A stretch of 64,000 nucleotides of DNA, from positions 96,001-160,000 of the forward strand of contig CBDESU010000001.1 in NCBI GenBank assembly GCA_965242695.1, written 5' to 3'. The translations under genes and the position numbers were made by a program. The DNA comes from Cenarchaeum sp. (GTDB taxonomy: Archaea > Thermoproteota > Nitrososphaeria > Nitrososphaerales > Nitrosopumilaceae). Below the pieces are notes generated by a model. The model was given only the letters and a program-made list of their open reading frames with translations, had not been told where the DNA came from and made no database searches. Of the stretch, positions 1-64,000 are shown in pieces; position 1 is the stretch's first letter; every line of letters begins with the position of its first letter.

Positions 1-2
1 AC

Positions 3-3000
3 AGCGCGGACCGCCTGGTCTACGCGGGCCCAGGCGCGCTGGTGACGCGCGGCGCCGTGACGGACACGATCGGGATGGGACTCCCGGCGGCAAGGTATCC
101 CGTGCCCGGCTACGTCGTCGAGGGGCTGATCGACGCCGGGCGGCAGCATCTTTCGCAGTATGGCGCGCAGAGCCCGCCGCGGATCGAACCGAGCCTGCGG
201 GGCGCCGTCCCGGCCGCCGACCTGGAGCTCCCTGCGACGGACAGTGCGGAGCAGCTCGGCCCCGCGCAGCGCATCGCAGTCGACTCGTCGGGCATCGCGT
301 ACGTCACCGGCGTCTCCTCGCCCAACGCAAGCGGCCCGTACGCCCGGGGCGCCGTCATCGACGTACACGTCCGGTTCTCCGTCCCGGTCGACGTGGCGGG
401 CGCGCCGCGGCTGGCGCTGGCGACCGAGCCGGCGCGGTACGCGGCGTACGACTCGGGCAGCGGCACAGATGTGCTGACGTTCCGGTACGAGGTGGAGCAG
501 GGCGACAATGCGGCCGACCTGGAATACGAGGACGGGGCGGCCCTGTCGCTGCACGGCATCGCCGCGTACATCCGCGACAGCTCCCACGGCACGGATGCCG
601 TCCTGGGGCTTCCACCGCCCGGCAGGGACGGCTCGCTCGGCCGCTCGAACAACATCACGATCGACACCGCGGGGCCGCTCGTCGAGCGCATCACGTCGCC
701 GACCGCCGACGCCGTATACGGCACGGGCCGCATCGTCGACATTGCCGTGCACTTTGACGAGCGGGCCGAGGTGGAGGGGGTTCCGCTGCTGGGCCTGGCG
801 ACCGAGCCGCGGCAGCGCAGCGCCGCGTACGGCTCGGGCGGCGGCACGAACGTACTGTCGTTCCAGTACGCGGTGCAGCCGGGCGACGAGGCCCCCGACC
901 TGGACCACGCCGGAGCGGATGCCCTGGTCCTCGGAGGCGGCGGCGGCGCGGCGATCACGGACGGGGCGGGCAACGCCGCAAACTCGTCCCTGCCGGGCCG
1001 TGGGTCGCCGGGGTCGCTGGCCTCTTCCAAGGACATTGCGATACGCGGCGCCCCCCTGCCCGTGCTTGCGGCCGCCGGCAGCGCCGCTGCCACCTCGCTC
1101 GACTTCGCCGGCGCGCGCTACCCTGCGGTCTTCGAGGCGGAAGGCCGCACGTACGCGGTCGTGACCTCGTTCAGCCAGGGCACCGCCCTGCTGGCGCGGG
1201 TGCACGAGAACGGCACGCTCGAGGCGGCCCACAATGTGACCAACAACGGCATGGACCTCCGGCTGGCCGGCGCCGTCGGCGTCGACGCCTTCGGGATCGG
1301 CAACCGAACGTTCGCCATCGTCGCCGCGCTCAGCGGCAACGGCGTCCAGCTGCTGGAGGTGCACCCGGGCAACGAGTCGCTCACGCCGGTCGACGACGTC
1401 GCCGGCGACAACAGCGACTCAAACTCGCTCGAGCTCCTCGGCGCGTACGGCGTCGACGCCTTCGGGATCGGCAACCGAACGTTCGCCCTCGTCGGCTCGA
1501 TCTGGGACGACGGCGTCCAGCTGCTGGAGGTGCACGCCGGCAACAACACGCTCAGGCCGGCCGACCGGCTGGACAAGAACGACGGCGGCGGCCTGGGGCT
1601 GGACGGAGCCGCCGCCGTCGCCGCCTTTGAGATCGGCGATCGCACGTACGCCGCCGTCGCCTCGCGCGACTCCAACGCCGTCCAGGTGGTGCGGATCCAC
1701 GGCAACGGCACGCTCGAGGCGAGCCCCGACCACCAGATCGCCGACACGGACTCGCTGGCGCTGGCATCCCCCCTGGCGATCGACGTCCTCGAGATCGGCG
1801 GCGGCACGTACGCCATCGTCGCCGCGCGCGGCGGCGACAACGGCGTCCAGCTGGTGCGGATCCGCGGGGACGGCACGCCGGAGGCGAGCCCCGGCAGCCG
1901 GCTCGTCGACACCGACGAGCTGAGGCTGACCAACCCGCACGGCGTCGCCGCCTTTGAAATGGGCAACCTGGCGTTCGCGGTCGTCGCCGCCAACGGCGAC
2001 GACGACGGCGTCCAGCTGGTGCGGATCCGCGGGGACGGCACGCCGTTCCCTGCCGGCTCGGCTACCGACGGCGCCGACTTTCCCGCACTCAAGGACGCCT
2101 ACGGCATCTCCGTGTTCGGCATGGGAAACCGCACGTATGCAATGGTGACCTCTGCCGACGGCAGCGGCGGCGGCGACGTCCAGCTGATCAGGCTCTCGCC
2201 CGTGTCCGTGGCAAACGTCTCGTCGACGCTGGGGGACGACGAGTACGGAGCGGGCCAGCAGATCGACATCGCCGTAGGGTTCGACGCGCCGGTGTCCGTC
2301 ACCGATCCTCCCCCCTCCCTACTGCTCGACCTTGGCGGGCGCGGCGGGGCCGCCGAGTACCTGTCCGGCAGCGGGACGGACTCGCTCGTGTTCAACTACA
2401 CGGTGCGCCCGGGCGACAACGCGGGCGGCGGCCTGGACTACGCGGGGCCTGGCGCCCTGGTGACGCGCGGCGTCATTAGGGAGAACGGCTCGTCTGCGAG
2501 CACCGCCGCTGCCGTCGACCTCGAGCTGCCCGCTCCGGGAGAGCGGGGATCGCTCGGGCACGGGCGGAGCATAACCATAGACACGCCGCCCGTCGCCGTG
2601 TCTGTCCGCTCGCCGGACTCTCCCGGCGCGTACTCTGCCGGATCTGCGATCAACATCACCGTGGCCTTTACCGAGGCGGTGACCGTGACGGGCGCCCCGC
2701 TTCTCTGGCTCTCGACCGACCCGCCCCGGAGCGCCGAGTACGTGGCCGGCATCGGCGGCGATTCCGAGATCGCGTTCCTCTATACGGTGCAGCCGGGCGA
2801 CGGCGCCGACCGCCTGGGCCACGCAAACCGCAGCGCACTGGACCTCAACGGCGGGACGGTCAGGGACGCGGACGGCGACGACGACGCCGTCCTCGGGCTG
2901 CCTCCGCCAGACGGGCGGGGGCTGCTCGGCGCCTCGGGCGCCATCCGGATCGACACCGTCGAGCCGCGCGTGATCCGCGTCGCGGAGGCCGAGCCAAAGG

Positions 3001-3638
3001 GCTCGGCGTACGGGGCGGGCGACACGGTCAGGATCGCGGCAATCCTTGACGAGCGCGTGGTGCTCTCCGGCGGCTCGCCCTCCCCGTCGCTGCTGCTCGC
3101 ACTTGACGGGGGCACTGACGCGACGGCCCGGTACGAGCGGCAGGTTGACGCGGGCGGGAGGACGACGCTCGTCTTTGCATACGAGGTGCGGGGCGGCGAC
3201 AGCGCGGATCCCCTCGGCTACGACGACACGGCGGCCCTGTCCGCGGGCGGGACGGCCATATTGGACATGGCCGGCAACGCCGCAAGGCTGAAGCTGCCGC
3301 CTGTAGACTCTCCCAACTCGCTGCATGCCTCGGGCATTACAATAGACGCCAGCGGCACGGACCCGGGCACGGACCCGGGCACGGACCCGGGCACGGACCC
3401 GGGCACGGACCCGGGCACGGACCCGGGCACGGACCCGGGCACGGACCCGGGCACGGACCCGGGCACGGACCCGGGCACGGACCCGGGCACGGACCCGGGC
3501 ACGGACCCGGGCACGGACCCGGGCACGGACCCGGGCACGGACCCGGGCACGGACCCGCAGCCCCGGCGGGAGCACCAACGGCACGGACGCTGGCGGCGGC
3601 GAAGGCAATGCCACACGGGCAGTCACTGTCGACGTTAG
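3..3638 (+). CDS. Giant surface protein A, 5'-partial (Ig-like repeats, 7-blade beta-propeller, DPGT stalk); continues after a frameshift at ~3560
   Basis: Frame open from the window edge (SADRLVYAGPGALVTR). ~115-aa repeats with F.EPV.V.G.P.L.L / Y.VQPGD / D.AGN. Seven ~50-aa blades (GVDAF..GNRTYA.V...GVQL.R.H.NGTL). Many NxS/T sequons. Confidence 0.85.
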   Translation, partial: SADRLVYAGPGALVTRGAVTDTIGMGLPAARYPVPGYVVEGLIDAGRQHLSQYGAQSPPRIEPSLRGAVPAADLELPATDSAEQLGPAQRIAVDSSGIAYVTGVSSPNASGPYARGAVIDVHVRFSVPVDVAGAPRLALATEPARYAAYDSGSGTDVLTFRYEVEQGDNAADLEYEDGAALSLHGIAAYIRDSSHGTDAVLGLPPPGRDGSLGRSNNITIDTAGPLVERITSPTADAVYGTGRIVDIAVHFDERAEVEGVPLLGLATEPRQRSAAYGSGGGTNVLSFQYAVQPGDEAPDLDHAGADALVLGGGGGAAITDGAGNAANSSLPGRGSPGSLASSKDIAIRGAPLPVLAAAGSAAATSLDFAGARYPAVFEAEGRTYAVVTSFSQGTALLARVHENGTLEAAHNVTNNGMDLRLAGAVGVDAFGIGNRTFAIVAALSGNGVQLLEVHPGNESLTPVDDVAGDNSDSNSLELLGAYGVDAFGIGNRTFALVGSIWDDGVQLLEVHAGNNTLRPADRLDKNDGGGLGLDGAAAVAAFEIGDRTYAAVASRDSNAVQVVRIHGNGTLEASPDHQIADTDSLALASPLAIDVLEIGGGTYAIVAARGGDNGVQLVRIRGDGTPEASPGSRLVDTDELRLTNPHGVAAFEMGNLAFAVVAANGDDDGVQLVRIRGDGTPFPAGSATDGADFPALKDAYGISVFGMGNRTYAMVTSADGSGGGDVQLIRLSPVSVANVSSTLGDDEYGAGQQIDIAVGFDAPVSVTDPPPSLLLDLGGRGGAAEYLSGSGTDSLVFNYTVRPGDNAGGGLDYAGPGALVTRGVIRENGSSASTAAAVDLELPAPGERGSLGHGRSITIDTPPVAVSVRSPDSPGAYSAGSAINITVAFTEAVTVTGAPLLWLSTDPPRSAEYVAGIGGDSEIAFLYTVQPGDGADRLGHANRSALDLNGGTVRDADGDDDAVLGLPPPDGRGLLGASGAIRIDTVEPRVIRVAEAEPKGSAYGAGDTVRIAAILDERVVLSGGSPSPSLLLALDGGTDATARYERQVDAGGRTTLVFAYEVRGGDSADPLGYDDTAALSAGGTAILDMAGNAARLKLPPVDSPNSLHASGITIDASGTDPGTDPGTDPGTDPGTDPGTDPGTDPGTDPGTDPGTDPGTDPGTDPGTDPGTDPGTDPGTDPGTDPQPRREHQRHGRWRRRRQCHTGSHCRR
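3354..3557 (+). repeat. Perfect 12-bp tandem repeat GGCACGGACCCG x17 encoding (GTDP)n
   Basis: Counted directly: 204 bp / 12. Confidence 0.95.
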
Positions 3639-4641
3639 GCCGGGCGGGATTGCCGGCCAGGGCAACCTTACCGGCAGGGGCGACGAGGTGCGCATTACGA
3701 TCGACGTGTCGGGCCTGCCGGGCGCCGGCACGGCAGGCGGAACCGTCCGGTTCCCGCCAGGCGGCGTTGCCGTGACGGCGTCGTTCGCATCCGTCTCGTT
3801 CCCGCCGGGCGTGAATGCAACGTCCGTGCCGGCCAGCGGCCGGCTCGCACTGCATGTCGTCGCCTCGTCCGACGGCCTGCCGTCCAACTCGAGCATCCGT
3901 GACGCGCTTGCATACGACGGATCGGGCGCGGTCGCACTGCAGAGGGTCGTCGAGGTCGGAGACGAGGGCGACCGCATCGCATTTGATGCGCCCGTCCGCG
4001 TATCTCTCGACGGACAGGCCGGCGGCCGCGCGTTCTACATCGCCGGCGGCGCCGGCGGGGCGATCGAGCCGATCGACATGGCATGCGCGGCCGACGACAC
4101 GGAGAGGGTCCACCGCCAGCTCGACGGCGTGGGCGAGTGCCGGCTCGACTCGGCCGGCGACATGGTCATCTACACGTACCACCTGACGCGGTTCGGCACC
4201 GTCGTCTCTGAGCGCGGCACGCCGCCGCCCGTAGAGTACACGTGCTCGGTGCGCCTCGGCTCGACCGACCTGGCCGTGGGCGTGATTCCGGGCGGCTATT
4301 CAAAGGCGGTCGGGCAGGCCGTGGTCAATTCCGGCTCGCAGCCGTTTGACCGCGTCGGACTCGATGCCACCCCGTGGTACATCGACCCGTCCTCGGGGCG
4401 GCAGGGGCCGGCCGCCAAGCCGCTGCCTGCCTCGCTTACCGTGGTGGGCACGGGCGGGCCGGGCGGGGAGTTTGCCGCGCTGCCGGCCGGCGGCGCCGCG
4501 GTCGCGCGCGACCTTGCCGGCGGCCTAGAGGCGCCGATATGGCTCAAGATCAACCTGACGGGGCACGACCAGGTAAATGCCACCAAGCTCGTCCAGAAAG
4601 TCACGTACACCGCAGAGTGCGGCGGCCCGCCGGGGCAGTAG
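3562..4641 (+). CDS. C-terminal module of surface protein A (HLTRF domain plus terminal Cys-bounded domain)
   Basis: Frame of ORF 3688..4641 is open from before 3562 (PGGSTNGTD...). Removing one C of CCCC at 3561-3564 joins it to the upstream ORF. Homologous to C-termini ending at 48163, 54272 and 63111. Confidence 0.85.
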   Translation, partial: PGGSTNGTDAGGGEGNATRAVTVDVRPGGIAGQGNLTGRGDEVRITIDVSGLPGAGTAGGTVRFPPGGVAVTASFASVSFPPGVNATSVPASGRLALHVVASSDGLPSNSSIRDALAYDGSGAVALQRVVEVGDEGDRIAFDAPVRVSLDGQAGGRAFYIAGGAGGAIEPIDMACAADDTERVHRQLDGVGECRLDSAGDMVIYTYHLTRFGTVVSERGTPPPVEYTCSVRLGSTDLAVGVIPGGYSKAVGQAVVNSGSQPFDRVGLDATPWYIDPSSGRQGPAAKPLPASLTVVGTGGPGGEFAALPAGGAAVARDLAGGLEAPIWLKINLTGHDQVNATKLVQKVTYTAECGGPPGQ

Positions 4642-4869
4642 CTGGCGCCGCCGGCCGCGTGGACGGACGGCTGCGCCTCGCCGCGGAGCCGGCAGTGCGC
4701 AGCCGGGCCTGGCCGGCGGGCATGCATCCCTCCGCCGCATCCGCTCGCCGGATGCCTCGGACAGGCCAAAAGCCGCCGGCCGCGGGGGGCGGGAAGGGGC
4801 GGGATGTGATGCGGCCCTTGGGATCTGCAAACCTGCAACGCCTGACCCAATGGTTATATTGCGCACAGA

Positions 4870-7800
4870 TTGGCGCGCGGCGTTGGGGTGCGCGGTGCAG
4901 GCTCGACATGTGTGGGTGTCCACGGCCGTCGGTGGTGGCCCATGCTGAACCGCTCAGCCCGCACGGGGCACAGTGCGGGGGCGATCGCCGCATTTGCGAT
5001 CGCAGCGGTTGCGATCGCCGGGCTTGCCGCCGCGCCGCCCGCCGACGTCGCCCCGTGGTCGGCCCATGCGCAGTCGTCTGCTACGGTAAAGGTCGGGGCC
5101 CTCGTGGCCAACGCCACCGGCTCCGACTTTAGGGACGACAACCGAACGGCGGTAATCGAGCGCGCGGTACGCCTGTTCAACGGCATGTACGACGACATTG
5201 ACCTGGACCTGAGCGTGACCGAGTTCGTGCGCAACGAGACGGTAAACCGCGAAGAGCCGCGAGCGCTGGCAGGCGCCTATGACAACGGCGCCGGCCCGTC
5301 GTTCTACATTGGGCCGACGACCAGCGAGGGGCTGACGCACATACTCGAGAACGACACGACGCAGGCGCTGCTTGACGGCGACGACGTGCTCTTGGTCACG
5401 CCGTCGTCCGAGGCGCCGCGGCTCGCAGACGTCGACAACATATTCAGGCTCGCCTTCAACGTGGCGCGGCAGGGCGACATGCTCGTCGACGAGATGAAGG
5501 CCGCCGAAATCAAGTCGTACATTGTGGTCGCGCGCAACGACACCTGGGGGCAGGACATCGCCGGCTACGTCGTCAAGAGGGCCGGGCAGGAGGGCCTGGA
5601 GAGCAAGGGGCGGTTCATGTTCGACATCAACAGGAGCGCCGCGCACTGGGAGCAGGTACGGGAGAGGGTCGAGTCGAGCGCGGGCAGCGTCCCCGCAGGC
5701 GAGGACCGGATCGGCGTCTTCTTCTTCGGGTACGACCGGGACTATTCGGACATGGCCGCGGCGGCCAACGGCTCGGACGCGATACGCGGCAACACCGCCT
5801 GGTTCGCCCCGTCGTCTACCGGCATCGGGGCCCCGTCGCGCATCTCCAACGACACTGCGCGCGACTTTTCTACGGACGTCGGGCTGACGGCCCTGAGCCA
5901 GGACATTGCGGACAGCGAAGCGAAGCGGGGCATCGACGAGTTCCTGTTCGGCGACGGGAGGAGCAGGAACGCCACGTTCTACGAGTACTCGGCGCACGAC
6001 TCTGTATTCGTGCTCGGACATGCCATGAGGATGGCCATAGCCGCCGGCGGGGATGCCGACAACGTGACGGCGGTCAAAAGGTACATGGCCGCCGCCGCAA
6101 TGAACTACACGGGCGCGGCGCTCGGAGACGGCCTGCTGCTCGACGGCAACGGCGATCTCCGCGCGCCCGACTCCTTTACCGTGCACACGCTTGATCGGTC
6201 GACGGGCGAGTGGTCCGACGGCCGCACAGTGGGCAGCACGGTCACCCTTGTAGGGGCCCTCTTGGCGATCAACAACACGGACTATGACGACGACGAAGCC
6301 CGGGATGCACTGCTCCAGGCAGCCGCCGAGTACAACAACGGCACCGACCGGAGGCCCCTGGTCAAGCTGATCACGTACGACATTACCGACCCGGCCGACC
6401 AGGGCGGATACGTCGCACTCGATGCACTCATGCGCGCCCACGACAACGGCGCCGGCCCGTCCGCCTACATCGGGCCTTCCCTGAGCTCGAACGTAGATGA
6501 GGTGCTAAACTACTCCAACGACAACGACATCCTCTTACTGAGCTACGGATCAGAGTCCGAGGACCTGTCGATCCCCGGCGACAACCTGTTCCGGACGGCC
6601 GTCAGCACCGACCGCCACGGCAAGTTCATGGCAGAGGTCATGAAGGATGCCGGCGTGCAGTCGGTCGTCACCGTAGTGTACGGCGACTCTTGGGGGCTGT
6701 CGTACAACGCGTCGATCGCCGCCGCGCTCGCCCCGAACGGCCTGAGCCAGGCCGGCTCGGTAAAGTTTGAGGAAAACAACACTGCATGGGGCCCCGTGCT
6801 GGATGTAATAGCCGCGGCCGTGGCCAAGGGCGGCATGGTGGGCGTGGCCTTTGTCGGCTTCGATATGGATCAGAACTCGCTTGCGGCAGCGGCGCTGGCC
6901 AACTCGACGGCCCGCTCGGTGCAGTGGTTCGTCAGCCCCACGGGATTCTACGAAATGGAGGGGGACGCGCTCGACTTTGCAAGGAACGTCAGCCTGACGG
7001 CGATCGTAAACGACGTGGAGGAGAGCGCGAGGATGTTGTCACTCGACGGCAGGGTGGCGGGGGACCTGGACTTTTATGACTATGCCGCCTACGACAGCCT
7101 GTTCATCCTGGGCAACACAATCGCCGCCGCCGTAGAGTCGGGCAAGGCGACGAACATCACTGCCGACGACCTACGGCCGCTCGTCCCCGCGCAGGCCGAC
7201 GCGTACGACGGCATACTCGGCGACATCGCGCTAAACGCCAACGGCGACCTCGGCTCGCCCGACAGGTTTGCCGTCTACAAGATCGACGGCACGTCGGGCA
7301 AGTGGATGAAGACGGATGCCGCAAAGTCGACGCCGGTAGTCCGCATAGGGGCCCTCTTGGCGATCGACAATGCGGACTACGCCGACAACAACGCCAGGGA
7401 TGTCCTGCGCCAGGCGTCGGCCGACTTCAACGCCGCCCCGGGCGATCGCCCGTTCTACGTGAGCCTGACGACGTACGACATTACAGACCCGACAAACTCG
7501 AGCGCATACGTAGCGCTAGGCGCGATGACGGACGCATACGACAACGGCAACGGCCCGTCGGCGTACATCGGGCCGTCCCTGAGCTCGAACGTAGAAAGGG
7601 TGCTGTCCTACGCGACCAGCAACGACATCCTCGTGCTAGGCTATGCATCCGAGTCCGAGTCGCTGTCGAAACCGGGCGACAACCTGTTCCGCACCGCGAT
7701 CAGCACCGCCCGGCACGGCCACTTTATGGCGCAGGTAATGGCAGACGCCGGCGTAGAGTCCGTCGTCACGGTAGTGCGCGACGACCCGTGGGGGCAGTCG

Positions 7801-10800
7801 ATGAGCGCATCGATCGGAGAGGCGCTAGCCCCGAACGGCCTGCGGCTGGCCGGCGCCGTAAAGTTCGCCCCTGCAACCACTGACTGGGCCTCGACGGTCG
7901 AAGAAATCGCCGCGGCGATCGGCGACAACTCCCAGGTTGGCGTGGCCTTTGTCGGCGTGAGGTCGGAGCAGGACGGCCTTGCGGCCGCCGCGTCGGGCAG
8001 CATGGCGGCCACCAGTGCTACATGGTTCGTGACGCCGAGCGGGTTCTACCGTGACATGTCCGAGGCGACCAGCAGCTTTGCAAGGGCCGTCGACATGACG
8101 GCCATCGTGCTCGACGTGGAGGACGGCGACAAAAAGTCGGCGCTCGACGGCAAGGTGGTAGGCGAGCTGAACTTTTACGACTATGCGGCCTACGACGGCC
8201 TGTTCATCCTTGGCAACTCTGCGGCGGCCGCATCGGGCGACACTGGCAGGGACGTCTCGGCCCTCAACGCGACCGACCTGCGTTCCGTAATACCGGCGCA
8301 GGCCGACCTGTACGAGGGCGTACTCGGCGACATTGCGCTCAACTCAAAGGGCGACCTGCGCTCGCCCGACAGGTTTGCGGTCTGGAAGGTGGACGGCACG
8401 ACCGGCATGTGGATGGACACGGGAGTCACAAAGTCGACGCCCGTAGTCGACGTCGGGGCCGTCGTCATACTGGAGAGCGACAGGTTTGACGACTCGCCGC
8501 GCCTTGCGGCAATGCACATCGCAGTCGACGACTACAACACGGCGGCCGAGGACGGCGGCGCGCTGTACCTGAACCTGCGCGTCGTGCAGACGAGCCTCTC
8601 GCCGGGCTCGGCCACGCCCACGTCGCCGGTCGCACACGAGGCCGTCATGGCCGCGAGCGGCGGCGAGGATGGCATGAGGTACTATGTCGGCCCGTCGACG
8701 AGCGGCAACTCGCAGCGCGTCCTAGAGTACGCCAATGCGAACAACCTGACTCTGATCAGCCCGTCGTCTACGGCGCCTTCGCTTGCCACCGAGGGCGATG
8801 CCCTGTTCCGCCTCGTCCCGAACGACTCGCAGCAGGGCAAGGTGCTCGCCGACATAGTTCACAACCAGCAGGGAGCGCTCCTTGCCGCCCTCATCGACCA
8901 GACCGGCCACGAGCACGTCGTCATGGTGGTCCGCAACGACACGTGGGGACAGGGCCTGGACGCCTCTACCTCTGGGCGCCTGGGCGTGCACGAAGTCGAC
9001 ATTACAAGGATCGTACACGAAGAGTCGGACGCCGACTGGTCAAAGACGGCGATGGATATCAGCGCCGAGATCAATCGGGTGCGCACGGCTACCCCGAACG
9101 ACCCGATCGCCGTCCTGCACATCGGCTTCCCGGGCGACTTTGTCTCGCTGGCAGCCCAGGCGCCCGACTATCCCGACATGAGGACGGTGCCCTGGTTCGG
9201 CACGGACGGGGTGGCAGGCACCGCGCCCCTGGTCACCAATGCGACGGCCCGCCAGTTTGCCGACGACGTAAACCTGACTGCGACAAAGTTCGACGTTATA
9301 GCCAACGAAAAGTTCGACAGGCTGACGGCCGCGCTCGAGTCGCGGGGAGTACAGGTCAGGACGACCTACGAGTACTCTGCATACGACAGCGTCTTCGTCC
9401 TGGGCCAAGCCATAGAGGCGGCGATGTCGGAAAGCGACTCTTACGGCCCGCTCGACGTCCGCTCGGCCGTGCGCGCCGCTGCTGCCGAGTACGAGGGCGT
9501 CCTGGGCGATATCGAGCTCAACCGCGCCGGCGACCTGCGCACCCCGAACAGCTATGCGGCTTGGACGGTAGAGGGCGATTCGTGGACAAAGGTCGAGACG
9601 CACCCGTCGACTCCGGTATTCGACGTCGGGGCCCTGCTCCTGCTCGACAACAACCCCGTGTGGACGGACGATCGCGAAAAGGCGGCCATGGATGTCGCCG
9701 TCGACGACTTCAACACGGACCACGAGCTCGTCGGCGACTTTTACCTCAACCTGGCGGTCCAGAGGATCAGCATCGCGCCGAACACGGACTCGCCCGACCC
9801 CGACGCGCTCGCCGGCCTGATGAGCGCGCACGCCAACGGCGCCGGCCCGTCGCTGTACATCGGCCCGTCGACTAGCGGCAACACCGGGCGCGTCCTGGAA
9901 TACGCAAACGCCAACGGCATCGTCCTGATCAGCCACTCTTCCACGGCGCCGTCGCTTGCCATGTGCGGCGACAACCTGTTCCGCATGGTCGCCCCCGACA
10001 GCCGCCAGGGGGGGATACTGGCCGACCTGATCGGCGCCGGCGGCGGCGGCGTGACGGACCTGGTAATGGCCGTGCGCGACGACACCTGGGGGCGCGGAGT
10101 GGATGGGACGACAGCGGAGGGGCTGGGAAACGGCACCTCTGTCACGCGCATCTCGTTCGCCGAGTCCGAGGGAGACTGGGCGGGAGTGGCCGCCAGGCTC
10201 GGCGCGGCCGTCGACAGCGCAAGCGCATCGGCTGCCGCAAAGCCGCAGGGCAAGGCGGCGGTCCTGTTCATCGGGTTTGCCGGCGACTTCAACTCGATCG
10301 CATCGCAGGGGTCTGCGGTGCCTTCCCTGTCGTCGGTGGACTGGTTCGGGCCCGACGGCGTCGGAAACAGCCCCGCCATCATTGCGAACTCTACGTCGGT
10401 TGCGTTTGCAAAGCAGGTCAACATAACGACCGTCATATTTACTGTCCGCGGCAACGCCGTCAACGAGCGCCTCGATCCGAGCGCCGTGTACGGCCCGTCT
10501 GCGTACGACTCTGTGCGCATCATGGGCGATGCGATAAAGGCCGCGTACGCCGGGTCCGGCTCGGTGCCGGCCGCCCTGGACGTAAAGGCCGAGATACCGC
10601 CTGCCGCGGCCGCCTACTCGGGGGCGCTCGGAAACGTCACGCTCGACGCCAACGGCGACCTGCTCTCCCCGTCGGCATACGGGGTGTACCGCATAGGGGC
10701 GGACGACACCTGGGATCTCGTACGCGTGCAGGATGCGCACGGGGATGCGGGCACCTGCGAGGCCCGATACATTACGATCGGCGAGCTGTTCACGGCGGCG

Positions 10801-12261
10801 ATCGGCGAGGTGGGCCCGCTCAACGACGCGGTCCACAAGGCGTACGCGCTTGCCGTGGAGGACTACAACCGGGAGCAGGCAGCGGCGGGATCGCCGGTGC
10901 GGGTGCAGCTGCAGCGCGTCGACACGCCGCCGGTCTCGCCGGTCGAGGGCGTGAGCCGCGCATACGCCGGCGGCGGCGGGCCCGTGGCGTACCTGGGGCC
11001 GATGTTGCCGGCCTCGGCCGCGCCGCTGGCCAAGTTTGCGACCGACAACGGCCTCGTAATGGTCAGTCCGGGAGCAACGTCTGCGAGCCTCGCAATGCGG
11101 GACAACTTTTTCCGCCTCTCGCTGACGGACCGGTACGAGGCCGATCTGCTCACGATTGCGGCCCACCGCGAGGGCGTCCGGACCGTCCTGCCCGTCCTGC
11201 TCGACGAGACGCTCGGCCGCAGCTACGGGAGCGAGATCAGGATAGAGGCAGCCAAGCTCGGCATGGCGTACCTAGATCCCGTCTACATACCGTTTTCGCG
11301 CCAGGCGCTGAACCTGTCGTCGACCGTGGCCGAGATCGACGGGATTGTGGCCGGGCTAGAGTCGAGCGGGACCGACCTGTCGTCGGTCGGGATAATTGCG
11401 GTCGCGCTCAACAAGGACCTCCACTCGCTGGCCCACTATGCGGTCGACTATCCGCGCCTCGCATCGGTAAAGTGGTTCGAGCCGACGCTGCTGTTCGCGC
11501 CGCAGCCGATCACGGATCCAGAGACGCTCCGGCTTGCGCAGACGGTCCCGTTCTACAGCCTGTCTTGGGATCTTCCGCAGACGGAGAGGCTCGAGCGCGT
11601 TCGCAGCACGCTTGCCGAGCGGGAGGGCTTCCCGCCAAACCAGTTCTCGTACGCCGCGTACGACGCCGTGTACATGCTCGCCGACGCAATCCGAATGTCG
11701 ATGGCCCCCGACGGCTCGTACGCGGGGGCGGACGTGGCCTCGAACATGCATGCAGCCGCCGACGGGCTCGACGGCGTGCTCGGCAGCAGCGTGCGCCTGG
11801 ACGAGAACGGCGACCGCATACTGCCAAACCGCGCCATCATATGGAAGACGTCGAGCGAGGGCGCCTGGGAGGACACGACGGACCGTGCCGAGCTGGATCC
11901 CGTGTGCGGCATCTCGCTCGAGAGGGGCACGATCTCGTTTGGCCGCGTAAACGCGGGCGGGCAGTCGGGCACCGAGGCGCAGACGATAACAAACGTCGGC
12001 ACCCTGTCCATTGACGGCATGGAGATCGGCGCGACGGACTGGACGGGCGCCGCAAACTCGACCGTCCTGGACAAGGGCGCGACAAGCGTGATGATCGGCG
12101 GCGGGGAGTGGACCTCGCTGTCCGGCGCGGCCGCGGCGGCGCCCGAGGGCGTGCAGACCGACGCAAAGTTCCGCCTTGATGTACCGCGGTTCACGCCGCA
12201 GAGCAGCGCCGGCGATGCCGAGCAGACCATAACGTACACCGTCTCGTGCGGTGCGCCGTAG
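4870..12261 (+). CDS. Giant secreted protein with six tandem type-1 solute-binding (LivK/Venus-flytrap-like) domains plus terminal Cys-bounded domain
   Basis: Six repeats of IGA.. / YIGP.TS / SPSSTAPSL..GD.LFR / RND.WG / AYD.. / L..NGD. Hydrophobic signal ending SAHA. TATA-like TTATATT at 4854 suggests true start GTG 4888 (or ATG 4942). Confidence 0.9.
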   Translation: MARGVGVRGAGSTCVGVHGRRWWPMLNRSARTGHSAGAIAAFAIAAVAIAGLAAAPPADVAPWSAHAQSSATVKVGALVANATGSDFRDDNRTAVIERAVRLFNGMYDDIDLDLSVTEFVRNETVNREEPRALAGAYDNGAGPSFYIGPTTSEGLTHILENDTTQALLDGDDVLLVTPSSEAPRLADVDNIFRLAFNVARQGDMLVDEMKAAEIKSYIVVARNDTWGQDIAGYVVKRAGQEGLESKGRFMFDINRSAAHWEQVRERVESSAGSVPAGEDRIGVFFFGYDRDYSDMAAAANGSDAIRGNTAWFAPSSTGIGAPSRISNDTARDFSTDVGLTALSQDIADSEAKRGIDEFLFGDGRSRNATFYEYSAHDSVFVLGHAMRMAIAAGGDADNVTAVKRYMAAAAMNYTGAALGDGLLLDGNGDLRAPDSFTVHTLDRSTGEWSDGRTVGSTVTLVGALLAINNTDYDDDEARDALLQAAAEYNNGTDRRPLVKLITYDITDPADQGGYVALDALMRAHDNGAGPSAYIGPSLSSNVDEVLNYSNDNDILLLSYGSESEDLSIPGDNLFRTAVSTDRHGKFMAEVMKDAGVQSVVTVVYGDSWGLSYNASIAAALAPNGLSQAGSVKFEENNTAWGPVLDVIAAAVAKGGMVGVAFVGFDMDQNSLAAAALANSTARSVQWFVSPTGFYEMEGDALDFARNVSLTAIVNDVEESARMLSLDGRVAGDLDFYDYAAYDSLFILGNTIAAAVESGKATNITADDLRPLVPAQADAYDGILGDIALNANGDLGSPDRFAVYKIDGTSGKWMKTDAAKSTPVVRIGALLAIDNADYADNNARDVLRQASADFNAAPGDRPFYVSLTTYDITDPTNSSAYVALGAMTDAYDNGNGPSAYIGPSLSSNVERVLSYATSNDILVLGYASESESLSKPGDNLFRTAISTARHGHFMAQVMADAGVESVVTVVRDDPWGQSMSASIGEALAPNGLRLAGAVKFAPATTDWASTVEEIAAAIGDNSQVGVAFVGVRSEQDGLAAAASGSMAATSATWFVTPSGFYRDMSEATSSFARAVDMTAIVLDVEDGDKKSALDGKVVGELNFYDYAAYDGLFILGNSAAAASGDTGRDVSALNATDLRSVIPAQADLYEGVLGDIALNSKGDLRSPDRFAVWKVDGTTGMWMDTGVTKSTPVVDVGAVVILESDRFDDSPRLAAMHIAVDDYNTAAEDGGALYLNLRVVQTSLSPGSATPTSPVAHEAVMAASGGEDGMRYYVGPSTSGNSQRVLEYANANNLTLISPSSTAPSLATEGDALFRLVPNDSQQGKVLADIVHNQQGALLAALIDQTGHEHVVMVVRNDTWGQGLDASTSGRLGVHEVDITRIVHEESDADWSKTAMDISAEINRVRTATPNDPIAVLHIGFPGDFVSLAAQAPDYPDMRTVPWFGTDGVAGTAPLVTNATARQFADDVNLTATKFDVIANEKFDRLTAALESRGVQVRTTYEYSAYDSVFVLGQAIEAAMSESDSYGPLDVRSAVRAAAAEYEGVLGDIELNRAGDLRTPNSYAAWTVEGDSWTKVETHPSTPVFDVGALLLLDNNPVWTDDREKAAMDVAVDDFNTDHELVGDFYLNLAVQRISIAPNTDSPDPDALAGLMSAHANGAGPSLYIGPSTSGNTGRVLEYANANGIVLISHSSTAPSLAMCGDNLFRMVAPDSRQGGILADLIGAGGGGVTDLVMAVRDDTWGRGVDGTTAEGLGNGTSVTRISFAESEGDWAGVAARLGAAVDSASASAAAKPQGKAAVLFIGFAGDFNSIASQGSAVPSLSSVDWFGPDGVGNSPAIIANSTSVAFAKQVNITTVIFTVRGNAVNERLDPSAVYGPSAYDSVRIMGDAIKAAYAGSGSVPAALDVKAEIPPAAAAYSGALGNVTLDANGDLLSPSAYGVYRIGADDTWDLVRVQDAHGDAGTCEARYITIGELFTAAIGEVGPLNDAVHKAYALAVEDYNREQAAAGSPVRVQLQRVDTPPVSPVEGVSRAYAGGGGPVAYLGPMLPASAAPLAKFATDNGLVMVSPGATSASLAMRDNFFRLSLTDRYEADLLTIAAHREGVRTVLPVLLDETLGRSYGSEIRIEAAKLGMAYLDPVYIPFSRQALNLSSTVAEIDGIVAGLESSGTDLSSVGIIAVALNKDLHSLAHYAVDYPRLASVKWFEPTLLFAPQPITDPETLRLAQTVPFYSLSWDLPQTERLERVRSTLAEREGFPPNQFSYAAYDAVYMLADAIRMSMAPDGSYAGADVASNMHAAADGLDGVLGSSVRLDENGDRILPNRAIIWKTSSEGAWEDTTDRAELDPVCGISLERGTISFGRVNAGGQSGTEAQTITNVGTLSIDGMEIGATDWTGAANSTVLDKGATSVMIGGGEWTSLSGAAAAAPEGVQTDAKFRLDVPRFTPQSSAGDAEQTITYTVSCGAP

Positions 12262-12272
12262 GGGGATGCGCA

Positions 12273-15200
12273 GTGTCCCCGCACCCCGCGAAGGAAGCGA
12301 GCGCCGCCGGCGAAGAGCACGCGTGCAGCAGCGGCCCTGCCCGGGCCGGGGCATCGCCGCCTAGCAGGCCCCCGTACGCCGGCCTCGCATCGATCGCGAT
12401 GGCGGTGCTGGCAGTGGCCGGAGTCGCCGTCGTTGCCCTTGCAGGCGCTGCCGCGCCAGGCGGCCCTGCCCAGGACGGCGCGCAGCTTGACGCGCCGTGG
12501 GCGGCGCACGCCCAGCTGCAGCCGGCCGAGCCGGTCCGCATCGGGGCATTCATGGCGCCGGGCGGCGGATTCGACGACACTCCCCGCATACTCGCGCTCC
12601 GGCACGCCGTCGGCGAGTTCAACATGCAGGGCGGCGGCGCCCTGCTAGAGCTGGCCGAGTACAACTTTACGCGCGGCAACGAGTCGGCCGCACTCGAGGC
12701 CGCGTACGACGGCGGCGCCGGGCCGACGTACTACGTGGGCCCCACGACGAGCAGCGGCCTGTCCTCCATAATGGGCCTTGCCAACGGGAGCGGAATAGTG
12801 CTCGTCAGCCCCGCCTCTGACGCGGCGCACCTTGCCGTGCCGGGCGACACTACGTTCCGCCTCACGATCAGCGTCGAAAAGCAGGCGCGCGCGCTTGCCC
12901 GCATAATGTCAAACGCATCGATCGATGCGGCGGTCACCGTAATACGCGACGATGCGTGGGGGCGCAGCTTCAACGCCTCGCTCAGCGACGAGCTCGGCCT
13001 GCGGGGAGTCGAGCTTGCCGCGTCGGTGCCGTTTGCCGACTCGGGCGCCGACTGGGACGCGGCGGCGGGGGCGGCCGGCGCCGCGGCCTCGGACTTGGCC
13101 GCCGCGCAGGGATCGCCCCGGGCTGGCATCGTGTTTGCCGGCTTTGGATCCGACTACCGCGAGATGGCCGCAGCGGCCGCATCCGCCGGGCCCGGTGACG
13201 CGGCCGCCGCGGCCCGCGGCGTGCCCTGGTTCGCGCCGTCGGCCGCAATCGAGGGATCGACGCTCGTCCCAATAGCCAACAGTACGGTCCGCGCCTTTTC
13301 AGCCCAGGTCAACCTGACTGCACTCGGGCACAACGCGCCGTCAAACGCAGTCACCGACAGGCTGGATGCGGCCCTTGCGCCGCCCGGCGGCGATCCCGAG
13401 CGCCTGACGTACTACGAGTACGCCGCGTACGACTCGCTGTTCGTGCTCGGCACCGCGATCGGGATGGTCCGCGACGCAGCGGGGGGCGATATGCCAGACC
13501 CCGCGGCCGTCGCAGCGGCCATGCCGGCGGCCGCCCTGGCCCACAAGGGGGCCCTGGGCAGGATCGCGCTCAACCCGAGCGGCGACCTTCTCATGCCCGA
13601 CGCGTTCGGCGTGTGGCAGGTCGACGCGTCGGGGGCGTGGAACCGCACGGGCACGGCCGCATCCGGCACTCCGGTCACCGAGATCGGAATGCTCGCCATC
13701 CTGGCCGGCGGGCACGAGGCCAACAGGGTCGCCGCCGCGCGCCTTGCCGTCAACGACCACAACTGGGCGCAGGATGCGGCCGCCGCATCCTCGGGCGAAG
13801 GAGGGGACGGGCGCCACTACCTGCACCTGTCCGTACACAACATTACCGTCAACGACACCCCGCCGCGCGTGCTCGACGTCCTGCGGAATGCCCACGCCGG
13901 CGGAGAGGGCCCGTCGGTGTACGTGGGCCCGTCGACGAGCGGCAACACGGGGAGGGTCCTAGACTACGCCAACGCCAACGGCATCGTGCTCGTCAGCCCG
14001 TCGGCGACGGCGCCGTCCCTGTCGATCGAGGGCGACAACCTGTTCCGACTGGCGCCCGACGACAGCCAGCAGGGCCTCGTGCTTGCGAACGTGATCGGCC
14101 GCGACCTGGCGGCCGCCGGAGGGTCCGGCGGCGGCGCCGGCACGGTCGTAGTGGCCGCCCGCGACGACGCCTGGGGGCGCGACCTGAACCGGACCGCGGC
14201 CGTACGGCTCGCCGCGCTCGGCCTGGACACCGTGCCGATCCAGTTCTCGGAGCGCGCCGAATGGCAGTCGGTCGCGCAGCGGCTAAACGCGGCGATCGAC
14301 TCTGCGAGCGGCGCGGGCGGCCCTGCCGCCGTCCTGTTCATCGGCCTGGCGCCGGACTTTAGGGGGATCGCCCCGCTGGCAGGCGATGCCCTGCCGTGGT
14401 ACGCCCCCGACTCGATCGCCGCCTCGCGCGACATCGCCGGCGATGCGGCCGCGCGCGGCTTTGCCGACAGGGTCAACCTGACGGCGACGCTGTTCAACGC
14501 GCCGGCAAACGCCGAGCAGGACCGCGTCCGGTCGACCCTTGCCGAGTCGGGGATATCGGGCCTGCGCACGTACGACTATTCCACCTACGACTCGGTCTCC
14601 GTTCTCGGCGAGGCCGTTGCCAATGCCTGGGACTCGGGCGCGGACGCGGCGGCCGTTGCGGCCGCAATACCGCCGGCGGCAGGGGCGTACGAGGGGGCCC
14701 TCGGCGACATCGCGCTCAACTCAAAGGGCGACCTGCGCTCGCCCAACGACTATGCGCTTTGGACGATGGAGGACGATGCGTGGAAGCGCATCGAGGTGTT
14801 TGCGGGCACGCCGGTCGTCGAGTTCGGCGCCCTAGTGTCCCTGGACGGCACGCCGGCCTCTGACGCGGCCCGGCTCGAGGCCATGATGCTCGCCGTCGAC
14901 GAGTACAACGGCGCAGCCGAGGCGGCGGGGGGCCCGATGTACATCGACCTGTCCGTGTTCCGCACGAGCATAGTGCCGGCGGCCGCCACGCCGTCGTCGC
15001 CTGCTGCGGCCGCGGCCCTGGAGGCTGCCTACGCCGCCGGCGCCGGCCCGTCGTACTACATCGGCCCGACGACGAGCGGCAACGCCGCCCGGGTCCTCGG
15101 CTTTGCAGACTCGAACAACATTACGCTGATCAGCCCGTCGTCGACGGCCGCGTCCCTTGCCAGGGAGGGCGATGCGCTGTTCCGCCTCGCCCCCAACGAC

Positions 15201-18200
15201 GCCCTGCAGGGCCGCATCCTGGCCGACATCATACACAACCGGCAGGGGGACATCATCGCCGGCCTCATCCGCGGATCGGGCGCGGACGCGGTCGTCTCGC
15301 TAGTGCGCAACGACACGTGGGGGCGCGACCTGGACGACTCGGCGTCGGCCCGCCTTGCCGCTCACGGCATACCCGTAACCAGCATACTGCACGCCCCGCA
15401 CGGCGCAGACTGGACGGATACGGCATCCGAGCTGGACTCGGCGATCGGCTCGCTGCTGGACGGGGGCTCTTCCCCCGCAGTCCTCCATGTCGGGTTCCAG
15501 GGCGACTTTGCCGCGATCGCCGGCGAGAATGCGGCCGGCGGCTACGGCCGCCTTGCATCCGTTCCCTGGTACGGCACGGACGGCATCGCGCGCGGCTCGT
15601 CCGTCGTGTCCGACCCGGACTCGCTTGCGCTCGCCGGCGCGACAAACCTGACGGCGACCGTGTTCGACGCCCCGGCATCTCCGCGGCTTGATGCCGTCAA
15701 GGCGGCCCTGGCCGCGCGCGGCATCGCCTCGCCCGGCCCGTATGCGTACTCTTCGTACGACGCCGTCCTGGTCATGGCCGGCGCCGTCGAGATGGCCATG
15801 GAGTCGAAGGGCGCCTCTACGTACGCGCCGGCCGACGTGCGCGGCATGGTAAGGGCCGCGGCGGCGGCGCACGACGGCGCCCTGGGCGACATCGAGCTCA
15901 ACGGCGCCGGCGACCTGCGCACGCCCAACGGGTACGCCACGTGGACGGTCGAGGACGGGGCCTGGAAGAGGGCCGGCGCGCACCCCTCCACGCCCGTGTT
16001 CGACGTCGGAGCCCTGCTCGTCCTTGGCGCCGGGCAGCCGTACACGGACGGGGCCGAGCTGGGAGTCATCGAGGCGGCCGTCGACGACTTCAACACCGCG
16101 CACGAGCTCGTCGGCGACTTTTACCTCGATCTCGAGGTGCAGCGGATCCGGGCCTCGCCGGGATCGGGATCGGCCGACCCTGGCGCGCTTGCCGGCCTAG
16201 AGGCCGCGCATGCGGGCGGCGCCGGCCCGTCGTACTATGTCGGCCCGTCCTCGAGCGCCAACGCCGCAAGGATGCTCGACTATGCAAACCGCAACGGGCT
16301 CGTCCTGGTCAGCCCGTCGTCGACCGACCCGTCGCTTGCCGTGCCCGCAGATGCCCTGTTCCGCATGATCCCAGACTACACGAGGCACGCCGATGCCCTG
16401 GCGCGGCTCCTCGGCGAGAGGGGCGCGGCCGAGGTCGTGCTCGCCGTCAGGGACGACGCCTGGGGGGCAGGCGTGAATGCATCCGTGCGCGCCGCGCTCG
16501 GCGACCTAGAGGCGCCGCCGGCCGTATCGCAGGTCTCGTTTGCCGAGGACAACGCCGACTGGGCCGCCGTTGCGCGCGAGCTCGGGGCCGCCGCGCAGTC
16601 GGCCGCCTCGCGCGCGGCCGCATCCTCTGCCTACCCAGCCGTCGTGTTCGCCGGATTCGACGGCGACTTTGCGGCCCTCGCGCAGCGGGCGGCGGCCGAT
16701 CCCGATGCGGCGCGCGCGCTTGCATCCGCGGAATGGCTCGGCGCCGGCGGCATCAGCGCCGACCCCGCCACGCTGGCGGGCCCCGGCGCGCTGGATCTCG
16801 CGACGGCCGTCAACCTGACTGCCGTCCGCTTCGCCCCGCCCGCGACGGCCGTTGCGGCCGGCCTGGATCCCGCCGCCACGTACGGGCCGTCCGCGTACGA
16901 CTCTGTGCGCGTCCTGGGCGCGGCGATCGGCGCCGCGTACGCCGACTCGCCAAACGGCACCGCCCCGTGGGGCCCCGCGGTGGGCGAGGAGATGCGCGAG
17001 GCCGCCGCCGAGTACACGGGCGCCCTCGGGGACCTCGAGCTCGACGAAAGCGGCGACCTTGACCACCCAGCCACGTTCGGGGTATACTCGGCGGGCGCAT
17101 CGGCGGCGGACGGCGGGGGCGCATGGACGCTCGACCGCATCCTCGCGCCGGGCGCGGCCGGCGAGTGCCCTGCCGGCACGCGCTGCATCGCGATCGGCGA
17201 GCTGTACACGGCCGAGCTCGGCGAGGCCGCCGAGGAGATTCACGAGGCGTACGCGATGGCCGCCGAGGACTTTAACCGCGAGCAGGCAGCATCGGGCGCC
17301 TCGCCGCGCGCGCATATAGTCCTGCAGCGCGCCGAGGTCTCGCTCTTTTCTCCCCTCGAGGGGCTGGAGGCGGCGTACGCCGGCGGCGCCGGGCCGGCCG
17401 CGTACGTGGGCCCAATCACGAGCTCGTCGGCGCTGGCCATGAAGCCGCTCATCGACAAGGAGGGCATCGTCCTCGTCAGCCCGACGTCGGCGTCGACGGG
17501 CGGCGGCCTGGCCGATGCGGACACGCTGTTCCGCCTGGCCCTCAGCGACACGTACGAGGCGGACCTGCTCGCGATCTCGGCCGGCTACGAGGGCGTCGAG
17601 ACCCTGATTCCTGCCGTCCGCGGCGATGCGTACGGGCTGAGCTACGAGTCCGAGCTGCGCGCCGAGGGGCGGATACTCGGCATTGGCGTGCCCGGCTCGG
17701 TCGTCATGGAGATCGACGACTCTTCCCCGGCGCACGGCCTGCTCGACGCAAGCGCCGACGCGGCCGACCTGAACCGGCTCGCATCCGCGGCCGTCGCGTC
17801 CGGCACGCCGGCATCCGCGGTCGGGATCGTGGTGGCCGGCACGACGACAGACCTCCACGACCTGGCCCACTACGCCGTCGAGTACCCGCTGCTGACCGAG
17901 GCAAAGTGGTTCGAGCCGGGCAACCTCTACCCGCCGCGCCCCATAACTGACGCCGAGACGCTCGAGCTTGCAAGGACGGCCGAGCTGTTCAGCACGCAGT
18001 GGGACGTCCCGCAGACGGGCCGGTTCGACGACGTCCACGACCGCCTTGCCGCAAGGGTCGGCATCGAGCCGCACATGCACTCTTACGCGGCGTACGACGC
18101 CGTCCTGCTCCTCGCCGATGCCGTAAACAGGTCGATGGCCGCCGACGGCTCGTACGCCGGCCCCGACGTGGCGGCCGAGGTGCCCGCCGCCGCGGCGCGG

Positions 18201-18716
18201 CTCCACGGCCTGCTCGGCGACGGCCTGGTGCTCGACGCCGGCGGCGACCGCGTCTCGCCGAGCAGCGTCGTCCTGTGGAAGACCGAGCAGGGGACGGGCA
18301 GGTGGATCGACGACGGCCACCTGCACCTTGATCCTACATGCGGTATCGCCCTCAGGTCGGCCGAGCTTGCGTTCGGCGACGTCCGGCCCGGCCTGCCTTC
18401 GAATGCGGCCGTCCAGGGCGTGCGGGCTGCGGGCACCGTGCCCGTATCCGGACTGGACGTGCATGCGACGCCGTGGACGTCTGCGGGTACGGGCGATACG
18501 GTCCTGCCGAGCGCGGCGACGCAGCTGCTCGTGGGGCGCGACTGGACGCCGCTGGCGGGGACGGTAGACCTTGGAGGCGGCGAGGGCGGCAGCGGCGCCG
18601 CAGTCGCCTCGATCGCCTCTTGGCGCGACCTCAGCTTCCGCGTGAGCCCCGATGCCGGCGCCCCGATGCCGGGGCAGATTGTCCAGACCGTCACGTACGC
18701 CACTACGTGCGACTAG
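12273..18716 (+). CDS. Paralogous giant secreted protein with five tandem type-1 solute-binding domains plus terminal Cys-bounded domain
   Basis: Five repeats of the same motifs. Signal ending WAAHA. In-frame GTG 12 nt after the upstream stop (start uncertain). Last three domains align with domains 4-6 of the upstream gene. Confidence 0.9.
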   Translation: MSPHPAKEASAAGEEHACSSGPARAGASPPSRPPYAGLASIAMAVLAVAGVAVVALAGAAAPGGPAQDGAQLDAPWAAHAQLQPAEPVRIGAFMAPGGGFDDTPRILALRHAVGEFNMQGGGALLELAEYNFTRGNESAALEAAYDGGAGPTYYVGPTTSSGLSSIMGLANGSGIVLVSPASDAAHLAVPGDTTFRLTISVEKQARALARIMSNASIDAAVTVIRDDAWGRSFNASLSDELGLRGVELAASVPFADSGADWDAAAGAAGAAASDLAAAQGSPRAGIVFAGFGSDYREMAAAAASAGPGDAAAAARGVPWFAPSAAIEGSTLVPIANSTVRAFSAQVNLTALGHNAPSNAVTDRLDAALAPPGGDPERLTYYEYAAYDSLFVLGTAIGMVRDAAGGDMPDPAAVAAAMPAAALAHKGALGRIALNPSGDLLMPDAFGVWQVDASGAWNRTGTAASGTPVTEIGMLAILAGGHEANRVAAARLAVNDHNWAQDAAAASSGEGGDGRHYLHLSVHNITVNDTPPRVLDVLRNAHAGGEGPSVYVGPSTSGNTGRVLDYANANGIVLVSPSATAPSLSIEGDNLFRLAPDDSQQGLVLANVIGRDLAAAGGSGGGAGTVVVAARDDAWGRDLNRTAAVRLAALGLDTVPIQFSERAEWQSVAQRLNAAIDSASGAGGPAAVLFIGLAPDFRGIAPLAGDALPWYAPDSIAASRDIAGDAAARGFADRVNLTATLFNAPANAEQDRVRSTLAESGISGLRTYDYSTYDSVSVLGEAVANAWDSGADAAAVAAAIPPAAGAYEGALGDIALNSKGDLRSPNDYALWTMEDDAWKRIEVFAGTPVVEFGALVSLDGTPASDAARLEAMMLAVDEYNGAAEAAGGPMYIDLSVFRTSIVPAAATPSSPAAAAALEAAYAAGAGPSYYIGPTTSGNAARVLGFADSNNITLISPSSTAASLAREGDALFRLAPNDALQGRILADIIHNRQGDIIAGLIRGSGADAVVSLVRNDTWGRDLDDSASARLAAHGIPVTSILHAPHGADWTDTASELDSAIGSLLDGGSSPAVLHVGFQGDFAAIAGENAAGGYGRLASVPWYGTDGIARGSSVVSDPDSLALAGATNLTATVFDAPASPRLDAVKAALAARGIASPGPYAYSSYDAVLVMAGAVEMAMESKGASTYAPADVRGMVRAAAAAHDGALGDIELNGAGDLRTPNGYATWTVEDGAWKRAGAHPSTPVFDVGALLVLGAGQPYTDGAELGVIEAAVDDFNTAHELVGDFYLDLEVQRIRASPGSGSADPGALAGLEAAHAGGAGPSYYVGPSSSANAARMLDYANRNGLVLVSPSSTDPSLAVPADALFRMIPDYTRHADALARLLGERGAAEVVLAVRDDAWGAGVNASVRAALGDLEAPPAVSQVSFAEDNADWAAVARELGAAAQSAASRAAASSAYPAVVFAGFDGDFAALAQRAAADPDAARALASAEWLGAGGISADPATLAGPGALDLATAVNLTAVRFAPPATAVAAGLDPAATYGPSAYDSVRVLGAAIGAAYADSPNGTAPWGPAVGEEMREAAAEYTGALGDLELDESGDLDHPATFGVYSAGASAADGGGAWTLDRILAPGAAGECPAGTRCIAIGELYTAELGEAAEEIHEAYAMAAEDFNREQAASGASPRAHIVLQRAEVSLFSPLEGLEAAYAGGAGPAAYVGPITSSSALAMKPLIDKEGIVLVSPTSASTGGGLADADTLFRLALSDTYEADLLAISAGYEGVETLIPAVRGDAYGLSYESELRAEGRILGIGVPGSVVMEIDDSSPAHGLLDASADAADLNRLASAAVASGTPASAVGIVVAGTTTDLHDLAHYAVEYPLLTEAKWFEPGNLYPPRPITDAETLELARTAELFSTQWDVPQTGRFDDVHDRLAARVGIEPHMHSYAAYDAVLLLADAVNRSMAADGSYAGPDVAAEVPAAAARLHGLLGDGLVLDAGGDRVSPSSVVLWKTEQGTGRWIDDGHLHLDPTCGIALRSAELAFGDVRPGLPSNAAVQGVRAAGTVPVSGLDVHATPWTSAGTGDTVLPSAATQLLVGRDWTPLAGTVDLGGGEGGSGAAVASIASWRDLSFRVSPDAGAPMPGQIVQTVTYATTCD

Positions 18717-18960
18717 GCGGCGCGGCGCGGCGCGCTGTAGACGCGGCCATGCCATGGGATGCTCCCTGCGGGGCGATCGCACTGGGGCCGCCCGCACGAG
18801 GCCTGATTTTGGGCGCCTGCACCGCCATGCGCCGCCGTACTGCGGCCCCTGCTGCCGCCATGCGTACCGTACGCCCCCCATCGCCGGCGCCCGTGCCGCC
18901 GACCCGGGAGCCGCCAGGCCGCCCCTGGCCATACCGTACGGCCCCACCGCCCCGCCCACG

Positions 18961-19000
18961 CCTAGGCGCCCCTAGGCGCCCCTAGGCGCCCCTAGGCGCC
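18961..19000 (+). repeat. (CCTAGGCGCC)x4 array upstream of the amoX promoter
   Basis: Four exact 10-bp copies; the same array occurs upstream of amoA. Confidence 0.95.
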
Positions 19001-19027
19001 CCCGCGTGCCAGCGCTGGCCCGAAAAT

Positions 19028-19042
19028 GAAAAGGCTTTAATA
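19028..19042 (+). promoter_or_regulatory. BRE/TATA promoter of amoX
   Basis: GAAAAGGC-TTTAATA; TATA begins 30 nt before ATG 19066, the same spacing as amoA, dam and Sec61beta (leaderless pattern). Confidence 0.75.
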
Positions 19043-19065
19043 CATGGAATCGAGGCTCGGCGCAA

Positions 19066-19428
19066 ATGACTCTTCCAAAGGGATTTGGATCGGGCGGCGC
19101 CGGCGGCACGAGCTCGGCCGATGTCGAAAAGATGATCGGGCGCCGTGTCGAGAACATGACCGGCCTGATTACCATCTCGTACATCGCTGCATGGCTTGCG
19201 ACCTTTGGCGGCACCGCGGCCGGGTACTTCTACTACCCATGGGCCTATCCGACCCCAAGCGGCCACTACGCCTTCATCGTCCTGACGATAGTCGAGGCCA
19301 TTGGCTACCTGTTCAGCGTAAAGGTGTCCGAGGAGGGATCCACAAAGAAGAGCAACGGCATCATAGCCGCGACGCTCGCTGGCACCGCGGTCGGCACCGT
19401 GCTCATATCGCTGTTCGTGGGCAACTAG
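19066..19428 (+). CDS. amoX: Ammonia monooxygenase accessory subunit AmoX
   Basis: 120-aa membrane protein with LPKGFG, MIGRRVENMTG and YYPWAYPTPSGHYAFIVLT, recognised as the conserved AOA ORF normally adjacent to amoA. Confidence 0.85.
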   Translation: MTLPKGFGSGGAGGTSSADVEKMIGRRVENMTGLITISYIAAWLATFGGTAAGYFYYPWAYPTPSGHYAFIVLTIVEAIGYLFSVKVSEEGSTKKSNGIIAATLAGTAVGTVLISLFVGN

Positions 19429-19440
19429 CCCGGGGATCCA

Positions 19441-19452
19441 TTTTTCGTTTTT
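19441..19452 (+). terminator. Oligo-T terminator after amoX
   Basis: TTTTTCGTTTTT 12 nt after the stop in a GC-rich context. Confidence 0.6.
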
Positions 19453-19888
19453 CGTCGTCGGGAGGGGCGCCTGCGCCCCGCCCTGCGCCGACGGCTGCGG
19501 CGGCGCGCGTGGGGTTCGCCTCGACTCGGGCCTGCGCACCCAGCGCCGCGTACCCGCCGGCATCGTGCAAGGTGGAGTGCATGCCCGCCCGGCGCCGCCC
19601 TGCCGTCCATGGCACTGCCTGCACATCCCTGCCGCCGATCGCCTCTGGCCCGGCACCTGTGGGATGGATGCAGCTGTAGGACATGTCAGATTCCTCCTAG
19701 AATCGAGCACCCGGCGCCCGGTGCGCGGGACTACCGCGAAAATTTCTTGGCGTGACCGTCGATCCGCCCGTCTTTTTGCCCTGCTGACTCAGAGGCCGTG
19801 TTGCACTCCGCGCGAGCAAAAGACGGCCCGCCTGCTGTGCGCACTCGGCTACCCTCTGGCAGGGGACCTGCGAAAAGGGGAGCCTACA

Positions 19889-20392
19889 TTACGCTTGCGC
19901 GCCGGCACGACTGTCCTGCGGCATGTAAAACCCGGCTGCCCTGAGACGGTCAATGATTTCTTGGTGATCTGCATGGCTTAACAGCCCCCTGTCCTCGAAC
20001 TCCTTGAGCAAGCCCGTCATGCCCGTAAATCTGATGCCCCACTTCTTGGCGAGCTTCCGAGCGCGAAGGTCGTCAAGCACACATTTTGCATCCACGCCAA
20101 TGTTTTTCAGACGCTGCCCGGTGAGGATGGCCTCGGACTCGCCAAGTCCCATGCGCCTGTGTCGTCGCATGAAGCGCTTCAGATCTTCTGGCACAACAAC
20201 ATCGACGATCGCCATTGTCCCGTTTGCGGCATGTTCGTCAATAAGCCCCTGATTCCCAACCTCGATCTCCGTCACCACAGAGGCGGGTACCAAAATTTCA
20301 CCATAGGTGGATTTTAGCTGCCGGACAAGTTCAGGACGGTCGAGTCGTTCGAGGAATGCTATTACTACGGTGCTATCAATAATCAGCGCCAT
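19889..20392 (-). CDS. PIN-domain toxin, DUF3368/COG2405-like (copy 1)
   Basis: IIDST...VPASVVTEI...GLGESEAI...LDDLRARKLA...G..FTG; acidic PIN residues intact. Confidence 0.85.
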   Translation of the reverse strand: MALIIDSTVVIAFLERLDRPELVRQLKSTYGEILVPASVVTEIEVGNQGLIDEHAANGTMAIVDVVVPEDLKRFMRRHRRMGLGESEAILTGQRLKNIGVDAKCVLDDLRARKLAKKWGIRFTGMTGLLKEFEDRGLLSHADHQEIIDRLRAAGFYMPQDSRAGAQA

Positions 20393-20436
20393 AAAAAACC
20401 ACTCGGAGATTGTGGCACGACCTCCGGCCGCTGTGC

Positions 20437-21036
20437 CTAGTAAAGGTTCACCATGCCGCGCCGTCCCATCATGTCGAGCACGTCGCGGTAGTTCACTTTC
20501 AGGATCTCGGCGGCGCGGCCCGACGATATTTTTTCTTCCTTGACCATACCAATAACTATCTCTTCGGCACGCGGTACTATGTCATTGTAGACCTTGGAGT
20601 TCACGGCCATGTCGGGGTACACCTGGTAGATGTACAGGAGCAGCTGCTCGTCGGTCATGTCGTTGAAGAACCTCTTGCACTCGCAGATTATGGCGGTCTC
20701 GGTCTCGTCAAGGTCCCTGCCGGCATCCCTCGCGGCGGCGCGTCCCTCGGAAGTCAGGGTGATCTTCCCCTGCACGTGCGACACCAGGCCGTCCCTCGAC
20801 AGGGCGTCCAGCCCGTCGGCCACCTGCTGGCTGTACGGGCCGTAGTCGTGCGGCCTAAAGGTGGACTCTACACCCTCGTCGTCTGCGTCCTTTGCCAGCA
20901 CGTACAGCATTTTCTGGAGCATCGTATGCCCGCGCACGCTCTCGTCTCCGGCGCCGGCAAGCAGCAGCATGTAGCGGCGGATCCTGCCGCCGCATGGTAG
21001 GGTCGAACGCAGTACGGTCATTGCCATCGGGAGCAT
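20437..21036 (-). CDS. Putative antitoxin: SocA/Panacea-like N-domain fused to UPF0175-like HTH (copy 1)
   Basis: LQKMLY...F.PHDYGPYS N-terminal motif; C-terminal KISSGRAAEILKV.Y.D.LD; directly upstream of the PIN gene. Start uncertain. Confidence 0.75.
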   Translation of the reverse strand: MLPMAMTVLRSTLPCGGRIRRYMLLLAGAGDESVRGHTMLQKMLYVLAKDADDEGVESTFRPHDYGPYSQQVADGLDALSRDGLVSHVQGKITLTSEGRAAARDAGRDLDETETAIICECKRFFNDMTDEQLLLYIYQVYPDMAVNSKVYNDIVPRAEEIVIGMVKEEKISSGRAAEILKVNYRDVLDMMGRRGMVNLY

Positions 21037-21894
21037 CTCCGGCGGAAGCGTGGCCGGACTCTGTACCCTTCAAGGCCACCAGTCCATTCCATGCATGTGC
21101 GCGCCGCGCCGAGCATAAGTAAGTTGTCACTGCGTGGGGCACCGCACGGGCTACTTCGTGCCGTCCGCCTGCATGCCGCCGTCCTGTCGTGCCGTCCGGC
21201 CCGCCGTGCTCCGGGCCGGGGTTGGTAGGGTGCGGCCAACGTTGCCCGTACGACTCTTCCAGTTACGACCTTCGGGCTTGTCGGCCGCCGCCTGAGACGG
21301 GGCCGGACGCCGGGATCGCCGCAAGGCCCGCCCTGCGCGGTATGTCGTTGCGCCGCGATGCGTGGGTTGCGGCGTATGCGGGCAGGAACGCGGCCCCCCG
21401 TGCCGCGCAACGGCCCTACCGGCAGTTTGTTCACGGACCGCCGCAACGCCTTGTACACCTCCGGCCCACGTTGCACGCAGACGCCGCAAAAGGCGTCGCG
21501 GCACCAGCTCCTGCTATCCGAAGTCGCACCACTACGCCTTTGAGATGCGAACCAAATATGGCCGCCGGGTTTGTTTGGCCGACCACTGGACTCCGGCCCT
21601 AAATGTCTGATGTGCAAGGCAACTGCAAAATTTTTTAGCGTGACTACGACGTACCTATAATCACGAGCACAAGTTCTTGACCCTCTTTTTGATCCACCAA
21701 CGCCTAATTGATGCACATAAAAAGGCCAGAAGCTTATGCTCGGGACTATGCTCCCCTCGCCCCAGCTGCCCCCTTCAAGGGGCGTCACCGTGCGGACGAA
21801 ACTGCCTGCCCCTCTGCCTGCTCCGACTACTTTCAGGCTTAAAGCCACTCGGGCAGCGATCGTCAACGCCGTTCTTATGCGCGCACACGCCGCT

Positions 21895-22371
21895 CTACGG
21901 GATGCGAAAGTCGGATGCCTTGAGCTTGCTGATGATTTCACCGTGTTCTGCGTTGCTCAAGTAACCTCTGAGTTTGAACTCCTCAAGCAGGCCCAACACG
22001 CCTGTAAATTTAACGGATAGGTTCTTGGCCTCGCTGCGCGCACGACCATCATCAAAGGCGCATTTTGCATCAACGCCCTTCTCATTTAGGCGTTGCCACG
22101 TAAGAATGACATCCGATTCGCCGGGGCCCATCTCTTTGTATTTCACCATAAATTCGTTAATATCTTCTACCGTGACAATGTTCGTGATTGTTATTGTCCC
22201 GCTTGAAATATATTTATCAACAAGCTCTGGATTTTTTACACTAAGTTCCTTCACCACAGAGGCGGGCACTATAACCTTGCCATACATAGAATCTAGATAA
22301 CGAATAAACTCAGGACGATGCAATCGTTCAAGCAACGCTATTATCACAGAAGTGTCGGCAATCAATACCAT
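21895..22371 (-). CDS. PIN-domain toxin, DUF3368-like (copy 2, AT-rich)
   Basis: IADTS...VPASVVKEL...GPGESDVI...FDDGRAR; colinear with copy 1 but diverged and markedly AT-richer. Confidence 0.85.
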   Translation of the reverse strand: MVLIADTSVIIALLERLHRPEFIRYLDSMYGKVIVPASVVKELSVKNPELVDKYISSGTITITNIVTVEDINEFMVKYKEMGPGESDVILTWQRLNEKGVDAKCAFDDGRARSEAKNLSVKFTGVLGLLEEFKLRGYLSNAEHGEIISKLKASDFRIP

Positions 22372-22416
22372 AAAAAATCACTCGCAGATTATGATGCGGC
22401 TCTCCACTAGTCGCGC

Positions 22417-23043
22417 CTAGTACAAGCTCATGCCGTGCCGCCCCATAATGTCGAGCACGTCGTGGTAGCTCACTTTAAGGATCTTGGCGGCACGGCCTGT
22501 TGATATTTTTTCTTCCTTGAGCATGCTCATGACTATATCTTCGGCGCGCGGCACTATGTCATTGTAGACCTTGGAGTTCACGGCCATATCGGGGTACACT
22601 TGGTAGATGTACAGGAGCAACTGCTCGTTGGTCATGCCGTTGAAGAACCGCTTGCACCCCCAGACTATGGCAGTCTCGGTCTCGTCAAGGCCCATGCCTG
22701 CATCCCTCGCGGCGACGCGTCCCGCGGAAGTCAGGGTGATCTTGCCCTGCACGTGCGACACCAGGCCATCCCTCGACAGGGCGTCTAGTCCGTCGGCCAC
22801 CTGCTGGCTGTACGGGCCGTAGTCGTGCGGCCTGAATGTCGACTCGACGCCCTCGTCGTCCACGTCCTTTGCCAGCACGTACAGCATTTTCTGGAGCATC
22901 GTATGCCCGCGCACGCTCTCGTCTCCCGCGCCGGCAAGCAGCAGCGTATAGCGGCGGATCCTGCCGTCGCACGGCAGGGTCGAACGCAGCCAGGTCATTG
23001 CCATCGGCCGCATCTCCCGTGGAGGCGTGGCCAGACCCTGCAC
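22417..23043 (-). CDS. Putative antitoxin (copy 2)
   Basis: Near-identical to 20437..21036. Confidence 0.75.
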   Translation of the reverse strand: MQGLATPPREMRPMAMTWLRSTLPCDGRIRRYTLLLAGAGDESVRGHTMLQKMLYVLAKDVDDEGVESTFRPHDYGPYSQQVADGLDALSRDGLVSHVQGKITLTSAGRVAARDAGMGLDETETAIVWGCKRFFNGMTNEQLLLYIYQVYPDMAVNSKVYNDIVPRAEDIVMSMLKEEKISTGRAAKILKVSYHDVLDIMGRHGMSLY

Positions 23044-23658
23044 CCTCCAAGGCCGCTTGTCCCTTCCATGCGAGTGCGCGCCGTGCCGTGCATAAGTAAG
23101 TTGTTACTGCGTGGGGTGCCGCACGGGCTGCCCCGTGCCGGCGCTTGCATGCCTCCGTCCTGCCGTGCCGTCCGGCCCGCCGTCCTCCGGGCCGGAGTCG
23201 GGAGGATGTGGCCAACGTTGCCCGTACGACACCTCCAGTTACGACCTTCGGGCTCGCCGGCCGCCGCCTGGGATGGGGCCGTACGCCGGGATCGCCGCAA
23301 GGCCCGCCCTGCGCGGTATGTCGTTGCGCCGCGATGCGTGGGCTGCGGCGTATGCGGGCAGGAATGAGACCCTCCCGCGCCGCGCACCGGCCTGCCGGCA
23401 GCTCGCTCGCAGGCGCGCCGTGCCGCCTCGTATGCTGCCCGCCGTGGCGCGCTCAAGATTTGTGCGGTGCGACCGCCCGCCGCCGGGGCGTCGATCTGGC
23501 GGTTGTGCTCCGCCGCCGGCTCGGTCGCCGATGCTCCACATGTTGCCAGGCCGCGGCGGCTTGGGCGCACGCGGGATGAACCTTATCTGACAATGCATGC
23601 GCGCCCCGCCTAGTGGCGCACGGAGACTCTATAACTTGGTGGGGCACACCGCGGCACG

Positions 23659-23849
23659 ATGGAAGACACGACAGTCAAGGACTTGGAGTTTTTGGACGCC
23701 CTGAGGGCAGAGCGGGCCGATCCATACCGCGGGGAGTGGGTTGTGATCTACGACGGCAAGATCGTAGCACACGGAAAGGATCCGGAGCGAGTGCCGGGGC
23801 GGCACACGAAGCCGCCGTGAGATTGCCCCTGATGGAGTACTTTTTTTAG
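23659..23849 (+). pseudogene. DUF5678-like small protein, probably frameshifted
   Basis: ATG 23659 gives MEDTTVKDLEFLDALRAERADPYRGEWVVIYDGKIVAHGKDPERV, stop at 23820; plausible tail AAHEAAVRLPLMEYFF in another frame. Confidence 0.55.
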
Positions 23850-23980
23850 CGATTCGTTAAAGGTGTCGTTTGAGTACATGCTGCTACCACGACCTGCCCT
23901 GCTGTGCCCGTAGACGGGCCTGGATGTCTAGACTGTTCGCGCAACGCTATTATTCCTGTAGCATCGGCAATCCGTTCCAT
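23846..23980 (-). pseudogene. Truncated PIN toxin remnant (copy 3)
   Basis: MERIADATGIIALREQSRHP..GQVVVAA aligns with MVLIADTSVIIALLERLHRP..GKVIVPA; lies downstream of antitoxin copy 3. Confidence 0.6.
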
Positions 23981-24071
23981 AGGGGCCGATGCGGGCGCCG
24001 CATTCGTGTCTGTGGATGCGAGATGGCGTGTAGGGCCCTCGGGCCAACTGCCGCCGCCCGTGCCGGCCTGC

Positions 24072-24731
24072 CTAGTGCAGGTACGCAATGCCGCGCCCCT
24101 TCATCATGTCGAGGATGTCGTGAAACGGCATCTTTAGGATCTCGGCGGCGTGGCCCGACGATATTTTCTCTTCTTCGACCATCCCCATGACTATGTCCGC
24201 CGCCCGGTGTAGCAGGTCTGCATGGGCCGCAGTAGTCGCAACCATGTCGGGGTACACCAGGCACGTATACAGGAGCAGCTGCTCGTCCGTCATGCCGTTG
24301 AAGAACCGCTTGCACTCGCAGAGCAACTCCCTCCTGTCGTAGTCAAGGCCCCTGTCCGCATCATCTGCCGCAGCATGCCCTGCGGCCGTCAGGGCGATCC
24401 TGCCCGGGGCTTCCACCACTAGGCCGTCCCTGGACATGCTGTCGAGCTCGTCGGCCACCTGCTGGCTGTACGGGCCGCGGCCGCGCGGTCCAAAGCCGGA
24501 TTCCACTTCCCTGTCGCCAGTGTCCTTCGCCAGCACGTACAGCATTTTCTGGATGGCTGCGCGGCCGTGCACGGCCTCCCCGCCAGCATCGGCGAGCAGC
24601 AGCATGTAGCGGCGGATCTTGCCTCTGCATGACGGGGCGGCCTGCGCCGGAACCGATGCCATCAGCGGCATCCTCCGTGCGGGCGGCGCCCCCATTTGCA
24701 CCAGGCCAAACCGCCTACTCCGTCCACGCAT
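24072..24731 (-). CDS. Putative antitoxin (copy 3, more diverged)
   Basis: IQKMLYVLAKD..GPYSQQVAD..CKRFFNGMTDEQLLLY..KISSGHAAEILK; start uncertain. Confidence 0.7.
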   Translation of the reverse strand: MRGRSRRFGLVQMGAPPARRMPLMASVPAQAAPSCRGKIRRYMLLLADAGGEAVHGRAAIQKMLYVLAKDTGDREVESGFGPRGRGPYSQQVADELDSMSRDGLVVEAPGRIALTAAGHAAADDADRGLDYDRRELLCECKRFFNGMTDEQLLLYTCLVYPDMVATTAAHADLLHRAADIVMGMVEEEKISSGHAAEILKMPFHDILDMMKGRGIAYLH

Positions 24732-25056
24732 GGCCGCACCGGGACGCGCATTAAATTGGATGTCACTGCGCGGGTGCGACCCGCCGGCACGGCATCGAGA
24801 CACCCTGCGCCGCAGGAATCCCGTCCGACGCTGCTAAAGGCCCGTGTGGGCCCGTCCGCACTGGCTCATCGATTCTGACCTCTGCGATCCCGCATGTGGT
24901 TGCAACGCCTGCAGTCTTGACACCTTGCCGCATCCGGGGCCAGAGCGCCCGATGCCTGCCATCCAATCCCGCCTACAGCCGTGGGCGCCTCAGCCTACTC
25001 CGAGTCGCCCCGTCGCGGTCCCCTCCAGGGCGCCGTCCCTGGGAGTCGGACCCGGC

Positions 25057-25152
25057 ACCCGCGCCCCCCTTGGGAGCCGCCCGCACTCCGTGCCCGCACT
25101 GCGAGGCCGACGCGCCGGCCATACCCGCGCCCCCCTTGGGAGCCGCCCGCAC
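25057..25152. repeat. Two identical 30-bp direct repeats (ACCCGCGCCCCCCTTGGGAGCCGCCCGCAC) 36 bp apart
   Basis: Copies at 25057-25086 and 25123-25152. Confidence 0.85.
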
Positions 25153-25373
25153 CCAGCGACCTGCCGCCCCTTTGCTCCCTGCACTCCTTGGTCGCAGTCC
25201 GTACCGCCCTCCCGTAGTCTCCCTAGGCCTGCGCCAGCCACACAGCCTCCAACTGCCGCCTGCCGCTCCCTCCGCCCCTGCCCGCCCAGGCCACCCCTGC
25301 GCCGACGCCACGTCTGCCCCCTCCAGCCCCCCTCCAGCCCCCCTCCATCTGCCCCTTGCCCCCCAGCCCTGCT

Positions 25374-25432
25374 CTAGGCGCCCCTAGGCGCCCCTAGGCG
25401 CCCCTAGGCGCCGCCGGCCCCATCCCTAGGCG
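25374..25432 (+). repeat. (CTAGGCGCCC)x4 array plus one partial copy upstream of the amoA promoter
   Basis: Copies start at 25374, 25384, 25394 and 25404; CCCTAGGCG at 25424. Confidence 0.9.
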
Positions 25433-25452
25433 TCAAACCGCCCCCGCGCGCC

Positions 25453-25466
25453 CAAATTCTTATATA
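25453..25466 (+). promoter_or_regulatory. TATA promoter of amoA
   Basis: TTATATA at 25460, 30 nt before the ATG. Confidence 0.8.
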
Positions 25467-25489
25467 CAAACGACCGGCGTGCGGCCCCA

Positions 25490-26140
25490 ATGGTCTGGCT
25501 AAGACGCTGCACGCACTACCTCTTCATTGTGGTAGTTGCCGTAAACTCGACCCTGCTTACGATCAATGCCGGAGACTACATCTTCTACACCGACTGGGCT
25601 TGGACGTCCTACACCGTGTTCTCCATCTCGCAGACCCTCATGCTCGTCGTCGGCGCGACGTACTACCTGACGTTCACCGGAGTACCGGGGACGGCGACGT
25701 ACTATGCGCTCATCATGACGGTGTACACGTGGGTTGCAAAGGGGGCCTGGTTCGCCCTCGGCTATCCGTACGACTTCATCGTCACGCCGGTATGGCTGCC
25801 GTCCGCAATGCTGTTGGACCTGGCGTACTGGGCGACAAAGCGCAACAAGCACTCGCTGATACTGTTCGGCGGAGTGCTGGTTGGCATGTCACTGCCGCTG
25901 TTCAACATGGTCAACCTCATAACGGTCGCCGACCCGCTGGAGACGGCGTTCAAGTACCCGAGGCCTACGCTTCCGCCGTACATGACGCCTATAGAGCCGC
26001 AGGTGGGCAAGTTCTACAACAGCCCGGTTGCGCTGGGCGCAGGAGCCGGTGCCGTACTGTCGGTTACCATGGCTGCGCTCGGCGTAAAGCTGAATACGTG
26101 GACCTATAGGTGGATGGCCGCCTGGTCAAAGTGGGACTAG
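25490..26140 (+). CDS. amoA: Archaeal ammonia monooxygenase subunit A
   Basis: 216 aa, MVWLRRCTHYLF...AGDYIFYTDWAWTS...YRWMAAWSKWD; unmistakable archaeal AmoA. Confidence 0.99.
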   Translation: MVWLRRCTHYLFIVVVAVNSTLLTINAGDYIFYTDWAWTSYTVFSISQTLMLVVGATYYLTFTGVPGTATYYALIMTVYTWVAKGAWFALGYPYDFIVTPVWLPSAMLLDLAYWATKRNKHSLILFGGVLVGMSLPLFNMVNLITVADPLETAFKYPRPTLPPYMTPIEPQVGKFYNSPVALGAGAGAVLSVTMAALGVKLNTWTYRWMAAWSKWD

Positions 26141-26384
26141 CCTTACCCCTCTTTTCATTTACTCGCGCCGCGCCAGCGGCGCCGCGCCCGCCCGCGCCGG
26201 ACGCCGGGCCGGGGCGGCGCGGCAGCGGACGGCCGCCCCTCAGCGGCGCGCGCCGGGCGGCCTGGCCTGCGCGGCACATCCTGCAGAATATCGGCCGCCC
26301 GCGGCTCGGCATGCGCCGATCGAAGGCGAGATGCTGCGCAGGGCCCGCCGCGCCTTGATATATCGGGCCGCCCGCCCGCGCCCG

Positions 26385-27248
26385 ATGCAGCGCGCTGCCG
26401 CAGCCGCCCAGGCCCCTGCCAAGCCGCGCCCGTTTGTAAAGTGGGCCGGCGGCAAGCGCCTCCTGCTGCCGGACATTGCCGCCGCCTTTCCGGACGGGTT
26501 CGGCCGCTACTACGAGCCGTTCCTCGGCGGAGGCGCCGTCATGTTCCACGTGCTCACCGGGCGCCGCGGCGTGGAGTGCTCGGCATCCGACTCGAACCCA
26601 GACCTTGTCGCCACGTACGAGGCGGTCCGCGACGGGGTAGAGCGGCTCATACTGCTCCTCGAGGCGCACGCAGCCGGGTACGCCGCCGGCCCAAAGGACT
26701 ACTACTACTCGGTCAGGGCCGGCGAGCCGACGGACCGGGACGAGCGCGCCGCCCGCATGATATTCCTCAACCGCACGTGCTTCAACGGCCTGTACCGCGT
26801 CAACAGCAGCGGCAAGTTCAACGTGCCGTTCGGGGGCCGCCTCCGCCCGAACATCGTGAACGCGGCCGTCCTGCGCGCCGCGAGCGCCCTGCTGTCCTCG
26901 GCGCGCCCCTCGATCGCGTGCGCCGACTTTGAGGATGCGGTCGCGGGGGCCTCGGAGGGCGACCTGGTCTACATGGATCCCCCCTACCAGCCGGTCAGCG
27001 CCACCAGCTTTACGCACTACACGCGGGACGACTTTGGGGGCGGCGACCTGGAGCGGCTTGCAGCCGCATGCCGCGAGCTCGACGGCAGGGGCTGCCGCGT
27101 CCTGCTGTCCAACTCGGACTCGCCCGAGGTGCGGCGGCTGTTCGCCGGCGGGCCCTGGCGCTGCAGGCGCCTCGAGGTGAACCGAATGATCAACTCGGAC
27201 GGGGCCAATCGGCGCGGCCACCACGAGCTCCTCATCAGGAATTACTAG
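26385..27248 (+). CDS. dam: Dam-like (D12 class) N6-adenine DNA methyltransferase
   Basis: PFVKWAGGK, YYEPFLGGGA, LNRTCFNGLYRVN, DPPY, LLSNS, ELLIRNY; TATA-like TTGATATA 30 nt upstream. Confidence 0.93.
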   Translation: MQRAAAAAQAPAKPRPFVKWAGGKRLLLPDIAAAFPDGFGRYYEPFLGGGAVMFHVLTGRRGVECSASDSNPDLVATYEAVRDGVERLILLLEAHAAGYAAGPKDYYYSVRAGEPTDRDERAARMIFLNRTCFNGLYRVNSSGKFNVPFGGRLRPNIVNAAVLRAASALLSSARPSIACADFEDAVAGASEGDLVYMDPPYQPVSATSFTHYTRDDFGGGDLERLAAACRELDGRGCRVLLSNSDSPEVRRLFAGGPWRCRRLEVNRMINSDGANRRGHHELLIRNY

Positions 27249-27320
27249 CTTCGAGCGGGATCTGAACCCGCGACCTTTACCTTACCAAGGTAACGCTCTA
27301 CCGGGCTGAGCTATCGAAGC
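27247..27320 (-). tRNA. tRNA-Thr(GGT)
   Basis: Reverse complement folds as a cloverleaf: GCTTCGA acceptor, TTACC-TTGGTAA-GGTAA anticodon arm, GCGGG-TTCAGAT-CCCGC T arm. 3' end overlaps the dam stop codon. Confidence 0.95.
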
Positions 27321-27409
27321 GCGCGCGTGCGCCGTGCAAAATCCATATAACTCTTGGCCGCTTGATTTCGCGGCGGGGCCCCGCGGCGCGGCCGTTGCCG
27401 GAGGGGCGC

Positions 27410-27680
27410 GCGTGCACCTGCCTCGGCCGCCGGCAGGGGCGGGCCCGATCGGGGGACGCCGGCGCGGGGAGGGGAGGGAGAGGGCATATGCGCGCCTGCG
27501 CCTCCCTTGACCGCCGACAGGGGCGGGCCCTGTAGGCGAGACGCCTGCGCGGGGAGGAGGGGGCACGGCGCACACCTGCGCCTCCATCAGCCACTTTGCA
27601 CTTCCCACGGACGGGGGCAGAGGGCAGCGCAGGCGCCGCGCGAGAAGTGCGGCACTGGACGCGCACACCTGCGCCCCCTT
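27410..27680. repeat. Degenerate ~80-bp GC-rich tandem repeat (2 full copies plus partials)
   Basis: Recurring CACCTGCGCC and CCGCCGRCAGGGGCGGGCCC...GACGCC.GCGCGGGG. Confidence 0.55.
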
Positions 27681-29158
27681 CAGCACATCGACAGGTACAG
27701 CCACAGCGGGATGCAGACTATGGGATCGTCGACAAGGCGCGTATGGTCCTGCGTGAGCGCCAGCGCGACCCCTGCGCCGAACTTGTCGACAAAGCGCGAC
27801 AGGCCCCTGAGGTCGGACGACTCCACCTGCCGGCGGTACTTGACCGCTATCGGGACGGGCTTGTGCCGCAGGTCGATTACGAGGTCGACCTCGTCGCCCT
27901 TGCCGCTCCTCCAGTAGTACGGCATCTCGGGCAGGGCCGACGGGTCAAGCGTCGCCCACAGCCGCCTCGTATGGTCGCCGGCGATCGACTCGGCCAAGAG
28001 ACCCGTCTCGGCCGAGTCTGAGAGCGAGTCGATGTGGGTGCGGGAAGCGGCCGCGTTTCGCATGCCCGTGTCGACAATGTACGCCTTTTTCTCGGCCCGG
28101 CTGCGGACAGGGGCGTACGGATCAGAGTACGAGACAAGGCATGCCGCCTTTAGGAAGCCCAAGTACGCATCGAGCGTGATCTTGTTGATCCCGAGGTTCT
28201 TGGCGATCCTCTCCTTGTTGATCATGCGCGGGGACCGCCTCGCCAGCACGGCGAAGAGCGGCTCGAGCACGCGCGGGCTTCGCACGCCGCCGACCTTTAC
28301 GACGTCCTGGTACATCGCGAGGCGCAGGTGGGTCTCGAGCTGCTCCCTTTTGCTGTCGTGGCCGCCAGCGGCGGCGATTCCGGGGCAGCCGCCGTACACC
28401 ATGTACTCGGAGAGATCCGCCAGTATGTCGCCCTTGGCCAGCGCAAGCTCCCGCAGCGACTCCTCCGCGCGTTCGTAGAATGCGCCTGCGTCGCCGTCCC
28501 TTACGGACGCGGCAAGGGTACTGCGCATGCCCTCGCCGACCTTGGCCAGCGCGGGGGCGTACGGGCGGCCCTTGAACGAGGCGTACTCGGAAAAGCTCAT
28601 CGGCGACATGGCCTGGTGGCGCATCCTCCCGATCAGCTGCCTCGTGGTGCCGGCCATGTTCGCGCTCGACGATCCTGCCACTACGATCGTCGTCGGGCCG
28701 CGCCGGTCGACGACGTTCTTGAGCGCGGTCTGCCAGCTGCCTGCTGCCTGGATCTCGTCGAGTACTATGTACGTCCTCTGCGAGGGCGGACGCATCGGCT
28801 GCTCGAGTAGGACCCTTTGGCTGTACAGCGACAAGAGGCGGCGCAGGATGCCAGCGACCGGGAACAGCGCCTCGTCGTCGAACGAGGCAAACATGACGCG
28901 CCTTGGATCACCGCGGGACGCGAGCTCGTCGACCAGCTGGTACAGCACGGTGGTCTTGCCGACCCGCCTGGCTCCGACAAGGGCATGCACGTGATGCTCG
29001 TAGTCCTTGTCGTCTAGGCGCCGCAGCATCTCGGCATAGTCTGCCCTCTTGAACTCGCGCCGCACCTTGCTGGGCACGCCGCCTCCGGTCCACCATGGGT
29101 TTTGCGCCCGCAGCGCGTCAAAGAGCTCGTCATCGCTCGGGTACTCTGCCTCGATCAT
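27680..29158 (-). CDS. AAA_14 + DUF4143 ATPase (COG1373 family)
   Basis: QNPWW, Walker A GARRVGKTT, Walker B LDEIQ, AGSSS, Y..YGGCP, KKAYIVDTG, YYWR...EVDLV. Start ATG 29158 preferred over 29278. Confidence 0.9.
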   Translation of the reverse strand: MIEAEYPSDDELFDALRAQNPWWTGGGVPSKVRREFKRADYAEMLRRLDDKDYEHHVHALVGARRVGKTTVLYQLVDELASRGDPRRVMFASFDDEALFPVAGILRRLLSLYSQRVLLEQPMRPPSQRTYIVLDEIQAAGSWQTALKNVVDRRGPTTIVVAGSSSANMAGTTRQLIGRMRHQAMSPMSFSEYASFKGRPYAPALAKVGEGMRSTLAASVRDGDAGAFYERAEESLRELALAKGDILADLSEYMVYGGCPGIAAAGGHDSKREQLETHLRLAMYQDVVKVGGVRSPRVLEPLFAVLARRSPRMINKERIAKNLGINKITLDAYLGFLKAACLVSYSDPYAPVRSRAEKKAYIVDTGMRNAAASRTHIDSLSDSAETGLLAESIAGDHTRRLWATLDPSALPEMPYYWRSGKGDEVDLVIDLRHKPVPIAVKYRRQVESSDLRGLSRFVDKFGAGVALALTQDHTRLVDDPIVCIPLWLYLSMC

Positions 29159-29657
29159 GCAGTCGGGTCGAACAGACCGCCTATATGTGTTGATATCGTA
29201 ATGACGGGTGACGGCATGGATGGAGGATATCATAACAGGCTCAAGGGTTGACCATGTGGCATATCGTATTGTCGACAACTGTCCAGCGACCGCATCCGTT
29301 GCAGGCCGTGTCGTCTGAACCTAGCGCACGGGAGGGCGCAGCCCTGCCATCCCAAACGCGTGGGGCGGCCTGAGTGGACAGGCCGGCAGGCTGCGCCGGC
29401 TTTGGGCACCTGCGGACGAGCGTCGCATGGCGCGAGGGCCGCACCCGCATGCCAGGGGTTCGGAGCGAGACTGCGGCCGGCCTTGAAAGGGCGGGGGAGG
29501 GAACCGCACTTTGGGGTGCGTGCGGCGTGGGGGCCGACTGGGCGACTCGGCGTGCCGTGCACTGGGCGCCGGCCGCCTCTGCCGCGCAGGGATCGCACCC
29601 TGCCTGATTTGCGGGCCGCCGCCAACCGTTAAATCGCCCCCGCCCGCCCGCCGACGC

Positions 29658-29776
29658 GGGGGAGTAATCAAGCCTGGCCAAAGGAAGCCGGCGGCTTTTG
29701 GAGATGCAGGACTTAAGATCCAAGGTAGGGGATCCTGTCTCTTAGGAGTTCGCGGGTTCGAATCCCGCCTCCCCCA
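29658..29776 (+). tRNA. tRNA-Leu(TAA) with two introns (29684-29703 in the D arm; 29718-29731 at position 37/38)
   Basis: GGGGGAG/CTCCCCC-A acceptor; GCGGG-TTCGAAT-CCCGC T arm; long variable arm. Removing both BHB-bounded inserts restores the ATC/GAT D stem and CAGGA-CTTAAGA-TCCTG. Confidence 0.9.
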
Positions 29777-30022
29777 TCAACTGCCATCCGGGGCCGCCGG
29801 GCCGGACCCTGCCTGACCGCGTACCGCCGCCCTTTCTGGTTGGAGCTCCCGCGGCGGCCCTTCCGGTGGAACGCGCCGCCGCCGCAGGGCCGCCTCCGAC
29901 CAGGACCAATACCCTCCGCCCCACACCGGCCTAGAGGGGACGGATCAGGGTTCATGCCAACGCACTCGACACACGCGACGGCATATGGTTATTAGCGCCC
30001 CTGATCGTTGCTTGCCGTCAGC

Positions 30023-31180
30023 ATGAATTGGTCAGAGATCCGCCTGAAAGACACAGGACCCATAGAACAAGGCACGATCGGCAACAACAGGGTCAACGTG
30101 TTCCTGGGCCCCAACAACTCTGGCAAGTCCATCGCGTCAAGGATCATCTACGGCCTGAGGCAGCTGGACGAGGACGCCCTGCCGCCTGGCCTTGCCGCAG
30201 GACCGCGCATGGACGACTTGAGTGCCGAGGCCGCCGGATCCCTGCTCGCACCCGCCCTGATCGCAAAGAATGCGGGCATCGACGTCGGGGATGTCGCGAC
30301 GCACGGCAAACAGGTAGGGTGGATCGAGGTCTCCAAGGGGGAGGGGCGCACGCTCCGCTTTTCGTTTGAGAGCGGGCCGGGCTCGATGCGGCACAGGCTA
30401 GCACGGCGGGCCGCGGCTGGAATGGACGTCGCCGCATCTCGGGACGCCATATACGTCCCAGCGGGCAGGACGGGCGCCGTGCAATCGCTGCTCTCGCTCA
30501 TGCAGATCAAGAGCGACCTCCTTGACACCGTCTGGCTGGCACAGGGCGAAGGCCGCCCGCAGGGGGCCGGGCATGCGGGGCCGCCGGCGCCGCCGGGCAC
30601 GGGGCGCCGCCGCAGGATGCTCGCACCCGAGTACCTGGAGCGCTTCAACGATCTTGTGCTGGAGGCGGCGTCCGAGGGGCTTGCGGACGAGGCGGAGGGG
30701 CTGCTTTCAAGGCTGTTCGAAGAATCTGTCGGAATGGACGGCTCCGGCCCTCCGCAGGCATGCTGCCGCGACCGGCGCGGCCTTGTCGGCGGAATCGACT
30801 CGGCGGGATCGGGAGCCGCCTCGTCGTTCCCGATAATCGCCGGCATCGACAGGGTCGAGCCGGGCGGGATGCTCATAGTCGAAGAGCCCGAGGCGCACAT
30901 GGAGCCGCTGAGCCAGCAGAGGATGATCGCAGAGCTGGTCGGGGCGGCCGCGGCCAAGGACGTCGGCCTCTTGTTCACTACCCACAGCGAGTACGTGGTG
31001 TACCCGCTCCTGTCCATGGTGGAACGCGGCGACCTGAAGAACGGCGAGCTCGGGATATACCACTTTGACCGCAAGCCCGGCTCGTGCACCCGCATCGAGA
31101 AAATCGGCGTGTCGGAAGACGGCAGGGTGGACAGGGAGCTGTTCGAAGAGGCGCTCGATGCGCTGGGCACAAAGGCCTAG
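30023..31180 (+). CDS. ABC-type ATPase, AAA_15/AAA_21 family (defence-associated type)
   Basis: GPNNSGKS, YVPAGR, AGSG signature variant, LIVEEPEAH, FTTHS, IYHF. Confidence 0.85.
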   Translation: MNWSEIRLKDTGPIEQGTIGNNRVNVFLGPNNSGKSIASRIIYGLRQLDEDALPPGLAAGPRMDDLSAEAAGSLLAPALIAKNAGIDVGDVATHGKQVGWIEVSKGEGRTLRFSFESGPGSMRHRLARRAAAGMDVAASRDAIYVPAGRTGAVQSLLSLMQIKSDLLDTVWLAQGEGRPQGAGHAGPPAPPGTGRRRRMLAPEYLERFNDLVLEAASEGLADEAEGLLSRLFEESVGMDGSGPPQACCRDRRGLVGGIDSAGSGAASSFPIIAGIDRVEPGGMLIVEEPEAHMEPLSQQRMIAELVGAAAAKDVGLLFTTHSEYVVYPLLSMVERGDLKNGELGIYHFDRKPGSCTRIEKIGVSEDGRVDRELFEEALDALGTKA

Positions 31181-32299
31181 GCCGCGCTGCCGCGCGCACG
31201 GCACGGCCTGCCGGCCGACTCGAACCCGCCGGTGGGGATACTGCCAACTGCGGCATGTCCTGCATGCACGGCGCGCTTGCGGGGCGGACGGCGGGAATCT
31301 TGGAAAGAGCGGATCAAAGGCCCGTCGGCAAGGCGATCGCGCCGCCTGTAGCTGCGGCGGTCCGGTACTGCCGGACAGGGTTTGGGAGGAACAGGCGCGG
31401 CATCGGCCCCGCTGCGCGGGCAGGGTTCAGGAAGAGCATCCGCAAGCAAAAGCCTGTGGATGCAAGGCGCACTTTGCGATCCACAAGATCTAGCCGGAAG
31501 ATGGCGGGGAGGATCGGCGGCGGGGGGGGGGGGGCGGCAAGCACGACAGGGCGCACTTTGAGGCACTGGAGGCGGCCGTCTGCAGGGGGAGGCTCGGGGC
31601 ATGCCACGCCGCGTTTGCCTCCGCCGACAGGGCCGCGAGCAGCCGCATGGCCGAGGAGTTTCCTACCTTGATGCGAGGCGAAAGGCTCCCATCGTCGGCG
31701 GCGGGGATGCCCTTGCCGACCTGATCAGGACTAGAGTGAGCGGCATCCCTGACAGCCTCACGGCTGGCGGGCGGCGGGCGGCAGGGGTGCGGCGCGGGCA
31801 AGGGCGAAAGCGAGGGAAAAGGCAAGGGATGGAGAGGCGCCTGCCCTCGCCGGGCCGTCAAGGCCCAAGCCTGCTACAGACGGGGCAAAAGACGCGAGGC
31901 GCGCAGGTGCCGCACCTGCGGCAGGCACGGCCGAGGTGTGGCCGCGGCGCCCTGCGATCGAGGCCCTGCACGGAGCGGCTGCAGCTGGGCGGCCAGAGGG
32001 CCAGTTCGACTAGGGTGCCCGCCCTTCGCCGCCGCCGAACTGCGTCGCGGCGTCGGGCGGAACGGGACGGCCGCCAGCAGGGGCCGCAGATCCTGATGGC
32101 CGCAGCCTGACCCTCCCCGCACACGACCCGTCGACCGTCAACGGAACGATGCTAACCCGTACCGTGATGCCGAGCGATCTCCACTTCCCGCACGCCCTTC
32201 CCCCGTGCTTTTCCATGCCATTGACGGCCCAAACGCGCACGCCGCCGCCGGCCGCTACCCATAAATCAGGCCCGTCTCAACCCGTTGCGGCGGCAAAGT

Positions 32300-34024
32300 A
32301 TGGCGGTTGCAGACGCGGCGGTTGCGGACATGTTCCGCGTGGATCAGAAGCGGGTCAGAATGCTCAACCCCTACGAGGCCGTCGACCTTGCCGCCCGGCT
32401 CATACGCGCCGACGCGTCTGCCTCTGGAATACCATCCTATGTCGTCGACATACCGTTGAACATTACGGCCCCCAACGGGGGCGTCAACGGCACGGCCTCG
32501 GACTCGCCGCGCCAGAGCGCCCGCGGTCTTGTCAAGAGGGGGACGACCGCGTACCTGTTCCGCACGGGCGCGTTCTCTCCCGGATCATCCATTGCCCGCA
32601 TCCTGTTTACCCGGCAGGGTGAGGTAAAGCCCCGCATACGGTCGTGCATCGAGAGGGGCGGCACGCTGGTCGCCCTGCTGTTCGGCTGGGAAGGCACGGA
32701 CCGCATGGACGACGATGCGCTGTCCGAAAGGTTCAAGATGGCCCTTGCGTCAAAGTCGGGCGCGCTGTCAGGCGCCAGTGTAGACGTGTGGGGCCTGGCC
32801 AGGATCGTCGCATCCATAGAGCAGTTTCCGGGGCTTGCCGCCAGCGTGAGCGGCGGAATCCCGGCCGGCATGCCTGTGATGAGCCACAGCAGATGGTCTT
32901 GCGTCCTTGATATGAAGCAGCCGTTCCGGCACGGCAAGGCCGAGGACGGCGCAGTCGAACGGATCAGGGCCCACCTGCGCGGCGGCGGCGACGCGCCAGT
33001 CCATGTAAGGGTGTCGGGGCCTCCCGGGTCGGGCAAGAGTCGGCTGGTCCTAGAGGCCACGCGCGCCGTCGACCTTGCCCCCCGCGTTGTATACGCGGAC
33101 GATGCGTCGGTTGCAATGTCCGCCATCGCGGCACACAGTCGGCGCGCGGGCGGCGCGGGCGGCAGAAGGCTGATCCTCGTGGCCGACGAGTGCAACCCGT
33201 CCGGCCAATCCGACCTGCGGCTCGCTCTTGGGGGAGGCGGGGATGCGGTAGCGGATCTGGTAACGATATACAGCGAGCCCGGAGCCGACGTCCGCACTGC
33301 ACTGCAGGTGGAGGCGCCGGACATGTCCGACGAGCAGATCGCCGAGATACTCGAAGGCTACGCGGGGGGCGGCATCGACGACATAGAGGAATGGGTCGCG
33401 CTCTGCCGGCCCTCCCCGCGCGCCGCCCATATAGTGGGGCGAAACCTGTCCGACAACCCTGACGACATGTTTGCGGATCCTGATGCCGTCCTGGCATGGG
33501 AGCGCTACGTAGCGGGGTGGAGAGAGCTGCGCGGAGGGGAGTACAGGGACAGGCTTGCCGTCCTGCCCTGGCTCGGCCAGTTTACCGAGTTCGGGTTCGA
33601 CGCGCCGCACAAGCGCGACGGAGAACGGATAGCCGAGCTTGTGCGCAGGCACCACCCGGAGATCACCCCGTACAGGTTCCGGGAGGTTGTCCGGACGCTG
33701 CGCTCCATGGGGGTGCTGCGGGGCGGCCCCGTCCTGCACATAGAGCCGCGCATACTGCACGAGTACATGTGGCTCAAGTGGTGGGAGCGCTACCTGCCAT
33801 GCGATGCGCCTTGGCTGCCTCCGGGGAACGAGGGGGGCGAAGGGGACGGCGCCAATGCACATGGAGAGGGAACCGCGGGACATCTGCCGGCCCTGCGCAG
33901 CCGGTACTACAGCATGTTGGAAAGCATGAGGGGCAGGAAGTATGCGGCGCGCGCGGCCGGGGCGCTGTTCGGCAAGGGCGGGCCGCTCGAGGAGGGCGCG
34001 GCATCCGGCGGCGGGACGGGCTAG
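32300..34024 (+). CDS. STAND-like P-loop NTPase with degenerate N-terminal nuclease-like domain; probably truncated
   Basis: Walker A GPPGSGKSRL, Walker B LILVADEC, P.AA..V motif. N-terminal ITAPNGGVNG resembles PDGG.D of PD-(D/E)xK domains. Possible out-of-frame continuation to ~34235. Confidence 0.65.
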   Translation: MAVADAAVADMFRVDQKRVRMLNPYEAVDLAARLIRADASASGIPSYVVDIPLNITAPNGGVNGTASDSPRQSARGLVKRGTTAYLFRTGAFSPGSSIARILFTRQGEVKPRIRSCIERGGTLVALLFGWEGTDRMDDDALSERFKMALASKSGALSGASVDVWGLARIVASIEQFPGLAASVSGGIPAGMPVMSHSRWSCVLDMKQPFRHGKAEDGAVERIRAHLRGGGDAPVHVRVSGPPGSGKSRLVLEATRAVDLAPRVVYADDASVAMSAIAAHSRRAGGAGGRRLILVADECNPSGQSDLRLALGGGGDAVADLVTIYSEPGADVRTALQVEAPDMSDEQIAEILEGYAGGGIDDIEEWVALCRPSPRAAHIVGRNLSDNPDDMFADPDAVLAWERYVAGWRELRGGEYRDRLAVLPWLGQFTEFGFDAPHKRDGERIAELVRRHHPEITPYRFREVVRTLRSMGVLRGGPVLHIEPRILHEYMWLKWWERYLPCDAPWLPPGNEGGEGDGANAHGEGTAGHLPALRSRYYSMLESMRGRKYAARAAGALFGKGGPLEEGAASGGGTG

Positions 34025-34269
34025 CGTCTTTTCGGCCGCCGCCGGGTATGCGGAGGTGGCCGCGGCAGATGCCGGCAACGAGCTCTGCGATGCGCTCGAC
34101 GCTGCGCCCTGCACTGGGACTGCCGGAGATTCTGCTGGATGGCCGCCTGTCTGTCCCGGCGGGGGCCACGCGGGCGCGCCGCGCCCCTGCTCTCCGGGTA
34201 GGGTACTACGCGGGCGCATCCCCTGGAAGGGCTAGTAGCGCCGCGCCCTAGGCTCTCGCCCGCCGCGCG

Positions 34270-35048
34270 CTACGTCCGGCGCACGTTTGCATAGAACAGC
34301 TCTTGGTCGTGCTCGAGCATGTCCCTCGGCGAGCTGCCGCGCCACCCGAAGCGGTCCATGATCTCCAGGGTCTTGTCGAGCGCGATGCGCCCGCACAGGT
34401 CTGTGTCCAGGCAGGAGACGACCGGCGCGGGCCCGAGCTCGATGCGGTCATCGCGCGATGCGTACTCCCTGAAGAACTCGATCCTCCCCTCGCCTAGCAT
34501 CCTCAGCACCCTGCCTCCCATGCCGTCAAGGGACACGGAGACGGCGTACTCCCTTTCGGTGTCGGTGGCCAGGTCGGACGCGAACGCAAACGTCTCGCTC
34601 ATGGTGTACAGCGTCCATACCGGCTCCAGGTACCTCGGGAGCGGGCCGTCCGGCACCCGAAAGGATGCGCGGTGCGGGGCCGGGGACGCATCCTCGGCGA
34701 GGGCCGTGCGCTCCTTGAACCGCCCGTCGCAGTAAAACCTCCACACGCTCGTGCGCCCGAACGCATCGTGGCATGCCTCCGTGTAGGACGGCGTGGTGCG
34801 CGCCGTCCCGTACGGCCCGTCGCCCGGGGCGGATACGCGAACCCGCTGTATGCGACCTGGCAGTTGGCCACGATCCCTGCCAGATCTTCCGGCCGGTAGT
34901 CGCAGGGGGCGGAGCGGGGCTGCATGGATATTGTGCAGTGCCCCTGCCTGGTGATCTTTTCGAGTATGCCGCTCGGACTCGCAGGCTTTTGATCCTGCGT
35001 TTGCTTGCGCCCGTCAAGGCACACGGTTGAGTCCTCTTTGCAGTTCAT
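34270..35048 (-). pseudogene. Frameshifted conserved hypothetical gene
   Basis: Protein-like pieces in different frames: LEKITRQGHCTISMQP..IVANCQV..GFAYP (34599..35048) and WRFYCDGRF..LYTMSETFAFA..FGW (34270..34746). GGAGG precedes ATG 35048. Confidence 0.55.
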
Positions 35049-35786
35049 GGACCTCCTACCTCCACCTCGTATTGGGCATCATGCTCGCCGTCGGGCATGT
35101 CGCACGGCCAGGCGCACTGCCTGTGCATGCGGCGATGCCGCTTAGCTTCCGCCGGATGAACAGGCTCGCGCATGCCGGCATGCTCGAGCCGATCCGCGCC
35201 CTCGGCCTTGAGCCTTGGGCGGCGGTGGATGGAGCCGCGCCGAAGGCAGCCTCTGCACGACCTTCTGTCGTCCCTCTCGCAGGCGATCGGAGTCTCTTTG
35301 GACCCGCTCGCATCCTAGGCGACAAAGTGCCTTTCTGAGCGGGCGGCCTTGCGCATTTCAACACCGGCCGGCGCCTCGGCATGCCCGTTTATAGCAATTC
35401 TGTCCAAATTCCAGGCTCCCTGTCGAGCCGCCCCTCGATCATGTGTTGCGACTGTATTGCCGCATGCTCAATCAGGCGACAGGGCTGTGGCACCCCTCCC
35501 CCGCTTGAGCTTTTTGGCCGTCGGCCCCCCTTGCGTCCTGTGCGCCAGCTGCCGGCGATCACGTGCCGGCAAACCTCCGGCATGTACGGGCTACGCCCGC
35601 CATCGCACCCGCCCTTCCTTGCCGCTTCCCTGCCCGACACTAGCCCCCTCCCCTATGCGCCGAATTGCCGCACCGGATCGGGCGCTGCGGGAAGGCGTGC
35701 GGGCGTGCGCCGGATCCGCGCCGGATCCGGCCCCCAATTCCCGCGCCGCCGCAACGCGGTTATACGCCCACATGCGGCCGGCCGCG

Positions 35787-36986
35787 TTGGAGTACGACAA
35801 GATAGCCCTTGCAAACGTCGGGCCGATCAGGGATGGGATCATCCACAGGGACAAGATGAGCGTGTTCATAGGCCCAAACAACGCCGGCAAGACGATTGCC
35901 GCCAGGATCATACACGGAGTATGCCAAGCGGCCGAGCCGGGGCGGCGGCGACGCCGGCCGGCCCCGGCCGGATCCGCGTCTCCGTCGGGCAGGGGACGCG
36001 GAAACGCGACCGAGTCCGCCGCGGATGCCATAACGGTGATCCGCCATGCGGGGCTGCGGCCAGACGACCTGCCTACGCACGGCAGGAGGACGTCGTCGCT
36101 ATCCGTGCACGGCCCGAGCGGGCGGAAAAGAAGGCTCGATCTTATGTCCGCCGGGGACAGCCCCCTGGCCCGCAGCGTGTCTCTTGCAGAGGATCACGGC
36201 GGGGGCGACGCAGGGCGGAGCGTGTACCTCCCGGCGACCCGGGCGGGCGGAATCCGGCACATAATGAACAGCATGAGGACGATCGGGAGGATTGCCAACA
36301 TACAGAGCAACATGCTCAACCAGATGCTGGCGGCGGCCGGGGCGGGGGTGCAAGCCTTCCGGTCAGGATCATCGCATGCCGACACTGCTGGCCAGCTGCT
36401 TGCAGAAGCCCCCGTGGACGGCCTGGAACAGTACGTCGGCATAGTGATGGAAGTTCTGGAGGGCGGGCTCGACGAAAAGGCGCAGGGCACTCTTGGCAGG
36501 CTGCTTCCGGGCTCGATCCAGGTCGAGGAGCGCCTTGGCATGCCCGTCGTCACATACGCGGATCCGTCGGGACACCGCGCCGAGATCGGGCACGCCGGCT
36601 CGGGCGCAGGCTCGCTGCTCGCGCTGGCCGCGGGGATGCACCGGGTGGGGCCGGGAGGTACCTTCATAGTGGAAGAGCCCGAGTCCCACCTGGAGCCGCA
36701 GGCGCAGCTCGCAGTGATCGACGAGATGCTGCGCGCCGCCGACGAGAACAAGATCGGCGTGGTGATCACCACCCAGAGCGACTTTCTGGTGCAAAAGGTG
36801 CTGTCGCTGGTGTCGAGCGGGCGCATGGACAGATCCGACCTGGGCCTGTACTACTTTGACCGGCCGCCCGGCAAGCTCACGAGCGTCCAGAGGCTGCGCG
36901 TGGACGAGACCGGCGAGGCCGAGCAGGAGATGTCCACAAGGGCGATCAATTCGCTGATCGCCGGGTTCTCGGGGCCGACTGCATGA
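35787..36986 (+). CDS. ABC-type ATPase, AAA_15/AAA_21 family (paralog of 30023..31180)
   Basis: NVGPI, FIGPNNAGKT, YLPATR, AGSG, FIVEEPESHLEP, ITTQS, LYYF. TTATA at 35759 favours TTG 35787 (or ATG 35772) over 35349. Confidence 0.85.
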   Translation: MEYDKIALANVGPIRDGIIHRDKMSVFIGPNNAGKTIAARIIHGVCQAAEPGRRRRRPAPAGSASPSGRGRGNATESAADAITVIRHAGLRPDDLPTHGRRTSSLSVHGPSGRKRRLDLMSAGDSPLARSVSLAEDHGGGDAGRSVYLPATRAGGIRHIMNSMRTIGRIANIQSNMLNQMLAAAGAGVQAFRSGSSHADTAGQLLAEAPVDGLEQYVGIVMEVLEGGLDEKAQGTLGRLLPGSIQVEERLGMPVVTYADPSGHRAEIGHAGSGAGSLLALAAGMHRVGPGGTFIVEEPESHLEPQAQLAVIDEMLRAADENKIGVVITTQSDFLVQKVLSLVSSGRMDRSDLGLYYFDRPPGKLTSVQRLRVDETGEAEQEMSTRAINSLIAGFSGPTA

Positions 36987-37746
36987 TTCAGATGTCCAGC
37001 GCGGCACCCGTCGTCGATGCAAGCATGCTGCCGACGATCGCAAGGGACGGCGGCTCTAGCGTCCTGGCGGCCGCGCTCTGCCAGTGGATATCCTCGGTGG
37101 CACAGAGGACCTGGCCGAGGCCGCGCTCTCGAGCGGTTGCGGCCGGGCAGGCTGGCCTGCCGGCCGTGCAGTGTGCTGGCCTCCCAGAGGCGTGCGGGAC
37201 GCCGCCAAGGCCGGGAGCCGGCCGGCGCCGGCCCTGACGTAGCGGCGCACCCCGCCGCAATCTACTGCGCACCTGCGTCTCCTGGCGGGCCGGATTCCCA
37301 CACGCGACGCGCCGGGCTCCATGCGATGCGGGCGCGGCCGCCCGGCACCCTATCCCCGCGTCCCGCCTGTCGCAGTCCTGCGCGGCCTGCACCAGCCTGC
37401 GCGCAAGGTGCGGGAACGTGCCGCCTGCGCGACCGGGCGCCCCGCGCGGGTCGATGCGAGCCGCCTTGACCATGCCGTCCGCCCCTGTAGCCGCGATCCT
37501 CCCTGCAGCCGGTCTCCTGCGCCCTGCGGTGCGGACGCCCTGCCGCCGCCTGCCGCCGCCCGGGCCTCGACTCGCCCCCCCCCGGCCCTGGCGCGCCCAT
37601 GCCGCGCCTCCTGCCCCCTTGCGATCGCCCCCCGCCCCCCCCCCTGCGCCGCCTCCGCCCGCAGGCATCCCTCTCCCCTCGGCCCCCCGCGCCGCGCGCC
37701 CGCGCGACAGCCTTTAATACAAGCCGTGCCGAGTTGAGTTGCACGA

Positions 37747-38055
37747 ATGGCGGTAATATGCAACACCTGCGGCCTCCCAGAGGACCTGTGCGCATGCGGG
37801 GACTTGGCAAAGGACAGCGCCAAGATCATCATACGGCTCGAGACGCGCCGCTTTCGGAAGAAGGGTACGATGATAGACGGCCTGGACCCAAAGATGCACA
37901 ACCTTGACGACGTCGCCAAGGAGCTCAAGAACAAGTACGCCTGCGGGGGGACCGCCAAGGAGGGCTACGTGTTCCTCCAGGGCGACCACCGCGACACGAT
38001 CAAGGAAGAGCTCGTCCGCCTCGGCTTTGCCGAGTCGAGCATAGAGCTGCACTAG
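37747..38055 (+). CDS. Translation initiation factor aIF-1 (SUI1/YciH family)
   Basis: C..CGLP.DLC.C, RRFRKKGT.I.G, LK.K.ACGGT.K.G...LQGDH; TTTAATA upstream. Confidence 0.95.
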   Translation: MAVICNTCGLPEDLCACGDLAKDSAKIIIRLETRRFRKKGTMIDGLDPKMHNLDDVAKELKNKYACGGTAKEGYVFLQGDHRDTIKEELVRLGFAESSIELH

Positions 38056-38083
38056 GCGCGGCCGCCCCTGCGGGTGCTGTGCC

Positions 38084-39292
38084 ATGCCGGATGCAGGCGG
38101 GGACGGGAGAGGCGCGGGCGGCCCGGCCGCGGCGCGCGCCGCGAGGCTGCTAGCCGTCCCGCACTCGGCCATGGTGTCCGTCGTGTTCGGGATGATGGCC
38201 CTCTCGTTCCCGCTCGGCGCATACGTCGTGTTCTCGACCTCCTGGCCCGGCGGCGGGATCGTCGACCACGGCTACCCGATCGGCTCGCTCGGCCTGTTCG
38301 CCGCCGGCCTGGGATTCGAGGTGCCCGCCGCCGGCGTGCGCCTCGGCGATGCCTTTACTGCACTGTGGTGCGCGTACGCCGCGCTCTTTGCGCTCGCCGC
38401 GCTCGGCCCCTGCCGCGGGCTGTACGCCGAGCTGTCGGCTGCGATGGGGCACTCGGGCCGGAATCGCGCCGGGGCGGGCGTGTACAGCGGGGGGCGGCCC
38501 ACATGCGAGAACTACATGCATGCGGCCGTCCGGTGGTTCGCCGTGCTGGTGCTCGCCTCGGCCGCGATCGCAACCCTCCAGGCGCATGCGGGGGTGCCGG
38601 CGGCCGAGCCGCCGGCCGGCGACGAGATGCTGCGGTTCTTCGAGGCCGCAAAGGCGCCGATCGCCGAGGAGATCGGCTTTCGCGTCGCGCTGATCGGCGT
38701 TCCCCTCTTCCTTGCATGCGCCGGCGCGGCGTCCGTACGGTCGCTTGCGCGAGTACTGTGGCACCCGCACCGGCACCTGCCGCGCACGCGGCGGACGCGC
38801 CGCGCCGCGGCGGCGCTCATCGCGGGCACTGCAGTGTTCTTTGGCGCAGCGCACGTGCTGTCCGGCGAGCCGTGGGGCATCGGCAAGCTGGCTCAGGCGA
38901 CCGCAAGCGGCGCGATACTCGGGTGGGTGTACTACCGGCACGGGCTTGCGCCGGCAATACTCGTGCACTGGGCGGCAAACTACTTTGTCTTTTCGTACGC
39001 GTACTATGCGGCCCTGGCCACTTCCACGACGGCGGCCGCTGCGTTTGACCATCCGATGCTGCGCACGCTAGAGGGCGTGTTCGTTGCGGCAGGCGCGGTC
39101 GCGCTTGCCCTGATCGTGCTCGGGCGGATGGCGGAGAGGAGGGGGCGGGCGCCGCGCGGCGGCGACGGCAGCGATGGGGGAGGCGCGAAGCTGTACGCCC
39201 TGCCGGCGCTGGCGCCTCCCCCCGACCTGGCCGCACCGCCGTGGATGGGGCAGCCGCCGCCGGAGCAGGGACGGGAGCTGCGGTCGGGCTAG
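38084..39292 (+). CDS. CPBP-family (CAAX/Abi) intramembrane metalloprotease
   Basis: Multiple TM segments; APIAEEIGFR, FFGAAH, AILVHWAAN motifs. Confidence 0.85.
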   Translation: MPDAGGDGRGAGGPAAARAARLLAVPHSAMVSVVFGMMALSFPLGAYVVFSTSWPGGGIVDHGYPIGSLGLFAAGLGFEVPAAGVRLGDAFTALWCAYAALFALAALGPCRGLYAELSAAMGHSGRNRAGAGVYSGGRPTCENYMHAAVRWFAVLVLASAAIATLQAHAGVPAAEPPAGDEMLRFFEAAKAPIAEEIGFRVALIGVPLFLACAGAASVRSLARVLWHPHRHLPRTRRTRRAAAALIAGTAVFFGAAHVLSGEPWGIGKLAQATASGAILGWVYYRHGLAPAILVHWAANYFVFSYAYYAALATSTTAAAAFDHPMLRTLEGVFVAAGAVALALIVLGRMAERRGRAPRGGDGSDGGGAKLYALPALAPPPDLAAPPWMGQPPPEQGRELRSG

Positions 39293-39359
39293 GAGGCGGG
39301 GGCGGCATTCGCGCCGCCGCGGATATTTCAGCTGGAGTGCCGGGCCGTCGACGGTGCGG

Positions 39360-39462
39360 CTGCGCCGGGCAGCAGGGGGCGAGGCGGCGCCCGTGTGGGC
39401 GGCAAGCACATGCTCCCAGGCTGTCGCCATCTGCGCCGGGCAGCAGGGGGCGAGGCGGCGCC
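39360..39462. repeat. Two identical 32-bp direct repeats (CTGCGCCGGGCAGCAGGGGGCGAGGCGGCGCC) 39 bp apart
   Basis: Copies at 39360-39391 and 39431-39462. Confidence 0.85.
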
Positions 39463-39646
39463 AGACATCGCCTGTCTGCAGGGCAGCGGCGGCGCCTCGG
39501 CCGCCTCGCTAGCAACTGCCGACTTCTGGTCCTAGCGCCTGGCGCGGGAAGGGAATGGAGACGGCGCAGCCGCCTACTCTTCCGCCTGAGGCGTGGCCGA
39601 CGGCGGGCGCAATGCTGCCCGCCGCGGCCGCCGCTGCGCCGATATA

Positions 39647-39698
39647 CTAAATAATACGGGGGGGGGGGGGGCGCCGCCAACGGAGCAGAGGCAAGTTG
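39647..39698 (+). promoter_or_regulatory. Conserved promoter of surface gene B: CTAAATAAT + G14 tract + CGCCGCCAACGGAGCAG.GGCAAG-TTG
   Basis: Same block at 48269-48318 and 54334-54382 before paralogs C and D. Confidence 0.75.
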
Positions 39699-42600
39699 AA
39701 CCGTCATAGCATCTCACCGGATCGACTGCGATCGCCGTTGCCTGCCGCGGGCGGGTACCGAGGGGGGGGGGTGGCGGCCGCGGCAGCCTGCCTAGCCGTC
39801 TCCGCCTGTCTAGGGGCATCGGCGCTACATCCGCACGCGGCGCTGGATGCCGCCGTGTCCAGCGCCTTGGCGCCCTTGCCGTAGCCGCCTTGGCGATCGC
39901 CCTGGCCGCCTCGTTGCCGCAGCCGGCGATCTGGGACGGCGTTGCCGTTGGCGGCGGCAGTCTGCTAGCCCTGCATATGGACCGCGCCGCCCCCGATGGT
40001 GCCCTCTCGTGGCCTGCGCCGATGCAGCAGATGCTGCTTTTGCCGGCAGCGCATGCAAACCACCCGGCCGCGTATGGCGACTACTATTGGCCGTGCTACT
40101 GGTATCCCAGGACCGACCCCAGCGGCATAGGAAACGCGCACTCGCCCACCTTGGAGTTTTACAACACATCCGCCAACAGCGCGTACAGTGACGGCTACGG
40201 CGCCACGTACAAGATCGGCGACAACATCACCATCCGTAGTAGGGATAGCGCAGTAAACCACGCCGGGTCCGTCTATCCACACACGCGGCTTGCGCTCGAG
40301 ACGGGGGACGTCGACCGGTTTGCCGTCTATTCGTGGCACGACAGCAATAGCGTGGTCTACTACAGGTACACCGTCCAGCCTGGCGACTATTCCGACGATC
40401 TGGGCTACAGGGCGTCCACTGAGGCGGCGTGGGGGGGAGCGATGCACTGGGGGAACCCACGTGGGGACCCCTACCATAAAAACGCGCTTGACTACAGCAG
40501 CCGCACTGAGGCCCAAAAGAAAGCGGCCAACTGCTGGCTGTCGACCCCGGGCGCCTCGGACTACACGCCTCAACTGCCTTCCACCAGTGTTCCCAATCCC
40601 CCAACCGTGCCGTCGCTATCGTTTAAGTACGATGTCGTAGTCGACGGCATCATACCGCGCGTCGAGAACGTCACAATGGCGAGCGGCGCGTACGGGGCGG
40701 GCTCGCAGCTCAACGTCACCGTCAACCTTGCCGAGCCGGTCTTCGCGTACGGGCCGCCGCCGTCGCTGGTCCTTGCGCTTGACGGCGGGAACAGGACGAT
40801 CCCGTACCTGGATGGCAACGAGACGAGATCGCTCGTATTCAGATACATGGTCATGGCGGACGACCTTGCAGACGGCCTGGACTATGCGGGGGCGGGCGCC
40901 CTCGTCCCTGCGGCAGGCGGCATCCTGACGGACTATGCCGGCAACAACGCGAGCCTGGCGCTGCCCGAGCCGGGATCGCCCGGCTCGCTCGGCGCGACCT
41001 CTAACGTCAGCATAACTGCCGCATCGGGGGTGGTGGCGGCGGTCGGCTCGCCCCTGCCCGACGGCACGTACCCCGCGGGATACAGGATCGAGGTGGCCGT
41101 CAACTTTACCGAGCCCGTCGTATACTCGGGCGCGGCTCCGCCGTCGCTGGTACTCAACTTCAGCGGCTCTAACCGGACGGCCTCTTACATGTCGGGCAAC
41201 GACACGCGGTCGCTCGTGTTCGAATACACGGTGCAGCCCGGCGACCCGCGGGTCGCACGCCTGGACTATGCGGGGGCAAGCGCGCTGCAGGCCGGCACTG
41301 GCCTGAGCGACAGGGCCGGCGATTCCGTCGATATAGTCCTGCCATGGCAGAGCGGGGCAGGACAGCTCGGCAGCTCGCACAGCATCGCGATAGACGCGGC
41401 GGCGGCCGCATACGTCACGGCGGTCGGCTCGCCCGGCGGCGACTCTGCGTACAAGCTAGACGACACCGTCCGCATCGCTGTCGACTTTTCGGCCCCCGTC
41501 GCCGTCGCGGGCGCGCCGGCGCTTGCGCTTGCGACCGATCCGCCGCGCAGCGCCTCGTACGCGGGCGGCAGCGGCACCGGCACCCTAGAGTTCAACTATA
41601 CAGTGCGGCAGGGCGATGCCGTTGCCGGCCTGGACTATGCCGGCGTCAGGGCCCTGTCACTGGAGGACGGCGCGTCGATACGCCTTGACGCGCAGGGCGG
41701 AGGCGGCCCGGCCGCCCTCTTGGCCCTGCCGGCGCCAAGCGGCCCGGGCTCGCTCGGACGCGCCCTGGACATTGCAATAGACGGCGCCGCGCCGAATGTG
41801 ACGGGCGTCGAGTCGGCGAGCCCCGACGGCACGTACGGCACGGGCCGGATCGTCGCCATTACCGTAACCTTTGACGAGCCCGTGGTCGTCGAGGGCTCGC
41901 CAGAGCTGAGGCTTGCGACCGTGCCGCCGCGCAGCGCCTCGTACGCGGGCGGCACCGGCACGGCAGAGCTGGCGTTCTGGTATGCGGTGCAGCCGGGCGA
42001 CTCGGCGCCCCGCCTAGAGTACGCGGGGGATGATGCACTCGACTTGGGCGGCGGCGCCTCGTCGATCCGAGATGCCGCCGGCAACGCCGCAAACCTGACC
42101 ATGCCGGCCCCCGGGTCGAACCGCTCGCTGGGCGTCTCGGCAAGCATCGACGTGCACGGGCACGAGGCGCCGATGATTGCCGCGGCCGGCCGCGCCGGCA
42201 GCGATTCGCCCAACGGCGTGGCGGCCTTTGAGCTGAACGGCACCACGTACGCCGCCGTTGCAGCGTCTCACTACGGCGCCAATTCTCAAACTGGTCAGGG
42301 TGGCGGCGGCGTGCAGCTGTTCCGCGTGGACGGCAGCGGCGCGCTGGCCGCCGCCGGCGTGATCAGAGACGATCAGGATGCGCCAGGCCTTGCAGTAGTC
42401 GTCGATATCGATGCGCTCACCGTGGGCGACACCACATACCTCGCCACGGCGTCATGGGATGCACACGGCGTGCAGCTGGTCCTTGTGGACGGCGGCGGCG
42501 CCCTCTCGGCGGGGGGGCGGGCGCAAAACGGCGTAGGCGGCTTCGATACGCTCTACGGATCGGAGGGTGTCGACGTCTTTGCCATGAACGGCACCGTGTA

Positions 42601-43786
42601 CGTCCTTGCCACGTCGAGCCATGCGTACCAATTCGGCGGCGTGCAGCTGATCCGCGTGGATGGCAGCAGCCTTGAGCGCGCGTACTCACTACGCGATGAC
42701 AACGCCTCAGCGCTGGTGCAGGCCGGTGCCCTGCCCAACGAAGGCGCACTTGCACTGCGCAGCGCCCGGGGAGTGGACGTGTTCGAGATGGCCGGCGACG
42801 GCGGCGGCGGCGCGTCCGGCAACCGCACCTACGCCGTCGTAGCCTCGGGGGATGGGATGGGCGCCGTGCAGCTGATCCGCGTGCACGAAAACGGCACGCT
42901 GGCGCCGGCCGACTCGCTGCGCAAGGTCAACAACACCGATCTGGAACTCCAGGGCGCCAAAGGCATAGATGCGTTCAAGACTGCCGGCAACCGCACATAC
43001 GCCATCGTGGCCGGGTACGCCGACAACGGCGTGCAGCTCGTCCGCGTGCACGAAAACGGCACGCTGGGGGCGGCAGGCTGGCTCCGCGACACCCCCGCCC
43101 TGACCCTAGAAAAGCCCAGGGGGGTCCGCGCGTTTGACATGGGCAACCGCACGTACGCAGCCGTGACCTCGGAATTTGACGACGGCGTGCAGCTCGTCCG
43201 CGTGCACGAAAACGGCACGCTCTCCCCGGCCGGGATGGTCGTCGAGGGCCCGGGATTCAGATTCAACACGGCCCACGGCATCGACGTGTTTGCCGCGGGC
43301 AACCACACGTACGCCATCGTGACCTACCAGGACAGATACGAACACGAACGGAGCACTTACTCAAACAACCTCAAAGGCGAAGTCCAGGTGATCCGGCTTT
43401 CGCCGGCGTCCGTGGAGAGCGTATCGACCTCCCTGCCCGACGGCGACGCGTACCGGGAGGGGCACCGGTTCAACGTCACCGTCGGATTTGACCTGCCGGT
43501 CTCCGTCTCTGATCCGCCGCCCTCGCTGGTGCTCTCGCTCGGCGGCGGCGGCGGCGCCGACGGCGGCGGCGGAATCCGCCTTGCCGCGGAATACTTGGAC
43601 GGCGACGGGACGGACTCGCTCGTGTTCAACTACACGGTGGGGCCCGGAGACGAAGCGTTCGGCTCTCTGCGCCACTCGGGCGCCGGCTCCGTGGCAGTGC
43701 TCGGCGACGTGGCAGACGCGCGGGGGAAGGGACCCTCGAACTGGCTGGTGATGCCGCCGTCCAGGGCGACGTGGTCGTGGATCTGA
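39696..43786 (+). CDS. Giant surface protein B, part 1 (leader from TTG 39696 is out of frame at G10 39762-39771; main ORF 39890..43786: variable tip, Ig-like repeats, 7-blade propeller)
   Basis: Leader MNRH..SPDR.RSPLPAAG.YRGGG matches paralogs C and D; adding one G fuses it to ORF 39890. Confidence 0.8.
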
Positions 43787-45054
43787 TCGACCCCGGCAGG
43801 GGACCAGCGGCCGCCGACCTGGCTCTGCCTGGTCCGCCCACCCTCCTGCGCAATGTCGTACTCGACGGCGTCGCGCCGCGCGTGGTCGGCATCGCCGAGT
43901 CCGATCCAAAGGGCGCTCCGTACAAGAAGGACGACTCGATCGGGATAGCGATCACATTCCACGAGCCCGTCGTGATCTCTGCAGGGGCCACTCCCTCGCT
44001 CCGCCTTGCGCTCGGCGGGGGCGCCACGGCCGCGGCCGCGCTCGACCGCCAGGCCGACGGCGGTCGCACGCTAGTCTTTGCCTATGCGGTGGAGGACGGC
44101 GACATGGCGAGTCCCCTCGACTACGACGGCGCCGGGGCCCTGTCGCTCCCCGACGGCGGGACCATGGAGGATGCGCTCGGCAACGCGGCCGACCTGGCCC
44201 TGCCGTTCGCCAAGGGGCGGGGGCTGCTCGCCGCCGCCGGGATCGAAATCGACACCGAGCCGCCGCGCGTCGTGTCCGTGTCCTCGCCCGACAGAGGCGG
44301 CGCGTACGTAGCGGATGCAAAAATCAACATCACCGTGTCCTTTGGCGAGGACGTCTACGTGACGGGGACGCCGACGCTGGCGCTCTCGACGAGCCCCGCC
44401 AGGAGCGCATTGTACGTCGGGGATGCGGACGGGGGCGCCGATCTCGAGTTCCTCTACACGGTGCAGCCGGGAGACATCGCGGGCAGCCTAGACTATGCGA
44501 GCGCCGACGCGCAGTCCCTAGGAGGCGGCACCATACAGGACGCGGCCGGCAACGACGCCGTACGGAATCTGCCCTCGCGCGGCGGCTCGGACTCGCTCGC
44601 GGCCTCGGGGATATCAATCGACGCCGCGGCGCCCAAGGTGCGGTTGGCCGAGGCCGAGTTTCGGGACCGCATACGCGTCACGTTCGACGGCGGGCCCGTC
44701 TCGTCCGGCAGTACGGACGCCTCGGCCGGCTGGTCGATATCGGGGCCGAGCGCGGGGGGCCTGTCGATAGCCGACTATAGGCCGATACCGCAGGGCGCGC
44801 CGCTCACCGAGATCGTGCTCAAGCTCGACGGACACCTGCCGGACACGGCCCCCGGCATCGTTCTGTCCTACAACGCGAGCATCGGCGGCATCGCCGACGC
44901 GGCCGGCAATGCCGCTGCAAAGCAGGACCGGTATGGCCGTGGCCGACCGCATGCGGCCAGAGTTTGTCGAGGCGCTGATCACGGGGCCGCGCGAGGTCAC
45001 GATCGACTATACCGAGCCTGTCGCGGCATCGCCTGGCGCCTACTCGAATCTTGA
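43771..45054 (+). CDS. Giant surface protein B, part 2 (Ig-like repeats), between frameshifts at ~43760 and ~44912
   Basis: Continues the repeat architecture (AADLALPG..V.LDGVAPRV) colinear with paralog C. Confidence 0.75.
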   Translation: MVVDLIDPGRGPAAADLALPGPPTLLRNVVLDGVAPRVVGIAESDPKGAPYKKDDSIGIAITFHEPVVISAGATPSLRLALGGGATAAAALDRQADGGRTLVFAYAVEDGDMASPLDYDGAGALSLPDGGTMEDALGNAADLALPFAKGRGLLAAAGIEIDTEPPRVVSVSSPDRGGAYVADAKINITVSFGEDVYVTGTPTLALSTSPARSALYVGDADGGADLEFLYTVQPGDIAGSLDYASADAQSLGGGTIQDAAGNDAVRNLPSRGGSDSLAASGISIDAAAPKVRLAEAEFRDRIRVTFDGGPVSSGSTDASAGWSISGPSAGGLSIADYRPIPQGAPLTEIVLKLDGHLPDTAPGIVLSYNASIGGIADAAGNAAAKQDRYGRGRPHAARVCRGADHGAARGHDRLYRACRGIAWRLLES

Positions 45055-48000
45055 CATTGGGGGAGTCGTGCGCGCACTGGAGCCGCACGATACCGCGGCC
45101 CTCCGCCAGCACGTGCTCGGCTTTTCCGGCGCCGAGGCGCCCATCCCAGAGCCGCCCAGTACAATAACGATAGACAAGCGCGCCGTGCTCGACGAGGCCG
45201 ATCCTCCGAACTCCCTCGGCGACAACGCCTCCGCCGTGGAGATCCGCGACGGGCGGGTGCTGGAGGTGTACTCGTCAAGGATCACGGATCTAGACACGGC
45301 CGTCATTACGTACACCCGAAACGCCGCGGCGCCTCAGGACGCCTACTCGTCGCTCGTGGTCGCCGGGCAGCCCCGAAACATAACGGATCTGGGCGGGGGC
45401 GGCAGCAGCGGCGGCCACATCCACACGATCACATTCTCGCCGGCCGGCGCGCCGCCGAACGCGACCGGCAGCATCGTCATCAACGGCACTGCCGTCACGT
45501 CGCCGTCGGAGCCCGGCATGCGGCTTGGCGGCGGTACGATCAGGGCCGCTCTGTCCGACGGCCAGTCTCCCTCTGCACTCAGCGCCACGGCCGTCTCGCT
45601 CGACACCATACGGATCTCATTCGACGAGGCCATACTGGCACCGGGCACGAGCGCCGCCGGCTGGTCCGTGTCGGGAGGCGATGCGGCCGGCATTGCCGTC
45701 GCATCCAGCCGGGATGCCTCGGATCCGTCAAACACGCTCACGCTGACCCTCGACGGCCCCCTGCCAGACACCGCGCCGGACTCGATAACCCTCTCGTACC
45801 ACCCTGCCGCCGGCAGCGTCGAGGATGAGGCAGGCAACGCGCTTGTCGCCTCGTCGACTGCCCTCGTCGACGGGATCGCCCCGGTCGTCAGACATGCCGT
45901 CTTTTCGGGGCCCAACGAGGCCGAAGTACGATACACAGAGCCCGTGTGGGCCTCGCCCGGCGCGTACGCATCCGTCGAGCTGTCCTCGGGCGGGGATCCG
46001 CGCCCCGTTACGGGACTGGTGGGAAACGGGACGGCCATGCACACGGTATCGTTCGGCGGCAATCCCGTGGGCCTGGACGAGACCGGCATGCTAGAGGTGG
46101 ATGCGGCGGCCATTCGGGATGAGGCCATGCTCCCGCTCGGCGAGGACGGCCCGATCGAGCTGGGCGACACCCAGCCGCCGTCGGTCCGCAGCGCCACGGC
46201 CGTCTCACTCGACACCATACGGGTCGTGTTCGACGAGCCCGTGCTGGCGCCGGGCACGGACGCCGCCGGGTGGTCGGTGTCGGGCGGCGATGCGGCCGGC
46301 ATTGCAGTCGCCTCGAGCCAGGACGCTGCAGTGCCGTCGGACTCGCTTACGCTGGCCCTAAGCGGCCCGCTGCCGGACACGGCGCCGGATGGGGTATTGC
46401 TCGTGTACGATCCGGCCGCCGGCAGCGTAGAGGACAGGGCGGGCAACGCGCTTGCCGCCTCGTCGACTGCCGTCGCCGACGGGATTGCCCCCTCGATCGC
46501 ATCGGCCTTTGTCGCGGGGCCCAGCGAGGCCGAGGTACGGTATACGGAGCCCGTGTGGGCCTCGCCCGGCGCGTACGCATCCGTATCGCTGTCCTCGGGC
46601 GGGGATCCGCGCCCCGTTGAGGGGCTGGAGGGGAACGGGACTGCGGCGCACACCGTCTCGTTTGGGGGCGAGGCTGTCGGGCAGGGGACGACCGGCTCGC
46701 TCGTGATGGATGCGACGGCCGTCCGCGATGCGGCCATGCTGCCGATCGGCTCGGACGCGGTGCTCCGGGTCGGACTGGCAGGCGAGGCGCCTGCGGTGGT
46801 GCAGCCCGGCGAGGCCACCGCCAAAGCGGTGTTTGCGGCCCGCAACACCGTATCCATAACGTACTCTGCGCCGCTGGGCCCCCCGGCGGGCCACTCCGGC
46901 CCCGTGTACACCGAGGTTGCGATCAACGGGCAAGGCGGCGGCACGCGCCCCGTGTCGGGCGTAGAGGGGCTGGGAACCGCAATGCACACGGTCGCGTTCG
47001 GCGGGGCCGGCGTGAACGGGAGCCAGACGGGGACGATCGTACTTGCAGTCGGACTAGAGGGGGCGGCCGGCGGCGACAATGGCGACCGGCCGCGGTTCGC
47101 GGCGGGTGCGATACCCGTGTCGTCTGGCAGGACCATTCAGACCGTCCTGCTCTCGCAGCCGCAGCAGGGGCAGGGGCAAATGCCGGTCCGGATCGAGCCC
47201 GACGGCTTTACCCGGACGGTCGACGGGACGGCGGCCGGCAGTTCGGCGCGCCTTGCCATCAACGTGACGGGGCTGGCCCAATCATCGGCCGATCCGGGCA
47301 CGGCCGTGTTCCCCGCCGAGCCGGTCACGCTGGCCGCCTCTTTCGCCCGGGTGACGTTCCCGCCCGGCGTGACCGCAACGTCCGTCCCCGCCGGCGGCGC
47401 AATCTCGCTGTACGTGGACGCCGCTACAGCAGAGAACGCCACCTCTGCACTGGGGTATCCGGCCGCCGGCAGGCTCGTACTGCGGACGATCGTAGAGGTC
47501 GGAGGAAGCCAAGCGCCGGTCCTGTTCGACATGCCCGTCCGAATATCCCTCGAGGGGCAGGCCGGCGGCCGCGCGTTCTACATCGAGGGCGGCGCGGACG
47601 GCGTGGCCAAGCCGATCGACCTGGCATGCGCGGCCGACGACACCGACAGAGTCCACCGCCAGCTCGGCGGCATGGGCGAGTGCAGGATCGAATCGGGCGA
47701 CGACCTGGTCATACACACGTACCACCTGACGCGGTTCGGCACCGTCGCATCCGATCGCGGCACGCCGCCTCCCGTCGTCCACACGTGCTCGCTGCGCCTC
47801 GGCGAGACCGACCTGGCGGTGCCGGCCGCCCCAGGCGCCTATTCCAAGGCCGTGCGCCAGGCCGTGGTCAACTCTGGCTCGCAGCCGTTCGATCGCGTCG
47901 CGCTCGATGCGACCCCGTGGTACATCGACCCCGTCTCGGATGCACCGGACGCGGGCGCGCCGTCCCTGCCGGCCTCGCTTACGGTGTCGAGCGGCACGGG

Positions 48001-48163
48001 GCAGGGCGGGCAGTTTGCGCCCCTGCCGGGCGCCGTCGCGGACGGGCTTGGCGGCGGGCAGGAAGAGCCGCTGTGGCTTGCAATCAACCTGACGGGGCAC
48101 GCCCAAGTGAACGGAACGCGGCTCGTGCAGGACGTCGCGTACACGGCAGAGTGCGGCGGCTAG
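44909..48163 (+). CDS. Giant surface protein B, part 3 (second type of Ig-like repeats, HLTRF domain, terminal domain)
   Basis: Internal duplication SATAVSLDTIR..FDE..SVED.AGNAL; conserved C-terminal module ending YTAECGG. Confidence 0.85.
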   Translation: MPLQSRTGMAVADRMRPEFVEALITGPREVTIDYTEPVAASPGAYSNLDIGGVVRALEPHDTAALRQHVLGFSGAEAPIPEPPSTITIDKRAVLDEADPPNSLGDNASAVEIRDGRVLEVYSSRITDLDTAVITYTRNAAAPQDAYSSLVVAGQPRNITDLGGGGSSGGHIHTITFSPAGAPPNATGSIVINGTAVTSPSEPGMRLGGGTIRAALSDGQSPSALSATAVSLDTIRISFDEAILAPGTSAAGWSVSGGDAAGIAVASSRDASDPSNTLTLTLDGPLPDTAPDSITLSYHPAAGSVEDEAGNALVASSTALVDGIAPVVRHAVFSGPNEAEVRYTEPVWASPGAYASVELSSGGDPRPVTGLVGNGTAMHTVSFGGNPVGLDETGMLEVDAAAIRDEAMLPLGEDGPIELGDTQPPSVRSATAVSLDTIRVVFDEPVLAPGTDAAGWSVSGGDAAGIAVASSQDAAVPSDSLTLALSGPLPDTAPDGVLLVYDPAAGSVEDRAGNALAASSTAVADGIAPSIASAFVAGPSEAEVRYTEPVWASPGAYASVSLSSGGDPRPVEGLEGNGTAAHTVSFGGEAVGQGTTGSLVMDATAVRDAAMLPIGSDAVLRVGLAGEAPAVVQPGEATAKAVFAARNTVSITYSAPLGPPAGHSGPVYTEVAINGQGGGTRPVSGVEGLGTAMHTVAFGGAGVNGSQTGTIVLAVGLEGAAGGDNGDRPRFAAGAIPVSSGRTIQTVLLSQPQQGQGQMPVRIEPDGFTRTVDGTAAGSSARLAINVTGLAQSSADPGTAVFPAEPVTLAASFARVTFPPGVTATSVPAGGAISLYVDAATAENATSALGYPAAGRLVLRTIVEVGGSQAPVLFDMPVRISLEGQAGGRAFYIEGGADGVAKPIDLACAADDTDRVHRQLGGMGECRIESGDDLVIHTYHLTRFGTVASDRGTPPPVVHTCSLRLGETDLAVPAAPGAYSKAVRQAVVNSGSQPFDRVALDATPWYIDPVSDAPDAGAPSLPASLTVSSGTGQGGQFAPLPGAVADGLGGGQEEPLWLAINLTGHAQVNGTRLVQDVAYTAECGG

Positions 48164-48268
48164 GCGGGGCGGCGGCAGCTGCGGGAGCAACCTCTGCCGT
48201 CCCTGCGGGGAGGCGGCGGATGCGCCGCCTAGGGATGTGGCCTTGACCCACGTTGCCGCACCATCACA

Positions 48269-48318
48269 CTAAATAATACGGGGGCGGGGGGCGCCGCCAA
48301 CGGAGCAGAGGCAAGTTG
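48269..48318 (+). promoter_or_regulatory. Conserved promoter of surface gene C (interrupted tract G5CG6)
   Basis: CTAAATAATAC-GGGGGCGGGGGG-CGCCGCCAACGGAGCAGAGGCAAGTTG. Confidence 0.7.
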
Positions 48319-49655
48319 AACCGTCATAACGACTCGCCAGATCGACCCCGATCGCCGTTGCCGGCCGCGGGCGAGTACCGAGGGGGGGGGGGCGGCGGCC
48401 GCGGCCGCGACAGCCTGTCAAAACGCCTCGGCCCGTCTAGGGGCACCACCGCGGCATCCGCACGCGGAGCAGTGTGCCGCCATGTGCCACGCCTTGGCGC
48501 CCTTGCAGTAGCCGCCCTGGCGATCGCACTGGCCGCCTCCGCCTCGGCATCGACTGCCGCATGGCAGGACAACGGCGTACTGCCGCATCTGCCGGCCGCG
48601 TATGCGGACCCCCATTATCAGCCGTGCATCTTTCAGCCGCATGGCAGCTCTGATGGCTCTCAGCATACGGTTTTGTATAGGTTCGTCTCGCCCGACGACA
48701 CGTACGGCATAGGCGAGACCATCACTATCAGGAGTGACAGGGTCCAGGGCCACGGCACTGGGGGTGGCCATCAGCACTCGCGGCTTGCACTCGAGACGGG
48801 CGACGTTGACCGGTTTGCCGTGCACAGCAGGACAGTGAACTCGAACCACCTCGAATACGTGTACACCGTCCAGCCCGGCGACTATTCCGACGACCTGGAC
48901 TACAGGTCGTCCAATGCGGCGCACTGGCGGGATCCGGGCACCGGCGGAAACCACTTTGCCAACTGCTGGCTGTCGTCCCCCGGCACCAACGACTACGACC
49001 CCATCCTGACGGACCAGCAGAACGGCCTCGGCGACAAGTCGCTTTCGGTGGATCGCACCGTCCGAGTCGACGGCATCATACCGCGCGTGGAGGGCGTCAC
49101 AACGGCAAGCGGCGCGTACGGGGCGGGATCGCAGGCAAACGTCACCGTAAACTTCGGCGAGCCCGTCTTCGCATCGGTTCCGCCGCCGTCGCTGGTCCTT
49201 GCCCTGGAAAAAGGGGGAAACAGGACGATCCCGTACCTGGATGGCAACGAGACGAGCTCGCTAGTCTTCAACTATACGGTGCGGCCGGGCGACCTTTCCG
49301 ACGACCTGGACTACGCGGGGACGGGATCCCTCGTCCTTGCGGTAAACGGCAGCCTGGTCGACGTTGCCGGCAACAACGCAAGCCTGGCGCTGCCCGAGCC
49401 CGGCTCGCCCGGCTCGCTCGGCGCCACCTCCAACGCGAGCATAACGGCCGCACGGGGCGAGGCGGCGGGAGTCGACTCTCCACTTCCCGACGGCACGTAC
49501 CCCGCGGGCCACCGGATCGAGGTCGTCGTCAGCTTCAACGAGCCCGTCGTGTACTCGGGGGCGCCGCGTCGCTGGACCTCGACCTGGACGGCGCAAGCCG
49601 GACGGCATCGTACGCGTCGGGCAACAACACGCGGCAGCTCTCCTTCCACTACACG

Positions 49656-54272
<4,617 letters not shown>

Positions 54273-54333
54273 GCGGGGGCGGGGGCGCCCCCAGCCCGAC
54301 CATCACACTAAATAATACGGCCGCCCCGACAGA

Positions 54334-54382
54334 CTAAATAATGGGGGGGGGGGGGCGCCGCCAACGGAGCAGTGGCAAGTTG
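54334..54382 (+). promoter_or_regulatory. Conserved promoter of surface gene D (G13 tract; second CTAAATAATA at 54308)
   Basis: CTAAATAAT-G13-CGCCGCCAACGGAGCAGTGGCAAGTTG. Confidence 0.7.
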
Positions 54383-54933
54383 AGCCGTCATAACTACTCG
54401 CCAGATCGACCCCGATCGCCGTTGCCGGCCGCGGGCGGGCACCGAGGGGGGGGGGGCGGCGGACGCGGCAGCCTGCCTAGGCGCCTCTGTCCGCCTAGGG
54501 GCATTGGCGCGGCATCCGCGTGCGGCTCGGGGTGCAGCCGCGCGTCGCGCCTTGGCACTCTTGCCGTAGCCGCCCTGGCGGTAGCCTTGGCCGCCTCTAT
54601 ACCGCCGGCGATCTTGGACGGCATCGCACCTTCTGCCCCGCATCAGGACCGCGCCGCCCCGGGCATCTTCCCGGGGCCACTGCACCTCGCGCATCTGCTG
54701 CTGCCGGCGGCGCATGCGGACCCCCACTACGGGCCGTGCGTCTATTTTCCCAAGAGCACCGACATAGGCGTCGGGTATACGGTCGTCCTGTCGTTCGTGA
54801 CTCGCGATGGCTTGTACGGAATAGGCGAGACCATCGTCATCAACGCACATAGGACGACCGGACACGGCGATGGCGAGCCTCTTAGGCACTCGCGGATTGC
54901 GCTAGAGACGGGGAACGTCGACCGGTTTGCTGT

Positions 54934-63111
<8,178 letters not shown>

Positions 63112-63287
63112 TCCTGGGCGGCCAGCCGGCGGGCGCCAGCCGCCCGCATTCGCAGATGCTCCTCCCTGCCACAACCGATGCGCTGCGGCGGAGCGGGCCG
63201 GGCGCCGCAGCCCGGATCGCGGCCCCGCGCAGGCGCAGGAGCGGGCGGAGCGAAGGGTTTTTAACCAAACCGCAGGCCGCGCGCGCC

Positions 63288-63461
63288 GTGAGCTCAAGCA
63301 AGAAGAAGAAGGGCGCGCCGCTGCCGGCATCTAGCGCCGGACTGCTGCGGTTCTTTGAGGACGAGACGAAGGGGTTCAAGGTGAGCCCAAAGATCGTCAT
63401 TACCATACCGATCGGACTCGTGGTCGGATCGTGGCTCATGGAGATATTCCTGGTACCGTGA
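63288..63461 (+). CDS. Preprotein translocase subunit Sec61beta (archaeal SecG analogue)
   Basis: GTG start; KKKKGAPLPASSAGLLRFFEDETKGFKVSPKIV plus one TM helix; TTTTTAA 30 nt upstream. Confidence 0.92.
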   Translation: MSSSKKKKGAPLPASSAGLLRFFEDETKGFKVSPKIVITIPIGLVVGSWLMEIFLVP

Positions 63462-63467
63462 GGCCCA

Positions 63468-64000
63468 ATGCCCGAGCCGAGCGACGACGTGTCGGGAATA
63501 CACGGCAGGTACACGCTGACGCTGTTCACGCCGTCGTCGCACTACGTCTCGCTTGCGGCCTCGCTGGCCGTCGCGCTCGGCATAGTCGCCGTCGTCTACG
63601 TCGGGTACCTCGGGGCGCCGGCGTCCGTCGAGTCGCTCCTGGGCGCGGCCGGGCCGCCTGCGATCCTGGCCGCCGCGTTCCTTGCCGCCTCGCAGGCGGC
63701 CGACGCCCGCCTGATCAAGAGGCGCGAGTACTCGAAGGCGCTGCACATGTCCCTGTTCGGAAACCTGGCGTGGCTCCTGGTGTGCCTGGCCGGCCTGGCC
63801 GCGCCGGCCGTCCTGGCCGGGGCCGGCGGAGGCGGGGATGCCGCGCAGCCGCCCCACATGGTGTTCGTCGCGCTCGGCGCGTTCGTGTTCGCCGCCTTCC
63901 GGTACGGGATACTCACGACGACGCTCGGCGCGAGCGAGGCGCGCGCAGGCGCGCTGTGCCTCGTGCAGCCTGCCGGCATGTTCGCCGCCATGTCGTGGCT
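63468..64000 (+). CDS. Polytopic membrane protein, probably DUF2070 family, 3'-partial
   Basis: MPEPSDDVSGIHGRYTLTLFTPSSHYVSLAASL...KRREYSKALHMSLFGN; open to the window end; resembles the AOA gene following Sec61beta (from recall). Confidence 0.7.
   Translation, partial: MPEPSDDVSGIHGRYTLTLFTPSSHYVSLAASLAVALGIVAVVYVGYLGAPASVESLLGAAGPPAILAAAFLAASQAADARLIKRREYSKALHMSLFGNLAWLLVCLAGLAAPAVLAGAGGGGDAAQPPHMVFVALGAFVFAAFRYGILTTTLGASEARAGALCLVQPAGMFAAMSW

Follow-up and report, generated by a model that had tools for sequence, protein, structure and literature searches.

Two arrays of one 10-base unit, CCTAGGCGCC, stand in front of amoX and amoA in the sponge-associated archaeon Cenarchaeum sp. Both are intergenic, and the array is present at only these two places in the 3.89-Mb genome, all of which was searched. 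The best explanation, tentative at a probability of about 0.45, is that the arrays are copies of one young, lineage-specific and hairpin-prone minisatellite that was copied between neighbouring spacers. The DNA analysed, here called the window, comprises 64,000 nt of assembly GCA_965242695.1 (contig CBDESU010000001.1, positions 96,001-160,000 of the forward strand). The features of the locus are given in Table 1.

Table 1. Features of the amoX-amoA locus, in window positions.
Feature	Position	Strand	Description
Array 1	18961..19002	+	CCTAGGCGCC, 4.2 copies, perfect; unit starts at -105, -95, -85 and -75 from the amoX ATG
amoX core promoter	19022..19043	+	A-rich BRE-like stretch, followed by TATA box TTTAATAC at 19036-19043
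amoX	19066..19428	+	120 aa; homologues in 5/5 genomes; adjoins amoA in relatives
Three tandem paralogous two-gene cassettes	19889..24803	-	about 2 kb each; repeat units from near 20268, 22247 and 23935
Array 2	25374..25412	+	CCTAGGCGCC, 3.9 copies, perfect; unit starts at -117, -107, -97 and -87 from the amoA ATG
Decayed fifth unit	25425..25434	+	CCTAGGCGTC, one mismatch; 12 bases past array 2; -65 from the amoA ATG
amoA core promoter	25453..25467	+	CAAATTCTTATATAC; TATA box TTATATAC at 25460-25467
amoA	25490..26140	+	216 aa; PF12942

The arrays were located by a unit scan and by Tandem Repeats Finder, which assigned to both a period of 10 and 100% matches. A third array of this kind is not among the 81 rows that the program returned for the window. 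The sequence-only reading, which had described four-copy arrays about 35 bp and 47 bp before the TATA boxes of amoX and amoA and no other in the window, was accurate in these respects. Exact units start at 18961, 18971, 18981 and 18991 in array 1, which is flanked by a short inverted repeat (CACGC/GCGTG), and at 25383, 25393 and 25403 in array 2. The first unit of array 2 (from 25373) reads TCTAGGCGCC and has one mismatch to CCTAGGCGCC; elsewhere in the window, a single exact unit is found at 54476. Both arrays have the same orientation and lie upstream of BRE and TATA box, spanning -64 to -105 relative to the ATG of amoX and, with the fifth unit included, -56 to -117 relative to that of amoA. 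The distance to the TATA box is about 35 bases from the end of array 1 (19000/19002) and 47 bases from the end of array 2 (25412). Relative to TATA box and ATG, the positions of the two arrays differ by 12 bases, which is 2 bases off helical phase. The GC-rich decamer consists of two overlapping 6-base palindromes, CCTAGG and GGCGCC, and its period is one helical turn. The longest string common to the upstream regions of amoX and amoA comprises 39 bases, compared to a maximum of 17 over 300 shuffles.

Each of the two genes behind the arrays has a core promoter of its own. Searches of Pfam and NCBIfam profiles gave no match for amoX, and homologues at 77-97% identity are present in all five genomes searched. 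amoA is a single-copy gene in this genome and matches PF12942 with an E-value of 1.4e-118. In both genes, 23 nt lie between the end of the TATA box and the ATG (19066 and 25490, respectively), which corresponds to a presumably leaderless design of both promoters. The core promoter of amoX is conserved in the congener G004, and the family-wide consensus of the amoA core promoter is AAAATTTTATATAC. Separate TATA/BRE promoters of amoA and amoX, spaced 23-24 nt before the ATG, are also described in the available text of Bartossek et al. (2012; PMC3379541). The motifs given in that text are conserved across lineages, whereas the decamer array is restricted to a single species. A GATC precedes the TATA box of amoA by 20-24 bases in 12 of 27 family loci; this family-wide element is missing from the amoA promoter studied here. 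An Rfam search of positions 18000-26500 gave no match up to E = 1, and a scan for bacterial-type promoters and terminators yielded nothing exceeding shuffles. Among 17 runs, none was listed as an RNA holder of the locus; the sponge metagenomes that contain it comprise 13 rows from 7 studies.

The confinement of the array was confirmed by pattern searches. A two-unit pattern with up to two mismatches had seven matches in the whole genome, six within the two arrays and one at a degenerate site; the reversed control had none. No array precedes any other gene of the genome, and the divergent amoB-amoC spacer contains no decamer unit. The 45 single units outside the arrays show no promoter enrichment; five of them are located near a TATA-plus-ATG, and none of these five belongs to an amo gene. 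The array is therefore not the common intergenic minisatellite that the sequence-only reading had named as one outcome speaking against a regulatory role. Across 185,579 species, each represented by one genome, the two-unit pattern matched six bacterial single dimers and no archaeal sequence; this set may have excluded records of this genome itself or of very near ones. A three-unit pattern had no match in public metagenome contigs. A motif common to all four amo promoters was sought separately and rejected: the amoA promoter and the amoB/C spacer share CGTCAAACCG, but this string occurs 13 times in the genome, and a match of 10 bases does not exceed the null.

The congeners G002 and G004 possess an AmoA that is 100% identical and conserved core promoters, and they lack the array. 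Absence before the amo genes of close relatives, the other outcome that had been named as adverse, is thus what these two genomes display. The regions upstream of amoX and amoA have strings of 13 and 11 bases, respectively, in common in these genomes, the 95th percentile of the shuffle null being 13. For 20 of 21 other family loci, no shared upstream string exceeds the shuffle null, and the remaining locus (L040) is marginal, with 11 bases compared to a null maximum of 10. The G004 sequence that aligns with array 1 holds about 1.5 degenerate units; array 2 has no alignable homologue. In G004, GCGCCTGGG-like strings are found at roughly matching positions of both promoters, a weak resemblance that was noticed post hoc. 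Note that units with up to two mismatches occur 1.6 times per kb and strand genome-wide. A degenerate pattern, also written post hoc, matches the amoA promoters of G004 and G002 and neither of their amoX promoters.

The spacing of amoX and amoA is variable. The start-to-start distance is 770 bases in G002 and 337-840 bases in relatives, and the genes are separated by unrelated DNA of about 8.7 kb in G004 and about 5.9 kb here. The lineage-specific segment extends from about 19494 to 25438; homology to G004 resumes at 25439, so that array 2 is situated right at its margin. The cassettes within this segment (repeat families D1-D7, 72-93% identity) have no homology to the DNA of G004 or G002. Their genes are putatively assigned as UPF0175 antitoxin and DUF3368/PIN-like toxin, on the basis of Pfam matches, none of which reaches its curated cut-off (UPF0175, 19.0-21.4 bits versus 27.9; DUF3368, 20.3 versus 27.3). 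With NCBIfam, the cassette proteins and amoX gave only far sub-threshold DarG-like matches, and no integrase or transposase family matched any of the 12 ORFs scanned. Synteny with G004 extends over amoX and the gene upstream of it. The splitting of one array by an insertion, or a target duplication, was rejected as the origin of the pair because of this synteny.

For the comparison of populations, contigs from four runs (X1, X4, X5 and X7) were used, and the array was found in contigs of four sponge-metagenome studies. Array 1 is spanned by contigs of X4, X5 and X7, and array 2 by contigs of X4 and X5. Since they are spanned in contigs of independent runs, the arrays are not assembly artefacts. 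In array 1, an A-to-G exchange at position 18974 is seen in X4, X5 and X7 as well as in part of X1, and a second one at 18984 in X4 and X7, each giving rise to a CCTGGGCGCC unit; the CTAG core is thereby altered in one or two of the four units in some populations. The length of array 1 does not change in the spanning contigs, nor does the copy number of array 2, where the contigs show no gap (X4) or one gap of unplaced position (X5). The divergence of X7 from the window amounts to 75 letters over about 2 kb. A deletion junction, which the sequence-only reading had proposed to look for, did not appear: no contig of the four runs joins 19002 to 25374, contigs being blind to rare variants. Two other candidate joints were set aside. 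In X7, a 1993-base skip and a 1856-base step back, suggestive of a cassette deletion, are best read as the alignment of paralogous copies (D4, 91%), and a joint of 20822 to 24140 in X1 was disregarded because one of its sides comprises only 21 letters.

The preference for a minisatellite is based on the following observations. The genome makes such arrays in its spacers: only five perfect ones with a 10-base unit reach 3.5 copies, and all five are intergenic. One sister array, which consists of 4.2 copies of GCTAGGCGCA at C1:642746 and shares the core CTAGGCGC, constitutes a 30-base insertion when set against three 1.5-kb paralogous cassettes with one unexpanded copy each. This comparison shows the sister array to be an in-situ expansion by 30 bases, which favours the same type of origin for the amo arrays. 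It also adds to their likeness to slippage-made minisatellites in non-coding DNA, with which they share perfect head-to-tail copies, an intergenic site and a hairpin-prone unit. The single strands of array 1 fold into hairpins with energies of -20.5 (plus strand) and -23.3 kcal/mol (minus strand); the z-score is about -4.3, and none of 200 shuffles was as good. A minisatellite is further favoured because relatives, amoB/amoC and other genes are devoid of the array and single units are rarely promoter-near (5/45), because the CTAG core is not fixed between populations, because the arrays are out of helical phase with each other relative to the TATA box, and because array 2 borders the lineage-specific segment. 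The varying amoX-amoA spacing, the unrelated inserts and the triplicate cassettes indicate that the region is recombination-active, which counts in the same direction.

According to the mechanism that we propose, the GC-rich decamer with its overlapping palindromes would form stable single-strand hairpins and would have expanded through slippage during replication. A local event, either ectopic recombination or template switching, may then have put the array into the second spacer. The setting would be a repeatedly rearranged stretch in which foreign DNA was inserted to separate amoX from amoA and 2-kb cassettes underwent tandem amplification. The decamer array would not be an operator of an AMO regulon, and any effect on transcription would be secondary and would not reach beyond this species and its amoX and amoA genes. 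We infer, rather than observe, that arrays 1 and 2 arose by slippage, that copying took place and in which direction, and that the arrays are neutral. Several points argue against a neutral minisatellite. In contrast to slippage-made repeats, two identical arrays precede two genes whose products belong to a single enzyme complex; that they are genome-unique and agree in orientation, copy number and approximate distance would be much coincidence for a neutral copy. No homology outside the array itself marks a copied segment (repeat family D3). A slippage-prone neutral repeat might vary in length, whereas no copy-number change is seen among the contigs that span the arrays. The amoA promoter lacks the GATC, and the array could stand in for a lost upstream element. 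Finally, the core CTAGGCGC, which the sister array carries, is common to three of the five perfect 10-base arrays; the chance of this was roughly estimated at a few percent.

A phased array of binding sites is possible but doubtful. Upstream of BRE/TATA, several dimers of a sequence-specific regulator would occupy the palindromes along a single side of the helix, and only amoX and amoA would be jointly activated or repressed. Such control is a narrow form of the sequence-only proposal that phased sites co-regulate dispersed AMO subunit genes. Of that proposal, the restriction of the array to two amo promoters and its location upstream of BRE/TATA are supported, but the co-regulation of dispersed subunit genes is not supported: the enrichment before amoB, amoC and other genes that it predicted was not found. 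Archaeal activators act upstream of BRE and TATA box, and their sites consist of repeated short motifs to which activators such as Ptr2 in Methanocaldococcus jannaschii, EarA in Methanococcus maripaludis or GvpE in Halobacterium bind. The arrays resemble these sites in that several copies of a short motif precede functionally linked genes upstream of BRE/TATA; they differ in that the decamer is neither conserved in sister species nor present at other genes of the complex, and its binder is putative. The location between -64 and -117, the four equally oriented units at each promoter, the two palindromes per helical turn and the constant length in contigs of other studies are consistent with binding sites, as are the missing GATC and, weakly, the similar strings in both G004 promoters. 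Moreover, the six amo genes were reported to be co-regulated in N. viennensis, the available text stating that no common promoter motif was found (PMC10030591). Binding sites are at odds with the absence of the array from amoB/amoC and every other promoter, from the congeners and from 20 of the 21 family loci, with the alteration of the CTAG core in some populations and with the phase difference of 2 bases. In addition, no candidate regulator was found, and the degenerate pattern is not consistently enriched in G004 and G002. It is rather unlikely that the array represents an upstream element of recent evolutionary origin, which binds a lineage-specific regulator or positions a histone, replaced the GATC element at amoA and was duplicated at amoX.

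A structural or chromatin element is improbable. One TA step per 10 bases in DNA of 80% GC would position a histone, or the array would adopt a bend, cruciform or G-quadruplex; as a boundary, it would shield the promoters from new neighbours. A histone-fold gene is present in the genome (PF00808, 41.6 bits, over the cut-off), and with one TA step per unit, phased at 10 bases in GC-rich DNA, the array is a putative positioning element. The available text of one study reports that nucleosome positions in archaea are set by helically phased repeats of the dinucleotides AA/TT/AT/TA and CC/GG/CG/GC (PMC3691661); the TA step per helical turn and the histone gene agree with such sequences, but the array is only 40 bases long. 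The same text reports that nucleosome assembly is reduced just upstream of ORFs (PMC3691661), which speaks against positioning at these sites. Array 1 has a strong hairpin potential, its minus strand reads G4-5 N6 G4 N6 G4 N6 G4, and both promoters acquired new upstream neighbours in this lineage. However, a histone tetramer covers roughly 60 bases and thus exceeds the array, and the congeners manage without it.

The second sequence-only proposal, namely that the arrays bracket amoX and a toxin-antitoxin cluster as direct repeats and that the toxins would penalise a deletion, is very improbable, with the arrays taken either as substrates of recombination or as repeats resembling attachment sites, and the cluster as kept by addiction: direct repeats of 39-42 bases do bracket 6.4 kb with three putative toxin-antitoxin cassettes, but the lineage-specific segment begins after amoX (near 19494) and not at array 1, an array lies close to its right end only, synteny with G004 includes amoX and the gene before it, neither an integrase or transposase match among the scanned ORFs nor an array-joining contig in the four runs was found, and a toxin penalty is superfluous because an array-to-array deletion removes amoX itself, the loss of which would carry a cost whether toxins are present or not.

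The control of AMO, the key enzyme of ammonia-oxidising archaea, is, to our knowledge, unknown. A clean repeated element common to two amo promoters would be a rare handle on it, and the two arrays, being short, lend themselves to assays of binding or of transcription in vitro. As this handle is restricted to one sponge-symbiont species and to two amo genes, it says little on AMO regulation in general. If the array were indeed a new upstream element, it would tie the expression of amoX and amoA after foreign DNA split the gene cluster, and promoter rewiring would have been caught in the act in an uncultured symbiont. The locus does show that the spacers among amo genes are freely rebuilt while each gene retains its own core promoter.

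The sequence-only reading had described matching 10-base arrays before amoX and amoA and none elsewhere in the window. A scan for the exact unit and Tandem Repeats Finder, whose 81 rows contained no further array of CCTAGGCGCC, confirmed this. Exact units start at 18961, 18971, 18981 and 18991 in array 1, upstream of amoX, and at 25383, 25393 and 25403 in array 2, upstream of amoA; units with one mismatch are TCTAGGCGCC at 25373 and CCTAGGCGTC at 25425. The TATA spacing of both genes (table) agrees with the leaderless design of amo genes in the accessible part of Bartossek et al. 2012 (PMC3379541). The distances of about 35 bases (amoX) and 47 bases (amoA) between array and TATA box proved correct on re-measurement. 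Relative to the ATG, units start at -105, -95, -85 and -75 in array 1, and at -117, -107, -97 and -87 in array 2, with a decayed unit at -65. Measured from the core promoter, the positions of the arrays thus differ by 12 bases, which puts them 2 bases out of helical phase. The calculated single-strand hairpins of array 1 reach -20.5 and -23.3 kcal/mol (z about -4.3; none of 200 shuffles as good); the hairpin potential of array 2 is weaker (z -2.1).

Features of the genome carrying the window (C1 and C2 are its contigs; the window is C1:96001-160000; positions without prefix refer to the window)
Feature	Position	Strand	Remarks
2156-aa ORF	12246-18716	+	directly 5' of amoX; repeated ANF_receptor / periplasmic-binding-protein domains
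Array 1	18961-19002		4.2 copies, 100% matches (Tandem Repeats Finder)
amoX TATA box TTTAATAC	19036-19043		ends 23 nt before ATG
amoX	19066-19428		homologues with 77-97% identity in 5/5 genomes searched; no family match found
Array 2	25374-25412		3.9 copies, 100% matches (Tandem Repeats Finder)
amoA TATA box TTATATAC	25460-25467		ends 23 nt before ATG
amoA	25490-26140		PF12942, E 1.4e-118
D12-class N6-adenine DNA methyltransferase gene	26331-27248	+	directly 3' of amoA; PF02086, E 2.7e-50
amoB	C1:90437-about 91006	-	
amoC	C1:91268-91831	+	
Sister array GCTAGGCGCA x4.2	C1:642746-642787		8-base core CTAGGCGC in common with the amo arrays
Array of GGGCCTTGCC (10-base unit)	C2:934662-934921		perfect, 26 copies, intergenic; largest such array in the genome

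In the whole genome (3.89 Mb, two contigs, 67-68% G+C), the two-unit pattern with at most two mismatches matched seven times, six times inside the arrays and once as a degenerate dimer at C1:566206; its reversed control did not match at all. With three units and seven mismatches allowed, 16 hits were obtained (control: 2); the arrays account for twelve, and the other four lie at C1:566196, C1:642746, C2:16446 and C2:1042084. Of the genome's perfect arrays with period 7-15 and no fewer than 3.5 copies, 61 in all, most have periods divisible by three; only five have period 10, and all five are intergenic. Counting both strands, there are 52 exact decamers, seven of them within the arrays; as the 45 copies elsewhere compare with about 35 by a rough composition estimate, there is no enrichment of single units. 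The amoX and amoA upstream regions have a string of up to 39 bases in common; 300 shuffles gave no more than 17. Contigs from other studies span array 1 (sponge-metagenome runs X4, X5, X7) and array 2 (X4, X5), and the arrays are therefore no assembly artefact. They are genuine and rare, and this genome has them only at the promoters of amoX and amoA. About five motifs of the GCNCCTRGG type, the degenerate dimer and GGCGCCTGGGCGCCTGGG among them, are found in the intergenic stretch C1:566150-566360, which precedes a 65-aa ORF containing cysteine and histidine. Furthermore, C1:2202350-2203160, surrounding a unit near the end of C1, and C2:4520-5330, near the start of C2, are 100% identical over 810 bases, where the contigs probably overlap or join.

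It had been proposed that the arrays are operator or activator sites co-regulating the AMO subunit genes, with enrichment before amoB, amoC and other energy genes as the expected outcome. No such enrichment was observed. amoB and amoC are divergent and lie about 23 kb upstream of amoX; their 260-base spacer contains no decamer unit. This spacer (within C1:90940-91330) carries repeats of its own, namely GATGCTTATCAT twice and three TTGACG-type motifs, and the 10-mer CGTCAAACCG that it has in common with the amoA promoter is within chance expectation. Pattern scans of the whole genome found no array before any other gene. Only five of the 45 single units are followed within about 190 bases by a TATA-like hexamer that has an ATG 22-40 nt downstream, which is no enrichment, and none of the five precedes an amo gene. 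The genes behind them code for a 505-aa protein that we take to be 4-hydroxybutyryl-CoA dehydratase-like, a small, presumably ribosomal protein L39e-like protein, two paralogous PIN-like proteins, and a protein with a radical-SAM-like CxxxCxxC motif.

A search of 41 genomes recovered AmoA from 29, among them all 24 other family members; in the congeners G002, G003 and G004 the protein is 100% identical. The amoA core promoter AAAATTTTATATAC is nearly invariant across these relatives. The array is present in none of 27 amoA upstream regions, a set leaving out three loci without a start. G004 has kept both core promoters and has different sequence at the array positions. Strings shared by the amoX and amoA upstream regions are 11 bases long in G004 and 13 in G002, within the shuffle null (95th percentile 13), and none exceeds the null in 21 further family loci, except marginally in L040 (11 versus 10). 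Absence before the amo genes of close relatives had been named beforehand as speaking against co-regulation, and this is what congeners and family loci display. Across 185,579 species, with one genome each, the two-unit pattern yielded six dimers, all bacterial; the three-unit pattern did not match in metagenome contigs. In 12/27 family loci (within 40 bases in 14/27), the amoA TATA box is preceded at a distance of 20-24 bases by GATC, mostly as CGATC, which is missing there in the genome studied here. This GATC is a candidate for a conserved cis element and possibly one of the group-specific motifs in the accessible part of PMC3379541.

Four runs (X1, X4, X5, X7), each from a different study, were compared by their contigs over 18500-26200, which each run covers completely. 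The length of array 1 is unchanged in the spanning contigs of X4, X5 and X7. Among the differences listed, A>G occurs at 18974 in X4, X5, X7 and part of X1, and at 18984 in X4 and X7, turning one or two units into CCTGGGCGCC. For array 2, contigs of X4 (822 bases, gap-free) and X5 (one gap, place not located) run across the whole repeat; contig breaks of X1 and X7 at 25383 and 25403 are expected from a repeat common to two loci. Both arrays were thus already present when these populations, which now show up to 75 letters of difference over about 2 kb, separated. Array length is stable in the spanning contigs; the CTAG core is not.

The start-to-start distance between amoX and amoA is 770 bases in G002 and 337-840 bases in 21 loci of relatives. 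The intervening DNA, unrelated between the two genomes, measures about 8.7 kb in G004 and about 6 kb here. Homology to G004 covers 18966-19493 and resumes at 25439, which places array 2 and the decayed unit (25373-25434) at the right edge of lineage-specific DNA. The array 2 region abuts the conserved amoA core promoter; array 1 lies within DNA still loosely alignable to G004. Three paralogous two-gene cassettes in tandem, about 2 kb each and with 72-93% identity, make up the insert. As none of their UPF0175 and DUF3368 matches reaches the Pfam cut-off, the label toxin-antitoxin cluster is reasonable and unproven. Upstream of array 2, the spacer is C-rich and contains CCCCCTCCAGC x2.8 at 25317-25347 and a 39-base repeat at 66-base spacing (25057-25161); run X7 has 21 other letters in place of bases 25096-25183. 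The large ORF before amoX is syntenic in G004, and the pairing of amoA with the methyltransferase gene is common to at least one congener, since 25488-27357 aligns with G002.

The sister array occupies a spacer within a family of tandemly arranged cassettes, each about 1.5 kb long (C1:638000-644300; at least four members, spacing 1514, 1515 and 1564 bases). In each, a PIN-like gene below the Pfam cut-off converges on a 195-196-aa gene without family match; the spacer in question also carries a 36-base duplication. Three paralogous cassettes have one unexpanded copy at this position (GCTGGGCGTG and variants), relative to which the array is a 30-base insertion. This is direct evidence that a 10-base unit was expanded in situ in this genome. 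The hairpin potential of the sister array is no better than that of shuffles (z 0.0).

We tentatively favor, at a probability of roughly 0.45, a neutral minisatellite that was copied between the two promoters. The genome demonstrably generates such arrays and the neighborhood was rearranged repeatedly; moreover, the core sequence varies, the two arrays are mutually out of phase, and congeners and the amoB/amoC locus have none. Possible, at clearly lower odds, is an array binding a regulator of amoX and amoA only, the narrow, species-specific form in which the co-regulation proposal survives; its general form fails at the amoB-amoC spacer, other genes and the relatives. Consistent with function, the arrays are identical, unique, of the same orientation and copy number, of stable length in spanning contigs, and precede two subunits of one enzyme at a place where archaeal activators act, in a genome whose amoA promoter lacks the GATC of the 12 family loci. 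Position and multiple copies resemble archaeal upstream activator sites; however, the array is absent from the rest of the regulon and not conserved in relatives, and thus fails two defining tests of such sites. A structural or histone-positioning element is unlikely, albeit a histone gene is present and phased dinucleotides position archaeal nucleosomes according to the accessible part of PMC3691661. The other proposal, that the arrays act as direct repeats around amoX and the putative toxin-antitoxin cluster, whose toxins would penalise deletion, is unsupported and highly improbable; no contig in the four runs joins array 1 to array 2 (19002 to 25374).

The arrays are best filed as short tandem repeats in a promoter-upstream spacer; a partial literature search found no published description of the decamer array. 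According to the accessible part of Hodgskiss et al. 2023 (PMC10030591), six amo genes appear co-regulated and a common promoter motif was not found. The arrays leave this picture, as far as that part conveys it, unchanged: the pair is a tidy curiosity and no general key to AMO regulation.
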